Of a DNA stretch of 64,000 nucleotides, positions 1-64,000 are shown one piece after another. The notes under the pieces are model-generated. The model was given only the letters and a program-made list of their open reading frames with translations. It did not search any database and had not been told where the DNA came from. Origin of the DNA: Rickettsiales bacterium (GTDB lineage Bacteria > Pseudomonadota > Alphaproteobacteria > Rickettsiales > UBA1997); assembly GCA_017999675.1 (NCBI GenBank), contig JAGNLL010000003.1, forward strand, positions 74,071 to 138,070, written 5' to 3'. Both the position numbers and the translations under genes were made by a program. Numbering within the stretch: position 1 is the stretch's first letter; the number at the start of each line of letters is the position of its first letter.

Positions 1-564
1 TTTTGCTGGAATTGTCGCAACGTCCGCACCCATTCTAGCAGCGGCTGTGATGTGGATTGGGTTTCTGATTGAAGCCACCAAAACTTCGGTTTTAAATTCT
101 GGGTAGTTAGCGTAAATGTCGCAGATTTCTTCAATTAGCATCATTCCGTCTTGGCCAATGTCGTCAAGTCTGCCAACGAATGGTGACACAAAAGTTGCGC
201 CAGCTTTTGCAGCTAAAATTGCTTGAGCGGCAGAAAAGCAAAGGGTCACGTTAGTTTGCACGCCTTTGTCTGAAAAATATTTGCAGGCTTTAAGTCCGTC
301 CAGTGTCATTGGCAATTTGATGCAAACGTTTTTGGCAATTTTGCTTAAAATTTCGCCTTCACGAACCATGTTGTCGTAGTCAGTTGCGGCAACTTCGGCG
401 CTCACTGGGCCTGTCACAATTTTGCAAATTTCAGCAATTACTTCTTTAAAATCGCGACCAGATTTAGCGATTAAACTTGGGTTAGTAGTCACGCCATCAA
501 GCAGCCCGTAAGCCGCGATTTCTTTGATTTCAGAGATTTCAGCAGAGTCGATGAAGAATTTCAT
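1..564 (-). CDS. tal: transaldolase, short Fsa/TalC type; the C-terminal end runs off the window
   Basis: Not in the ORF track. My own minus-strand translation from the ATG at 564-562 gives [39 protein letters not shown]..., matching the FxDSA and GVTTNPSL signatures of short transaldolases. Confidence 0.8.
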
Positions 565-646
565 AAAGTTGTTTTGTTTGAAGTTTTAAGGGGGGAAAAT
601 ACTGACGCGCAAACTAGCTTCACGCAAACCTCTTTTCAACCTCTTA

Positions 647-2614
647 ATGTCAAAAATATTCGCCCAAGTTTTGTTGCCCTTGGCGCTTGACGAACCCTTT
701 AGCTATTTGGCTGAAGAGCCAGTCGAGTGCGGTGACGTCGTGCGCGTAGAATTTGGTCGCAAAGAAATTTGGGGAGTGGTTGTTGGCACGTCAAAAACAC
801 CGCCAGAAAAAATTTCTGAGAACAAAATTAAAAAAATTTTAGAAATAAATTCGCGCCTAAAACTTAGCGAAAATCAGCTAAAATTTATTGAGACGATTGC
901 GAGCTACAACCTTGGTAGTCGCGGCTTGGTGCTGCGTGCCTTTATTGGAATTTTAAATTCTGACAAGGTCAAAAAAATTCCTGAAGGCTTGGTACAAAAA
1001 GTTGAGCCAGAAAATTTTCACTTAAAAAAACTGCTGCCAAAACAACAGGAAGTCTTTGACGAGTTACGCGACAAAACGCCGCCAGTAAGCCTTCTAGACG
1101 GTGTGACTGGTTCGGGCAAAACCGAAATTTACTTTGCGTTAATTGCAAAAATTTTAGCCGAAAAACCAAGCTCACAAATTTTAATTCTGCTGCCAGAAAT
1201 CGCTCTAACCAGCCAATTGCTACTACGCTTCGAGGAACAATTTAAATTTCCTCCAGCACTTTGGCACTCAAAAATTTCTAAAAAAGACAAGCGTGAAATT
1301 TTCTACGGCGTCACGCAAGGCTCAGTTCGCGTCTTAATTGGCGCGCGCTCAGCGCTTTTACTACCTTTCAAAAATCTGCAATTAATTGTTGTCGACGAAG
1401 AACACGACACCTCTTTTAAACAAGAAGACGTCTTCAACTTTCACGCCCGCGACATGTGCGTTGTGAAGGCGAAGTTAGAAAATTTTCCGGTGATTTTATC
1501 TTCCGCAACACCAGCGGTTGAAACTTACGCCAACGCGGTTTTGGGCAAATACCACCACTTCATTTTAGAGCAAAGATTTGGTCAAAAAAACGACATTGAA
1601 TTGGTCGATTTGCGTCGCGAAAAAATGCAATCAAACGAATTTTTGTCGCAAAAATTACGCAGCGAAATGGCGTTAAATTTGGCAAAAAATAAACAGACTT
1701 TGCTTTTTTTAAATCGCCGCGGATACGCGCCAGTCACGCTTTGCAAAACTTGCGGCAAAAAATACCAATGCGGAGATTGCGACTTTCATTTGGTGCTGCA
1801 CAAGTCGAAACAAAAACTAATTTGCCACCATTGCGGCCACCAAGAAAAATCACTTTTAGAGTGCAAATTTTGTGGCGAGAAAGACGCGTTAATTTCGGTT
1901 GGGGTGGGCGTTGAAAAAGTTGAAGAAGAGGTGCGTCGCATTTTTCCAACAGCGCGAATTGCCCTTGTCACCAGCGACAACGTGACCAGTTTTGACGAGG
2001 TCGACAAGCTGGTAAAACAAATTTTAAATCGCGAAATCGACGTAATTATTGGCACACAAATGATTGCCAAAGGTCACGATTTTCCCGACCTGAATTTGGT
2101 TGGGATCATTGACGCTGACGCAATGCTTTACAGCTCTGAGCTGCGAGCGCTAGAAAAAACCTACCAAATTTTAACGCAAGTAATTGGGCGCGCCGGCAGA
2201 CGTGACGAATGCGGAAAAATTGTGATTCAAACTTTCAATCCACAAAATTTTATTTTCGAAAAAATCGTCAAAAGTGACAAAAAAAACTTTTACGAATTTG
2301 AAATTAAAAACCGCGAAACCATGGAATTGCCTCCATTTTCAAGGCTTGCCAAGTTTGAGATTAGTTCGTTTTCAGAAGGAGAGGCGAAAAATTTTGCGAA
2401 AAAATTAATTAGTCATTTTCCGGTGAGTGACAAAATTGAGCTCTTCGGCCCAGCGCCAGCGCCTTTGCAGCGTTTAAAAAATCGTCACCACTTTTTGGTG
2501 AACTTAAAAACTTCGAAAAAAACCAACTTGCAAAAGTTAATTTCTGACGTGATTAGCACACTAGAAGTGCCAAAATCTGTTCGCATTAGAATCGACGTCG
2601 ACCCAGTGAATTAG
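647..2614 (+). CDS. priA: primosomal protein N' (replication restart helicase PriA)
   Basis: Walker A GVTGSGKTE, DEEH box VVDEEHD, and the Cys-rich zinc motif CKTCGKKYQCGDCDFHLVLH..CHHCG..CKFCG. The 655-aa length is typical. Confidence 0.95.
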   Translation: MSKIFAQVLLPLALDEPFSYLAEEPVECGDVVRVEFGRKEIWGVVVGTSKTPPEKISENKIKKILEINSRLKLSENQLKFIETIASYNLGSRGLVLRAFIGILNSDKVKKIPEGLVQKVEPENFHLKKLLPKQQEVFDELRDKTPPVSLLDGVTGSGKTEIYFALIAKILAEKPSSQILILLPEIALTSQLLLRFEEQFKFPPALWHSKISKKDKREIFYGVTQGSVRVLIGARSALLLPFKNLQLIVVDEEHDTSFKQEDVFNFHARDMCVVKAKLENFPVILSSATPAVETYANAVLGKYHHFILEQRFGQKNDIELVDLRREKMQSNEFLSQKLRSEMALNLAKNKQTLLFLNRRGYAPVTLCKTCGKKYQCGDCDFHLVLHKSKQKLICHHCGHQEKSLLECKFCGEKDALISVGVGVEKVEEEVRRIFPTARIALVTSDNVTSFDEVDKLVKQILNREIDVIIGTQMIAKGHDFPDLNLVGIIDADAMLYSSELRALEKTYQILTQVIGRAGRRDECGKIVIQTFNPQNFIFEKIVKSDKKNFYEFEIKNRETMELPPFSRLAKFEISSFSEGEAKNFAKKLISHFPVSDKIELFGPAPAPLQRLKNRHHFLVNLKTSKKTNLQKLISDVISTLEVPKSVRIRIDVDPVN

Positions 2615-2752
2615 GGGCTAAAGAGCAGGAAAATCAAATTTTCACACCCCGTGACACTTGGCCCACTGTTTGACTAACAACTTGACCAACATGTTGGTCA
2701 AGTTTGTGACCAACAAAATTCATTTTACAAAATTTGACCGAGCTAGCGGCGC

Positions 2753-2793
2753 AAAAAAAGGCGGCCAATTTTTTAAAAACTGACCGCCTTTTA
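2753..2793. terminator. bidirectional hairpin terminator between convergent priA and the DHS-like gene
   Basis: Stem AGGCGGCCA / TGACCGCCT is flanked by an A-run upstream and a T-run downstream. The single mismatch becomes a G-U wobble only in the minus-strand RNA. Confidence 0.6.
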
Positions 2794-2812
2794 AGAAATT
2801 TAGTAGCTTGGA

Positions 2813-3832
2813 CTACGCAAACATTTTGGCAAAATTTCTTCTTTTGCGCTTTTTCCAAAAACCACGGTGGTAAGCGTCAGATGCCAAAAGAGGCACAACT
2901 GAAGTAGCTTCAGCAAAAACCATTTGTTCAAAAGTTGTGTCAACTTTGCCCCAAGAGCAGGCTTCTTTTAGAGTTGAAGAAGAGCAAGCGCCGTCGCGAG
3001 AATCGGCCACAGTGATTTGCACGGCGTATTTGTGCATGTCAGCTTCAATGCCTAAAATTTCGGCGCAAACAACGGTGTCTTGCACGAAATTTTTTGGCAC
3101 ACCACCACCAATCATTAGAAGACCAGTTGTGCCGGCTTTAATTTTGATGTCGGTTAATTCTCTGAAATCAGCAATTGAGTCCATCGTCATGTGCTTTTTT
3201 GGGTTTTTAACTTGGTGTAAAACCAAACCAAAACCAGCGGAAGAGTCGGTGAAAGCTGGGCAGAAAATTGGCACATTGTGGTCGTAGGCTAGCTCGATTA
3301 GAGATTCTTTTTTCTTAGCGTGCTTTTTCAAATATTTTCCCATTTCCCAGATAAACTCACGAGACGAGTAAGGACGGGATTCTAGAGAGTTGGCAATTTT
3401 GTAAATTGTGCCGTCGCAGTTTTGTAAATCTTTTTCATCGATGTAAGTGTCGTAAATTCTGTCGATGTAATTTTTGCGTAAGAATTGGTCATCAATGAAT
3501 GGCGTGCCTTGGTAATGTTTGAAACCAAGAGCTTCAAAGAAATCCATGTCTACAATTGAGGCGCCTGTCGCAACAATTGCATCAACCATGCCGTATTTAA
3601 CCATGTCGGCGTAAACTTTCATACAGCCACCAGCAGAGGTTGAACCAGCCAAAGTTAAGATCACTGAGCAATCTTTGTCTTTTTGCATCATGTTGAAAAT
3701 CTCAGTCGCACGAGCCAAATCACGCGAGGTGAAAGACATGTGATCCATTTGATCAATGATTGGGCGAGCATCAAATGAAGTGATGTCAATATGCTTAACT
3801 GGGCGCTTTAAAAGCTCTTTTTTAGTGACCAT
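2813..3832 (-). CDS. deoxyhypusine synthase-like protein (possible homospermidine synthase-type enzyme)
   Basis: DHS-family motifs LAGSTSAGG, VDAIVATGASIVDMD and GGGVPKNF are present. The catalytic-lysine context EACSWGKVD resembles eukaryotic EAVSWGK. Confidence 0.8.
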   Translation of the reverse strand: MVTKKELLKRPVKHIDITSFDARPIIDQMDHMSFTSRDLARATEIFNMMQKDKDCSVILTLAGSTSAGGCMKVYADMVKYGMVDAIVATGASIVDMDFFEALGFKHYQGTPFIDDQFLRKNYIDRIYDTYIDEKDLQNCDGTIYKIANSLESRPYSSREFIWEMGKYLKKHAKKKESLIELAYDHNVPIFCPAFTDSSAGFGLVLHQVKNPKKHMTMDSIADFRELTDIKIKAGTTGLLMIGGGVPKNFVQDTVVCAEILGIEADMHKYAVQITVADSRDGACSSSTLKEACSWGKVDTTFEQMVFAEATSVVPLLASDAYHRGFWKKRKRRNFAKMFA

Positions 3833-3861
3833 TTTTTGTAAATAAGTTAGTTGGGGAAAAT

Positions 3862-5178
3862 TTATTCAGCAGCTGTTGCTAGCTCTTCTTGCTCTTCTTC
3901 TTCGCGATACATTGAAACCATCGGCTCGTCTGTCACTTCAATTTGAAGATTTTTGTTAAATCCGTTAAATTCGGTTCTAATGCTACGAGAGTAAGCACCA
4001 AGCTGACCAATTTCGATGTAGTCACCTTCAGCGATATTTTCTGGCAAGTAGAATGGACCCTTCATTGAATCAAGTGAATCGCAGGTTGGGCCGTAGAATC
4101 CGAAAGGAATATTGTTGGAAGAAAGCGCTTCTGAATTTTTAACGCGCAGCGCTTTTGACGGATAAATAAAGCCCGGAAAACCAGCGTCAAATAAGCCACC
4201 GTAAGTGCCGTCGTTTAAGTAAAGCATGTTCTTTTTTCTCGCTTCAACACGCACCAAAAGTGAACCAGATTCTGCAACTAAAGCGCGACCCGGTTCGCAC
4301 CAGATGCGACATTTTTTGTCGAGACCCATTTGGTTAATTGCGTCAAAAATTTCGTCAAAATAGGCGCTTAAATTTGGCGGAGTCATGCCTGGGTAAGAAG
4401 AAGGAAAGCCACCGCCAACGTCAATTACGTCTGGTTTAACTTTTGCTTGCTCGAGAAGCTCTTTGGTAATGTTAAGTGCGTTGCGGTATTCTGTAGGCTC
4501 CATGCATTGCGAACCAACGTGAAAGCAAATGCCAAATCTTTTTGCTGAAGCTCTAACTTTGCGCAAAAGTGAAACTGATTCAGAAGGCAAAATTCCAAAT
4601 TTGCCCGACAAATCGATTGCCGCATGCGAATTAGCAATTGCTAGGCGCACGTGCAAACCAAGGTCTTTAGCGCCATTGGTCACTTCAAGAATCTTTTTTA
4701 ATTCGTCAGATGAATCGAGTGAAAAATCGCGAATGCCGTGGTTAAAATAAGCGTCAAAAATTGCTTCGCGTGATTTTACTGGGTGCATAAAATACATGCT
4801 CACCGCGTCACCGAAAAGATCTTTGATTAGTTTAACTTCGGCCATTGAAGCAACGTCAAAATGCTTAACGCCAGCTGCAAACAAGTGTTTTAAAACTGTT
4901 GAGTCGGGATTGCTTTTTACCGAATAAAGGATGTCGCTGGCAAATTTTGGAGTCTGAAAATTTTCTAAGAAAAATTTTGCTGCGCGCTTAATTGAATTTG
5001 GGCGAATGAAATAAACCGGAATTGACGGCTTTAATTCTGCAACTGTACTTTCAACTGTGGAGATTTTTTTAGCTGATCTTTTGGGAGATTGCTTTGGTCC
5101 CTTGGTGGAATTTTGTGCGTTAAACAAATAGTGAATTTTCGAGTTTGAGACTCGACCCTGTTCCAGCTCTTTTCCCAT
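3862..5178 (-). CDS. group IV PLP-dependent decarboxylase, eukaryote-type ornithine decarboxylase-like
   Basis: YSVKSN (PLP lysine), GGGFP, CEPGRALVAE and GPTCDSLD motifs. The N-terminal ~45 aa are K/S-rich, so the true start is uncertain. Confidence 0.8.
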   Translation of the reverse strand: MGKELEQGRVSNSKIHYLFNAQNSTKGPKQSPKRSAKKISTVESTVAELKPSIPVYFIRPNSIKRAAKFFLENFQTPKFASDILYSVKSNPDSTVLKHLFAAGVKHFDVASMAEVKLIKDLFGDAVSMYFMHPVKSREAIFDAYFNHGIRDFSLDSSDELKKILEVTNGAKDLGLHVRLAIANSHAAIDLSGKFGILPSESVSLLRKVRASAKRFGICFHVGSQCMEPTEYRNALNITKELLEQAKVKPDVIDVGGGFPSSYPGMTPPNLSAYFDEIFDAINQMGLDKKCRIWCEPGRALVAESGSLLVRVEARKKNMLYLNDGTYGGLFDAGFPGFIYPSKALRVKNSEALSSNNIPFGFYGPTCDSLDSMKGPFYLPENIAEGDYIEIGQLGAYSRSIRTEFNGFNKNLQIEVTDEPMVSMYREEEEQEELATAAE

Positions 5179-5414
5179 TTCTTTGTCGGGGTTAAAATTA
5201 AGTAAAAGAAGATAAAAAGACTTAATTTTTGCTCAAATTTTAACACGTTGCCAAGCCTTGATATTACTGGCTCGGCGCCACTATTTTTGAACGCAATTTT
5301 TTTTGAAGAGGGCGCAAGGTAGGAACTGTTTTTTATTTGTAAATAAATAATCCAAATAAAAATTTGTGGGGTAATTAGAGGTGGGTTTTTTTGAGGAAAA
5401 TTTGGCTAAGATGT

Positions 5415-6323
5415 TTAGCTCAAAAACTGCAAAATTGCCTGCCTAACAGCAACACCAGCTTCAACTTGCTCAAGGATCAAACTGAATTTTTCATCGTCAG
5501 CAAGTGCTGAAGAAATTTCTACGTCGCGATTAATTGGTCCGGGATGAAGCACCAGCACATCAGGCTTGGCGGCTTTTAGTTTTTGGTGAGTTAAGCCAAA
5601 AAGTTTAAAATATTCCGACAGGCTTGGAATGTAGCAGCCAAGCATTCTTTCTTGTTGAATGCGCAGCATCATTACAACGTCAACACCTGCAATTCCTTGC
5701 TCTAGCGACTCAAAAACCTCAACGCCCCATTTTTCTTTAAGCCAATTTCGGTAGTCGCAAGTGATTAAAGTTGGCGGCGTAATCACGCGAATTTCGCAAC
5801 CAAATTTTTTTAACAACTTAATGTTAGAGCGCGCCACTCTTGAGTGCAAAACGTCGCCACAAATTGCGATTTTTAAATTTTGCAAAGTTTTTTTGTGCTG
5901 CAAAATTACGAATGAATCGAGCAACGCTTGGCTTGGATGCTCATTAGTGCCGTCTCCAGCGTTAATCAGCGAAGCAGAGATGTGCTGCTTTAAAAGCTGG
6001 CAAATGCCGCTGCCATTGTGACGAATCGCGACAAAATTTGGATTCATCGCGTTGATTGTTTTGGCAGTGTCGATGATTGATTCGCCTTTTTTTAGAGACG
6101 AAAGCGAGATGTCGATATTGACCACCTCAGCGCCCATGCGCTTGGCAGCAATTTCAAATGAAGTGCGAGTGCGGGTAGAATTTTCGAAAAAGAAATTTAC
6201 GAGAATTTTTCCAGCAAGTTCTTGGCTTTGATTTAGAGATTTTCTAAAGAATTTTTCTGCTGAATTGTGGATTTCATTAACATCCTGGAGACTTAGCTGG
6301 TCTATGCTGATGAGATCCTTCAT
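5415..6323 (-). CDS. pyrB: aspartate carbamoyltransferase catalytic subunit
   Basis: STRTR, HPSQALLD and HPGP motifs; 302 aa. Confidence 0.92.
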   Translation of the reverse strand: MKDLISIDQLSLQDVNEIHNSAEKFFRKSLNQSQELAGKILVNFFFENSTRTRTSFEIAAKRMGAEVVNIDISLSSLKKGESIIDTAKTINAMNPNFVAIRHNGSGICQLLKQHISASLINAGDGTNEHPSQALLDSFVILQHKKTLQNLKIAICGDVLHSRVARSNIKLLKKFGCEIRVITPPTLITCDYRNWLKEKWGVEVFESLEQGIAGVDVVMMLRIQQERMLGCYIPSLSEYFKLFGLTHQKLKAAKPDVLVLHPGPINRDVEISSALADDEKFSLILEQVEAGVAVRQAILQFLS

Positions 6324-7262
6324 TTATGACTGTGCCTTGATTAGATGTTTAAAAATTTCTTCAAGATCGGGCTGCTTGGTTGAGATGTCTTTGATCTGAA
6401 TTTTGCTATCAGAAATTGTGTGGAGAATTTTTGCCACCGCAATTTTTTGTGGATCGTAAGTAATCGAGATTTTGTCCGCGGTCAAAAGTTTGGTTTGCAG
6501 CTCAGGAAACAACGCCAGCATTTTAGCGCCTTCAGCATCAGCGCAGCTAATAATTAGCTCTTTGCTTGAGAGCACATTCATCAAATTTTCTTTTTTGTCG
6601 CAGGCGATTACTTGGCCTTGATTGATAATGGCAATTTCGTCGCAAAGCTCTTCAGCTTCTTCGAGGTAATGCGTAGTCAACAGAATAGTGGTTCCCGCCT
6701 GATTTAATTTTTTTACGTAATTCCAAAGTTGGTTGCGCAACTCAACGTCAACGCCTGCGGTTGGCTCATCTAGCACTAAAATTTCTGGATTGTGAACCAA
6801 GGCTTTTGCCACAAGAAGTCTGCGGCGCATTCCGCCAGAAAGGCTACGAGGAGTTGACAGTGCTTTGTCTTTCAAACCCAGCGCTTCAATAATTTCGTCG
6901 GTACGGCGCTTAGATTTTTCAATTCCGTAATATCCAGCGTAAATTTCTAAGGTTTCGCGAACGTTGAAAAATGGGTCAATTACAAGCTCTTGCGGCACGA
7001 TGCCAATTTTAAATTTTGCCGCTTGTTGGTTTTGGTCGATGTCGATGCCGCCAATTTTTACCGAGCCAGAAGTTTTGTTGGTAAGGCCCGCAAGAATATT
7101 AATGATCGTCGATTTACCCGCACCGTTTGGGCCTAGAAGACCGAAGAACGAACCTTTTTTAATCTGCAAATCAATCGACTTTAGCGCGATTTTCTCCGCC
7201 GATTTTTTCGATTTTTTGTAAGTTTTGCTAAGGTTCGAAATTTCAATTGCGAGGCTGGTCAT
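6324..7262 (-). CDS. ABC transporter ATP-binding protein (ABC-2/DrrA-YadG type) with no adjacent permease
   Basis: Walker A GPNGAGKST, signature LSGGMRRR, Walker B LVLDEPTAG. It abuts pyrB (0-nt gap) and grxD (1-nt gap). Confidence 0.85.
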   Translation of the reverse strand: MTSLAIEISNLSKTYKKSKKSAEKIALKSIDLQIKKGSFFGLLGPNGAGKSTIINILAGLTNKTSGSVKIGGIDIDQNQQAAKFKIGIVPQELVIDPFFNVRETLEIYAGYYGIEKSKRRTDEIIEALGLKDKALSTPRSLSGGMRRRLLVAKALVHNPEILVLDEPTAGVDVELRNQLWNYVKKLNQAGTTILLTTHYLEEAEELCDEIAIINQGQVIACDKKENLMNVLSSKELIISCADAEGAKMLALFPELQTKLLTADKISITYDPQKIAVAKILHTISDSKIQIKDISTKQPDLEEIFKHLIKAQS

Positions 7263-7263
7263 G

Positions 7264-7584
7264 CTAGATGATCCCTTTTTCTTTCAGCATTTCTTGCAAC
7301 TCGCCAGACTGCGCCATTTCTTTTACGATGTCGCATCCACCAATGAACTCACCTTTGATGTAAAGCTGTGGAATTGTAGGCCAGTCAGAAAATTCTTTGA
7401 TGCCTTGCCTAACCTCTGGATCGCGCAAAACGTCAACATCAAGAAAATCTACACCCGCTGTTTTTAAAACATGCGAAACCGCTGCAGAAAAGCCGCATTG
7501 CGGAAAATCTTTGGTGCCTTTCATGTAAAGCACTACGTCGTTGGTTGAAACTGTTTCTTGGATTTTTTCTAAAATGTTAGTCAT
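7264..7584 (-). CDS. grxD: monothiol glutaredoxin (Grx4 family)
   Basis: CGFS active site in the context PQCGFS; the WPTIPQLYIKGEFIGG motif. Confidence 0.92.
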   Translation of the reverse strand: MTNILEKIQETVSTNDVVLYMKGTKDFPQCGFSAAVSHVLKTAGVDFLDVDVLRDPEVRQGIKEFSDWPTIPQLYIKGEFIGGCDIVKEMAQSGELQEMLKEKGII

Positions 7585-7601
7585 TGGAATTAAAAAATTA
7601 A

Positions 7602-7829
7602 TTAAGCTGAGGTCTTAAGCTGCATGGCGTGAAGCACGTCGCCGAGAATTTCTTTTAGAGCATTGTTCACCAATTTATGTTGCTCAACTCTGGTTTTACC
7701 AGCAAAAATTTTGTCGGTGATTTTAACGCTGTAGTGATTGTCGTCAGCAACTAAAGCCACCACTTCAATTTGCGCCTCTGGAAAATTTTCATGCAAAAGT
7801 TTTTCTAAATCTTTTTGAGCGATTGGCAT
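7602..7829 (-). CDS. bolA: BolA family protein
   Basis: BolA-like sequence sits directly upstream of grxD, the usual pairing. The track ORF begins at a TTG inside the pnp terminator T-tract, so I prefer the ATG at 7829 (MPIAQKDLEKL...). Confidence 0.75.
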   Translation of the reverse strand: MPIAQKDLEKLLHENFPEAQIEVVALVADDNHYSVKITDKIFAGKTRVEQHKLVNNALKEILGDVLHAMQLKTSA

Positions 7830-7854
7830 TTTTTTTAAAAATTTAAATTTTAGC

Positions 7855-7884
7855 AAAAAAAAGGCGGACCAAACGGCCCGCCTT
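7855..7884 (-). terminator. rho-independent terminator downstream of pnp
   Basis: Stem AGGCGGACC / GGCCCGCCT. The mismatch is a G-U wobble only on the minus-strand RNA, and a T-run follows on the minus strand. Confidence 0.7.
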
Positions 7885-7909
7885 TTTAATAGCGAATTGC
7901 GGTTAAAGA

Positions 7910-10225
7910 CTAACCGAAAAACCCGCGACGTTTTTTTGGAGCAGCGTCTCTGTCACCACGATCATCGCGGTCACGAGGAGGACGACGATCATCGCCACGA
8001 CGGTCATCACGATCACGAGGACGTCTGTCATCGCGATCACGACTTCCACCACCACGACGGTCGTCACGACCACCGCCAGATTCTCTTTCGTCAATCATTT
8101 GCGGTTTGTTTGGCAAGCGATCAGAAATGTCTTCGCCAGTTGCTTGATCAACGCAACGGTAGCTTAATTTTGGACGACCTTTTTTGTCGAAACCAATTAC
8201 TTTAACTTTAACGATGTCGCCTTCGTTGATTACGTCTTCAACAAAATCAACGCGATATTCAGCAAGTTCAGAAATGTGAATGAAACCATCGCGATTGTTA
8301 GAAATGCTAACGAAAGCGCCGGCATCAATAACTTTCACAACTGGACCTTCGTAAATGTCGCCGATTTCTGGTTCAAAAGTGATTTCGTGAATCATAGTAA
8401 CAGCTTTCTTGATTGAATCAGCGCTGTTAGAAGAAATTTTGATGGTACCGCTATCGTCAACATCAACAACCGCGCCAGATACTGCACAAATTTCTTTGAT
8501 TACAGCGCCGCGAGAGCCAATTACTTCACGAATTTTTTTCGGGTTAATAGTCAAAACTTCAACTTTAGGAACATTGTCATTTAGCTCAGTTCTAGCTTGC
8601 GGAACAGCTTCAACCATTTTGTCTAAAATGTGAAGTCTGCCAGCATTAGCTTGGTTAAGAGCTGCTGTCATGATGTCGGCAGTGATACCGTTGATTTTGA
8701 TATCCATCTGTAACGAGGTGATACCTTCTCTGGTTCCTGCAACTTTGAAATCCATGTCACCAAGGTGATCTTCGTCACCCAAGATGTCAGAAAGAATAAC
8801 GTAGTTAGCGCCTTCTTTAATCAATCCCATCGCGATTCCAGAAACTGGAGATTTGATTGGAACACCAGCATCCATCAAAGCGAGTGAGGTGCCGCAAACT
8901 GTTGCCATTGAAGACGAACCGTTTGATTCAGTGATTTCAGAAACCACGCGAGTTGCGTAAGAGAAGCTTTCAACCGATGGGAATACTGGGTTAATCGCAC
9001 GCCAAGCCAATTTGCCGTGGCCAATTTCGCGACGTCCAGGTGGTTTCAACTGACCAGTTTCACCAACCGAGTAAGGAGGGAAATTGTAGTGCAGCATGAA
9101 ATTTTCTTTCGACATGCCTGGGTCTAAGTTTTCGATCATTTGCTCGTCTCTGCTTGAGCCAAGAGTTGCAACAACCAAAGCTTGAGTTTCGCCACGAGTG
9201 AAAAGTGCAGAGCCGTGAACTTGTGGCAATAAGCCAGTTTCGATTGCAATTTGTCTAACTTGATCAGTTTTACGTCCATCAATTCTAATACCGTTTTTCA
9301 AAACGTCGTTGCGCACGATTTCTTGAGAAAGGATTTTGAAAAGCGATTTAACTTTGTTGCCAGTGACGCCGGCTTCTTCGTTAACAAACTTAGCTTTAAC
9401 ATCAGTGTTGATTTGATCTAAATCAGCAACACGAGCTTGTTTGTCTTGTTTTTTGTAGGCGTTGATTAAGCGATCAGCGATGAAATCGTTGATTTCATTT
9501 TTAAGAGCTGAGTGATCTTCTTGCTTAACTTCGATTTTCTTTTTACCAGCTTCTGCTTTTAGCTCTTCAATCATTTTAATGACTGGTTGGAAAGCTTTGT
9601 GACCGAAGTCTAAAGCTGCCAACATTTCAGTTTCGGTAAGTTCTTTTGCTTCAGATTCGATCATCAAAACTGAGCTTTCGGTTCCCGCAACTACAAGATC
9701 CAAACGGCTTTGTTTAAGTTCTTCAGCATTTGGGTTTAGAACAAATTCACCGTTAATGTAACCAACACGAGCGCCGCCAACTGGCTCAGTTAAAGGAGCT
9801 TCAGAAATTGCCAAAGCAGCAGAAGCGGCAATCAAGGCCACAACGTCTGGAGTGCAAGTTGGATCGTAAGAAAGAACGGTACAAATCACGTTAACTTCGT
9901 TGTAGAAGTTAGCTGGGAAAAGTGGTCTGATCGGGCGATCGATCAAACGAGAAGTTAGAGTAGCAGCGTCTGACGGCTTAGCTTCACGCTTAAAAAATCC
10001 ACCTGGGATTTTTCCAGCAGCGTAGAATTTTTCTAGGTAGTGAACAGTTAGTGGGAAGAAATCTGCATTTTCAGCAGCTTTGCTTGCAACGGTTACTGCA
10101 CAAAGAATTGTAGTATTGCCGTATTTTGCGAGGATAGATCCGCTAGCTTGGCGAGCGATTTTACCGGTTTCAAGAGATAAGGTTTTGCCGTTCCAGACAA
10201 TTTCTTTTTTTACAACATTAAACAT
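7910..10225 (-). CDS. pnp: polyribonucleotide nucleotidyltransferase (PNPase) with an Arg/Asp-rich C-terminal extension
   Basis: Two RNase PH domains, a KH domain and an S1 domain are recognisable along the full length. The 771-aa protein ends with ~60 aa of RD/RG repeats. Confidence 0.95.
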   Translation of the reverse strand: MFNVVKKEIVWNGKTLSLETGKIARQASGSILAKYGNTTILCAVTVASKAAENADFFPLTVHYLEKFYAAGKIPGGFFKREAKPSDAATLTSRLIDRPIRPLFPANFYNEVNVICTVLSYDPTCTPDVVALIAASAALAISEAPLTEPVGGARVGYINGEFVLNPNAEELKQSRLDLVVAGTESSVLMIESEAKELTETEMLAALDFGHKAFQPVIKMIEELKAEAGKKKIEVKQEDHSALKNEINDFIADRLINAYKKQDKQARVADLDQINTDVKAKFVNEEAGVTGNKVKSLFKILSQEIVRNDVLKNGIRIDGRKTDQVRQIAIETGLLPQVHGSALFTRGETQALVVATLGSSRDEQMIENLDPGMSKENFMLHYNFPPYSVGETGQLKPPGRREIGHGKLAWRAINPVFPSVESFSYATRVVSEITESNGSSSMATVCGTSLALMDAGVPIKSPVSGIAMGLIKEGANYVILSDILGDEDHLGDMDFKVAGTREGITSLQMDIKINGITADIMTAALNQANAGRLHILDKMVEAVPQARTELNDNVPKVEVLTINPKKIREVIGSRGAVIKEICAVSGAVVDVDDSGTIKISSNSADSIKKAVTMIHEITFEPEIGDIYEGPVVKVIDAGAFVSISNNRDGFIHISELAEYRVDFVEDVINEGDIVKVKVIGFDKKGRPKLSYRCVDQATGEDISDRLPNKPQMIDERESGGGRDDRRGGGSRDRDDRRPRDRDDRRGDDRRPPRDRDDRGDRDAAPKKRRGFFG

Positions 10226-10270
10226 ATTTTCAGCTTTTTATTAGGGGGATTAGCGACGAAAAAATCGTGC

Positions 10271-10540
10271 TTATTTTCTTAATTCTAATTTTTTGATTAG
10301 AGCTTCGTAGCGTGCAGAAGATTCAGATTTTAGGTAGTTAAGCAATCTTCTTCTTTTACCAACCAAGATCAAAAGGCCTCTTTTTGAAGAGAAATCTTTT
10401 CTGTGGATTTTCAAGTGCTCAGTAAGGCTCAAAATCTGTTGGGTAATGATTGCGCACTGAACTTCGGTAGAACCGGTATCGTTTTTGTTTTGAGCAAAAT
10501 CAGCAACAACTTGTTTCTTTGTTTTGGTAGTAAGAGACAT
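10271..10540 (-). CDS. rpsO: 30S ribosomal protein S15
   Basis: 89 aa with typical S15 sequence (HLKIHRKDFSSKRGLL). It sits upstream of pnp, as in most bacteria. Confidence 0.95.
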   Translation of the reverse strand: MSLTTKTKKQVVADFAQNKNDTGSTEVQCAIITQQILSLTEHLKIHRKDFSSKRGLLILVGKRRRLLNYLKSESSARYEALIKKLELRK

Positions 10541-10639
10541 TTTTTTAAAATGATTAAAATTAAACCTAAGCCTTAGAAAACAGCTTAAGCGAGACTTCAG
10601 GGAAAATTGATTCGGGCCAGATTAGTGTAAAAGAGAACT

Positions 10640-11371
10640 TTAGTTTAGATCATCCAACTTGACATCCTGCACCAATAGCAGCGAGCCATCCGAAAAACGG
10701 CCGCCATAAGTATTGAAGCGTTTTAAGGCGTCAAGTGAAATTCTTTTTTCGTAAAGAAATTTGCCAACCCGCAAGCGCGTAAGCTTTGAAACGTAGCCAT
10801 AAACTCCAATTTTCTTACTGATATCGCGCGCGAGAGAGCGAATGTAAGTGCCCTTAGAACACTCAACTTCAAGCTCGGCGAACTCTGAGCAATTTGAAAG
10901 GAATTTTAGTGAAAAAATTTCAACATCACGTGGAGGCATTTCAAAAACAACATCTTTGCGGGCTAAGTCGTAAGCACGCTGACCGTTAATTTTAATTGCC
11001 GAAAATCGTGACGGCGTTTGTTTTATTTTGCCGATAAAAAATGGTAGGGCAGAAATTATTTGGGCATTAGTTGGTCGCGCCAAACTGGTTTCGATCACTT
11101 TGCCTTCAACATCGTCAGTGTCGCGAAACTCACCCCAAGTGATGCGAAATAAATATTTTTTACGCGTATTCATCAAAGCTTCACTGGTCTTGGTCGCTTT
11201 GTTTAAGGCAATTGGCAGAATTCCAGAAGCAAATGGATCAAGCGTACCGCCGTGACCAACTTTTTTGGCACCTGTAATACGCTTCACAATTGCAACTGCT
11301 CGCGCCGAAGAAATGCCAAGCGGCTTATCAATATTAAGCCAAAGATCGGCAAATTTTAAGTTGGGTTGCAT
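10640..11371 (-). CDS. truB: tRNA pseudouridine-55 synthase
   Basis: GHGGTLDPFASG catalytic Asp motif; truB-rpsO-pnp order. Confidence 0.9.
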   Translation of the reverse strand: MQPNLKFADLWLNIDKPLGISSARAVAIVKRITGAKKVGHGGTLDPFASGILPIALNKATKTSEALMNTRKKYLFRITWGEFRDTDDVEGKVIETSLARPTNAQIISALPFFIGKIKQTPSRFSAIKINGQRAYDLARKDVVFEMPPRDVEIFSLKFLSNCSEFAELEVECSKGTYIRSLARDISKKIGVYGYVSKLTRLRVGKFLYEKRISLDALKRFNTYGGRFSDGSLLLVQDVKLDDLN

Positions 11372-11403
11372 GAAAAATCTCGAAGGAGAGGAAGAAGCGC
11401 CAA

Positions 11404-12288
11404 CTAAGCAACGTTGGCGCCAGAGATAATGTCGATTAGCTCTTTAGTAATATTTGATTGTCTGGTGCGGTTGTAAACCAAGGTTAGACCCTTGATCATT
11501 TTGCCGGCATTGTTGCTTGCAGCTTCCATTGCGGCCATTCTAGCACCTTGCTCTGAGGCGCTGTTTTCTAGAAGTTCGTTGTAAATTTGCATTGCCAAAT
11601 TTTTCGGCAAAAGTTCGCTCAAAACCGCTTCTTCACTTGGCTCGTAATGCAAAGGCGATTCAGAATTTACTTCACCTTTTACAACGATTTGCGCCGGAAT
11701 TAATTGCTTCAAAATTTGCTCTTGAGCAATTGCAGATTTGAATTTGCTGTAAATCACTTCGCAAACATCGAACTGGTTTTGAGCGAATAATTCGGTGAAT
11801 TTTTCTGCCAATTCTTGCGCAGATTTGTAATCGACGATTCCTCTAAAAATTCCAAAAGAATGATCGATAATTTTATCGCCATAGGCTGACCTAAGCTGCT
11901 CATAGGCTTTTCTACCAACGCAGTAAATTTTCACTTCACGACCTTGCGCAATCAAATGATTAATGTGCATTTTGGTCATTTTTACCGTAGCACTGTTTAA
12001 TCCGCCGCAAAGACCACGATCAGAAGAGAACACCACCAGCAAGTGCGTGTGACTTTTTCCTTTGCCGGTCAAAAGTGGAAATTTTTCGTTTAAATTTCCA
12101 CGCACAGCCACGTTTGAAGCTAGGCTTTCAATCATTTCTTGAATTTTTTCCGCGTAAGGACGCGAAGCTTCAACCAATTGTTTAGCTTTTTTCAAACGCG
12201 ACGCCGCCACCATTTTCATGGCTTTGGTCATTTTTTGCGTCGATTTAACCGATTTAATTCTGGTTTTGAGAGTCTTTAAATTCGCCAT
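11404..12288 (-). CDS. atpG: ATP synthase F1 gamma subunit
   Basis: Typical N-terminus (LKTLKTRIKSVKSTQKMTKAMKMVAASRL) and C-terminus (ITKELIDIISGA). Confidence 0.95.
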   Translation of the reverse strand: MANLKTLKTRIKSVKSTQKMTKAMKMVAASRLKKAKQLVEASRPYAEKIQEMIESLASNVAVRGNLNEKFPLLTGKGKSHTHLLVVFSSDRGLCGGLNSATVKMTKMHINHLIAQGREVKIYCVGRKAYEQLRSAYGDKIIDHSFGIFRGIVDYKSAQELAEKFTELFAQNQFDVCEVIYSKFKSAIAQEQILKQLIPAQIVVKGEVNSESPLHYEPSEEAVLSELLPKNLAMQIYNELLENSASEQGARMAAMEAASNNAGKMIKGLTLVYNRTRQSNITKELIDIISGANVA

Positions 12289-12296
12289 GAAAAATT

Positions 12297-13892
12297 TTAG
12301 CTTTTGTCGTGATGCAATTTATCAGAAAGACCTGCGTGATCCAAATTTGTAGAAGGCGCATGGTTTAAGAAGATTTGCAAAAACTCTTCAATTGCAGCTT
12401 TTAATGCCGCTTCATTGCCGTCAGAAATTTTTTGTTCTTGTTTGATTGAAGCCAAAATTTCTGGGTGAGAATTGTGCAATTTGCGTAAAAATTCTTTTTC
12501 AAATTTTACAACTTCTTTCGCTGGAACTTTGTCTAAGTAGCCTTTAACACCAACGTAAATTGATGCAACTTGCTCTTCAAAGCCCATTGGAGAATATTGA
12601 TTTTGCTTCAACAATTCAGTCAATTTGCGACCACGATCAAGCAACTTTTGTGTTGCGGCATCTAAGTCTGAACCAAATTGCGCGAAAGCTTCAAGCTCAC
12701 GGAACTGCGCCAAGTCTAACTTGATGGTTCCGGCAACTTGCTTCATTGCTTTAGTTTGAGCAGCAGAACCTACACGAGATACCGACAAACCAACGTTTAC
12801 CGCTGGTTTAATACCTTTGTAGAAAAGCTCAGTTTCTAAGAAAATTTGTCCGTCGGTAATCGAAATTACGTTAGTTGGAATGTAAGCAGAAACGTCGCCA
12901 GCTTGAGTTTCAATGATTGGAAGCGCAGTCAAAGACCCACCGCCCATTGCGTCTGACATTTTAGCGGCGCGCTCAAGCAAGCGCGAGTGAACGTAGAAAA
13001 CGTCTCCAGGGTAAGCTTCGCGTCCTGGTGGGCGGCGAAGTAGAAGTGACATCTCACGGTAAGAAACCGCGTGTTTACTTAAATCATCATAAGCCACCAA
13101 AGCGTGCATGCCGTTGTCGCGGAAATATTCGCCAATTGTGCAACCAGTGTAAGGTGCAAAAAATTGTAGAGCCGCCGCTTCTGAAGCAGTTGCAGAAACC
13201 ACAACTGAATATTTCATTGCACCAGCATCTTCCAAAGTTTTAACAATTTGCGCTACAGTTGAGCGCTTTTGGCCAATTGCTACGTAGATACAGTAAAGTT
13301 TTTTCTTCTCGTCACCTTCTTCGTGAGCTTTGGCTTGGTTGATGAAGGTATCCAAAACAATTGCGGTTTTACCAGTTTGGCGGTCGCCAATAATCAATTC
13401 GCGCTGTCCGCGTCCAATTGGAATCAAGCTGTCGATTGCTTTAATACCAGTTTGCATTGGCTCAGTCACCGATTGACGCTCGATAATTCCCGGAGCTTTA
13501 ATTTCTACGCGGCGCATTTCAACATTTTGCAAAGCACCTTTGCCGTCAATTGGGTTTCCTAAAGCGTCAACAACACGGCCCAACAAACCTTTGCCAACTG
13601 GAACTTCAACAATTTTACCAGTTCTTTTTACGTTTGAGCCTTCTTTAACAGTTTGTGCGTCACCAAAAATTACAATCCCAACATTGTCGCTTTCAAGGTT
13701 GAGCGCCATGCCTTTAACGCCAGATTCAAACTCAACAAGTTCACCCGCTTGAACATTATCCAAACCGTAAACTTTAGCGATTCCGTCGCCAACTTTAATT
13801 ACTTCGCCGATCTCTTTAAGATCTGCAGAGCTTCTGAAGTTTTCGATGCTTTTTTGTAGAATATTTGAAAATTCTTCGACTTTAAATTCCAT
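12297..13892 (-). CDS. atpA: ATP synthase F1 alpha subunit
   Basis: P-loop GDRQTGKT and full-length alpha-subunit similarity. There are ~20 extra C-terminal residues. Confidence 0.95.
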
Positions 13893-13926
13893 GACCTGAA
13901 GGGATTATTTATTATTAAAATGAAAA

Positions 13927-14475
13927 TTAATTAGCGGCCGCGAGGCACTCTTTGCCTATTGCTGCAAGCTTATTTTGTAAACTAGCGTCAATAATTTCTG
14001 AACCGATTTTAACTTGAAAACCACCTAAAATCGACTCTTTAACCAGCTCTCTAACCGAAACCGTTTTGGTTGGATATTTTTTTGCAACCAAGGCCTTAAT
14101 TTTTTCGAGCTGCGCCTTGTCTGCTTTAACGGCAGTGATTACCTCAACTTCTAAAATATTTTTTTGCACTTTTACAATGCGCGAAAATTCTTCGTAAATT
14201 TCTGGAAATAAATTGAGTCTTCTGTTGCGCACGATCGAAGCGAAGAAGTTTGAAGTTAAAGGGCCAAGGCCAAACTTTTCCGTCACTTCTTGAATAATTT
14301 TTACCAAGTCATCTTTAGCAATTACTGGGTTTTTTAACTCGTGCGCAAAGCTGGTGCTAAAATTTTGTTTAAACACCTCTAACTCTGCAGAAACCTTGTC
14401 GATAATATTGCTTTTTTTGGCCGCAACAAACAAAGCCTTAGCGTAATTTTTCGCAATGACAGAAACTCTTGGCAT
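13927..14475 (-). CDS. atpH: ATP synthase F1 delta (OSCP) subunit
   Basis: NYAKALF N-terminus; 182 aa; position upstream of atpA. Confidence 0.88.
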   Translation of the reverse strand: MPRVSVIAKNYAKALFVAAKKSNIIDKVSAELEVFKQNFSTSFAHELKNPVIAKDDLVKIIQEVTEKFGLGPLTSNFFASIVRNRRLNLFPEIYEEFSRIVKVQKNILEVEVITAVKADKAQLEKIKALVAKKYPTKTVSVRELVKESILGGFQVKIGSEIIDASLQNKLAAIGKECLAAAN

Positions 14476-14583
14476 TTGGATTTTTTTTAAAGATTGAGTC
14501 TGAATTTGATCTTAGAAGAAAGGCATCTCAGCTTAGAGGCGCGGCAAGGTATGTGGGCAAAAATAAAATGCAACTTGCGAATG

Positions 14584-15618
14584 TTAAAGATTCACCAAAT
14601 CGGCATTTTCAAAATGCTCGCGCAACCGATTTGGATCAACCGATTTTGCGTCAAGTTTTGCACTGGCAATGTGAAACAAAGCGTCGCCCTTATTTACCAA
14701 AGGCAGCAACGTCATTCCAACAATCACGCCATTTTCGTGAGCTTTGACCAAAGTTTTGTGATCACCAAATGGGTTAGAAATTTCGCCAATCACGTCGCCT
14801 TTTTTAACCATTTTTCCCAACTTTTGGCGCGGCATGTGAATGCCGCTTTTTGGCGCTCTAAGCCACGAACTTGAGCGCGCCACAAAAACTTCTTTCTTGG
14901 TTTTTTTTGGCTGCAGCAACTTAATCATGCCGATCTCGTGCATTACATTTAAAATGCCATTCACACCAACTTTAATGCCCTCTTCGTCAAAGCGCAGGGC
15001 CTCACCAGCTTCAAATAAAATCATTGGAATTTTCGCCCGCGCCACCGCTTCGCGCAGCGAGCCGTCACGAAAATTTGAACCAATCACAACCGGCGCACCA
15101 AAGGCTTTTGCAAGCTCAAGGGTAAAAGGATCAGAAATATCAGCGCGAATTTGTGGGTAGTTGGTGCGGTGAAAAGCGCCCGTGTGCAAATCAATGCCAA
15201 AGTCCGATTTCAGTGCAATTTCCTGCATAAATTTGTAGGCAAGTTGCGAGGCGAGTGAACCGTTTTTAATTCCCGGAAAGCAACGATTCAAATCGCGACG
15301 ATCTGGCAAATAGCGCGTTCGGTCGTTAAAGCCAAAAATATTTACAATCGGAATTACAATTAACGTGCCGCAAATATTTTTTAACGCTTTTGACGCCAAC
15401 AAGCGCCTCACAATTTCAATGCCGTTAATTTCGTCGCCGTGAATTGCTGACGAAATAAAAAATGTCGGCCCGTCTTTCTTGCCCCGAATTACTTCCACCG
15501 GCATTTTCACGTCGGTAAAATCGTAAATGCTGCCCATGTCAATGTTAATGCGCAGCGTTTGGCCGCGCTTAATTTCAACGCCGTCGATTGTAAATTTTGG
15601 GTCAGCTTTTTTGATCAT
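14584..15618 (-). CDS. succinylglutamate desuccinylase/aspartoacylase (AstE/AspA, M14-like zinc hydrolase) family protein
   Basis: Zinc-ligand context SAIHGDEINGIE, then DLNRCFPG and DLHTG motifs; 344 aa. Confidence 0.7.
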   Translation of the reverse strand: MIKKADPKFTIDGVEIKRGQTLRINIDMGSIYDFTDVKMPVEVIRGKKDGPTFFISSAIHGDEINGIEIVRRLLASKALKNICGTLIVIPIVNIFGFNDRTRYLPDRRDLNRCFPGIKNGSLASQLAYKFMQEIALKSDFGIDLHTGAFHRTNYPQIRADISDPFTLELAKAFGAPVVIGSNFRDGSLREAVARAKIPMILFEAGEALRFDEEGIKVGVNGILNVMHEIGMIKLLQPKKTKKEVFVARSSSWLRAPKSGIHMPRQKLGKMVKKGDVIGEISNPFGDHKTLVKAHENGVIVGMTLLPLVNKGDALFHIASAKLDAKSVDPNRLREHFENADLVNL

Positions 15619-16589
15619 TTTTTCTTATTTAAAAATGCGTAAGACAAAATTTTGTAGCACAATTTTGCCGAAAGAAAATCGCAAGAATGCAGCGCTTTTA
15701 CGGGAGCCAATTCCACCACATCCGCACCAACAATATTGGCAATTTTGCTCGCTTCACGAATAATGTCGAGCGCGTCTTCCCACATTACACCACCCGGTTC
15801 TGGCGTGCCAGTTGCTTGCATTAAACTCGAATCAAAACCATCCAAATCAAAAGTTAAAAACACTGGGCGGCCTTTAAGCGGCGCCACAATTTTTTTGGCG
15901 TCCCAGCTTCTGCGATCCTTACCAAAATGCATGTGAATGCGGTGACGATTGGCTTCTAAAAACGGAATTTCGCTGGCCGAAATATTGCGAATGCCACAAG
16001 AAATTAACGTTGAAATCGGATGATCCATCACGCGACGAAGCGCCGCGGCGTGCGAATAATGTTCCCCTCCAAAACCGTCACGCAAATCGGCGTGCGCGTC
16101 AAAATGCAAAATTGCTAGGTCGGGATATTTTTTCACAAAAGGGCGAATCGAGCCCGCGGTGATTGAATGCTCACCACCAAGAATTAACGGAAATTTTCCC
16201 GCATCCAAAATTGTTTCAGTAATTTTTTCGAGCTGATTCAAAGATTTTGGAACTGAGCTGTAGTCAATTTTTGGCGCCGCCATTGTTGCCACGCCGTATT
16301 GCCTAAAAGGCTCGCACCAAAATTCTTCGTCAAAAAGCTCAACTTGTTGCGACGCGTTAATGATTGCTTTCGGTCCGTTTTTTGTACCACCACCGTAGCT
16401 CACTGATTTTTCCAAACCAAATGGCACAACCACAACTTTCGCGTCTTCCGGCGATTTTAAATATTTGTCTTCAACCCCCAAAAATCCGTTTTTTTGCGCC
16501 ACTAATTTTAGGCTAGAAAACACCGATTTTGCTGAAGATTTTTTTGCCGTTGAAATTTTTTTCACCGCCACAGTTTTTGTTTTTTTCAT
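15615..16589 (-). CDS. ureohydrolase family protein (agmatinase-like)
   Basis: Mn-binding motifs GGEHS, HFDAHADLR and TFDLDGFD. The stop overlaps the downstream start by 4 nt (ATGA). The N-terminal ~35 aa are K-rich. Confidence 0.8.
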   Translation of the reverse strand: MKKTKTVAVKKISTAKKSSAKSVFSSLKLVAQKNGFLGVEDKYLKSPEDAKVVVVPFGLEKSVSYGGGTKNGPKAIINASQQVELFDEEFWCEPFRQYGVATMAAPKIDYSSVPKSLNQLEKITETILDAGKFPLILGGEHSITAGSIRPFVKKYPDLAILHFDAHADLRDGFGGEHYSHAAALRRVMDHPISTLISCGIRNISASEIPFLEANRHRIHMHFGKDRRSWDAKKIVAPLKGRPVFLTFDLDGFDSSLMQATGTPEPGGVMWEDALDIIREASKIANIVGADVVELAPVKALHSCDFLSAKLCYKILSYAFLNKKK

Positions 16590-16605
16590 TTTAATTTTTT
16601 ACTTG

Positions 16606-16713
16606 AATAGGTCCCCGAGCAAAGGACGAAGTCCGTCGAAAGAGGGGCCCGAAGCGAGTACTTTCTTCGGGCCCCTCTTTCGACGGACTTCGTCCTTTGC
16701 TCGGGGACCTATT
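16606..16713. repeat. palindromic element family A, copy 1 (108 bp)
   Basis: Near-perfect inverted repeat TAGGTCCCCGAGCAAAG...GAGGGGCCCGAAG-loop-CTTCGGGCCCCTC...CTTTGCTCGGGGACCTA, lying between purK and the ureohydrolase gene. Confidence 0.95.
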
Positions 16714-16717
16714 TGAT

Positions 16718-17770
16718 TTAAGATTCCAAAATATTCACGTGCCCCATTTTTCTTCCTGCAGCAATTTTTTCTTTGCCGTAAAGATGAACCTTGGCGCGTT
16801 TATTTTGGTAAAATTCTGTCAAATTTTCTACTTCGCTGCCAATTAAATTTTTCATTTTACCTTGCGAGTGAAACTCGGTTGAGCCAAGTGGCAAGCCAGT
16901 AATCGCGCGGATCATTTGCTCAAATTGTGAGGTCACAGCCGCATCCATTGAAAAATGTCCCGAGTTGTGCGGCCTTGGAGCTAGCTCGTTTACCAGCAAT
17001 TCGTCGCCGATTACAAAAAATTCCACGGCTAAAACTCCAACTAAATCTAGCTTCTCAACAATTTTTTTTGCCACGTCTTGCGCCTTGATTTTTAAGGCCT
17101 GCGACACCTTGGCCGGAAAAATACTTTCGTCCAAAATACCATTTTTGTGAATGTTGGTCAGTGGCTCAAAAGCAGCCAACTCGCCATTTTGCGAGCGCGC
17201 CACCAACACTGAAATTTCAGAATCAAAGGGACAAAATTTTTCTAAAATTAATTGCTGCGCACTGGCTTGCGCCCAAGATTTTTCAGCGTCCGCAGCATTT
17301 TTTAAAACGAACTGCCCCTTACCGTCGTAACCCATTGTGGCAGTTTTTAAAACTGCTTTGCCAAAGTTTTGTAAGTTTTGTTGCAGGCCTTCAAGGCTTG
17401 TAATTTCTGCGTAGTCGGTGGTTTTCACACCAATTGAATTGAGGAAATTTTTTTCCAAAAGCCGGTGCTGGGTAATTCGTAAAACTTGTGGATTTGGAAA
17501 CATTGCAACCTGCGCAGCCAAGAAATCAGCGGCTTCAAAAGGAATATTTTCAAATTCAAAAGTGACCACATCCACCAAGCTGGCAAATTTTTTCAGCGCT
17601 TCTTGGTCACTGTAATTGGCAACAATGGTGTCGCGCGTGGCAAAACTTGCGGGAGAATTTTCTTGGTCGGTAAACACAACTGTGCGAAAGCCCATTGCGT
17701 GCGCCGCAAAGCAGATCATTCGGCCTAATTGCCCGCCGCCGATTATTCCAATTGTTGAGATTTTTTTCAC
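16718..17770 (-). CDS. purK: 5-(carboxyamino)imidazole ribonucleotide synthase
   Basis: ATP-grasp family. N-terminus [13 protein letters not shown]-terminus RKMGHVN. Confidence 0.9.
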
Positions 17771-17846
17771 GAATGTCGCGCCACTGTTTGATTTAAAAAA
17801 TGAAGCGCGGCAAAGTATTTTTTCGCACCAATTTATTCAAGAAATA

Positions 17847-18026
17847 ATGTCAGAAAAAATCTCTTCTAGATTGCTCGAAATCTTGGTCTGTCCTTTGTGT
17901 AAAGGTGACCTAATTTACGACGAAAAAAACAGTGAGCTAATTTGCCACGAATCAAAATTGGCTTACCAAATCAAAGACGGAATTCCCGTAATGTTGGTTG
18001 AAGAAGCACGAAAACTGGAGCTCTAA
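17847..18026 (+). CDS. Trm112/UPF0434 family small zinc-ribbon-like protein
   Basis: [14 protein letters not shown]...[14 protein letters not shown]. The track ORF is N-terminally over-extended, so I use the ATG at 17847. Confidence 0.75.
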
Positions 18027-18715
18027 TGCCGCAAGTAGCACAAAGATTGAAGAAGGCCAAACGCCTAAAAAAATCGTCACAAAAATGGATTTTGCGACAA
18101 ATTAACGATCCCTTCGTTGAGCGCGCCAAGCTTGAAGGATGGCGGTCGCGCGCGGCTTTTAAAATTATTGAAGTCGACGAAAAATTTAAAATTTTTAAAA
18201 AAGGAAAAATCGTTGTCGATTTGGGCGCCGCACCCGGCGGCTGGTCGCAATACGCTGTGACCAAGGTTGGCGACGGCAATGTGGTGGCGCTTGACTTGCT
18301 TGAGATTGACTCAATTCCGGGAGTAAAATTTTTTCAGCAAGATTTTCTTGAACCCGAAGCGCCTGAGAAAATTATTTCTCTGCTAAAAAATATCCCTCAC
18401 AACAAAAGTGGTAGATGCGACGCGGTGCTCAGCGACATGGCCGCAAACACTACGGGTGACCACACCACCGACCACATGCGAATCATTGGTTTGCTCGAAG
18501 AAGCGCTCGATTTAGCCGGAAAAATTTTAAGCGACGGCGGGTGTTTTGTTGGCAAAATTTTCCAAGGCGGCAGTTCGGATGAAATCTTAAAAAGGCTCAG
18601 AAAAAACTTTTCTACCGTGCGCTATTTTAAACCCGAATCTTCCAGAAAAGGATCGTCTGAGACCTACTTAGTAGCGACTGGATTCAAATCTGTGCGCGAA
18701 GAAAAACTCGCCTAA
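18026..18715 (+). CDS. rlmE: 23S rRNA (uridine2552-2'-O)-methyltransferase
   Basis: RSRAAFKIIEVDEKF, DLGAAPGGWSQ (SAM motif) and DMAANTTG motifs. The start overlaps the upstream stop (TAATG). Confidence 0.9.
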   Translation: MPQVAQRLKKAKRLKKSSQKWILRQINDPFVERAKLEGWRSRAAFKIIEVDEKFKIFKKGKIVVDLGAAPGGWSQYAVTKVGDGNVVALDLLEIDSIPGVKFFQQDFLEPEAPEKIISLLKNIPHNKSGRCDAVLSDMAANTTGDHTTDHMRIIGLLEEALDLAGKILSDGGCFVGKIFQGGSSDEILKRLRKNFSTVRYFKPESSRKGSSETYLVATGFKSVREEKLA

Positions 18716-18760
18716 ACAAGATTGTGCACACCGGTGTGCACAATTGGTCAGATTTAGATT

Positions 18761-19690
18761 TTAACCAATATTTCCACCCGAAATAATTACCAAAATTTTC
18801 TGATTTTTTCTTCCGGCCAAAATTTGCTCTGCACCCGCAATTGCAAGGGCTGAGGTTGGTTCGATTTTTTGCTCTAAGATTTCTGAGAGTTTTTTTTGCC
18901 AGTTTTCAATTTCATTTTCTGAAATTTCTAGCACTCCCGCCATTTGTTGAATGTGGTCGAAGCAAATCTCTGAGGTCCGAAGAGTTCTGGCGCCGTCAGC
19001 AATGGTGTTTGGCGTGTCGTCAAAACCAACAATCTTTTTAGCGCGTAGTGAATTTGCTACATCGTTGCCATTCAAGGGCTCACAGGCAAATACTTGCGCA
19101 CTTGGCGACAATTTTTGCGCTGCCAAGAAACATCCCGAAACTAATCCACCGCCACCACAAGGCGCAAAAATTGCGTCAACTTCACCAATTTCCAAAAGTG
19201 CCTCGAGGGCTGATGTACCTTGGCCGCAAATCACGTCTGCGTCGGCCGATGGGTGAATAAAAAAGTAGCCTTCTTTTTGTTTTTCTTCGGCCATTTTATT
19301 TACGTCTGACCTTTTTTCGAGCAGCACAACTTCCGCACCTAAATCGCGCGCCGCTTGTATTTTCAAGGGCGAAGCCTTGGTAATCATGTAAATCAAAGCC
19401 TTAATTCCAAACTGCTTACAAGCAAAAGCAATTGCCTGTGCGTGGTTTCCTGAACTTTGTACGACAATTTTTTCAGGAAATTTTCCGTGTTTTTCTTTGT
19501 AAGTTAAAATCGCGTTAAACGCGCCGCGAGCCTTGAAAGACTTGGCAATTTGCTGATTTTCCATTTTGAAAAAAACCTGCGCACCCAACTCTTGGTTTAG
19601 TTTTTCATTCGAAATTACCGCTGTATTTACAATGTATTTTTTGATGCGTTCGTGCGCTGCAAAAACATTTTGGAATGTTAGCTTACTCAT
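18761..19690 (-). CDS. PLP-dependent threonine/serine dehydratase or serine racemase-like enzyme (no regulatory domain)
   Basis: PLP lysine motif SFKARGA, plus SSGNHAQA and GGGGL; 309 aa. Confidence 0.8.
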   Translation of the reverse strand: MSKLTFQNVFAAHERIKKYIVNTAVISNEKLNQELGAQVFFKMENQQIAKSFKARGAFNAILTYKEKHGKFPEKIVVQSSGNHAQAIAFACKQFGIKALIYMITKASPLKIQAARDLGAEVVLLEKRSDVNKMAEEKQKEGYFFIHPSADADVICGQGTSALEALLEIGEVDAIFAPCGGGGLVSGCFLAAQKLSPSAQVFACEPLNGNDVANSLRAKKIVGFDDTPNTIADGARTLRTSEICFDHIQQMAGVLEISENEIENWQKKLSEILEQKIEPTSALAIAGAEQILAGRKNQKILVIISGGNIG

Positions 19691-20111
19691 ATTTTCTAAA
19701 AAGTTGGGAGATGTCTTGGAAGGCTTTAAACTCTAGCGCATTGCCACTTGGATCACAAAAAAACATCGTCGCTTGCTCACCAATTTTTCCTCTAAAACGA
19801 ATGTAGGGCTCAATCACAAATTTCACGTTGTTAGCCTTCAAACGATCAGCAAAATCGTGCCATTGTTGCCACTCCAACACCACACCAAAATGCGGCACCG
19901 GCACACCGTGGCCGTCAACTGGGTTTACAATTGCCTCGTTTTTCTGCGGGTGCAAATGCGTGACAAACTGGTGACCAAAAAAATTCCAATCAATCCAACT
20001 GTCGGTCGAACGCCCCTCCTCAAGCCCCAAAAACTCACCGTAAAATTGGCGCGTCTTGGCTAAGTCATTTACCGGCATTGCGAGGTGAAAGGGCTGAAGT
20101 TTGTTGGTCAT
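19683..20111 (-). CDS. VOC (glyoxalase/bleomycin-resistance/dioxygenase) family protein
   Basis: The FHLAMPVNDL..FYGEFLGL start is typical of VOC folds. The track ORF extends into the upstream terminator, so I use the ATG at 20111. Confidence 0.65.
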   Translation of the reverse strand: MTNKLQPFHLAMPVNDLAKTRQFYGEFLGLEEGRSTDSWIDWNFFGHQFVTHLHPQKNEAIVNPVDGHGVPVPHFGVVLEWQQWHDFADRLKANNVKFVIEPYIRFRGKIGEQATMFFCDPSGNALEFKAFQDISQLFRKYE

Positions 20112-20138
20112 TTTGAAATTGATTTTATTTTTGGGCAC

Positions 20139-20181
20139 AAAAAAAGGCGGCAGCTTTGCAAAGAAAGCTGCCGCCTTTTTC
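20139..20181 (-). terminator. rho-independent terminator downstream of the RidA-family gene
   Basis: 13-bp stem AGGCGGCAGCTTT / AAAGCTGCCGCCT, followed by a T-run on the minus strand. Confidence 0.75.
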
Positions 20182-20193
20182 ATATTTTAAAAC

Positions 20194-20658
20194 CTATTTA
20201 ATTTCGAAAATTGCATCCACTTCGACAGAAACACCGAAAGGCAAAGAACCCGATCCAACCGCAGCGCGCGCGTGTTTGCCGGCGTCGCCCAAAGCTTCAA
20301 CCATTAAATCTGATGCGCCATTGGCAACCACAGGGTGGTCTTTAAAATTGGCGTCGCCATTAACGAAAATTCCAAGTTTTACGCATTTTACCACGCGCTC
20401 TAAATCGCCTTCACAGGCCACTTTTAGCTGGGCTAAAATGTTAATTGCGCAAAGACGTGCGGCAATTTTTGCATCTTCCGGAGAAATTTCTGAACCAACT
20501 TTTCCAACAAATTGTAGCTTACCGTTTTCTAGCGGAAGTTGTCCTGAAACAAAAACCACATTACCCGACTTTACAAAGCCAACATAGTTGGCAACTGGCA
20601 CGGCAGGGGTTGGTAGAGTGATTCCAAGTGAGGTTAATTTTGCTTCGATTTTTGACAT
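20194..20658 (-). CDS. RidA/YjgF family reactive-intermediate deaminase
   Basis: YjgF-fold sequence (VFVSGQLP..., ..RAAVGSGSLPFGVSVEVDAIFEI). I prefer the start at ATG 20658 (MSKIEAKL). Confidence 0.8.
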   Translation of the reverse strand: MSKIEAKLTSLGITLPTPAVPVANYVGFVKSGNVVFVSGQLPLENGKLQFVGKVGSEISPEDAKIAARLCAINILAQLKVACEGDLERVVKCVKLGIFVNGDANFKDHPVVANGASDLMVEALGDAGKHARAAVGSGSLPFGVSVEVDAIFEIK

Positions 20659-20686
20659 TTTTTTAAGAAGTTTAAGTTTGAAAAAA

Positions 20687-21682
20687 TTAAAGAGAGTTGA
20701 TTCCAAGCTTTTTAAGCAAGATCGAATCGCGCTCCATTTCTGGATTCGCGGTAGTTAGCAATTTTTCGCCGTAAAAAATTGAATTAGCCCCAGCCAAGAA
20801 ACACAAGGCTTGAGTCTGCTCATTCATGTTCTCACGACCAGCCGACAAGCGCACCACCGACTTTGGCATCATGATTCTAGCAACAGCAATGGTGCGGATG
20901 AAATCGAATTGATCGAGGTCGGCAACTTTATCCATTGGCGTGCCGGCAACTTTTACCAACATGTTGATTGGCACTGACTCTGGATGCTTCGGCAAATTTG
21001 CCAAAATAATTAACATTTTTGCGCGGTCTTCCAATTTTTCGCCCATGCCCACAATACCGCCAGAGCACACATTCAAGCCAGCTTCGCGCACATTTTTTAA
21101 TGTGTTTAAGCGATCTTCAAAACTTCTGGTGGTGATAATTTCTGAATAAAATTCGGGCGATGAGTCGATGTTGTGATTGTAGTAATCAAGCCCCGCTTCC
21201 TTTAGTTTCTTGCTTTGCGAGTCGGTCAACATGCCCAGCGTCATACAAGTTTCGAGGCCGGTTTTTTTAACTTCGTCAATCACGTTGCAAATTTTTTCAA
21301 CATCGCGGTCGTGTAAATTTCTCCAAGCCGCTCCCATGCAAAACCTTGAGGCACCTGCTTCTTTCGCCGCATTTGCTGCTTCTAAAATTTTTGACATTTC
21401 CATCAAAGCCTCTTTTTCGAGGCCAGTGTTGTAGTGCGCTGATTGCGGACAATATTTGCAATTTTCCGGGCAAGAGCCGGTTTTAATGCTTAGAAGCGTG
21501 CTGATTTGCACCTTGTTTGGATTGTGAAATTTGCGGTGAATTTCAGCGGCTTTGAAAATCAAATCGTTAAAAGGCAAAGCAAAAAGCGCCAAGATTTCTT
21601 CAATTTGAAAATCGTGACGTTCACCAAAATCGTACGAAACGACCAGCGCTTCGCTTGTTTTTATTTCGTTAATTTCTTTCAT
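20687..21682 (-). CDS. bioB: biotin synthase
   Basis: Radical-[14 protein letters not shown], then YNHNIDS and GGIVGMGE motifs. I prefer the start at ATG 21682 (MKEINEIK). Confidence 0.9.
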
Positions 21683-21686
21683 TATT

Positions 21687-22694
21687 TTACCAGATGATGA
21701 GGCATTTGAAGAGGTCGCCCATTTGATCTGAGGCAATCAAACGGTCAATAGCGGAATTGATTTCTGAAGTTTTTGACGGGTTTTTTGTTAGCAGATTTTT
21801 GCGGCGCTCTTCAATGCCAAGGCCGGTTAAAAATTGAGCTTGCGAGATTAGTGAAGAATTTAGGCCGCAATTTTTAACGATTTTTTCTAACGCCAAAAAA
21901 TCTACCAAAGCAGTAAGATCAGCCTCGCCGACATTTTCTAAAACGTCGCATTTTTGATGATTTTTTAACGCCTGCAGCGTGTTGGCAAATTCATTTTTGA
22001 TGTAGCCGTAATCGATGTTAATGGCGATGCCGCCTTGTTTTTTTAAAGCGCCGCAAAGCTGCGTCATAAAATTTCGTGCTTCCAAACTATATTCAAAAAC
22101 CGCGCCGATTGGGGCGAGAGAGGCAATTTCTTTTTCGACAAATTCGTGAGTTTTTTTCTCAAACGGCGCGAGTGTAAATTTTTTGTCAGACACAATTCTT
22201 TCGCGCCAACCGATTTCAGTAAGCACAAATTGGTCGATGGGAAAACAATCGAATAGCTCATTGCTTAAGAAAAATATTTCGCGATCACGATTTTTTTGCA
22301 CAAAATTTTCAAAATTTTCATGCCAAGAAACTGAAAAATCTGCGAGGTTTTTTTGTTGAACATCACGCAAAACTTCGCCGATTTCGATAATGTGAAAAGT
22401 TGCACGCTCAAGAAAATCAACGGCTTGCGGGATATTTTTTGCGGCGAGTTTTTTAATCGAACTCAGAATATCAAAAAACAAAGTGCCTTTTCCCGCGCCC
22501 ATTTCAACAAAGGCAATTAGCGATTTTTTGGTGCTAGCAATTTGCAAAAAATAGGCAGCAAGAAGCTCGCCAAAAACCTGCGAAATTTCTGGCGCAGTGA
22601 TAAAATCTGAATTTTTTCCGATGGGGTTTTTTGTGCGGTAATAGCCGCTTGCGGGGTTGAATAAAGCTTCAGACATGAAGCGCGAGATTTTCAT
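21687..22694 (-). CDS. SAM-dependent methyltransferase, MidA/NDUFAF7 (DUF185) family
   Basis: [17 protein letters not shown] and EMGAGKGTL motifs are characteristic of the family. Confidence 0.75.
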
Positions 22695-22713
22695 GGAAAC
22701 TGTTTGTAATTAA

Positions 22714-22819
22714 TTAGGTCCCCGAGCAAAGCGCGTAAGCGCGTCGTCGAGGGGCCCGAAGCGAGATCCTGTCTTCGGGCCCCTCGACGACGCGCTTACG
22801 CGCTTTGCTCGGGGACCTA
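22714..22819. repeat. palindromic element family A, copy 2 (106 bp)
   Basis: Same termini and GGGGCCCGAAG core as copy 1. The internal arm segments differ but remain mutually complementary. Confidence 0.95.
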
Positions 22820-22827
22820 TAAAGAGT

Positions 22828-23454
22828 TTACGGGCGCCAGTTGAGGAAATTTTTGAGCAATTTCAAACCTGCTTCACCACTTTTTTCAGGGTGAAATTGC
22901 GCGCCAAAAATATTGTCTTTGGCAATCGCCACATTCAGCTTTGAGCCATATTCTACCTGCGCTAACACGTTGTGTTCGTTTTGGCAAATGAAGTGGTAAG
23001 AATTAGCGAAATAAAAATGTTCGCCGCTTTTGATATCTTTTAAAACTGGGTGCTCTGCTTTCAGAATGATCTCGTTCCAGCCCATGTGCGGAATTTTTAA
23101 ACCATCTTTTGCGACGATTTTTTCGACTTTGCCGTTAATAAATCCGAGCCCTGGATGTTCACCATTTTCGTAGCCAATTGAGGCCAAAACCTGCATGCCC
23201 ACGCAAATTCCAAGAAAGGGTTTTTTTTCAACTAAGGCCTGTTTTCTAATTTCTGATGCCAACCCCTCAATTGCGCCAAGGCCAGCCATGCAATCGCCAA
23301 AAGCACCAACACCGGGTAAAATTAAATGATGCGCCGATTTGAGGTCGGAGATTTTATTTGAAATAACAATTTCTTCATCGCCGCCAACCATGCGTAGCGC
23401 GTTTACAACCGACTCAACATTGCCGGCACCGTAGTCGATAATTACTGTTTTCAT
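22828..23454 (-). CDS. hisH: imidazole glycerol phosphate synthase glutaminase subunit
   Basis: Class I amidotransferase motif GICVGMQ, plus the C-terminal FHPEKS. Confidence 0.92.
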   Translation of the reverse strand: MKTVIIDYGAGNVESVVNALRMVGGDEEIVISNKISDLKSAHHLILPGVGAFGDCMAGLGAIEGLASEIRKQALVEKKPFLGICVGMQVLASIGYENGEHPGLGFINGKVEKIVAKDGLKIPHMGWNEIILKAEHPVLKDIKSGEHFYFANSYHFICQNEHNVLAQVEYGSKLNVAIAKDNIFGAQFHPEKSGEAGLKLLKNFLNWRP

Positions 23455-23882
23455 GCTGCTAATTTTTTTAGCTTCCGCATTTTGCGGTGAAGTTTTGGGT
23501 TTAAAATTGAGTCGTCAAAAGCGCTGATGTCGGCGCCAAAATTTGCGGCAAAACGCAATTTGGCATTGGTTAAATCTGAACCAAAAACCAGCCCAACAAA
23601 TTCGTAATTTTTCTTTTTTAAATGTTCGCCAAACCAGTAATTGGCGTTGAGAGCGACGATGGAAGCGAGGGCAACTTCGAGCAGAATTTTGTCAAATTCA
23701 CCAAATAATCCGAGGCCAATATTTAGAGCCAGCAAGACAAAAAATTCTTGCCACATTTTGTGATAAAAAAACCAGAACGGCCCAAATAAAAATGCAAAAA
23801 AGGAAAAACCCTCTTTGAGCAAAACTGCATCTGAGATTTTTCCTTCTTTATTTTTTTCAATTAGGGTGGCGTAGAGTTTCAT
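23451..23882 (-). CDS. small membrane protein (DUF2628-like)
   Basis: Two predicted TM helices. It is translationally coupled to hisH by a 4-nt overlap. The family call is from memory of alphaproteobacterial his clusters. Confidence 0.5.
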   Translation of the reverse strand: MKLYATLIEKNKEGKISDAVLLKEGFSFFAFLFGPFWFFYHKMWQEFFVLLALNIGLGLFGEFDKILLEVALASIVALNANYWFGEHLKKKNYEFVGLVFGSDLTNAKLRFAANFGADISAFDDSILNPKLHRKMRKLKKLAA

Positions 23883-23930
23883 GGCGGGAGAGTAGTTGGG
23901 CGAAGGCTTTGAAGCCCCCGCCCTTTAAAC

Positions 23931-24287
23931 TTATTTTAGAGCAGCTTTAGCTTTTTCAACGATTTTAGCGAAAGTTTCTGGCTCTCTGATCGCAAGATCA
24001 GAAAGAACTTTACGGTCCAAATCGATTTTAGCGTTTTTCAAACCGCTGATAAATTTTGAATAGATCAAACCATGTTCACGCACTGCTGCGTTGATACGTT
24101 GAATCCAAAGAGCACGGAAGTCTCTTTTTTTAACACGACGATCGCGGTAAGCATATTGCAAAGCCTTTTCAACTTTTTCGATCGCAATACGGTAACAATT
24201 TTTGGCACGGCCGCGATAGCCTTTTGCCATTTTTAAAACTTTTTTATGTCTAGCGCGCTTAGTGACGCCTCTTTTTACACGACTCAT
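23931..24287 (-). CDS. rplT: 50S ribosomal protein L20
   Basis: [26 protein letters not shown] is typical of L20. Confidence 0.97.
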
Positions 24288-24310
24288 TGGGAACTCCTTT
24301 TAAATTTTAA

Positions 24311-24514
24311 TTAGCGGCTGTAAGGCATTTTGAATTTCAAAACGCTAGCTGAATGGCCCTCAGAAAGAACTGCTTGATTACGCAATTTTCTGATACGGCT
24401 TTGGCTTTTTCTGCCCAAGTTGTGTCTTTTTCCAGCCTGCTTGTGGAGGATTTTCCCAGTGCCGCTAACCTTGAATCGCTTCTTGGCGCTACTGTTTGTT
24501 TTCATTTTTGGCAT
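24311..24514 (-). CDS. rpmI: 50S ribosomal protein L35
   Basis: MPKMKTNSSAKKRFKVSGTGK is typical of L35. Confidence 0.95.
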   Translation of the reverse strand: MPKMKTNSSAKKRFKVSGTGKILHKQAGKRHNLGRKSQSRIRKLRNQAVLSEGHSASVLKFKMPYSR

Positions 24515-24671
24515 ATCATTTTCTCATTTAAATTAATTAAGCAGATCCAGAGGTAGAAAGCCTTAACCTAAGAATCAGTGGCCACAGACTTTTAAGGGTC
24601 GCAACCGTAGAGTGTCAGCAAGACGCTGCAACTCTAAAAGCCTCGCTTTCGTCCTTGCGGACTACAGCGCG

Positions 24672-24709
24672 GCACACGCCTCTCTACGCTTAGCGTAGAG
24701 AGGCGTGTG
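24672..24709 (-). other. perfect 17-18-bp hairpin immediately 3' of (and overlapping the last bases of) the tRNA
   Basis: CACACGCCTCTCTACGCT-TA-AGCGTAGAGAGGCGTGTG. No T-run follows on the minus strand. Confidence 0.7.
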
Positions 24710-24781
24710 GGATCAATAGGACTCGAACCTATGACCAAGACGTTATGAGCATCCTGCTCTAACCAACTGAGCTATGATCCC
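24708..24781 (-). tRNA. tRNA with CAT anticodon, elongator type; resembles tRNA-Ile2 (lysidine) more than initiator tRNA-Met
   Basis: Hand-folded cloverleaf: acceptor GGGATCA/TGATCCC, D arm GCTC-AGTTGGTTA-GAGC, anticodon loop CTCATAA, T arm ATAGG-TTCGAGT-CCTAT. GAGCAGG and the TTGGTC variable loop resemble Ile2. CCA is not encoded. Confidence 0.85.
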
Positions 24782-24850
24782 AAAATATTGTCCTTTTTTT
24801 GACAAAAGGGCGGCGCAACTTATGGACGAGCTGGCTTTTTGCAAGAAAAA

Positions 24851-25390
24851 TTATTCCTTAGCTTTTGCAACTCCAACAAGAGCCGGACGAATTAAGCGTT
24901 CAGCAATTGAATATCCCGCCTGAATAACTTGAACAACGGTTCCTTCTTCAGCATCACTTGGAATTTGCGTTAAAGCCTCGTGAAAATTGTGATTAAATTT
25001 TTCATTCAACGGAAAAATTCTTTTGATTTGGTTTTTTTCCAAAACTTTTAACAGCTCTTTTTCAGTCATCGAAATTGCGTCGGCGTAATTTTTAATTGCC
25101 GCAACTTTTTCAATTTCTTCTTTTGGCGCGTTAGCACTTGCCAAAAAGAAATTTTCTACAACCACAACTAAATCACTCGCGAAGCCAGAAATGGCAAACT
25201 TCGACGATTTTTCAATTTCATCGCGCGATCTTCTGCGCACGTTTTCAACTTCGGCCAAAGCGCGCAAAATTTTGTCATTTGCCTCAACTAATTTTTGCTC
25301 GAGCTCGGCAATTTTTGTCTCTGGAGTTTCTTGATTTTCTACTTGTTGTTCTTGGGCTGGGGTTTCTTGAGCGTTATTATTTTCTGACAT
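24851..25390 (-). CDS. grpE: nucleotide exchange factor GrpE
   Basis: The coiled N-terminus and the LRALAEVENVRRR motif are typical. Confidence 0.92.
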   Translation of the reverse strand: MSENNNAQETPAQEQQVENQETPETKIAELEQKLVEANDKILRALAEVENVRRRSRDEIEKSSKFAISGFASDLVVVVENFFLASANAPKEEIEKVAAIKNYADAISMTEKELLKVLEKNQIKRIFPLNEKFNHNFHEALTQIPSDAEEGTVVQVIQAGYSIAERLIRPALVGVAKAKE

Positions 25391-25423
25391 TTTTCTCCTA
25401 AATTTTTTTGAGTGAAGCGCGCA

Positions 25424-25455
25424 AGATATGAGCCTCTAAACAAGTTTCAATGGGG
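25424..25455 (-). promoter_or_regulatory. candidate sigma-32-type promoter for grpE
   Basis: The minus strand reads CCATTGAAA-N14-CATATCT, 34 nt upstream of the ATG. This resembles CTTGAAA-N13-15-CCCCATNT. Confidence 0.3.
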
Positions 25456-25474
25456 TTGCTTTAAAATTTTGGTC

Positions 25475-25510
25475 TTCTTAAGTTGCGCCGAAAATTCCCC
25501 CCTTAAAATA
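25475..25510 (+). promoter_or_regulatory. candidate sigma-32-type promoter for clpP-clpX
   Basis: TCTTAAG-N14-CCCCCCTTAAAAT, about 20 nt upstream of the clpP ATG. Confidence 0.3.
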
Positions 25511-25523
25511 AATCTCCCAAAGC

Positions 25524-26150
25524 ATGTCAGACAGAATCCTCGACCAAGCTAATTACTTGGTGCCAATGGTTGTTGAACAAACCGCAAAAGGCGAAAGATC
25601 TTTCGATATTTACTCACGACTTTTGAAAGAGCGCATCATCTTTTTGTCGGGTCCTGTAAACGACCAAGTGTCGTCTTTGATTGTTGCACAATTGCTTTTT
25701 TTAGAATCAGAAGATCCAAAAAAAGACATTTATTTTTACATCAATTCACCAGGTGGCATTGTGACCTCGGGCCTTGCCATGTATGACACCATGCAGTATA
25801 TACGCCCCGATGTTGCAACTCTTTGTATTGGCCAAGCTGCGTCAATGGGTTCACTGCTTTTAACTGCTGGTGCGCCGGGCAAAAGATTTTGCCTACCAAA
25901 CTCGCGCATCATGATTCACCAACCTTCTGGCGGTTATCAGGGGCAGGCAACTGACATTGAAATTCACGCGCAAGAAACCATGAGTTTGAAAAAAAGATTA
26001 AACGAAATTTACGTTAAGCACACCGGACAAAAACTTGCCGTCATTGAAAAATCAATGGAGCGCGACAATTTTATGTCGCCAGAAAAAGCTAAAGAATTTG
26101 GCTTAATCGACGAAGTAATTCAAAGAAGACCTGACGCAGAGCAAAAATAA
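25524..26150 (+). CDS. clpP: ATP-dependent Clp protease proteolytic subunit
   Basis: Catalytic context GQAASMGS plus the MIHQP motif. Confidence 0.96.
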
Positions 26151-26162
26151 TTTTTTAAATTT

Positions 26163-27470
26163 ATGGCTAAAAAACACAGCGACGAAAAAGATCTTTCTTG
26201 TTCATTTTGCGGCAAAAATCAAAGCGAAGTAAAAAAGCTAGTTGCCGGACCAACCGCCTTAATTTGCAACGAATGTATTGGCGTTGGCATGGATATTTTG
26301 CGCGAAGAGCAAAAAAAATCTCCGCTACATAAAAGCGACGGCAGCAAACCAACTCCAAAAGACATCATCAAAATTTTGGATGAATATGTGGTTGGACAAA
26401 AACATGCCAAAAAAGTTTTGTCGGTTGCAGTTTACAATCACTACAAACGTATTGATTCAATTGCTTCGTCAACCCCTGAAAGCGTTGAGCTGAGCAAGTC
26501 TAACATTTTAATGATTGGGCCAACTGGCTGCGGCAAAACTTTACTTGCGCAAACTTTAGCAAAAGTTCTCGACGTGCCATTTACAATGGCTGATGCCACT
26601 TCACTAACCGAAGCAGGCTACGTTGGTGACGACGTTGAAAATATTATCTCACGCCTTTTGCAATCAGCAAATTACGACATCGAAAAAACTCAGCGCGGCA
26701 TAATTTACATTGACGAAATCGATAAAATTGCTCGCAAATCTGAAGACAACACGCGCCGCGATATTTCTGGCGAAGGTGTGCAGCAAGGTTTGTTAAAAAT
26801 TATTGAAGGCACGGTTGCTTCAGTGCCAACTCAACCAGGCAGAAAAACTACGCAGCAAGAATATGTGCAAGTTGACACGCGCAATATTTTGTTCATTTGC
26901 GCTGGCGCCTTTTCTGGTCTTGAAAAAATTATTAATGCGCGCGGCAAAGGCTCTAGCATTGGCTTTGGCGCTGATGTTAGATCGAAAGACGACAATGCTC
27001 GCAAAGATATTTTCAACAATGTTGAAGCTGACGATTTAATTAAATTTGGATTGATTCCAGAAATTGTTGGAAGACTTCCAGTTGTTGCACCTCTTGAAGG
27101 CCTAACCGAAGAAGATTTGGTGCGAGTTTTATCTGAACCAAAAAACTCAATCGTTAAGCAATATAAAAAACTTTTTGAGTTAGATAAAATTGAACTGAAT
27201 TTTGAAGACGATGCTTTGAAAGAAATTTCTAGAAAAGCCATTGAGTGCAAAACCGGTGCCCGTGGTCTTCGCGCCATTGCAGAAAATATTTTGTTGGACG
27301 TGATGTTTGAAGCGCCGTCTGAAAAAAATATTAAAACTGCAACGGTGACGAAAGAGGTTTTGACTGAAGGTAAGCCTTTGAAAATCGCTTATTTAAGTGA
27401 GAAAGAAATTGCTGAGAGAGAAGATAAAAAGATGATTTCGGTTGTGCCGCAGAAAGAGGCGGTTGCTTAG
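26163..27470 (+). CDS. clpX: ATP-dependent Clp protease ATP-binding subunit ClpX
   Basis: N-terminal zinc motif CSFCGK...CNEC, Walker A GPTGCGKT, Walker [10 protein letters not shown]. Confidence 0.96.
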
Positions 27471-27498
27471 GGTATTTGATTAAAAGATGAATTGCTCT

Positions 27499-27629
27499 TG
27501 CGAATAACCACCCCAACCCCTCCTTGAAAAGGAGGGGCTTACTACCGAGGTTGTTTTTATTAAATCAATTTCAAAAAAATCATACTAAAGCCCCTCCTTT
27601 TGAAGGAGGGGTTGGGGTGGTTATTCGCA
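27499..27629. repeat. palindromic element family B, expanded copy (131 bp)
   Basis: The outer arms GCGAATAACCACCCCAACCCCTCC / GGAGGGGTTGGGGTGGTTATTCGC each carry their own small hairpin (CCCCTCCTT-loop-AAGGAGGGG). A ~50-bp AT-rich spacer separates them. Confidence 0.92.
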
Positions 27630-27643
27630 TAATCTTACTTAAA

Positions 27644-27895
27644 TCACCTCACCACCACAATCTCCAACGCATGCATTCCCCACGCAAACTCATCTTTTAA
27701 AACCGCATTAACTTTTCGATGTGCATTCACCACACTTAAACCCCTCAACTCCTCCGCTTCAATTCTAACCGCAAAATGCGTTTCACCGCTTCCATCATCT
27801 CCCGCGTGCCCCGCGTGCAAATGTGAATTATTTTTCACCTCTAAAAATTTTGGCTGAAAAGTTTTTTTCAACTTCTCTTCAATCCTTTGCTTCAT
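27644..27895 (-). CDS. BolA family protein (second paralogue)
   Basis: The HAGHAG...ETHFAVRIEAEEL..L..V..HR.VN pattern is typical of BolA/YrbA. Confidence 0.75.
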   Translation of the reverse strand: MKQRIEEKLKKTFQPKFLEVKNNSHLHAGHAGDDGSGETHFAVRIEAEELRGLSVVNAHRKVNAVLKDEFAWGMHALEIVVVR

Positions 27896-28159
27896 GTTAA
27901 AAAAACTGTTAATAAATTGTTAAAAACTCTGCACTTCTTCACCGATCGATTCTTTATTAAAAACTTATTAAAAGTTTTAACATTTTTTCCACAGATTTCA
28001 CTGCTGTTAAAAAGTTTTTTTCTTAAAAATCTTACCTGTTAATAACTTTTATAAATCCTTTATTTTCAAGGTTTTATAAAGTTTTTATCTGTTAATAAAA
28101 TTGTTAAAAATTTTTAATCAAATAATTCACAGCCCTAATAAAATTAACTAATCTCTTCA
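27896..28159. other. candidate chromosomal replication origin (hemE-linked AT-rich intergenic region)
   Basis: 264-bp AT-rich gap upstream of hemE. It has two exact TTAA-N7-TTAA motifs (27909-27923, 27957-27971). It has a DnaA-box-like TTTTCCACA (27985-27993) and a weaker TAATTCACA. CTGTTAA occurs four times, and there is one GANTC site. Confidence 0.4.
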
Positions 28160-29191
28160 ATGAATAAATTAATTAATACCCTTCTCAAAAAAGAAAAAAA
28201 TTCCAATCCACCAATTTGGATAATGAGACAAGCCGGAAGATATTTACCAGAATACCGCGAAGTACGCTCAAATGTAAAAAATTTCTTAGAACTTTGCTAC
28301 ACACCAAAGTTGGCTTCAGAGGTGACTCTTCAACCAATACGTAGATTTGGTTTTGATGCAGCAATTATTTTTTCAGACATTTTGGTAATTCCAGATGCGC
28401 TTGGTGTGAAAGTTGAGTTTGTAAAAAACGAAGGACCAAAATTACAAAAAATTTCAGGCAGCGCTGATTTAAAATCTCTCAAAACAAATAATATCGTAAG
28501 CCATTTGCAGCCGGTTTTTGAAGCTTTGTCACTTACAAAATCAAAGCTTGATGCAAACACTGCTTTAATTGGTTTTTCTGGCTCTCCGTGGACGCTAGCT
28601 TGCTACATGATTGAAGGTGGTGGATCGAAAAATTTTGAAGAAACTCGCAAAACCGCAATTCATGACGAAAAGTTTTTTGCCGAATTAATCGAAATTTTAA
28701 CGCAAAGCATTGTCGTTTATTTGTCGCAGCAAATCAAAGCTGGAGCGGATGTAGTGAAGTTGTTTGATTCTTGGGCTGGAGTTTTGCCACCAACTCAATT
28801 GAGAAAATGGGTGATTGAACCAACTAAAAAAATTGTTGCCGAGCTTAAAAAATTACATCCAGAAACACCGGTAATTTGCTTTCCGCGTGGCATTGGAATG
28901 ATGTATGAAGAATTTGCGCGCGAGGTTGGATCGCAAGGTTTGGCGCTAGATCAAAATTTAGAAAAAAACTGGGTGAAAAAGAATCTACAAGAAAATTTAG
29001 GACAAGTTGTTCAGGGAAATTTGGATAATATTTTGCTGGCTTGCGGTTCGAAAAGTGAAATCGAAAAAGAGGTTTTGCAGATTTTAGAAAGTTTTGGAGA
29101 TCATCCTTTTATCTTCAATCTTGGGCACGGAATTATCCCTCAAACGCCAATTGAAAATGTTGAGCTGGTGATGAAGTTAATAAGAAAATAA
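28160..29191 (+). CDS. hemE: uroporphyrinogen decarboxylase
   Basis: The PPIWIMRQAGRYLPEYR signature. Confidence 0.95.
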   Translation: MNKLINTLLKKEKNSNPPIWIMRQAGRYLPEYREVRSNVKNFLELCYTPKLASEVTLQPIRRFGFDAAIIFSDILVIPDALGVKVEFVKNEGPKLQKISGSADLKSLKTNNIVSHLQPVFEALSLTKSKLDANTALIGFSGSPWTLACYMIEGGGSKNFEETRKTAIHDEKFFAELIEILTQSIVVYLSQQIKAGADVVKLFDSWAGVLPPTQLRKWVIEPTKKIVAELKKLHPETPVICFPRGIGMMYEEFAREVGSQGLALDQNLEKNWVKKNLQENLGQVVQGNLDNILLACGSKSEIEKEVLQILESFGDHPFIFNLGHGIIPQTPIENVELVMKLIRK

Positions 29192-29202
29192 ATAACTAAA
29201 AT

Positions 29203-30408
29203 TTATTTCTGAACTTCCTCAAAAACCGTCATCCAAACTGACGCAATTGCCTGTGCGGCAATACCTTCTTCGCGTCCTAAAAATCCAAGTTTTTCAGTTG
29301 TTGTTGCTTTAACATTCACGCGGTTTTTTGTAATTCCTAAAACCCTTGCCAATTCTTCTTCCATCTGCTTTTTAAACTTAGAAATTTTTGGTTTTTCGCA
29401 AATTATTGTGATGTCTAAATTCAAAATCGTCGCACCTTTTTTTACCAATAAATGCTTAATAATTTTTAGCATGTCGCGCGAATCGATATTTTTCCACTTC
29501 ACGTCAGATGGTGGAAAATGTTCACCGATGTCACCTTCGCCAATAGCACCTAAAAGTGCGTCAATTGCGGCGTGAATGCCAACGTCGCCGTCAGAGTGAG
29601 CGGAGACTTTTTTGTTAAACTCAACATCTATTCCGCAAATTCTGATAAAATTATTTTCATCTTTTTCGCGCTCACGAAAAGCGTGAACATCAAAACCAGT
29701 GCCGCAGCGATTTTCTTCTTTTACATTTTGCACCAGCATTGAAACCATGCGGCAAGCGCGCTCGTAATCTTCGCCGGTAGTGATTTTAAAATTATTTTGA
29801 GACCCCGGAACAATCGCCACCGGAATTCCGGCATATTCATTTAGCGCAGAATCGTCGGTAAAATTTAAATCTTTAAAGGCGGTGTGAGATTCTAAAATAT
29901 CTTTGTAAAGAAAGCCCTGCGGGGTTTGCGCGCGCCACAAATTTTCGCGCTCAAGTGTCCATTCAATTTTTCCGTCAGAATATTTTTTTAGCGTGTCTTC
30001 AACCGCAACGGCAGGAATTACTGCTGGGTGAGTTTCTAATTTTTCTAAAATGCCATTAATCACGCGCTTAGAAACAAAAGGGCGCACGCCATCGTGAATT
30101 AAAACTTTACTCGGATTGTAATCGCGCAAAGCCTCTAAACCAAAGCGAATTGAGGCTTGGCGAGTGTCGCCACCAAAAACAGGATTTAACAAATCAAGAC
30201 CAGCGGCCGCTTCTTCGTAAAGCTCAACGTCGTCTGGATGAATCACGCAAATCACGTCAGTAATTTTTGGATGATTCAAAAATGCTAAAATCGAATGACG
30301 CAAAAGCGGCACGCCGGCGAGCGACAAATATTGCTTAGGAATTCCCTCGCCGCTATTGAAACGATTTCCACGCCCACAGGCGGTGATTAGTGCGACGATT
30401 TTTGGCAT
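29203..30408 (-). CDS. ispDF: bifunctional IspD/IspF (MEP cytidylyltransferase / MEcPP synthase)
   Basis: N-terminal IspD (AACGRGNRF) fused to C-terminal IspF (GFDVHAF...AHSDGDV); 401 aa. Confidence 0.92.
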   Translation of the reverse strand: MPKIVALITACGRGNRFNSGEGIPKQYLSLAGVPLLRHSILAFLNHPKITDVICVIHPDDVELYEEAAAGLDLLNPVFGGDTRQASIRFGLEALRDYNPSKVLIHDGVRPFVSKRVINGILEKLETHPAVIPAVAVEDTLKKYSDGKIEWTLERENLWRAQTPQGFLYKDILESHTAFKDLNFTDDSALNEYAGIPVAIVPGSQNNFKITTGEDYERACRMVSMLVQNVKEENRCGTGFDVHAFREREKDENNFIRICGIDVEFNKKVSAHSDGDVGIHAAIDALLGAIGEGDIGEHFPPSDVKWKNIDSRDMLKIIKHLLVKKGATILNLDITIICEKPKISKFKKQMEEELARVLGITKNRVNVKATTTEKLGFLGREEGIAAQAIASVWMTVFEEVQK

Positions 30409-30422
30409 GAGATGGAATTTTT

Positions 30423-31709
30423 CTAATTTGAGTGAGATTTATTTTTTGCAATTCTGTCTTCCATCTCGCCACGGAAATTTTTGATCAAACCCTGCACCGG
30501 CCAAGCTGCAGCATCACCCAAAGCGCAAATGGTGTGGCCTTCGATTTGTTTGGTTAGGTTGTAAAGTTGATCAATTTCTTTCACTTCGGCTTTGCCTTCA
30601 ACCATGCGATCCATAATGCGCATTAGCCAGCCAGTGCCTTCGCGGCATGGCGTGCATTGTCCGCAAGATTCGTGTTTGTAAAAATGTGAAAGTCTTGCGA
30701 TTGCAGCGATAACGTCAGTTGATTTATCCATCACGATAACACCAGCAGTACCAAGGCCTGAGCCCGCTGCTTTTAATGAATCAAAATCCATCAACACAGT
30801 GTCGCAAACATCTTTTTTCAGCATTGGCACTGACGATCCACCAGGAATTACAGCCAAGAGATTATCCCAGCCGCCGCGCACGCCGCCGGCATGTTTTTCG
30901 ATTAATTCTTTTAGAGGAATTCCCATTTCTTCTTCAACGTTGCACGGCTTGTTGACGTGACCAGAAATACAAAAAACTTTTGTGCCGGTATTTTTTTCGC
31001 GGCCCAAACCTGCGAACCACGCAGCTCCGCGACGTAAAATTTCTGGAACAACTGCGATTGATTCAACGTTGTTGATTACAGTTGGGCAGCCGTAAAGGCC
31101 GATAAGTGCCGGAAATGGTGGCTTCAAACGAGGTTGACCTTTGTTGCCTTCTAAACTTTCAAGCAAAGCAGTTTCTTCGCCGCAAATGTAAGCGCCGGCT
31201 CCGCGGTGCACAAAAATGTCCAAATCCCAGCCAGAATTGCAGGCGTTTTTTCCGATTAATTTTGCGTCGTAAGCTTCGTCAATTGCACGCTGCAACGCGA
31301 CAGCCTCGTTGTAATATTCGCCACGAACGTAGATGTAGCAAGTGTTGGCGTTAATTGCACGCGAAGCAAGTAAACAACCCTCTAAAAGTTTGTGAGGATC
31401 ATTGCGCAAAATGTCGCGATCTTTGCAAGTGCCTGGCTCAGATTCGTCAGCGTTGATCACCAAATAATGCGGCTTGCCTTCTTTGGGGTCAGATTTTTTT
31501 GGTACAAATGACCATTTCATTCCGGTAGGAAAACCAGCGCCACCGCGGCCGCGCAGCACAGAATCTTTAACTTGCTGAATCAACCATTCAGAGCCTTGAT
31601 CAAGAAAATTTTTGGTTTGCGACCAGTCGCCTCTTTTTTTTGCAGCGTCTAAATTTGCAGATTGAAAACCGTAAAGATTGGTAAAAATTTTATCCGATTC
31701 TTTGAGCAT
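30423..31709 (-). CDS. nuoF: NADH-quinone oxidoreductase subunit F
   Basis: [10 protein letters not shown] (FMN/NADH site) and [12 protein letters not shown] (4Fe-4S). I prefer the start at ATG 31709 ([14 protein letters not shown]). No other nuo genes are adjacent. Confidence 0.93.
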
Positions 31710-31892
31710 TTTTTTTGGAAAAATTGTGTGTGAAATGAGGGGCGCGGCAAATCGTAAATTTGCTTTTAGTAAAATCAAGAAAGCAGCCTTGTGGGCAAAA
31801 AAATTGCACAACTTTTTTTTACAAAAACTTTTTTGCAGACTAAAGATTGATTAAAAAACTTGCGCAAATAAAAACTTTTTCGATCTCATTTC

Positions 31893-33479
31893 TTGATAAA
31901 ATCCCTCCAAAATTTAACACAAAATTCCGTGCCTAATTTCCAAAATCTCTTGAAAAAATTTTTGGTGCTGTCGCTGCTTTCAATGCAGTTTTCTTGCTAC
32001 CAAGGCAGGTTAGATCCTTTTGACACGCAAAATGGGCTGACTCGTGGCGAGATTAAAGACAGCTTGATGAAAGCTCCAAAGAGAAAGGGTGAAAAAAACC
32101 AAGGCGCTGAAAAAAACGAAGCGCCAATTCCAACGGTTTCAAAACTAATTATGACGCCACCGCCCCCAGTAATTGGTGGCAGCAAAACGCTTTCTTTTTC
32201 GGTGACCGATCAGGTGCCTTTGAAAGATGTTTTAATTGAGCTTGGCCGCGTTGCACAAATTGATGTCGATCTTGATCCCGGCATTTCTGGTGGCGTAATT
32301 ATTAACGCTAAAAATCGTCCTTTTAAAGAAGTGATTGATCGCATTGCAACTCTTGGGGGCCTTCGCTACAGCTATCAAAACGGCGTTTTGCGTTTTGAGC
32401 GCGACACGCCTTACATGAAAAATTACTTCGTTGACTATTTAATTGACGGCCAGCTTTGGAGTGACGTTGAAACCAACATTAATGCTATTTTAGCTAACTC
32501 AACTCCAGCTGCCGCATCTTCTGAAGAAGGCGCTGCCGCTCCGGCGGGTGCTTCGTCAATTTCGTCAAATAAATCTGCGGGAATTCTTTCGGTTTTTGCA
32601 ACCGGCAAAGAGCACGAAAGTATCGAGGGCTATTTGGCAGATGTTGAGCAAGCAGCCTCAGCACAGGTTTTGATTGAGGCTAAGGTTGTTGAGGTTTCTT
32701 TGAGTGAAGAATACAAAACCGGCATTGATTGGTCTACGGTTGGCAGCAAAAATAGCTTCTCGGCCTCAAATGGCTTTACTGCAGGTGGTGGAATTACCTA
32801 CATAGCAAGCGAGTTATTTAACTCTGATCTTGCTGCCTCGGTTAGTGCGCTTGAAACCTTTGGCACCACGCGAACAATCTCTAGTCCGCGCATTCACGCC
32901 ATTAACAACCAGAAGGCCTCTCTAAACTTTGGTGACAAGTTGGTTTATTTTAAAATTGATTCAAACCAAAGCACAACCTCTGCAACAACTGGGGAGCCAT
33001 TGACTAGCAGCAATATTACTACCACCAAGCAGGAAGAAAATGTCGGCGTGCAGCTAGATATTACGCCGTCAATTAACGTGCGCACCGGGCAAATTGTAAT
33101 GAGCGTGAAGCCACAATTGTCGGTTCACAGCTCTGACGTGCAAGATCCTGGTGTTGAAGCAGCAAACTTGGTGCCGGTAATTAACACTAGAACCATTAGC
33201 ACCATTGCCAAAATTAAAAGCGGCAATGTTTTGGTCATTGGTGGTTTAATGAAGGACACCACAACCAACTCTGATTCAGGCGTGCCGTTTTTAAATCGTA
33301 TTCCGGTTTTGGGTTGGTTCTTCAAATCAGTTTCAAAAAGCACCACCCTTGTTGAAACCGTAATTTTAATTAAGGCAACAATCATCAAGTCTGGAGTCTC
33401 TTCGGTTGGCAAAGTTGATCGCGACTTCCAGCAAAAATTTGACACCAACCGTCGCCGCTTTTTTGGCACTGAGCAATAA
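31893..33479 (+). CDS. secretin-family outer-membrane lipoprotein (MshL/PilN/BfpB-like)
   Basis: C-terminal secretin domain (SSPRIHAINNQKASL, VPVINTRTISTIAKIKSGNVLVIGGL, GVPFLNRIPVLGWFF). The lipobox is LLSMQFSC. An alternative TTG start at 31950 would give the canonical signal MKKFLVLSLLSMQFSC. Confidence 0.8.
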   Translation: MIKSLQNLTQNSVPNFQNLLKKFLVLSLLSMQFSCYQGRLDPFDTQNGLTRGEIKDSLMKAPKRKGEKNQGAEKNEAPIPTVSKLIMTPPPPVIGGSKTLSFSVTDQVPLKDVLIELGRVAQIDVDLDPGISGGVIINAKNRPFKEVIDRIATLGGLRYSYQNGVLRFERDTPYMKNYFVDYLIDGQLWSDVETNINAILANSTPAAASSEEGAAAPAGASSISSNKSAGILSVFATGKEHESIEGYLADVEQAASAQVLIEAKVVEVSLSEEYKTGIDWSTVGSKNSFSASNGFTAGGGITYIASELFNSDLAASVSALETFGTTRTISSPRIHAINNQKASLNFGDKLVYFKIDSNQSTTSATTGEPLTSSNITTTKQEENVGVQLDITPSINVRTGQIVMSVKPQLSVHSSDVQDPGVEAANLVPVINTRTISTIAKIKSGNVLVIGGLMKDTTTNSDSGVPFLNRIPVLGWFFKSVSKSTTLVETVILIKATIIKSGVSSVGKVDRDFQQKFDTNRRRFFGTEQ

Positions 33480-33482
33480 ATC

Positions 33483-34244
33483 ATGAAATCAATTCTAAAA
33501 TACATCCTTCTGGCCGGTATTAGAGATCGTCTCTATATCGGCCTTTTTGTTACTTTGGCGGCGTCTTTTTCGCTGTCGATTTTTCTTGGCTCCACCTCTT
33601 TCGTTGAAGCGCAGCAAACAACTGCAGCCTACATTGCAGGCTCCTCTCGCGCCATTCTTGCCATTGGCATGATCCTTTTCGTTTGCCTCAGCGTTGCGCG
33701 CGCATTCGAAAACAAAGAAGTCGAATTCATCATTTCAAAATCAATCTCGCGCGAGCAGTTTATTTTAAGCTACGTAATCGGCTTTTTCGTTGCGGCATTT
33801 TTAATTTTTATTCCACTCGTCACTGCAATTTTAATCGTCACCAAAGCCAATAAATTTGGCCTGCTAATTTGGTCGGCAACTTTGCTTTCTGAGCTAATGA
33901 TCATCATTTCTTTTTCGCTGCTGGCCTCGCTAATTTTAAAAAATTCTTTCTCGGCAATCATGGCTTCGTTTGGCTTCTACATTATCTCGCGTCTGATGGG
34001 GGTTTTCGTTTTGGCAATCAACTTGCCGCAAGACATTGCGCAAGCCAAAAACCAAGCTTTGGGCGTTAGTTTAAAATTTCTCTCTGCACTTTTTCCACGC
34101 CTCGATCTTTTCACTCAAAGCGATTGGCTTTCTTACGGCGTTAGCGATTCAAGCAACCTAAAAATCATTCTAATCCAATCGCTAATCTACATTCCGCTCA
34201 TGATTTTCATGGCTTTTCACGATTTCAAAAAGAAGCAATTCTAG
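33483..34244 (+). CDS. ABC-2 family permease-like membrane protein (NosY/GldF-like)
   Basis: About 6 predicted TM helices. FENKEVEFIISKSISREQFILSYVIG resembles the E-x-E-x-G-T-x-E-L-L-x-x-P-x-S-R motif of ABC-2 permeases. It starts 3 nt after the secretin stop. Confidence 0.55.
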   Translation: MKSILKYILLAGIRDRLYIGLFVTLAASFSLSIFLGSTSFVEAQQTTAAYIAGSSRAILAIGMILFVCLSVARAFENKEVEFIISKSISREQFILSYVIGFFVAAFLIFIPLVTAILIVTKANKFGLLIWSATLLSELMIIISFSLLASLILKNSFSAIMASFGFYIISRLMGVFVLAINLPQDIAQAKNQALGVSLKFLSALFPRLDLFTQSDWLSYGVSDSSNLKIILIQSLIYIPLMIFMAFHDFKKKQF

Positions 34245-34245
34245 C

Positions 34246-35004
34246 ATGAAGGCTCGCCTCTTTTTTCATCTTTATTCGCACAAAATTTTCTTTTGGCTTT
34301 TTGTCGCTACCTTCGCGTGCCAACTTTTTTTCTGGAAACAAACCGAGCATCTAAAGCCCCGTTTTGACATTGTGCCGCCTGCTCCAAATCAATATTTAGT
34401 CTCTGCTCTTTCACTGGGCGACAAAGAATTTTTATTCCGCATTTTAGCCACGCGCCTGCAAAATTCGGGCGACGTTTTTGCCGGATTTTTGTCGCTAAAA
34501 GATTACGATTACGCCCGCGTGCACCAATGGATGACAACACTCGACACCCTCAACGCCAAATCAAATTTTGTCCCCGCGATTGCCGCTTACTACTATTCGC
34601 AAACCCAAAGAGCCGAAGACGTGCACCACGTGGTAGACTATCTCGAAGAGCATTCAAAAAAAGACATCGACGCCAATTGGTGGTGGCTTTTTCAAGCAAC
34701 TTACATCGCCAAAAAAAACATGGGCGACATGAATCGCGCCCTCGAAATTGCCTACCTGCTTAGCAAAAATAATTCGCCCACCGCGCCATTTTGGACCAAA
34801 CAACTGCCGGCATTTTTGCACGAAGAAATGGGCGACGGCTGCATGGCTTTTGCGGTGATTGAAAGCCTCATCAAAGAAAGCGAAAGCGGTGCGCGCCAAA
34901 TCAAACCCGAAGAGCTAAACTTCATGCGCCACTTCATTAATGACCGCTTGGCAAAATTGAAAAAACAAAAATTTGATCCGCGCCAATGCAGCAAAAAATT
35001 CTAA
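34246..35004 (+). CDS. hypothetical protein, N-terminal membrane anchor plus helical (TPR-like?) domain
   Basis: A 252-aa ORF starting 1 nt after the upstream stop, with one N-terminal hydrophobic helix (IFFWLFVATFACQLFFW). I recognise no motif. Confidence 0.55.
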   Translation: MKARLFFHLYSHKIFFWLFVATFACQLFFWKQTEHLKPRFDIVPPAPNQYLVSALSLGDKEFLFRILATRLQNSGDVFAGFLSLKDYDYARVHQWMTTLDTLNAKSNFVPAIAAYYYSQTQRAEDVHHVVDYLEEHSKKDIDANWWWLFQATYIAKKNMGDMNRALEIAYLLSKNNSPTAPFWTKQLPAFLHEEMGDGCMAFAVIESLIKESESGARQIKPEELNFMRHFINDRLAKLKKQKFDPRQCSKKF

Positions 35005-35846
35005 AAAAAGAGCTCGCCAAAATCGTTGCAAATGCCCTGCAAGAAGACTGCGCTTTTAACGACGTCACCTCCGATTTAACCATCGCAAAAAACAGTCTTG
35101 TAGCCTTTGAAATTAAGGCGCGCGAAGAAATCATTTTTTGTGGCAAAGACATAGTCTCAGAAGTTTTTTTGCAGTTAAAAAAATCGCCAAAATTTAAAAA
35201 TTCGAAACTCGATTTAAAAATTTTAGCAAAAGATGGCGCTCGCATCAGCCCAGCAAAATCAATCGCTCGCGGTCAAGGCGACGCCAAATTAATTTTTGCC
35301 GCCGAAAGAGTTATTCTAAATTTAATTCAGCATTTAAGCGGTGTGGCAACGCTTACGCAAAAATTTGCGCAAGAACTGGCTAACAAAAAAATCAAAATTT
35401 TAGACACGCGAAAAACTCTACCGGGCCTGCGCGCCCTAGAAAAATATGCGGTTGTGGCTGGTGGCGGCAAAAACCACCGCTTCAACTTAAGCGACATGAT
35501 TTTGATTAAAGACAATCACATTGCCGCAGCGGGTAGCGTTGCAAATGCAATTGAAGCGGCAAAAAGCGGCGCCAAAAAATTAAAAATCGAAGTTGAGTGC
35601 GACACGCCAGACCAAGTTGCCGAGGCAGTAAAATCAGGGCCTCACATCATCATGCTCGACAACATGAAAATTTCTGAAATCAAAAAATCGATTAAACTAA
35701 TCAACAAAAAAGCGCAGATTGAAATTTCTGGCGGGGTGAATTTGCAAAATATTAAAAAATATTCGGCACTAGAAATTGATTTTATTTCAGTTGGATCTCT
35801 CACGCATTCTGCTCGCGCCGTCGACATTGGGTTGGACATTATTTAA
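34986..35846 (+). CDS. nadC: nicotinate-nucleotide pyrophosphorylase (quinolinate phosphoribosyltransferase)
   Basis: LDTRKTLPGLRALEKYAVVAGGGKNHRFNLSD and IKDNHI motifs. Confidence 0.92.
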   Translation: MQQKILKKELAKIVANALQEDCAFNDVTSDLTIAKNSLVAFEIKAREEIIFCGKDIVSEVFLQLKKSPKFKNSKLDLKILAKDGARISPAKSIARGQGDAKLIFAAERVILNLIQHLSGVATLTQKFAQELANKKIKILDTRKTLPGLRALEKYAVVAGGGKNHRFNLSDMILIKDNHIAAAGSVANAIEAAKSGAKKLKIEVECDTPDQVAEAVKSGPHIIMLDNMKISEIKKSIKLINKKAQIEISGGVNLQNIKKYSALEIDFISVGSLTHSARAVDIGLDII

Positions 35847-35939
35847 AAAAGATATTCTCCAGCGTGGAGAATATGTTAAACCCACCAGCCCTTGGGCCTG
35901 AAGGCTCTGCAAAAATCTCGAAAAATAAAAAGCCACAAA

Positions 35940-37718
35940 ATGCCAAGAAATCACACCGCTTTTTCCTTCCTTTTACACTCGATTAAGCCCTTCAAATTTT
36001 ACGTTGGCTTGCATCTTTTTGTGGTGCTTTACAACGCAATTGATCTTTCGCTTTGGCCCTATTTGACAAAAAATTTAGTCGACACTTTGTCGAATGCTCC
36101 GCGTGAACAAGTGATTTCGCAAGTTTGGCCAGCGGCGCTGCTGTTGATTATTTTTACAATTTTGCCCGGATTAATTTGGCGACTTTCTGATTTTTCTTGG
36201 ATGAATTTGACGCCATTAATGAAGAGAAAAATCACGGTCGAAACAATGGATTACGCCACGCAACACAGCACAATTTTTTTTCAAAATAATTTTTCTGGCT
36301 CTCTCGCTCACAAAGTGCGCGACCTTGCGGGCTGCACTCCGCAGATGCTTGCGAAAATTCTCTACAGTTTTTTAAACGTAATTTTAAGCCTCGCAATTGC
36401 CTTTGGCGCACTGTTTTTTGTGCACAAAGTTTTTGCTTTTGCGCTAATTATTTGGGCGGCAATTTTTATTTTAATGGCTCTAAAAGCCGCAAAAATTGTT
36501 GACCCACTTTCAGTTGCCGCCGCCGACCAACAAACCAAAAACATGGGCAACTTGGTCGATGTTTTAAGCAACATTGCCAACGTGCGTCTGTTCAATGGCA
36601 GGGGATTTGAAACCAGCAAAATCAAGGCTTTGCAAGATGATTACACCAAGCTTTCGAAGCGTAGAAATATTTTTCTAATCAAATTTTACATTGTTCACGC
36701 ACTCACTTTTGCAGCCTATTTTATTTTTTGCATTGTAGCTCTAATCAAGCTTTACGCTGAGGGTTTGGTGACGCTTGGCGACTTCTTAATGCTCTTTACA
36801 ATCAACAACTGGATCATCCATTTAATGTGGATGGCGGCGAGTGAAATGAACGTGTTTTTGGAAGATGTCGGCACCATTAATCAAGCTTTGTCGATTGTTA
36901 ACCAGCCCTTGCAGATTAAGGACGCAGAGCCTGCTCAAAACTTAAGCGTGAAGCGCGGCGAAATCACTTTTGACAATGTTTCATTTTCTTACCAAAAAAA
37001 TTCTGAGCCGCTTTTTTTCAACAAAAATCTAACAATTTTAGCCGGACAAAAAGTTGGATTAGTTGGCCATTCTGGAGGAGGTAAAACCACTTTTGTAAAT
37101 TTAATTTTACGCTTTTTTGACGTGAATTCCGGCCGCATTTTAATTGACCAACAAGACATCTCAAAGGTGACGCAAGAGTCACTCCGCACCGCAATTGGCA
37201 TGATTCCGCAAGACCCTTCACTTTTTCATCGCAGCTTAAAAGAAAATATTTCTTACGGAATTTCTGCAGAAAATTTCGAAGAAATAATCGCCGCTGCAAA
37301 AAAAGCGCACGCCCACAATTTTATTGAAGCGCTGCCCGAAAAATACGATTCAGTTGTTGGCGAGCGTGGCGTGAAGCTTTCGGGCGGGCAGCGCCAACGC
37401 ATTGCAATCGCGCGCGCTTTTTTAAAAAACGCGCCGATTTTAATTTTGGATGAAGCAACCAGCCAGCTCGATTCAATCACCGAAAATTTAATTCAAGATG
37501 CGCTGCAAAACTTAATGCAAAACAAAACCACAATCGTCATCGCGCACCGTCTGTCAACGCTGGCGCACATGGATCGCATTTTAGTTTTTGATTTGGGAAA
37601 AATAATCGAAGACGGCTCGCATCAAGAGTTGCTTGCTTTAAACGGCACTTACAAAAAACTTTGGGACGCGCAAGTTGGCGGCTTTTTAATTGAAAATTTT
37701 GACGAAAAAAATGACTAA
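35940..37718 (+). CDS. ABC exporter, fused permease-ATPase (MsbA/type 1 exporter family)
   Basis: Six N-terminal TM helices, Walker A GHSGGGKTT, signature LSGGQRQR, Walker B LILDEATS. I prefer the ATG at 35940. Confidence 0.88.
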   Translation: MPRNHTAFSFLLHSIKPFKFYVGLHLFVVLYNAIDLSLWPYLTKNLVDTLSNAPREQVISQVWPAALLLIIFTILPGLIWRLSDFSWMNLTPLMKRKITVETMDYATQHSTIFFQNNFSGSLAHKVRDLAGCTPQMLAKILYSFLNVILSLAIAFGALFFVHKVFAFALIIWAAIFILMALKAAKIVDPLSVAAADQQTKNMGNLVDVLSNIANVRLFNGRGFETSKIKALQDDYTKLSKRRNIFLIKFYIVHALTFAAYFIFCIVALIKLYAEGLVTLGDFLMLFTINNWIIHLMWMAASEMNVFLEDVGTINQALSIVNQPLQIKDAEPAQNLSVKRGEITFDNVSFSYQKNSEPLFFNKNLTILAGQKVGLVGHSGGGKTTFVNLILRFFDVNSGRILIDQQDISKVTQESLRTAIGMIPQDPSLFHRSLKENISYGISAENFEEIIAAAKKAHAHNFIEALPEKYDSVVGERGVKLSGGQRQRIAIARAFLKNAPILILDEATSQLDSITENLIQDALQNLMQNKTTIVIAHRLSTLAHMDRILVFDLGKIIEDGSHQELLALNGTYKKLWDAQVGGFLIENFDEKND

Positions 37719-38445
37719 AATTACCCAAGCTTTTATTTTTGCGGCAGGTCGCGGCGAGCGCATGAGGCCTCTTACCGACTCGATGCCTAAGCCTTTGGTT
37801 AAAGTTAACGGCAAGGCGATTATTGATTACGCGATTGAGAAGTTGGACAAAATTTCGGCGATTGAAAAAATAATCATTAACGGATTTTACCTGGCCGACC
37901 AGCTTGAGGCACACATTAAAAATTTGAATAATCCCAAAATTATTTTTTCGCGCGAAGTTGAAAAAGTTGAAACTGGCGGTGGGCTTGTATTCGCGGGGGA
38001 TAAAATCAATTCAGACGAGCCGCTTTTAACGATTAATGGCGACGTTTTGTGGCAAGATGCGGCGGGTGTTTCTGACATTGAGTTGATTTGCAGCCGGTGG
38101 CAAAAAAGCGATTGCGACATTCTTTTGGGGCTTAAAAAAACCGAAGATTATTTAGGCTACGAAGGTAATAAACACGGTGGTGGAGACTTTAACGTTGAAG
38201 GCAAAAATTTGCTGCGTTTTTTCGACCAAAAAATGACTCACGCTTTTGTTGGCCTACAAATTATTAACCCAAAAATTTTGCAAAACGCGCCAGAAAAATC
38301 TTTTTCAATGTCGCATTTTTACAAAGAAGCGGTTGGCGCAAATGGCTTAATGCAAAGGGTTAGCGGTGTTGAACTGGCGGGAAAATATTTTCACATTGGC
38401 ACGGTGGATGCGGTGAAAATGACGGAGGAAAATCTGGTTAAATAG
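37711..38445 (+). CDS. sugar-phosphate nucleotidyltransferase (MurU/mannose-1-P guanylyltransferase-like)
   Basis: FIFAAGRGERMRPLTDSMPKPLVKV is an NTP-transferase signature. The ATG at 37711 overlaps the upstream stop by 8 nt. Confidence 0.8.
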   Translation: MTKITQAFIFAAGRGERMRPLTDSMPKPLVKVNGKAIIDYAIEKLDKISAIEKIIINGFYLADQLEAHIKNLNNPKIIFSREVEKVETGGGLVFAGDKINSDEPLLTINGDVLWQDAAGVSDIELICSRWQKSDCDILLGLKKTEDYLGYEGNKHGGGDFNVEGKNLLRFFDQKMTHAFVGLQIINPKILQNAPEKSFSMSHFYKEAVGANGLMQRVSGVELAGKYFHIGTVDAVKMTEENLVK

Positions 38446-38447
38446 AA

Positions 38448-38596
38448 GCCCCGAGTGCGCTGACTGGACCCCGTCATTCGACGGGGTGACAACTTGGGGT
38501 GGCGTGAGTGGTGGTGCTTAATTCAATCTCGATGGACATCCCCAATCTCGATTGTCACCCCGTCGAATGACGGGGTCCAGTCAGCGCACTCGGGGC
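38448..38596. repeat. palindromic element family D, full copy (149 bp)
   Basis: The arms GCCCCGAGTGCGCTGACTGGACCCCGTCATTCGACGGGGTGACAA and its reverse complement flank a ~59-bp spacer. Each arm contains the sub-hairpin ACCCCGTC-ATTC-GACGGGGT. Confidence 0.95.
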
Positions 38597-38618
38597 CCCT
38601 AATGCAAATTTAAAATTC

Positions 38619-39416
38619 ATGAAAATCGTTTCTTGGAACATCAACTCACTGCGACTGCGTTTGTCGCTTTTAAAAAAATTTGTCGCCGAAAACGCGCCAG
38701 ACGTGGTTTGTCTGCAAGAAATAAAAGTGCAGGATGCAGATTTTCCGCTGCTTGAAGTAAAATCTTTAGGCTTCGAATTCGTCGAATTTTTCGGTGAAAA
38801 ATCTTACAACGGTGTGGCGATTTTGTCGAAATTTCCGCTGACAAAAATTGAAAAAATCGACGTGCTAAGCTACGGCCACAAACGCCACATTTCAGCCGCC
38901 CTTCAAACCAAAGTTGGTGAAGTTTTTTTGCACAATTTTTACGTGCCGGCGGGCGGCGATATTCCTGACGTGAGCTTGAATGACAAATTTGACCACAAGC
39001 TGAAATTTGTTGATTGGATGAGTGATTATTTTGCGCCGCAAAAAGACAAAAAAATCATTATTCTTGGTGACATGAATATTGCGCCATTAGAGCACGACGT
39101 TTGGTCGCACAAGCAGCTACTAAAAATTGTGTCGCACACGCCAATCGAAGTGGAAAAAATGACGCGTCTGCAACAAACACTAAACTGGATTGACACCCAC
39201 CGCCACTTCGTTGACGAGTCGCAAAAACTTTACAGCTGGTGGAGCTACCGCGCCAAAGACCCGCTTGGTGCTAACAAAGGCCGCAGACTCGACCACATTT
39301 GGGCAACGCCAAATTTGAAAAACCAAATTAAATCGATGAAAATTTACAAAGATTTTCGCTCTGAAACTCAGCCTTCAGATCACGTGCCAATCGAAACTGT
39401 TTTTGATTTTTCATGA
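38619..39416 (+). CDS. xthA: exodeoxyribonuclease III
   Basis: SWNINSLR, CLQEIK and the C-terminal SDHVP motif. Confidence 0.93.
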   Translation: MKIVSWNINSLRLRLSLLKKFVAENAPDVVCLQEIKVQDADFPLLEVKSLGFEFVEFFGEKSYNGVAILSKFPLTKIEKIDVLSYGHKRHISAALQTKVGEVFLHNFYVPAGGDIPDVSLNDKFDHKLKFVDWMSDYFAPQKDKKIIILGDMNIAPLEHDVWSHKQLLKIVSHTPIEVEKMTRLQQTLNWIDTHRHFVDESQKLYSWWSYRAKDPLGANKGRRLDHIWATPNLKNQIKSMKIYKDFRSETQPSDHVPIETVFDFS

Positions 39417-39835
39417 AAAAAATTCTCGTAAATTCAAAAGAAGAAATGGCGGCTTTGGCTGCTGAAATAGCGATCTCAGCGCAAGCGGGAAGCGTGATTG
39501 GCTTGAAGGGAACTTTGGGCGCGGGCAAAAGTTTTTTCGCTAAACATTTTGTTAATGCCTTGAGCGAAAAGCCGGTCGAGGTTTTGAGCCCGACTTTCAA
39601 TTTGGTTTATTCTTACGAGACTAAAAAAGGTGAAGTTTTTCACTTTGATTTGTACCGGCTAAAAAGTGAGGAAGAGCTTGAGAATATTGGGTTTTTTGAT
39701 GCTTTGAAAAGTGGAATTTGTTTGATTGAGTGGCCGGAGATTGCGGCGGATTTTTTGAAGAGAAATTATTTGGAGATTGAGATTAGGGCTGTTGTGGGTG
39801 CTGGGGAGGAGGCGCGGGAGGTTTTGGTTTTTTAA
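39413..39835 (+). CDS. tsaE: tRNA t6A37 biosynthesis ATPase TsaE
   Basis: P-loop GTLGAGKS and the FHFDLYRL motif. The start overlaps the xthA stop by 4 nt. Confidence 0.88.
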   Translation: MKKILVNSKEEMAALAAEIAISAQAGSVIGLKGTLGAGKSFFAKHFVNALSEKPVEVLSPTFNLVYSYETKKGEVFHFDLYRLKSEEELENIGFFDALKSGICLIEWPEIAADFLKRNYLEIEIRAVVGAGEEAREVLVF

Positions 39836-39849
39836 CGTAGATCGAGTGT

Positions 39850-39902
39850 GCGAATAACCACCCCAACCCCTCCTTCAAAAGGAGGGGTTGGGGTGGTTAT
39901 TC
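39850..39902. repeat. palindromic element family B, compact copy (53 bp)
   Basis: GCGAATAACCACCCCAACCCCTCCTT-CAAA-AGGAGGGGTTGGGGTGGTTATTC, lying between convergent tsaE and nrdR. Confidence 0.95.
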
Positions 39903-39927
39903 TCGAAAATCGATCTAAATATTGCCC

Positions 39928-40380
39928 CTACTGCTTCACCACCTGCTTAATAAATTTCTGAAAATCATCCGCCTTCTCAAAGTTTTTGTACACTGAGGCA
40001 AACCTTACAAACGCCACCTTGTCTAGCTTCTCCAGCGCCGTCATCACCAGCTCGCCAATCTTCGACGAAGCAATCTCCGTTTCATTTTCCATCTCCAGCT
40101 GACGCACAATATTGTTCACCAATTTCTCAACTTGCAGCTCAGCCACCGGTCTTTTTCTCACCGCCATTTCCACCGATTTTTTCAACTTTTCTGGATCAAA
40201 AATTTTCTTCTCACCATTTTTTTTAATCACCAAAATCTCACGCAGTTGCACGCGTTCAAAGGTTGTAAAACGTGAGTCGCAAGCAGTGCAGTAGCGGCGG
40301 CGTTTTACTGACTCGCCGTCGTCTGAAATGCGGCTGTCTTTAACTTGAGTTTCAATATTTGCACAAAATGGGCAGCGCAT
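39928..40380 (-). CDS. nrdR: transcriptional repressor NrdR
   Basis: MRCPFCANIETQVKDSR...CTACDSRFTTFE zinc ribbon plus an ATP-cone. The start is taken as Met9 of the track ORF, by frame arithmetic. Confidence 0.9.
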   Translation of the reverse strand: MRCPFCANIETQVKDSRISDDGESVKRRRYCTACDSRFTTFERVQLREILVIKKNGEKKIFDPEKLKKSVEMAVRKRPVAELQVEKLVNNIVRQLEMENETEIASSKIGELVMTALEKLDKVAFVRFASVYKNFEKADDFQKFIKQVVKQ

Positions 40381-40463
40381 AAAAAAATTAAATTTTGCTA
40401 GCAAAATTTAGCTAGAGGTTGAGTTGCTGCGCGCGACGTGAAGTCGCGCATTCGCAACGAAAT

Positions 40464-41568
40464 TTATTTTGGAAGAGTAGTCTCCGTTAAAGCCGCTTTA
40501 ATGAAGCCTTCGAGCTCTCCATCTAAAACGGCTTGGATGTTTCCTGTTTCGTAATCAGTGCGCAAATCTTTCACCATTTGGTAGGGATGCAGCACGTAAG
40601 AGCGAATTTGGTGGCCCCAGCTATTGTCGGTTTTTTCGCTTTCGCTTTTGGCCAAAACTTCTTTTTGTTTTTTCATTTCAAGGTCGAAGAGGCGCGATTT
40701 TAGCATCTTCATGCATTCGGCGCGATTTCTGATTTGCGAGCGGTCGTTTTGGCATTGCACGACAATGTTGGTTGGCAGGTGAGTCATTCTAACTGCCGAA
40801 TCGGTGGTGTTTACAGATTGCCCGCCGGGGCCGCTTGAGCGAAAAACGTCAATGCGCAAATCTTTTTCCTGCAAATCAATTTCAATGGTGTCGTCAATTT
40901 CGGGGTAAACCCAAACTGAGGTAAAACTGGTTTGGCGTTTGTCGTTGGCGTTAAATGGCGAAATGCGAACCAGCCTGTGCACGCCTGATTCCATCTTCAT
41001 CCAACCGTAGGCGAAGTGGCCCGAAATTTTTAGAGTTGCCGAGCGAATTCCCGCCTCGTCGCCCTCAAGCAAATTGATTATTTCAACCTTAAATTTTTTC
41101 GATGTGGCGAAGCGTTCGTACATGCGAAGAAGCATTGAGCCAAAATCGCAAGAGTCGGTTCCACCCGCACCCGCGTTGATGTCGAGGAAACAGTTGTTGC
41201 TGTCAACTTCGCCAGAAAATAGGCATTCAACTTCAAAAGTGTCGGCGGTTTTTTTCAAAACTCGTAGGGTTTTTTCAATGTCTGAAATAAGCTGCGCATC
41301 GCCTTCTAGCTTGGCTAAATCGAAATATTCGCGATTGTCTTTTAAGCCATTTTCAATCGCTAAAAAGGCGTTGAGGTTTCTTTCTAAATCAGATTTTTCT
41401 TTGAGAATTTTTTGGGCGGAAACTTGGTTATTCCACAATTCTGGGTCTTGCGACTGCTGGTTTAGATCAACTAGTTTTTCTTGCAGAATTTCTGGTTCAA
41501 AGACACCTCTTAATCAATGCCAGAGAGGTCGCGATCTGGCTGATCAAATTTTCAATTTCGGCGCTCAT
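40464..41568 (-). CDS. prfB: peptide chain release factor 2, requiring a programmed +1 frameshift
   Basis: Frame 0 from ATG 41568 gives MSAEIENLISQIATSLALIKRCL, then TGA. The +1 frame continues EPEILQEKLVDLNQQSQDPELWNN... into the track ORF, which carries the SPF and GGQ motifs (SGPGGQSVN). Confidence 0.93.
41497..41513 (-). other. RF2 autoregulatory frameshift site
   Basis: The minus strand reads AAGAGG-TGT-CTT-TGA-A. An SD-like AGAGG lies 3 nt upstream of the slippery CTT followed by in-frame TGA. Confidence 0.9.
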
Positions 41569-41649
41569 GAGATAAAATATTGATGTTTTGGGGAGGCAAA
41601 TTTAGGGTCCAGAGACTCTTCCTTCCTTTAAAATTTTTTCTACAAAAAC

Positions 41650-43074
41650 ATGACAGATTCAGCAAAAAAGTTTGACCTTTGCGTTATTGGCGCGGGTCCA
41701 GGTGGTTACGTTGCGGCAATTCGCGCGGCGCAATTGGGTTTAAAAGTTGGAATCGTTGAAGCCAATCACTTGGGAGGCATCTGCTTAAACTGGGGCTGCA
41801 TTCCAACTAAGGCGCTTTTGAAGTCGGCTGAAGTTCACCATCTTTTGCACAATTTGGATCAGTTCGGGTTCAGCGCTAAAGAAGTGAAATTTGATTTTGC
41901 AAAAATTATTGAACGCTCGCGCGGCGTATCAAAAAAGCTCAGCGGCGGCATTGCTGGCTTGATGAAAAAAAATAAAATTGAAGTGATTGACGGCTTCGCA
42001 AAATTTTTAGATGCTAAAAAAATCTCAGTTGAAAAAGACGGCAAAGTTGTGGCGCAAGTTGAAGCTACTTATTTCATCGTTGCTACCGGCGCTAGAGCAC
42101 GTGTGATTCCAGGTATGGAACCTGATGTTGAAAATATTTGGACCTACCGCGAAGCCATGACACCAAAGGCTTTACCAAAATCTTTGTTGGTTGTTGGATC
42201 TGGTGCGATTGGTGTGGAGTTCGCTTCATTCTACAAAAACATGGGCTCAGAAGTGACAATCATCGAAATGGCTGAAAATATTTTGCCGGTTGAAGATGAA
42301 GAAATTTCAAAATTGGCGCGTAAGTCTTTTGAAAAACAAGGCATTAAAATTGTCACGTCTGCAGCGCTAAAATCTTTGAAAAAAGGCAAAGGCTCTGTGA
42401 CTGCAACGGTTGAAGTTGCTGGAAAAGTTGAAGAGCTAACAGCTGAAAAAGTGATAATGGCTGTGGGAATTGTCGCCAATGTTGAAAATTTGGGACTCGA
42501 AAAAACCAAAGTAAAACTCGACAAAGGTCGCATCATCGCTAACGGATATTTGGAAACTTCTGAACCAAATATTTTTGCCATTGGCGACGTTGTTGGAGCG
42601 CCTTGGTTGGCTCACAAAGCTTCACACGAAGGCACAATCGCGGCAGAAAAAATTGCCAGCAAATTGAACAAATTTGACGCGAAAAAAGTGCATCCAATCA
42701 AAGTTGAAAACATTCCGGGCTGTACTTACTCAATGCCGCAAATCGCTTCAGTTGGTTTGACCGAGAAAAAAGCAATCGCTGCTGGCAAAAAAATTAAAGT
42801 TGGCAGATTTCCTTACATGGCCAACGGCAAAGCTATTGCTGCGGGCGAAACTGAAGGTTTGATTAAAGTTATTTTTGACGAAAAAACCGGCGAACTTTTA
42901 GGCGCGCATTTGATCGGCGCCGAAGTGACTGAAATGATTCAAGGATATGTCATTGCTAAACAAGCTGAGCTCACCGAAGAAGATTTAATGCACACAATTT
43001 TTGCTCATCCGACAATGTCAGAAATGATGCACGAAGCCGTGCTAGACGCTTACGGAAAGGTCATCCATTTTTAA
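41650..43074 (+). CDS. lpdA: dihydrolipoyl dehydrogenase (E3)
   Basis: FAD motif GAGPGGY, redox disulfide GGICLNWGCIPTK, C-terminal HAHPTMSE. Confidence 0.94.
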   Translation: MTDSAKKFDLCVIGAGPGGYVAAIRAAQLGLKVGIVEANHLGGICLNWGCIPTKALLKSAEVHHLLHNLDQFGFSAKEVKFDFAKIIERSRGVSKKLSGGIAGLMKKNKIEVIDGFAKFLDAKKISVEKDGKVVAQVEATYFIVATGARARVIPGMEPDVENIWTYREAMTPKALPKSLLVVGSGAIGVEFASFYKNMGSEVTIIEMAENILPVEDEEISKLARKSFEKQGIKIVTSAALKSLKKGKGSVTATVEVAGKVEELTAEKVIMAVGIVANVENLGLEKTKVKLDKGRIIANGYLETSEPNIFAIGDVVGAPWLAHKASHEGTIAAEKIASKLNKFDAKKVHPIKVENIPGCTYSMPQIASVGLTEKKAIAAGKKIKVGRFPYMANGKAIAAGETEGLIKVIFDEKTGELLGAHLIGAEVTEMIQGYVIAKQAELTEEDLMHTIFAHPTMSEMMHEAVLDAYGKVIHF

Positions 43075-43230
43075 TTTGACAAGTAAGAATTCGTTCATAT
43101 TTTGCCGCCGCCTTTCAGCTGCTAAAGTTGATTATTAGCCTTTTAAAAGGGCGAAATAAAAGATTTGCAGTCACCCGAAAGAAACTGGTCAGAAATGGCC
43201 AGATCCATCAAAACCATTTGGTTCAAAAAA

Positions 43231-43587
43231 ATGAAAAAACTATCTCTTATCATCGCTGCAGTTTCTCTTTTCGCTACTGCTGCTCAAGCTCAATCAGTTA
43301 AAGCTGCTGCTCCAGTAGCTGCTCCTGCTGCTAAAGCTGAAGTTAAAGCTGCTGCTCCTGTAGCTTCTAAAGCTGAAGTTAAAACTGATGCTGCTGCTCC
43401 AGTTGCTGCTGAAGTTAAAGCTCCAGTAAAAAAAGCTAAAAAAGCTAAAGCTAAAAAAGCTGAAGTTAAAGCTGAAGCTGCTGCTCCAGTTGCTGCTGAA
43501 GTTAAAGCTCCAGCTGCTGCTAAAGCTGAAGTTAAAGCTGCTGCTCCAGTAGCTGCTGCTAAAGTTGAAGCTCCTGCTAAAAAGTAA
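43231..43587 (+). CDS. secreted Ala/Lys/Pro/Val-rich tandem-repeat protein
   Basis: Signal peptide MKKLSLIIAAVSLFATAAQA, followed by repeats of KAEVKAAAPVA(A) and AEVKAP. I prefer the ATG at 43231 over the longer track ORF. Confidence 0.7.
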   Translation: MKKLSLIIAAVSLFATAAQAQSVKAAAPVAAPAAKAEVKAAAPVASKAEVKTDAAAPVAAEVKAPVKKAKKAKAKKAEVKAEAAAPVAAEVKAPAAAKAEVKAAAPVAAAKVEAPAKK

Positions 43588-43612
43588 TTAACTTTTTAAC
43601 TAAGTTTAAAAA

Positions 43613-43647
43613 ACCGGATCAACCAAAAGGTTGGTCCGGTTTTTTTT
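43613..43647 (+). terminator. rho-independent terminator
   Basis: Stem ACCGGATCAACC / GGTTGGTCCGGT with one wobble that is valid on the plus-strand RNA. The loop is AAAA and a T7 run follows. Confidence 0.8.
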
Positions 43648-43698
43648 GTTTCAAATTTTTTTAAGATTTCGACTTGCCTCTAAACATCTAGCGAGCTC

Positions 43699-44595
43699 TT
43701 ACTTTTCTCTCATGATCACAAAATCCACTAAATCAGCTAGCAGAGCGGCTTTGTCGCCAAAGATTTTTAGGTGACCTAGTGCTTGCTCACGCAAAAGTTC
43801 TAGCTGTTTTGTGGCTTGCTCCATGCCAATTACATCAACGATGCTGGCATTTTCTTGGGGTTTTTTGTGGATGGCTTCATCGATTCCAACCTTGCCAATA
43901 TCAACTCCAACATGGTCGAGAATGTCGTCTTTAATTTGAAAGGCTAATCCTAGGTCGTGAGCAAAATAGCGCAGAGCGTGACGTTGGTTGATTCCGGCGT
44001 GGCCCAGAATTGCGCCAATTTCGGCGGAAGCCATAAAAAGTTCGCCGGTTTTTAGGCGGTGTAATTTTGCCAATTCTTCTTTGCTAATTTTGCGATTGGC
44101 ATTTTCTAAATCGATCATTTGCCCGCCAGCCATGCCTTTAAAGCCGGCAGATTGTGCCACAACTTTAATTAATTCGCAGCGGGTTGAGGCTTCTTTGGCG
44201 GTTTCGGGAGTGGCTAAAATTTCGAAGGCGTAAGTTAGTAAAGAGTCGCCCGCTAGAATTGCCGTGGCCTCGGTGAATTGTTTGTGACAGGTTAAAATGC
44301 CGCGACGCATGTCGTCATTATCCATTGCTGGCAGGTCGTCGTGAATCAAAGAGTAAACGTGAATAAATTCCATCGCCGTTGCGGCGTTCAAAGATTCGAT
44401 TGGTGAAACACCAAAAATTTGTGCTGAAGCAATCACCAAAAATGGGCGAATTCTTTTGCCGTCAGAAAGCGTGCTGTAGCGCATTGCTTCAACTAACTTA
44501 GAATCGGTAAAATCGTGAGGTAGTAAGTCGCTCATGCGTTTTTGAACGAGAACTGAGCAGGCGAAGAGCGATTCTTTGAGAGATTTGCTGAGCAT
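43699..44595 (-). CDS. ispA: (2E,6E)-farnesyl/geranylgeranyl diphosphate synthase
   Basis: First DDxxD in LIHDDLPAMDNDDMRRG; second in FQIKDDILD. Confidence 0.9.
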   Translation of the reverse strand: MLSKSLKESLFACSVLVQKRMSDLLPHDFTDSKLVEAMRYSTLSDGKRIRPFLVIASAQIFGVSPIESLNAATAMEFIHVYSLIHDDLPAMDNDDMRRGILTCHKQFTEATAILAGDSLLTYAFEILATPETAKEASTRCELIKVVAQSAGFKGMAGGQMIDLENANRKISKEELAKLHRLKTGELFMASAEIGAILGHAGINQRHALRYFAHDLGLAFQIKDDILDHVGVDIGKVGIDEAIHKKPQENASIVDVIGMEQATKQLELLREQALGHLKIFGDKAALLADLVDFVIMREK

Positions 44596-44629
44596 GAAAA
44601 GAATTATTAAATAAAAACAAAGTCCCTAC

Positions 44630-44758
44630 CCAAACCGTCGGTTGAGCGGAGTCGAAACCATCGGAAGGTTCCTGCTTAAGAAATTAACAAGATCATTTTT
44701 GCCAACTCTGCGGAAAGAACCTTCCGATGGTTTCGACTCCGCTCAACCGACGGTTTGG
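44630..44758. repeat. palindromic element family E (42-bp perfect arms, 45-bp spacer)
   Basis: CCAAACCGTCGGTTGAGCGGAGTCGAAACCATCGGAAGGTTC and its exact reverse complement. Confidence 0.95.
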
Positions 44759-44781
44759 TTCCGCGGGAGTTAATGACCCTA

Positions 44782-44812
44782 TGCAGGACTGGGTTTGTAA
44801 CCCAGTCCTGCA
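44782..44812. repeat. separate 14-bp-stem hairpin downstream of uvrA
   Basis: TGCAGGACTGGGTT-TGT-AACCCAGTCCTGCA. There is no T-run. Confidence 0.85.
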
Positions 44813-44834
44813 GTAGGTAGGTGCTTTGTTGGAG

Positions 44835-47696
44835 TTACTTCAAAATCTTGGCTAAATATTTTCCCGTCACCGATTTTTTATTTTTCGCCACTTCTTCCGG
44901 AGTGCCTTCGGCAACGATGTAGCCGCCTTTTTCTCCTCCGCATGGACCAATGTCGATAATGTGATCGGCGGTTTTTAAAACATCCAAATTGTGTTCAATC
45001 ACTAAAATTGAATTACCGGCGTCAACCAAGGTGTGCAGAACTTTCAGAAGCTTGTTAATATCTTCAAAGTGCAAACCTGTGGTTGGTTCGTCAAGTATAT
45101 ACAATGTATCGCCCGTAGCTTTTCTGCTTAATTCTTTTGCCAATTTAATACGCTGAGCTTCACCACCAGAAAGCGTTGTGGCGCTTTGTCCAATGCGCAT
45201 GTAGCCCAAACCAACGTCGCACAAAGATTTAAATTTTTCGTAAATGTGCGGCATTGTCGAAAAGAACTCAGCGGCATCGTCAGCAGTCATTTCTAAAATA
45301 TCAGAAATCGATTTGCCTTTGTATTTCACTTCCAAAGTTTCGCGGTTGTAGCGCTTGCCGTGGCAAGTGTCGCAACGCACGTAAACGTCGGGTAAAAAGT
45401 GCATTTCGATTTTGATTAAACCGTCGCCTTGGCAAGTTTCGCAGCGTCCACCTTTTACGTTAAATGAAAATCTGCCAACTTTGTAGCCGCGCGATTTTGA
45501 CTCGGGCAAGTTGGTAAAAAATTCACGAATAAAAGTGAAAGCGCCAACGTAGGTACAAGGGTTAGAGCGAGGCGTACGGCCGATGGGCGATTGATCAATT
45601 TCAATAATTTTATCAATGAAATGCGTGCCCATTAGCGCTTCAAAAGGCCCCGGAACAACTTTTGATTTGTTTAAAAGTTTATTTAAAGCCGGATAAAGCG
45701 TTTTGATAATAAGGCTCGACTTGCCGCCACCAGAGATGCCAGACACCGCAGCAAAAATTTTCAAAGGCAAATTCAGCGTGACATTTTTCAAGTTGTTGAT
45801 CGTGGCACCTTTCAGGGTGATCATTTTTTTGGGATCAATTTTGCGGCGTTTTTTTGGAATTTCGATTTGCTTTTTGCCGCTTAAATATTGGCCCGTGATG
45901 CTGTTTGGATCGTTGATTACGTCTTTTGGAAGTCCCGCAGAAATAATTTCACCGCCGTGAATTCCGGCGCCCGGACCAACGTCGATCAAATATTGCGCCT
46001 CACGCATCATCTCTTCGTCATGCTCAACAACGATCACTGAATTTCCTAAATCGCGCAGATTTTTTAGCGTGGTAATAAGTTTGTCGTTATCTGATTGATG
46101 CAGACCAATAGAGGGCTCGTCGAGTACATACATCACGCCAGAAAGGCCTGAGCCAATTTGTGAAGCAAGGCGAATTCTTTGCGCTTCGCCGCCCGACAAA
46201 GTGCCGGCTTGGCGATTAATGGTTAAATATTCTAAACCAACATTACGCAAAAAGCCTAAGCGGCGCGTGATTTCTTTAAGCAAGCGCTCAGAAATTTGTT
46301 GCTGCATTGAAGTTAGTTTTTTCGGCAAGGCGTCAAACCATTCGACAGATTTTTCTACCGACATTTTGCTAACTTCGCCAACATGCAGCCCGTCAATTTT
46401 TACCGACAAAGCCTCTTCGTTCAGGCGATGGCCGTGGCAAGATTCGCAAGTTTTTAGTGTTTGAAATTTTGACAAATCGTCGCGCATCGACTCGCTTTCG
46501 CTTTCTAAATATCTTTTTTTCAAAGAATTCATCACGCCTTCGAAAGTCTTTTTAACCTTGATGGCTTTGAGTCCGTCTTCAATTTTAATTTCAACTTCTT
46601 CGCCGTTAGTGCCGTAGAAAATTATTTTTTTAACTTCGTCAGAAAGTTGTTTGAAAGGTGTGTCTAAGCTAAAATCGTAGTGAAGTGCCATTGCTTGCAA
46701 AACCTGCTGGTAGAAGCGTTCTTGCACGCCTTGCCACACTACGATTGCGCCGTTACGCAGGCTTAAATTTTCGTCTTCAACAACTAAATCTTCGCTAAAA
46801 TAAAGTTCGGTGCCAAGCCCGTCGCAATGTTTGCAGGCGCCAAATGGAGAGTTAAAAGAGAAAAGGCGCGGCTCGATTTCAGAAATTGTAAAGCCAGAAA
46901 CTGGGCAAGAAAATTTTTCGCTAAATACCAACATGTCGCCAGTTTTGTGAGTGCATTTTGCGCCTTCAGGAAGGCTTACAATTTCAACGTGAAGCAAACC
47001 TTCAGAAAGTTTTAAAGCGGTTTCAACCGAGTCGGCAAGCCTGTTGCCAAGATCTTCGGTGATTACCACGCGATCAACAATAATTTCGATGTCGTGTTTT
47101 TTGTTTTTGTCGAGAGAGGGTAAAATTTCGTTTAAGTCGTGAACTTTTCCGTCAACTTTAATGCGTTGAAAGCCTTGTTTGCGGGCGTTCATCATCTCTT
47201 TGCGATATTCGCCTTTTTGTCCGCGAACGATTGGTGCTAACAAATAAATGCGCGATTTTTTTGGTAGATCCAAAATTTTATCAACCATCACCGAAGCAGA
47301 CTGGCTTTCAATTGGCTTGCCGGTTTCTGGTGAATAAGGCACGCCAATGCGGGCAAATAAAAGGCGGTAGTGATCGTAAATTTCCGTCACGGTTCCAACA
47401 GTTGAGCGCGGATTGCGAGAAGTAGTTTTTTGGTCGATTGCAATGGAAGGAGAAAGGCCGGTGATTGACTCAACATCGGGCTTATCTTGCATGTCTAAAA
47501 ATTGGCGGGCGTAAGAAGAAAGGCTTTCAATGAAGCGGCGCTGCCCTTCGGCGTAAATGGTGTCGAACACCAAAGAAGACTTGCCCGAACCACTTAAACC
47601 CGTGACGACCACAAGTTGGTTTTTGGGAATTTCGATGCTGACATTTTTTAAATTATGCTCTTTAGCACCAACGACTTTGATGAATTTTTCTTCCAT
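44835..47696 (-). CDS. uvrA: excinuclease ABC subunit A
   Basis: Two ABC modules ([18 protein letters not shown]), zinc-finger Cys clusters, 953 aa. Confidence 0.97.
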
Positions 47697-47770
47697 GAAT
47701 TGGGGGGAAATTTTAAAAATTAAAAACGCGAGGGCCGATTGTTAATTCATTGGTTCTTAATTCTGAAGCA

Positions 47771-47806
47771 GAAAAAAAGCCCGCCACGGTTTTTGCCGTG
47801 ACGGGC
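47771..47806 (-). terminator. rho-independent terminator ~235 nt downstream of pstS
   Basis: Stem GCCCGTCACGG / CCGTGGCGGGC on the minus strand, with one G-U wobble valid only on the minus strand. A T7 run follows. Confidence 0.75.

Positions 47807-64000: not shown

Follow-up and report, generated by a model that had tools for sequence, protein, structure and literature searches.

A REP-like family of palindromic repeats built from covarying hairpin arms in uncultured alphaproteobacteria, and its possible GIY-YIG nuclease partner

Introduction

Several classes of short palindromic repeats populate the intergenic regions of bacterial genomes. The REPs and REPINs associated with RAYT transposases are short hairpin units present in tens to hundreds of extragenic copies (Bertels & Rainey 2011, PMC3116915; Nunvar/Ton-Hoang work cited in PMC3733652). 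The CGTC REPs (CGTC-1 to -4; Di Nocera, De Gregorio & Rocco 2013) include the Neisseria dRS3 and the Rickettsia RPE-4 and RPE-6 repeats and are found mostly in Alphaproteobacteria, mostly as head-to-head dimers, downstream of genes (PMC3733652). They are defined by a stem of 8-9 bp whose first pairs are A/T, a loop of 4-5 nt, a CCA tail and a CGTC (or TGTC/CCTC) tag at one end of the stem-loop, and they "apparently lack a dedicated transposase" (PMC3733652). RPE-1 to RPE-10 (Ogata et al. 2000, 2002) belong to the genus Rickettsia, and two later accounts describe them as inserting in frame into open reading frames (PMC10969869, PMC3733652). Bacterial MITEs are represented by Correia/NEMIS, RUP and Nezha (review PMC10969869). 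Palindromic repeats of the CGTC REP and RPE-like kinds have been catalogued since 2000-2013 without a known propagation route.

Here we describe family A, a palindromic repeat from a window of 64,000 nucleotides, which is the whole stretch of DNA analyzed and corresponds to C17:74071-138070 of the genome G000. This source genome (1.505 Mb, 22 contigs, 41.6% G+C) belongs to a Rickettsiales-labelled uncultured alphaproteobacterium, and its source runs are wastewater metagenomes. All genomes compared are metagenome-assembled genomes (MAGs), and because repeats break MAG assemblies, the family A copy numbers and absences reported below are lower bounds. Logan contigs from the source metagenomes also break at the family A repeat. 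A search of RNA runs yielded none that contains this organism.

Results

Three copies of family A in the window

A sequence-only reading of the window had proposed three palindromic copies with shared ends and core. These copies do exist, with conserved spans that are one to two complementary A/T bases shorter than it had drawn them, and have the following features.

16608..16711, no strand: family A copy 1, a 104-bp head-to-head dimer of two identical arms with the module GGAC-GAA-GTCC and the linker GTCGAAAGA
16608..16624, plus strand: terminus T of the left arm of copy 1, TAGGTCCCCGAGCAAAG, whose CCCC block covaries with GGGG at 16644-16647
16624..16634, plus strand: mini-hairpin module P2 of the left arm of copy 1, GGAC-GAA-GTCC, with a 4-bp stem and a G-N-A triloop
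16635..16654, plus strand: linker and inner segment S of the left arm of copy 1, GTCGAAAGA-GGGGCCCGAAG
16655..16664, no strand: central loop of copy 1, CGAGTACTTT, its sole asymmetric part
16665..16711, minus strand: right arm of copy 1, an exact inverted copy of the left arm
22715..22819, no strand: family A copy 2, a 105-bp dimer with the module GCGC-GTAA-GCGC and the loop CGAGATCCTGT at 22762-22772
49190..49285, no strand: family A copy 3, a 96-bp dimer with the module GC-GAA-GC and the loop AAAGTACTCG at 49233-49242

All three copies share both termini and core. The 17-nt terminus TAGGTCCCCGAGCAAAG is found six times without a mismatch on the two strands of the window, against 0 in shuffled sequences, and the 13-nt core GAGGGGCCCGAAG six times against 0.56 expected. 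The variable segments between terminus and core read as first quoted, each mirrored in the opposite arm, and the lone G-T exception is indeed the one in copy 3, where a single T:G mismatch separates the arms (GTCG versus GCCG). The loop of copy 3, AAAGTACTCG, is the reverse complement of the copy 1 loop CGAGTACTTT, again as described. Copy 1 folds into a 47-bp hairpin of -66 kcal/mol (z = -16.6).

Copy 1 lies 6 nt past the purK stop codon and 19 nt ahead of the start of an arginase-family gene, and copy 2 lies 8 nt past the stop codon of a hisH-like gene and 20 nt ahead of a methyltransferase start. Copy 3 occupies the divergent spacer between a pstS-like gene and bamA, a spacer that is empty in the congener G035. 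The genes that flank family A are ordinary housekeeping genes, including purK, hisH-like, pstS-like, bamA and uvrA. The suggestion that the copies expose a loop ending in CTCG toward transcription was not borne out, since the 15 co-directional copies of the source genome comprise six that start with CGAG, five that end with CTCG and four of other kinds.

The centre of family A dimers in this genome is nearly never a perfect palindrome, whatever the module. In nearly all copies, AGATCT or AGTACT has CGAG on one side and A(A/C)AG on the other. This asymmetry could be a common ancestral one, or perfect palindromes could be avoided.

Census of family A and of other hairpin families

A genome-wide census had been suggested as a check on the three copies; carried out by terminus search, it gave about 30 copies in the source genome, including 27 complete dimers of 94-106 bp, together with halves and remnants. 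A total of 63 arms was counted in the 1.5-Mb genome. The other forms are a right half alone (C4:30741), one arm-deleted copy, one remnant and two copies interrupted at contig ends; in addition, an inside-out pair is present at C15:200120-200290. The terminus census of this genome revealed no longer, autonomous element bounded by family A termini; the orphan termini are halves, contig-end breaks or remnants. In Rfam, family A gives generic hairpin noise (miRNA precursors, RRE) far under the gathering scores.

Within the genus, the distribution of family A is patchy: most of the 41 genomes have 0 termini, whereas G008 has 161, G035 67, G000 54, G032 39, G015 11 and G014 10. An exact-word scan of 185,579 species genomes returned multi-copy matches in freshwater "Rickettsiales" or "Alphaproteobacteria" MAGs only.

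Hairpin elements with at least 18 paired bp number about 220 in the 1.5-Mb source genome and fall into several families (example sites C5:13794-13915, C17:7472-7551 and C17:7880-7952). Two of these families rival family A in abundance, GGTTGAGCGGAGTCGAAACC with 61 units and GATTGCCACGCTACGCTCGCAATGAC with 71 units, and the GGACGGGATTTGTAATCCCGTCC family has 28 copies. At C1:10990-11150, a solo family A terminus, CTTTACTCGGGGACCTA, adjoins another palindrome family, CTCCTTCAAAAGGAGGGG ... CCCCTCCTTTTGAAGGAG. A repeat of about 115 nt (CAGACAGACTTTGGAAGAACTGCGAGAGAAAGCTCTCCACC...) was also observed at G035:C152:1-137 and at many contig ends of G032, G035 and G014; it shows 98-99% identity at more than 20 places, often contig ends, and could be another mobile element or the end of an IS.

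The arm as the basic unit and its two covarying stems

The family A arm is about 50 nt long and reads TAGGTC[CCC]GAGCAAA-[mini-hairpin]-GTCGTCGA[GGGG]CC-CGAAG. This single arm, and not the 45-bp hairpin, is the basic unit of family A, because solo arms, half elements and inside-out dimers all occur. The half element and the inside-out pair of the source genome are therefore a singlet and the other type of dimer, respectively. An assembly artefact was considered for both and rejected, as G008 carries many solo arms and at least eight inside-out dimers next to at least seven standard ones.

The variable segment of the arm is itself a small hairpin, with modules such as GGAC-GAA-GTCC, GCGC-GTAA-GCGC, GC-GAA-GC and GCAC-GCA-GTGC. 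Covariation was analyzed in 110 distinct arms from six genomes and involves two stems. In the first, P1, a 4-nt block of the terminus pairs with a 4-nt block after the linker, and the two blocks match in 103 of the 110 arms, in the states CCCC:GGGG (59 arms), CCCT:AGGG (34), CATC:GATG (8), CGTC:GACG (1) and TCCC:GGGA (1). The second stem, P2, is formed by the module, which is a perfect hairpin in 107 of the 110 arms compared with 6.3 on average and at most 16 in shuffles. There are 37 distinct modules with stems of 2-5 bp and loops mostly of 3 nt, and stems and loops combine freely. G-N-A loops account for 79 of the 107 hairpins and the remainder are mostly G-N-R-A, always read from the terminus inward. 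In a gap-free alignment of 20 arms, 99.4% of the cells are paired, with double changes at five of the eight pairs; the pair score of this alignment was reached by 0 of 500 shuffles, and controls with slid pairing collapse. The sequence of the P2 stem is free to vary provided that the hairpin of each arm stays.

The compensatory variation noticed in the window is therefore real, but it lies within the arms and not between them, because palindromy between arms requires neither P1 nor P2. In silico, a lone arm forms P1 and P2 weakly (z about 0), and an unmatched dimer adopts a four-way fold (z = -9.2) in which both mini-hairpins are extruded. G-N-A triloops closed by a C:G pair are a hyper-stable DNA motif. 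Together with the lack of orientation bias, these loops point to a structure that acts at the DNA rather than the RNA level.

Matching between arms

Both arms carry the same module in 23 of the 27 dimers of the source genome, spread over about 12 module types, and its copies look arm-compensated because most dimers have one P2 version in both arms. The four non-matching dimers comprise three chimeric copies (C1:20239, C11:2615 and C8:40431) and one with a linker difference. In the sister species G032 and G035, matched arms were found at two of ten sites. A family A copy common to these two species at an orthologous site differs in the central loop alone. The sequence-only reading had offered selection for a hairpin of about 45 bp between the arms as one explanation; the other eight G032/G035 sites are unmatched and arms also occur solo or inside-out, which speaks against such selection.

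Its second explanation was that one arm is templated from the other. Such templating, which could proceed by template switching in a quasi-palindrome, fold-back repair or inverse duplication of a single arm, would keep the arms complementary and agrees with the presence in the source genome of so many module-identical dimers of different types that share one asymmetric centre nonetheless. In addition, family X, described below, occurs as monomer and as dimer at one spacer, showing that arms can duplicate in inverted form. However, templating is not needed, and copying between arms cannot yield palindromy within an arm or G-N-A loops. Heterodimers predominate in G032 and G035, chimeric copies exist in the source genome, and amplification of a few homodimer lineages would give an identical picture. 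Arm-to-arm templating is thus compatible with the matching seen in the source genome, but we regard it as unlikely. "Compensated palindrome arms" can arise as a by-product of modular hairpin units.

Association with GIY-YIG nuclease genes

In G035, a gene on contig C10 encodes a 97-aa GIY-YIG domain protein (PF01541, 62.6 bits); among proteins of solved structure, its closest relatives are 1ZG2 and 1YWL of UPF0213. The gene is bracketed by family A dimers, one ending 41 nt upstream of the start codon and the other beginning 6 nt beyond the stop codon. A homologue with 79% identity is bracketed in G008 by the CATC variant of family A, and this genome, with its 161 termini, has the largest family A amplification. 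Of the three GIY-YIG genes in the source genome, one is bracketed by the 61-unit family and another by the 71-unit family, whereas only 1.9% of all genes in this genome have a hairpin element on either side. Across 54 GIY-YIG loci, a strict unit motif has a density of 3.4 per kb within 250 nt of the gene versus 0.17 per kb beyond 400 nt, a difference of about 20-fold.

Metagenomic homologues of the nuclease (45-64% identity) are bracketed by units composed of a stem, YGAG(C/T), an optional mini-hairpin, TCGAR and the complementary stem'. The simplest of the bracketing units have C-GNA-G at the place of the family A module, and P2 is an expanded form of the C-GNA-G hairpin of these simpler relatives (stem-GAG-C·GNA·G-TCGA-stem'). 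A distant GIY-YIG clade is bracketed by (C/T)GTC-ATTCCC...GGGAAT-CCAG units, which fit the definition of CGTC REPs (PMC3733652). Bracketing of this CGTC type was found in the genus studied here and in four unrelated lineages, represented by Ignavibacteriales, a Woesebacterium, an Omnitrophota MAG and a 5.1-Mb genome. Of two deep clades of the nuclease, one is bracketed by GAGC...TCGA units and the other by CGTC-type units. A tree built from 56 nucleases requires 13 changes (minimum 7) of the flank-family label versus 35.5 when labels are shuffled (0/200), a clustering that is inflated by near-copies within the genus. Repeat type thus tracks nuclease phylogeny, and the bracketing holds for family A in G035 and G008 but not in the source genome.

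The source assembly contains no GIY-YIG gene flanked by family A. Likewise, the source metagenomes yielded no match to the G035 gene at 80% nucleotide identity or above, and G032, G014 and G027 have no close homologue of it. Family A in the source genome may accordingly be an orphan, be served in trans or have a partner that is unassembled.

UPF0213-type GIY-YIG proteins gave at least about 8,000 matches in a protein search. Among the matches listed, identities of 65-80% extend across Ignavibacteriales, Omnitrophota, CPR, Margulisbacteria and Cloacimonas, and such identity between unrelated phyla suggests frequent horizontal transfer. In the literature searched, we found no report that ties GIY-YIG proteins to REP, REPIN, MITE or RPE repeats.

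Two other enzyme types were considered as partners and rejected. The RAYT/Y1 family (PF01797) has no match in G000, G014, G027 or G035, and Y1 genes are present in 16 congeners, all of which lack family A. The DDE_3 domain of IS630-type transposases (PF13358) is absent from G000, G027 and G032 and present as fragments only in G014 and G035. The distribution of both DDE_3 and Y1 in the genus is unrelated to that of family A.

The GIY-YIG gene might itself be a selfish, free-standing endonuclease of the homing type, for which the repeats are landing sites spread by recombination, slippage or another enzyme. Its sequence conservation between unrelated phyla, its location on many short contigs, as is seen for mobile genes, and its constant position between repeats would suit such a gene, as would the 63 well-conserved arms that the source genome keeps without a cognate gene. 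However, the gene is usually single-copy per repeat family whereas the repeats number tens to over 100, and the two genomes with the cognate clade hold the highest copy numbers. The correspondence of clades and repeat families at deep branches fits an enzyme-substrate pair, yet it is also compatible with homing. On this evidence a homing origin seems quite unlikely.

Genomic position and site turnover

With approximate gene calls, all 27 dimers of the source genome are intergenic (0/27 inside an open reading frame). The 26 sites classified by spacer type include 15 co-directional, 10 convergent and one divergent spacer, as compared with 893, 204 and 198, respectively, among all spacers of the genome. 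Family A is therefore enriched in convergent spacers (10/26 versus 16%) and rare in divergent ones (1/26 versus 15%). One end of the element typically lies 5-14 nt past a stop codon, and the flanks follow the AT-rich, palindromic consensus TTTAA|TA...TA|TTAAA. An integron attC-like nature was considered and rejected, as the copies are dispersed among housekeeping genes and not arranged in cassette arrays.

Comparison with the closest species revealed the presence/absence polymorphism that the sequence-only reading had proposed to look for: at least 15 of the 26 sites have an empty counterpart in at least one of G032, G035 and G014. About three of the 26 are co-occupied by family A in relatives, with differing junctions or modules, and spacers that hold family A often hold other palindromic families in relatives. 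Base-exact empty sites from which a target duplication could be read were not found for the purK spacer in 14 congeners, for the G032/G035 sites against G014 (flank-join BLAST) or for the source-genome sites against three relatives, because the spacers have diverged or been re-used by other families.

The purK/arginase spacer (window 16590-16717 and its orthologues) is 15-130 nt long and empty in G032 and G035. It holds five palindromic families across five species (G000, G033, G015, G034 and G011), which marks it as an insertion hot spot. The copy 2 spacer (window 22695-22827) contains in relatives, in place of family A, family X, GTCATCC-TGAGCTTGTCGAA-GGATGAC, as a single unit in G014 (C3:74560-74900) and as an inverted dimer in G035 (C85:34800-35180). 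This spacer directly documents a difference between monomer and dimer.

The start of copies shortly after stop codons and the preference for convergent over divergent spacers would also be expected of a functional RNA or DNA hairpin kept by the host, such as an mRNA 3'-end stabilizer, an attenuator, a terminator or a protein-binding cruciform, in which selection for the long hairpin compensates the arms. The matched dimer is an extremely stable hairpin, and secondary roles of this sort are on record for REPs (PMC3733652). However, purifying selection on random insertions into 20-40-nt spacers leaves the same position after stop codons. Arm matching is gone at eight of ten sister-species sites with the intra-arm hairpins retained, and the orthologous spacers of close relatives are empty or hold unrelated families, so no gene needs family A. 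There is no orientation bias with respect to transcription (6:5:4) and no Rfam match. The stem is followed by about two T residues, with TTAAA flanking on both sides, which is not a classic intrinsic terminator. Maintenance for a host function is thus very unlikely as the explanation of family A.

A classical MITE derived from a DDE insertion sequence (IS630/Tc1-mariner type), with TA insertion and duplication and the whole arm as terminal inverted repeat, would account for the TA...TA ends, the AT-rich palindromic flanks and the patchy distribution with lineage-specific sites, but it is highly improbable given that DDE_3 presence does not follow family A, that no longer element is bounded by the termini, that solo arms and inside-out dimers are unexpected from cut-and-paste transposition of an element with terminal inverted repeats, and that no TA duplication was read in spacers diverged or re-used by other families.

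Discussion

Family A is a new REP-like family, and it is very probably a selfish repeat of the REP/REPIN kind, intergenic and non-autonomous. From gene context, a GIY-YIG protein may be the enzyme that mobilizes or maintains it, a proposal to which we give slightly less than an even chance. The overall account, in which an arm-unit repeat of the REP/REPIN kind is combined with putative GIY-YIG mobilization, is in our view probable. More tentatively, UPF0213 GIY-YIG proteins could be dedicated partners of family A, of the GAGC...TCGA units and of the CGTC REPs (dRS3, RPE-4/RPE-6), each clade spreading its cognate G-N-A-capped unit. Such proteins and repeats would then constitute a second REP/REPIN-type system that is RAYT-independent and non-HUH.

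In the proposed mechanism, the GIY-YIG protein would recognize the folded family A arm, probably as single-stranded or extruded DNA, and nick it, so that copying or recombination of arms and dimers could begin. Arms and dimers would enter AT-rich sites located immediately 3' of genes, much as RAYTs supposedly serve GTAG REPs. Propagation would be limited to arms that retain P1 and P2, which would produce the covariation. The palindromes of about 100 bp in the window are head-to-head dimers of family A arms.

The two covarying stems of family A define what must be recognized, and its relatives bracket the gene of a 97-residue nuclease that is amenable to expression and to assays on defined oligonucleotides. 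If the proposed partnership is true, it explains how spacers come to be filled with hairpins in uncultured Alphaproteobacteria, CPR bacteria and other organisms with compact genomes, represents a GIY-YIG-based counterpart to the RAYT-REPIN system and offers a marker gene for annotating this class of repeats. Confirmation of the nuclease link would answer the open question stated in 2013 about the missing transposase of CGTC REPs; should the link fail, family A would still be a well-characterized new REP-like family.

Compared with the described systems, family A resembles MITEs in its size, terminal inverted repeats, TA ends, intergenic location and folding into RNA/DNA hairpins. Unlike MITEs, it has no parent IS or DDE transposase, and its arms act independently, as solo arms and inside-out pairs. 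The likeness to Rickettsia palindromic elements seen in the sequence-only reading holds in part, for the Rickettsiales-labelled host and the REP/RPE-class behavior, and fails for location, with 0 of 27 copies in open reading frames. Palindromes of about 100-150 bp, a Rickettsiales-labelled genome and many families per genome are common to both. Family A differs in being entirely intergenic and in its host, which originates from wastewater and lake samples and possesses genes such as purK and hisH.

With REPINs, family A shares inverted doublets that form one long hairpin (the 27 head-to-head dimers) and covarying stems, as well as the occurrence of homo- and heterodimers, of head-to-head and tail-to-tail dimers and of singlets. 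As in the REP-RAYT system, repeats of one family stand on both sides of their single-copy enzyme gene, and several such pairs are possible per genome. In contrast, the family A termini read TAGGTC... without a GTAG tag, the carriers have no RAYT (Y1/HUH) gene and the bracketed gene encodes a UPF0213 GIY-YIG protein. The unit also differs from a REP in having a second, hypervariable mini-hairpin with a G-N-A loop.

Like the CGTC REPs, family A is alphaproteobacterial, occurs mostly as head-to-head dimers, lies downstream of genes and is without RAYT, and units of the CGTC architecture bracket a sister clade of the same GIY-YIG family. Family A has CGTCGTC directly 3' of the mini-hairpin, but the hairpin so tagged is outside the size range of CGTC REPs, with a P2 stem of 2-5 bp and a loop mostly of 3 nt, and it has no CCA tail. 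Thus, family A groups not with the CGTC REPs but with the GAGC...TCGA units, which flank nucleases of the other deep GIY-YIG clade.

Follow-up and report, generated by a model that had tools for sequence, protein, structure and literature searches.

Judged from its sequence and its conservation, the 264-bp spacer between a bolA-like gene and hemE is very probably the single chromosomal origin of replication (oriC) in the genome of this freshwater member of Candidatus Gamibacteraceae, and this origin appears to be hemE-linked and to have lost its control by CtrA. An origin directly upstream of hemE had been proposed in an earlier note on this DNA. The proposal held up: the spacer contains a cluster of boxes that is unique in the genome, its architecture is conserved, the GC skew switches at the corresponding spacers of congeners and no dnaA-linked alternative was found.

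The source assembly (G000) has 1.505 Mb in 22 contigs and a G+C content of 41.5%, and the window, which is the whole stretch of 64,000 nucleotides analyzed here, corresponds to positions 74071–138070 of contig C17. HemE is 75–80% identical to HemE of the MAGs UBA2645 and RIFCSPLOWO2_01_FULL_40_26, with a placement in Candidatus Gamibacteraceae, an aquatic, uncultured family of Rickettsiales (bioRxiv 10.1101/2021.08.31.458344). The predicted oriC spans positions 27896–28159 of the window, is 79% A+T and is located between two divergent genes. Its left boundary is the bolA-like gene on the minus strand (27644–27895; NF008638, E 3.8e-15), and its right boundary is hemE on the plus strand, which encodes uroporphyrinogen decarboxylase (28160–29191; TIGR01464, 399.8 bits at a cut-off of 302.95). 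Beyond bolA, the genes grpE, clpP and clpX as well as a palindromic repeat element are found to the left of the spacer, while ispDF, nuoF and a secretin cluster are found to the right of hemE.

Among all 264-bp windows of the genome, the second most AT-rich one overlaps the spacer. Only one window, at approximately 15481–15745 of contig C13, is more AT-rich (0.826), and it contains at most two origin-type boxes. The palindromic element between clpX and bolA (27497–27632 or, in a narrower delimitation, 27499–27629) is a high-copy repeat, over which the metagenome contig depth rises from ~14 to 427 and whose terminus, TGTGAATAACCACCCC...CCTCCTT, recurs on many contigs. Comparison with Rfam gave no match in the spacer, and the only matches obtained were spurious, sub-threshold miRNA matches on the palindromic element.

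DnaA boxes of the bolA-hemE spacer

About ten predicted DnaA boxes would fill the spacer in two orientations, most of which are of the form TTWTTAACA, or TGTTAAWAA when read on the hemE strand. The reverse complement of the repeated unit is TTATTAACA or TTTTTAACA, which is one base (C6 to A) away from the relaxed consensus TTWTNCACA. In the spacer, 10 boxes were identified with no more than one mismatch to TTWTYAACA or TTWTNCACA, several of them in 11–12-bp phase, and most of the units were 2–3 mismatches away from TTATCCACA. The pattern TGTT[AG]A[AT]AA, whose reverse complement is TTWTYAACA, occurs 306 times in the genome when both strands are counted. Seven exact copies, all in one orientation, are in the spacer; 300-bp windows elsewhere in the 1.5-Mb genome contain two at most, and the maximum in 5000 local shuffles was one. 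Moreover, 3 of the 15 genomic copies of TGTTAATAA are found in the spacer. When the whole genome was scanned for the classical TTATCCACA with at most two mismatches, the spacer tied with about six other clusters. Thus, the DnaA-box scan that the earlier note had suggested as a check singled out the spacer when the lineage form of the box was used, but not with the E. coli consensus, and standard TTATCCACA-based origin finders would rank a TTWTTAACA origin poorly.

Direct reading and recounts showed that all motifs previously listed for the spacer are present at their positions. Next to bolA, there are three phased boxes on the minus strand (27895–27926), TTTTTAACA at 27895–27903, TTATTAACA at 27907–27915 and TTTTTAACA at 27918–27926, which have no mismatches to TTWTYAACA and are spaced by 12 and 11 bp. 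The first of them overlaps the bolA start codon. The columns of this array are 90–99% conserved, and the array includes the first of two exact TTAA-N7-TTAA motifs (27909–27923). A degenerate box on the plus strand, TTCTTCACC at 27935–27943 (lineage consensus TTATTAACA), was recognized from the alignment and the conservation profile. The same profile revealed a conserved block on the plus strand, AAAAACTTATTA at 27954–27973, that is composed of two weak boxes TTATTAAAA (27954–27962 and 27965–27973) and includes the second exact TTAA-N7-TTAA motif (27957–27971), which as such is not conserved. The tandem boxes at 27974–27993, also on the plus strand, were identified by alignment and box match and consist of GTTTTAACA (27974–27982) and, 11 bp apart from it, TTTTCCACA (27985–27993), which matches the DnaA box at 8 of 9 positions. 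The homologue of this tandem in L008 and L010 is TTTTCCACA together with a perfect TTATCCACA.

In the hemE-proximal half, a box TTTTTAACA on the minus strand (28005–28013), identified by conservation and box match, is inside CTGTTAAAAAG. It is followed by a moderately conserved T/A-rich stretch between boxes (28014–28036), a candidate site of unwinding that is no less stable than several others in the spacer. The next box on the minus strand, TTATTAACA at 28037–28045, has a perfect TGTGGATAA as its homologue in L024 and TGTTGATAA in several genomes. A small palindrome, ATCCTT-N7-AAGG(TT) at 28054–28075, is kept in most of the genus and absent from more distant spacers. Two tandem boxes on the minus strand (28090–28110), TTATTAACA at 28090–28098 and TTTTTAACA at 28102–28110, are 12 bp apart and connected by an AAT linker. 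Finally, the hemE-proximal box on the plus strand, TAATTCACA at 28123–28131, matches the DnaA box at 7 of 9 positions; its counterpart in L015 is a perfect TTATCCACA, and that in L033 is AATTAACAGCCCT. The 21/22-nt direct repeat CTGTTAATAA(A)ATTGTTAAAAA is found at 27906 and 28089, and the four CTGTTAA cores are at 27906, 28003, 28037 and 28089.

Given that boxes abut both start codons, the promoters of bolA and hemE must be inside the origin. The Cori of Caulobacter also has hemE promoters inside it. A promoter scan of the spacer yielded weak sigma-70-like matches at the level of shuffled sequences (4 vs. 2.6), and a nearest-neighbour stability scan of the spacer showed no single outstanding minimum. 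For IHF, only near-matches to WATCAANNNNTTR were seen by eye in the spacer, and they are not conserved. The genome contains a single HU/IHF-family gene (C19:59053–59322), which makes a classical IHF alpha-beta heterodimer unlikely.

From this arrangement, we infer an order of DnaA binding, assembly and unwinding. DnaA-ATP would nucleate on the boxes nearest to the classical consensus, TTTTCCACA at 27985 and TAATTCACA at 28123, and would spread cooperatively along the phased arrays, in which the spacing of 11–12 bp would place the bound proteins on one face of the helix. One very A+T-rich stretch between the boxes would open, and forks would depart from the spacer in both directions.

Conservation, GC skew and the dnaA locus

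Of the 18 congeners, 16 have the gene order clpX-bolA-spacer-hemE, as do additional MAGs whose HemE identity is as low as 60%. The length of the spacer, which is typically ~262 bp, ranged from 249 to 275 bp in 24 of 31 distinct spacers. The offsets of the boxes from the bolA start are nearly fixed, at ~12, 23, 110, 141, 194, and 206 in one orientation and at ~79 and 90 in the other, and these fixed offsets also hold down to 60% HemE identity. Among the 24 distinct spacers that could be aligned, the box columns were 90–99% conserved. The pairwise identities of the spacers ranged from 0.65 to 0.73, compared with 0.39–0.49 at the 4-fold sites of the neighbouring hemE. At these sites, 0.32–0.35 would be expected at random, and synonymous sites are saturated. 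Given that its identity exceeds that of saturated 4-fold sites, this non-coding spacer is under strong purifying selection.

The 31 distinct spacers contain 276 boxes, whose variable dinucleotide is TA in 72%, TG in 11% and GA or GG in ~11%; the GA and GG forms retain the canonical C6. The homologous box positions are occupied in other genomes by TGTTGATAA, TTATCAACA or a perfect TGTGGATAA or TTATCCACA. Moreover, four sister families (L025, L026, L027, and L029), all of which have canonical DnaA, possess canonical TTATCCACA and TTATACACA boxes that are clustered upstream of hemE. In L025 (family f12), a tandem TGTGTATAA-AAT-TGTGTATAA followed by TTATCCACA adjoins hemE. Its equivalent here is TGTTAATAA-AAT-TGTTAAAAA followed by TAATTCACA, so that the tandem of L025 is the positional homologue of 28090–28110. 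We interpret the repeated units of the spacer as DnaA boxes, and DnaA would be expected to bind the variant forms as well.

As the assembly is in 22 contigs, the GC skew was read contig by contig instead of as a whole-chromosome curve. Among the long contigs, C17 alone switches from minus to plus skew, and C10, C15, and C8 are monotonic. The raw skew minimum of C17 is at ~37.4–37.9 kb of the window, on the right side of the spacer and ~9.5 kb away from it. The skew is stronger in the congeners G018 and G002, in which the switch is within ~1 kb of the spacer: their best breakpoints are 57000 and 123000, and their spacers are at 56757–57016 and 121885–122148, respectively. Similar to the source genome, its closest relative, G014, shows an offset of ~9 kb. 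A synteny map revealed that, compared with G018 and G002, the source genome and G014 carry an inverted 9.2-kb block (29203–38445), which contains ispDF, nuoF, the secretin cluster and the following genes. On its left, this block ends in the 11-bp gap that follows the stop codon of hemE, and its skew is -0.042, compared with +0.045 in the flank beyond. The offset of ~9.5 kb in the source genome and that in G014 are thus attributable to the inversion, by which the minimum was pushed to the far end of the block. When 29203–38445 was re-inverted in silico, the cumulative minimum moved from 37430 to 29930, ~1.8 kb from the spacer. Thus, of the agreement between skew and origin foreseen in the earlier note, the part seen directly is that of G018 and G002, whereas in the source genome the raw minimum is displaced and approaches the spacer after re-inversion. 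An origin at the raw minimum itself (~37–38 kb) was rejected, given that this position is the end of the inverted block and that no cluster was seen at it in the box scans. Even a small inversion beside an origin can displace the skew minimum by its own length.

On contig C6, there is a plus-to-minus step of the GC skew at ~10 kb, from +47.8 to -12.4 per kb with 40% of the variance explained, which makes it the strongest terminus candidate of the assembly. Marker frequency was assessed with Logan contigs from the wastewater metagenome runs X1–X3, in which the depth was ~13–15x for the spacer region and 12–16x for contig C6, with noise as large as the expected signal.

The gene-strand bias, which had been regarded as fitting divergent replication, is present near the spacer, with 28 minus and 9 plus genes in the 42 kb to the left and 18 plus and 10 minus genes in the 38 kb to the right. 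Farther right on the contig, however, it is reversed (49 minus and 20 plus genes), and it therefore constitutes weak evidence for an origin. The dnaA gene (L001, C8:79824–81242) abuts or overlaps a rhodanese-like gene without any intergenic spacer, so that the usual autoregulatory cluster of boxes upstream of dnaA is missing. A canonical dnaA-linked oriC was excluded by this lack of a spacer and by the monotonic skew of contig C8.

CtrA, GcrA and CcrM

The sole OmpR-family regulator encoded in the genome is OmpR-like, with 216 bits to OmpR and 130 bits to the CtrA model NCBIfam NF045991 (cut-off 350), and is 31% identical to Caulobacter CtrA. In the 19 genomes of the genus, the best score with the CtrA model was 177 bits, below the cut-off, yet of the 12 other families of the order, 10 have CtrA with 387–423 bits. 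CtrA is also missing from two other families of the order (G021 and G022). Neither GcrA nor CcrM was found in the source genome, in which the sole N6/N4 methyltransferase scored 52 bits at a CcrM cut-off of 830. This phage-type N6/N4 DNA methyltransferase of 213 amino acid residues is encoded beside a terminase large-subunit gene (C21:2332–2550; L005 1459–2100) and is probably within a prophage or a phage-derived island. The lineage has lost CtrA, and the Caulobacter-type regulatory layer is absent. As the whole genus is without CtrA and searches of this genome revealed neither GcrA nor CcrM, the timing of replication would rest on the activity of DnaA alone.

The two TTAA-N7-TTAA motifs had been taken as CtrA sites and the single GANTC (GATTC, 27948–27952) as a site of the CcrM type. 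Two TTAA-N7-TTAA motifs were observed where 0.14 would be expected from the local composition (P ~0.011). The motif at 27909 is conserved in relatives because it is formed by two TGTTAA boxes at a distance of 11 bp, and the spacing in its twin at 28089 is N8. The motif at 27957 is kept in 2 of 24 spacers. The occurrence of GANTC was not above chance, with two strand-hits from one palindromic site and 1.3 expected at the genome rate, and 1 of 24 aligned spacers has GANTC at this position. The suggested control of the origin by CtrA was not supported, given the genus-wide absence of CtrA and motifs that either reflect box phasing or are unconserved. Control by CcrM was likewise contradicted, as CcrM was not found in this genome and GANTC is at chance level and poorly kept. 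What had been described as CTGTTAA cores and CtrA sites is better read as putative phased, diverged DnaA boxes.

DnaA recognition helix and comparison with known origins

DnaA of the source genome is 473 amino acid residues long, and its helix motif is GGKNHATV, which corresponds to D433N and T435A (E. coli numbering), both at the start of the recognition helix. The C-terminus of E. coli DnaA, with GG(K/R)DHTTV, served as the reference, and the motif was checked against PDB 8BTG, the DnaA of B. subtilis, which has GGRDHTTV. All 18 DnaA sequences recovered from the genus contain GGKNHATV, and that of G021 contains NHATV. Other families have GGKDHTTV or GGRDHTTV, and all CtrA-bearing sister families have GG(K/R)DHTTV. 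R399, P423, D433, H434, T435, and H439 are the base-specific residues of DnaA (PMC7561715, PMC2533591). The helix formed by residues 434–451 reads TnCACA and R399 reads TTA (PMC5742627), and the D-H dyad is highly conserved (PMC5043019). R399 is conserved in DnaA of the source genome. The change of the box from TnCACA to TTAACA is in the 3' half, the half that is read by the altered helix, and D433N and T435A were found exactly in the lineages that have TTATTAACA boxes in place of TTATCCACA. The family of G021, which lacks CtrA, has only TTATTAACA boxes upstream of hemE and shares the hemE-proximal AATT(C/A)ACAGCCCT.

DnaA and its boxes have probably co-evolved, and Asn433 may read the new adenine. 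The covariation between DnaA and boxes represents one or two evolutionary events and is not statistically independent across lineages, as Gamibacteraceae and G021 share features of the origin. We give an even chance to the reading that the recognition code of DnaA has changed naturally. In this reading, D433N/T435A and a shift of the box from TTATCCACA to TTATTAACA would have altered the CACA half in Candidatus Gamibacteraceae and the G021 family, and the CtrA circuit was also discarded.

The same observations bear on other ways to read the spacer. The TGTTAAWAA units might be iteron-like sites for another protein, either a replacement of CtrA or an accessory initiator, at an origin where DnaA uses two or three near-canonical boxes. 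Such an arrangement is in line with the distance of the units from TTATCCACA, with the change of C6 in the normally invariant CACA half, and with their common orientation in a unique cluster. We consider it unlikely, as the repeats interconvert with canonical boxes at homologous positions, are positionally homologous to the TGTGTATAA boxes of a sister family and occur in just the same lineages in which the DnaA recognition helix is altered, and no candidate for the extra protein is linked to the locus. It is harder still to regard the spacer as no origin at all, but as a divergent bolA/hemE promoter region with a repeated operator, the true origin being at the raw skew minimum of 37–38 kb or on an unassembled piece. 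Although bolA and hemE both need transcription from the spacer, sigma-70-like matches exist (if only at shuffle level) and the raw minimum is ~9.5 kb off, a repeat that is confined to a single site, conserved past synonymous saturation and located at the skew switch in two congeners is unlike a gene-specific operator. In addition, the raw minimum is explained as the end of an inverted block, where box scans point to nothing, and the dnaA region has no spacer. We consider this reading highly improbable.

The least probable of all is an origin of the full Caulobacter type, with DnaA boxes, functional CtrA sites and CcrM methylation that times replication. The linkage to hemE is as in the origins of Caulobacter and Rickettsiales, which carry CtrA sites (PMC1914354), and the two exact TTAA-N7-TTAA motifs exceed the expectation from local composition. 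Against this stand the lack of CtrA throughout the genus (19 of 19 genomes), in contrast to its retention by 10 of 12 other families, the failure to find GcrA and CcrM in the source genome, the full explanation of the first motif by the 11-bp spacing of the boxes, and the poor retention of the second motif (2 of 24) and of GANTC (1 of 24).

The preferred reading, a hemE-linked oriC with variant DnaA boxes and without CtrA control, can be compared with several known systems. The oriC of E. coli possesses R boxes with phased low-affinity DnaA sites of the I, tau and C types, as described by Leonard and Grimwade. Similar to E. coli oriC, the spacer has arrays of weak sites that are about one helical turn apart, better boxes that flank them, and groups of opposing orientation, all of which are predicted sites here. 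Different from E. coli oriC, Dam/SeqA is not implied, Fis and IHF sites are not supported and the sequence of the boxes is another one.

Among hemE-linked origins, that of Caulobacter is experimentally established, and those of Rickettsia, Wolbachia, Ehrlichia, and Anaplasma were identified in silico (PMC1914354). Similar to Cori of Caulobacter crescentus (hemE/CC0001), the predicted origin is directly upstream of hemE, is AT-rich, is apart from dnaA, contains several mostly weak or diverged DnaA boxes and would have promoters embedded in it (PMC1914354, PMC6393856). Different from Cori, its genome is without CtrA, GcrA, and CcrM, so that neither CtrA repression nor methylation timing would operate; its partner gene is bolA and not COG1806; its boxes are TTWTTAACA; and, with 264 bp, it is much more compact. 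The in silico origins of Rickettsia, Wolbachia, Ehrlichia, and Anaplasma, which belong to the same order, are likewise bounded by hemE on one side and a variable gene on the other, occupy AT-rich intergenic regions of a few hundred bp, of which this 264-bp spacer is a shorter example, and have binding sites whose conservation exceeds that of the remaining sequence (Brassinga et al.; Ioannidis et al., 2007, PMC1914354). They contain 3–5 TTATNCACA boxes, 2–7 CtrA sites and an IHF site (PMC1914354), whereas the origin predicted here has about ten mostly non-canonical boxes and its genome has no CtrA and one HU/IHF-family gene. Divergence of the box together with substitutions at the N-terminus of helix 5 of domain IV is also known from Helicobacter and other Epsilonproteobacteria with TCATTCACN (PMC5043019) and from Thermotoga with its 12-mer (cited in PMC7561715). 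Different from those, C6 of the near-universal CACA is changed in the predicted boxes here and D433 of the D-H dyad is substituted. Relative to the known hemE-linked origins of Alphaproteobacteria (PMC1914354), the bolA partner, the missing CtrA layer, the approximately ten phased TTWTTAACA boxes and the matching change in DnaA appear to be new.

The location of the origin itself is unsurprising, as linkage to hemE is the norm in Alphaproteobacteria. For the uncultured Candidatus Gamibacteraceae, a precise and conserved map of the origin aids the closing of MAGs, the setting of coordinate zero and the estimation of growth rates from peak-to-trough ratios. That two base-contacting residues of DnaA and the box half they read are both changed represents a testable natural experiment in initiator specificity. 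Moreover, this change of DnaA and boxes occurs in a lineage without CtrA, which other Rickettsiales keep, and the loss of the CtrA circuit may merit a study of its own.

Follow-up and report, generated by a model that had tools for sequence, protein, structure and literature searches.

A secretin gene with an ABC-2-like accessory pair as a probable part of a scattered type IV pilus cluster in a streamlined freshwater alphaproteobacterium

Which machine could be served by a secretin whose gene stands apart from pilus and type II secretion genes and is packed, instead, against genes for an ABC-2-like membrane protein and an anchored helical protein? This question is raised by three tightly packed genes for a secretin and two proteins referred to as p2 and p3, at 31893-35004 on the forward strand of a stretch of 64 kb that was analysed as a whole and is hereafter called the window.

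The locus and its gene products

The spacers within the trio measure 3 nt (secretin/p2) and 1 nt (p2/p3), and p3 overlaps the following nadC gene by 19 nt, in line with the operon-like packing described in a first, sequence-only reading of this DNA. The nadC gene is probably co-transcribed with p3. It is a syntenic neighbour of the trio rather than a functional part of it; most freshwater-clade loci share its position 3' of p3, which is not seen in distant relatives. The relevant features are:

31893..33479, + strand: ORF1, secretin, 528 aa, from TTG
31929..31997, + strand: probable start (GTG 31929) and signal peptide of the secretin, ending in the lipobox-like QFSC
31995-31997, + strand: codon of the conserved secretin Cys (DNA reading, homologue alignment)
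32847-33389, + strand: secretin domain, residues 319-499 (PF00263)
33483..34244, + strand: ORF2, p2, 253 aa
33705..33752, + strand: charged motif of p2, residues 75-90, F-E-N-K-E-V-E-F-I-I-S-K-S-I-S-R, in the (cytoplasmic) TM2-TM3 loop
34246..35004, + strand: ORF3, p3, 252 aa
34986..35846, + strand: nadC, quinolinate phosphoribosyltransferase, with QRPTase_N/C Pfam domains
6324..7262, - strand: orphan ABC-2-type (DrrA/ABCA-like) ATPase with ABC_tran domain and no membrane partner

Pilus or type II secretion (T2SS) genes had been reported to be absent near the secretin, and this holds across the 64-kb window, in which neither Pfam searches nor a six-frame prepilin-motif scan revealed a pilin, a GspE/PilB ATPase, a platform protein or a prepilin peptidase; the motif itself was found in none of the six frames. 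Nearly all window ORFs of at least 150 aa are covered by Pfam matches, either precomputed or obtained in this analysis. The ORFs at 52722-56960 and 61936-63591 have no Pfam family, and 41074-41583, which overlaps a called gene, lay outside the Pfam scan. Short sister contigs matched by the first and last proteins of the window carry no pilus genes. A promoter scan of 31500-36200 returned sites no more frequently than in shuffles, and terminator-like sites in the same region do not coincide with gene borders.

The earlier assignments of the three products have proved sound. The proposed secretin with a lipobox is recognised by PF00263 and has a conserved Cys of apparent lipoprotein type, albeit in a non-canonical box, the ABC-2-type permease is backed by a six-TM AF2 model and by Foldseek matches to PmtD and NosY, and the helical protein with a single N-terminal TM anchor agrees with its AF2 model.

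Judged by its sequence, ORF1 is a secretin of the MshL/PilQ/GspD superfamily, probably of the lipoprotein type. The PF00263 match (residues 319-499) reaches 130.1 bits with a gathering score of 27.5 (E 7.9e-38), and the N-terminal part contains an N0-like domain at approximately residues 100-172. The best NCBIfam model is MshL (TIGR02519) with 194.7 bits, under the equivalog cutoff of 250.2 bits; a distant orthologue (L086) with 214.9 bits likewise stays under it. Among PDB relatives, GspD ranks best, followed by f1 pIV, and PilQ is also found, while HofQ models align from residue 102. An origin from a prophage or filamentous phage, considered in view of the second-best match to f1 pIV, was rejected given the lack of nearby phage genes, the normal composition and the conserved chromosomal synteny. 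In nearly all of 120 homologues, a Cys that corresponds to C35 of the long ORF is conserved after a hydrophobic stretch. Its context, [QLS][FSL]SC, is lipobox-like, the canonical form being L-[AS]-[GA]-C, and in the N-terminal alignment many of the homologues have it at a distance of 22 residues from their start. Translation probably begins at GTG 31929, in agreement with homologue P0006; in the public annotation (P0001, 498 aa), M31 is taken as the start and the signal peptide is thereby lost.

The AF2 model of p2 (pLDDT 71.5) comprises six TM helices, and Foldseek relates it with a probability of 1.00 to PmtD (6xjh; E 5.2e-4, TM-score 0.59) and NosY (7o0y/7znq; TM-score 0.61-0.64). According to this model, p2 is a six-TM protein with the membrane-domain fold of ABC-2 (type V ABC) exporters. 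Because a p2 profile found no match among PDB sequences even at E 10, the ABC-2 assignment rests on the fold and on sub-threshold Pfam matches: p2 itself scores 16.7 bits with ABC2_membrane_3 (gathering score 31.6), and 63 diverse family members gave sub-threshold matches to ABC2_membrane_2 (10), _4 (9), _3 (7) and _5 (1), the sole matches outside ABC2 families being to DUF6297 in two members. No NCBIfam model matches p2 or p3. The p2 family, labelled NosY-type permease by JGI, numbers 860 representatives at 50% identity; p2 is the most conserved protein of the trio with 51-95% identity across its own clade. Within the charged motif, E76, K78, E79, E81, F82, S85, K86, S89 and R90 are invariant columns of the alignment, R90 being nearly invariant across the wide family. 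In the model, a short helix (78-85) lies between two long ones (44-76 and 87-120), and the 75-90 loop sits where ABC-2 transporters have the helix that couples them to the nucleotide-binding domain (NBD), which would be consistent with a coupling role. The conservation of this motif suggests that p2 may still operate together with an NBD. No NBD gene adjoins p2 in the window.

The third protein, p3, has a single N-terminal TM helix (approximately residues 3-33) followed by an all-helical TPR-like domain (AF2 pLDDT 83). Foldseek retrieved only generic TPR matches, such as MamA (probability 0.99, E ~0.03, TM-score ~0.3-0.4), besides 14-3-3 and designed repeats and no pilotin, and no TPR sequence model in Pfam or NCBIfam matched. 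A Cys within the TM helix is not conserved, which speaks for a TM anchor and against a lipobox. C199 and C248, by comparison, are invariant in an alignment of 40 close homologues and hence suggest a periplasmic, disulfide-bonded domain. In this location, p3 could connect p2 with the secretin or with pilins.

Neighbourhoods in close and distant relatives

Refutation of the earlier proposal had been tied to a loss of the trio as neighbours in relatives, yet it is largely kept. Among 77 species-representative p2 loci, 50 have the order secretin-p2-p3, 13 secretin-p2 and 10 p2-p3, so that the complete trio is retained in 50 of the 73 informative related species genomes. In the clade of the window, at least 13 loci contain pilin genes (296-334 aa), which at L019-L021, L023 and L029 stand directly upstream of p2. 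L055 and L058 encode a T2SSF platform protein (163 bits), and L067 encodes PilD. Contigs of this clade that bear the trio also carry genes for pilins, PilC and PilD, at dispersed positions. Approximately 20% of the loci have a pil gene within 10 kb, which is near the chance expectation for scattered genes; only the repeated pilin position directly beside p2 is specific.

In all eight distant relatives examined, the secretin-p2(-p3) unit lies inside a type IV pilus cluster. The orthologues share 31-36% (secretin, full length), 28-39% (p2) and 32-43% (p3) identity with the proteins of the trio. The secretin gene is directly upstream of p2 in 8/8 cases and p3 directly downstream in 7/8, six of which were recognised by hmmsearch and one (L092) by position and size only. 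These clusters carry Peptidase_A24, PilT/PilU-family ATPases (413-485 bits with TIGR01420, cutoff 319), N_methyl pilins and a TPR protein; AAA_22 is added in L083, and L088 also encodes a platform protein (T2SSF) and an ATPase for assembly with MshEN+T2SSE domains (424 bits). Within the ~20 kb fetched around each of the eight loci, no second secretin was present. In accordance with such clusters, type IV motility pili have been reported from basal aquatic families of the Rickettsiales (bioRxiv 10.1101/2023.01.31.526412).

Four of the distant clusters (L083, L084, L086, L092) additionally encode an ABC_tran ATPase of 241-257 aa that is DrrA/GldA-like and has no adjacent membrane domain. Conversely, p2 is the sole recognised ABC-2-fold protein in these clusters and has no adjacent NBD. 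The cluster ATPase is preceded by three genes, X (540-556 aa), Y (~210-230 aa) and Z (~205-275 aa). Their topology and gene position suggest PilMN-, PilO- and PilP-like proteins; Pfam returned nothing for them, and PDB profile searches nothing meaningful. The orphan ATPase of the window, 25 kb from p2, scores 262 bits with DrrA (TIGR01188) and 183 bits with the GldA model (134 bits for the cluster ATPases), all below cutoff, and its best PDB relatives are the NBDs of ABCA3/ABCA1 and 4yer. It is embedded in a bolA-grxD-ATPase-argF arrangement, with the same order in L030 and L052. Compared with the cluster ATPases it is ~60 residues longer and only 25-30% identical, whereas these share 40-47% identity with each other; this does not support orthology with them and makes it no more than a possible NBD partner of p2.

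Readings of the trio

Taken together, the trio probably constitutes the secretin plus an unnamed ABC-2-like accessory pair of a scattered type IV pilus cluster. It would represent the outer-membrane and accessory sub-operon of an MSH/T4a-like type IV pilus machine, the remaining genes of which would be scattered around the streamlined freshwater alphaproteobacterial genome and are presumably still present in this particular one. In such a machine, the pilus fibre could leave through the secretin as its outer-membrane channel, an ABC-2 (type V) transporter could have p2 as its membrane domain, and p3, anchored in the inner membrane and carrying a TPR-like domain, could be the periplasmic partner of p2. 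Together with an ABC-2-type ATPase presumably encoded elsewhere in this genome, for which 6324-7262 is one candidate, p2 and p3 may act as an accessory transporter for pilus biogenesis, for which PilI/PilH/PilG of Myxococcus xanthus provide a precedent. A displaced pilus secretin was the very outcome that the sequence-only reading had named against itself; it is essentially borne out in the relatives rather than in this exact genome.

A more far-reaching version, which we consider tentative and somewhat doubtful, would make the ABC-2 transporter (a p2 dimer with an ABC-2-type ATPase) and p3 a dedicated secretin-coupled module of an alphaproteobacterial type IV pilus. Such a module could spend ATP on secretin assembly or gating, or on the hand-over of pilins, and was maybe recruited independently of the PilGHI system of Myxococcus. 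In streamlined freshwater genomes, the module would remain joined to the secretin as the other pilus genes disperse and, in the extreme case, would function with no partner but the secretin.

It seems unlikely that only the secretin is pilus-like and that p2 and p3 form an unrelated, ordinary ABC-2 module (for example NosY-like, or for envelope or lipid maintenance) held beside it by frozen synteny. Gene order in the freshwater clade is indeed very rigid, with nuoF, ispDF and nadC as further conserved neighbours, and the JGI name of the family would suit such a module. Moreover, divergent p2-p3 pairs (L077-L081) occur on their own amid housekeeping genes, and because neither a secretin nor a pil gene lies within 10 kb of them, the pair may act independently of a pilus, a point that also tells against the main reading. 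Yet the adjacency of secretin and p2 persists at 30-40% identity, at which nuoF and nadC have dropped out of the neighbourhood, nos or other cargo genes are absent nearby, and at least five clade loci have a pilin gene in place of the secretin gene directly upstream of p2.

Somewhat less probable still is the proposal of the sequence-only reading, namely a minimal stand-alone trans-envelope export route that dispenses with any pilus or pseudopilus. Here, p2 (perhaps with the ATPase encoded at 6324-7262) and p3 would deliver a substrate to the secretin. It would agree with the absence of pil and gsp genes from the window, with the extreme conservation of p2 across the clade, with an ATPase and a membrane domain that are both orphans of matching class, and with a trio that remains contiguous as everything else disperses. 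This proposal is not supported by the comparison with relatives, in which the unit is pilus-embedded in 8/8 distant genomes and provides the only secretin seen there, while pilin, PilC and PilD genes share trio-bearing contigs in its own clade. Furthermore, we know of no secretin that works without a filament or phage.

Least probable, and indeed quite improbable, is a competence (DNA-uptake) machine or type II-like pseudopilus instead of a surface pilus, with the trio as its HofQ/GspD-like end. In its favour, DNA uptake is a common use for which streamlined planktonic bacteria retain pilus genes, GspD ranks first among the PDB relatives, HofQ models align with the secretin, and GspF is the model that gives the L055 platform protein its highest score (279.8 bits, below cutoff). 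Against it, the clusters of the relatives contain retraction ATPases (PilT/PilU) as well as long pilins, and no GspC, L or M family was detected. On this reading, the use of the machine would change rather than the identity of the trio.

If the trio is such a stranded part of a pilus cluster, an "orphan" secretin of a streamlined genome can be a pilus component that gene dispersal has left behind rather than a new secretion system, which is of relevance for annotation. In addition, p2 and p3, two unnamed families below every Pfam and NCBIfam threshold, now have a testable role.

Comparison with known systems

Among known systems, the GldA-GldF-GldG proteins of Bacteroidota gliding also tie an ABC-2 transporter and an accessory protein to a surface-motility machine, but this is a T9SS/gliding machine of another phylum and has no secretin. 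TPR pilotins and accessory proteins (PilF/PilW/Tgl, MshN, TadD) resemble p3 in its size of ~250 aa, its TPR-like soluble part and its secretin-adjacent gene. In contrast to these, p3 is TM-anchored without a lipobox, its fold matches are generic, and the distant clusters already hold a separate canonical TPR protein. With NosY (NosDFY) and PmtD (PmtCD), p2 shares the six-TM fold (TM-score 0.59-0.64), an E-x-x-E-x-E...S-R loop at the position of the coupling helix and weak, family-wide ABC2_membrane matches. It differs from them in remaining below all Pfam gathering scores, in having no adjacent NBD and in the context of its family, which is a pilus cluster without nos or psm genes.

The MSHA pilus of Vibrio (mshIJKLMNEGF) is similar in that MshL is the best NCBIfam model for the secretin and the N-terminus appears to be of the lipoprotein type, while the clusters of the relatives feature an MshEN-domain assembly ATPase, an MshN-like TPR protein and an MshM-like AAA_22 ATPase. 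However, the secretin falls short of the MshL cutoff (194.7 vs 250.2 bits), and the relatives' clusters have PilT/PilU ATPases. ABC-2 or p3-like genes are not known from the MSHA operon.

Since 1998, Myxococcus has provided an example of a type IV pilus with an ABC transporter. In the M. xanthus operon pilA-pilG-pilH-pilI, PilI is the permease, PilH the ATPase and PilG an accessory factor (PMC3546991; PMC3724824), and deletion mutants are non-piliated (PMC3546991; PMC3724824, citing Wu et al. 1998). The pairing of a secretin with an ABC-2 transporter, which had appeared to be an undescribed architecture in the sequence-only reading, therefore has a described forerunner in this pilus-associated transporter (PMC3724824, PMC3546991). 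As in PilGHI (MXAN_5782-5780) of the M. xanthus T4aP, a permease, an ATPase and an accessory factor come together inside a pilus cluster, the counterparts in the alphaproteobacterial clusters being p2, the ABC-2-type ATPase and p3, likened by function and context only. The Myxococcus genes are contiguous after pilA, whereas p2-p3 follow the secretin gene here and the ATPase gene stands after the PilP-like gene, several genes off, or far away in the case of this genome. A second large set of such pilus clusters has been found in uncultured bacteria, mostly labelled Alphaproteobacteria, in which p2 and p3 are fixed directly behind the secretin gene. This position suggests the secretin side of the pilus machine as the place of action of the ABC module.

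The secretin and its two partners

The secretin, p2 and p3 lie in a tight run ending in nadC. ORF calling in the window gives spacers of 3 nt and 1 nt within the trio and a 19-nt overlap of p3 with nadC, in agreement with the coordinates of the sequence-only reading:

31893-33479, + strand: secretin (ORF1), PF00263
33483-34244, + strand: p2 (ORF2), 253 aa
34246-35004, + strand: p3 (ORF3), 252 aa
34986-35846, + strand: nadC

By its sequence, ORF1 is a secretin, as had been proposed. Its residues 319-499 match Pfam PF00263 (130 bits), its top NCBIfam model is MshL (194.7 bits, below the cutoff of 250.2), followed by the GspD, PilQ, SctC and HofQ models, and among proteins of solved structure, its sequence is nearest to GspD, phage f1 pIV and PilQ. 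The lipobox ascribed to it holds in part: the N-terminus common to the secretin homologues is short, basic and hydrophobic and ends with an invariant Cys, a feature that looks like a lipoprotein signal, but the box, with the pattern [QLS][FSL]SC, is non-canonical. The DNA and the homologues suggest GTG at 31929 as the true start. The public protein call, P0001 (498 aa), begins at the internal Met31 just 5' of the conserved Cys (31893-31985) and thus lacks the signal peptide; similarly truncated starts are found in several secretin homologues.

For p2, no Pfam family scored above threshold (ABC2_membrane_3 reached 16.7 bits against a cutoff of 31.6) and NCBIfam returned no match. The AF2 model (pLDDT 71.5) shows six long TM helices and a further short helix separating TM2 from TM3, and Foldseek relates it to the membrane domains of ABC-2 and type V exporters such as PmtD (E 5e-4) and NosY (TM-score 0.59-0.64), which bears out the earlier description as a six-TM, ABC-2-like protein. 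Among 63 diverse members of the family, the recurrent Pfam matches are weak ones to ABC2_membrane_2/3/4/5, and the sole other is DUF6297 (n=2). In ABC-2 transporters, the ATPase docks at the TM2-TM3 loop. Since this loop carries an invariant charged motif in p2 (residues 75-90), the protein probably still works with an NBD.

The third protein is modelled (pLDDT 83) as a single N-terminal TM helix followed by an all-helical TPR-like domain, in line with the anchored helical 252-aa protein described before; Foldseek yielded generic TPR matches only. Two Cys residues are invariant among 40 close homologues, which suggests a periplasmic, disulfide-bonded domain.

Conservation of the trio and genes of the window

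Homologues of each trio protein number in the hundreds, from MAGs of uncultured Alphaproteobacteria or "Rickettsiales bacterium", and the p2 family comprises 860 representatives at 50% identity, whose named members are Alphaproteobacteria or Rhodospirillaceae MAGs. Scanning species-representative genomes with p2 gave 79 loci; almost all of them bear a MAG label, and many belong to series from freshwater lakes. The arrangements were counted on the 77 loci with a near-full-length p2 match. Secretin, p2 and p3 stand together in 50 of these, 13 have secretin-p2 without an adjacent p3, 10 have p2-p3 without a directly adjacent secretin, and four are cut by contig ends. Within the clade, p2 is the most conserved protein (51-95% identity), with p3 at 41-90% and the secretin at 44-83%. 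Taken together, these counts and identities mark the trio as a real, selected unit.

Around it, a Pfam scan covering nearly all ORFs of at least 150 aa (41074-41583, an ORF overlapping a called gene, was left out) matched housekeeping genes only, namely priA, polyamine and arginine genes, PNPase, ATP synthase, clpPX, hemE, ispDF, nuoF, nadC, uvrA, bamA and others, and no prepilin motif occurs in any frame of the 64 kb. Hence, the earlier statement that no pilus or T2SS gene lies nearby is correct for these 64 kb. Further genes of the window are as follows:

2813-5178, - strand: deoxyhypusine-synthase-family gene adjoining an Orn/Arg/DAP decarboxylase gene
6324-7856, - strand: bolA-like gene, monothiol glutaredoxin gene (grxD), permease-less ABC-2-type ATPase gene (6324-7262) and argF, head to tail
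7910-10225, - strand: polynucleotide phosphorylase with a C-terminal tail of ~70 residues past the S1 domain, with Arg/Asp/Gly repeats (RDDRR...)
15615-16589, - strand: arginase-family gene
30423-31811, - strand: lone nuoF-like gene (Complex1_51K) between ispDF and the secretin, divergent from the latter, with no adjoining nuo genes; this placement is kept in most related loci
52722-56960, + strand: 1412 aa, no Pfam family at E 0.01, weak AAA_14 match; 3' of bamA and corA
61936-63591, + strand: 551 aa, no Pfam family at E 0.01

The deoxyhypusine-synthase-family, decarboxylase and arginase-family genes may make up a homospermidine-type polyamine pathway within a small genome. The ATPase is a DrrA-like, ABC-2-type NBD whose top PDB relatives are ABCA NBDs; the order grxD-ATPase-argF recurs in the related locus L030, and grxD-ATPase in L052, which ends just past the ATPase.

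Type IV pilus genes beside the trio in relatives

Eight distant p2 members (loci L083-L089 and L092) place the unit inside type IV pilus clusters. The secretin lies directly upstream of p2 in all eight, with no second secretin in these loci, and a p3-like gene directly downstream in seven (six by hmmsearch, L092 by position and size only); all three proteins align with those of the window over their full length at 28-43% identity. Their neighbours encode a prepilin peptidase (Peptidase_A24), N_methyl pilins, a canonical TPR protein and PilT/PilU-family ATPases, one or two per locus (TIGR01420; 413-485 bits, cutoff 319). In L088, genes for an MshEN+T2SSE assembly ATPase (424 bits) and a T2SSF platform protein are present as well, and L083 has an AAA_22 ATPase in addition. 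L084, L086 and L092 share the order X-Y-Z-ABC ATPase-TPR-PilD-PilT-PilU-secretin-p2-p3-(AraC)-pilin, which is rearranged in L083 with the same genes. In three clusters, p3 and the pilin gene are separated by an AraC-family regulator gene (L083, 11496-12596; L088, 11522-12676; L092, 11532-12602). The family-less genes X, Y and Z stand 5' of the cluster ABC ATPase:

L086, 1-2766
L092, 1-2710
L088, 18375-20777
L083, 18309-20768

X consists of cytoplasmic and periplasmic domains plus one TM helix; Y pairs a TM helix with a coiled coil; Z has a signal peptide and, after a Pro-rich linker, a C-terminal domain. These topologies are putatively PilM-PilN-, PilO- and PilP-like, respectively; Pfam and PDB profile searches gave no support for these identities.

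In the window's own clade, pilin genes of unusual length (296-334 aa, N-terminus ..AFSLIELSIVILI..) are present in 13 loci or more, and one (L003, 17058-17948) exceeds the N_methyl cutoff. In L019-L021, L023 and L029, the position directly upstream of p2 is occupied by a pilin gene instead of the secretin; in L023 (7700-9891) the long pilin-like genes are tandemly duplicated there. Long pilin-like proteins with a near-identical N-terminus also occur in L016, L031, L059 and L067. In L067, genes for a pilin and a PilD homologue share the contig with secretin-p2. A platform protein of the T2SSF family (163 bits; GspF/PilC models) is encoded within a few kb of secretin-p2 in L055 and L058. Since only housekeeping genes surround the L055 platform gene, the scattering of pilus genes in this clade is real. 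About 20% of clade loci have a pil gene within 10 kb, which is near chance expectation for scattered genes; the specific signal is the repeated position right next to p2, taken with the eight distant clusters. Aquatic basal Rickettsiales lineages have been reported to have type IV motility pili (preprint, bioRxiv 10.1101/2023.01.31.526412). Divergent p2-p3 pairs (29-42% identity) in L077-L081 (e.g. L078, 9989-11484) stand isolated among housekeeping genes, with aroA and carA upstream and isocitrate dehydrogenase downstream; neither a secretin gene nor a pil gene is present inside 10 kb. These lone pairs in divergent MAGs leave room for a pilus-independent role.

A probable pilus secretin with an ABC-2-like pair

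In evolutionary terms, the window's secretin is not the orphan it had been taken for: the eight distant loci mark it as the probable secretin of a type IV pilus machine, MSH/T4a-like. The trio would be a piece of the cluster that stayed together while the rest dispersed, with p2 and p3 as conserved, unnamed accessory components. From its relatives, this organism probably has a complete pilus gene set. The earlier observation of a secretin with ABC-2-like partners therefore stands. Its interpretation is partly supported; the best reading is a secretin of a type IV pilus that is accompanied by two conserved, ABC-2-like accessory proteins.

Four of the distant clusters also carry the gene for an ABC-2-type ATPase that lacks a membrane domain, and p2 is in turn a membrane domain of ABC-2 type that lacks an ATPase. 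Hence, in the simplest model, the two would form one transporter with p3 as periplasmic partner. Pairing of p2 with the window's own ATPase (6324-7262) is a guess, as that protein is only 25-30% identical to the pilus-cluster ATPases. Two uncharacterised families, p2 and p3, thereby gain a testable role.

A published precedent for a pilus-linked ABC transporter is found in the Myxococcus xanthus pilA operon, which encodes the accessory factor PilG, the ATPase PilH and the permease PilI. Each of them is needed for piliation, and a role in the export of pilin across the inner membrane has been proposed for them (PMC3546991, PMC3724824, PMC6060248). By this analogy, p2 and p3 could be homologues of PilI and PilG or reflect an independent recruitment. 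The accessory pair bears on the old question of what makes an ABC transporter necessary for some pilus machines.
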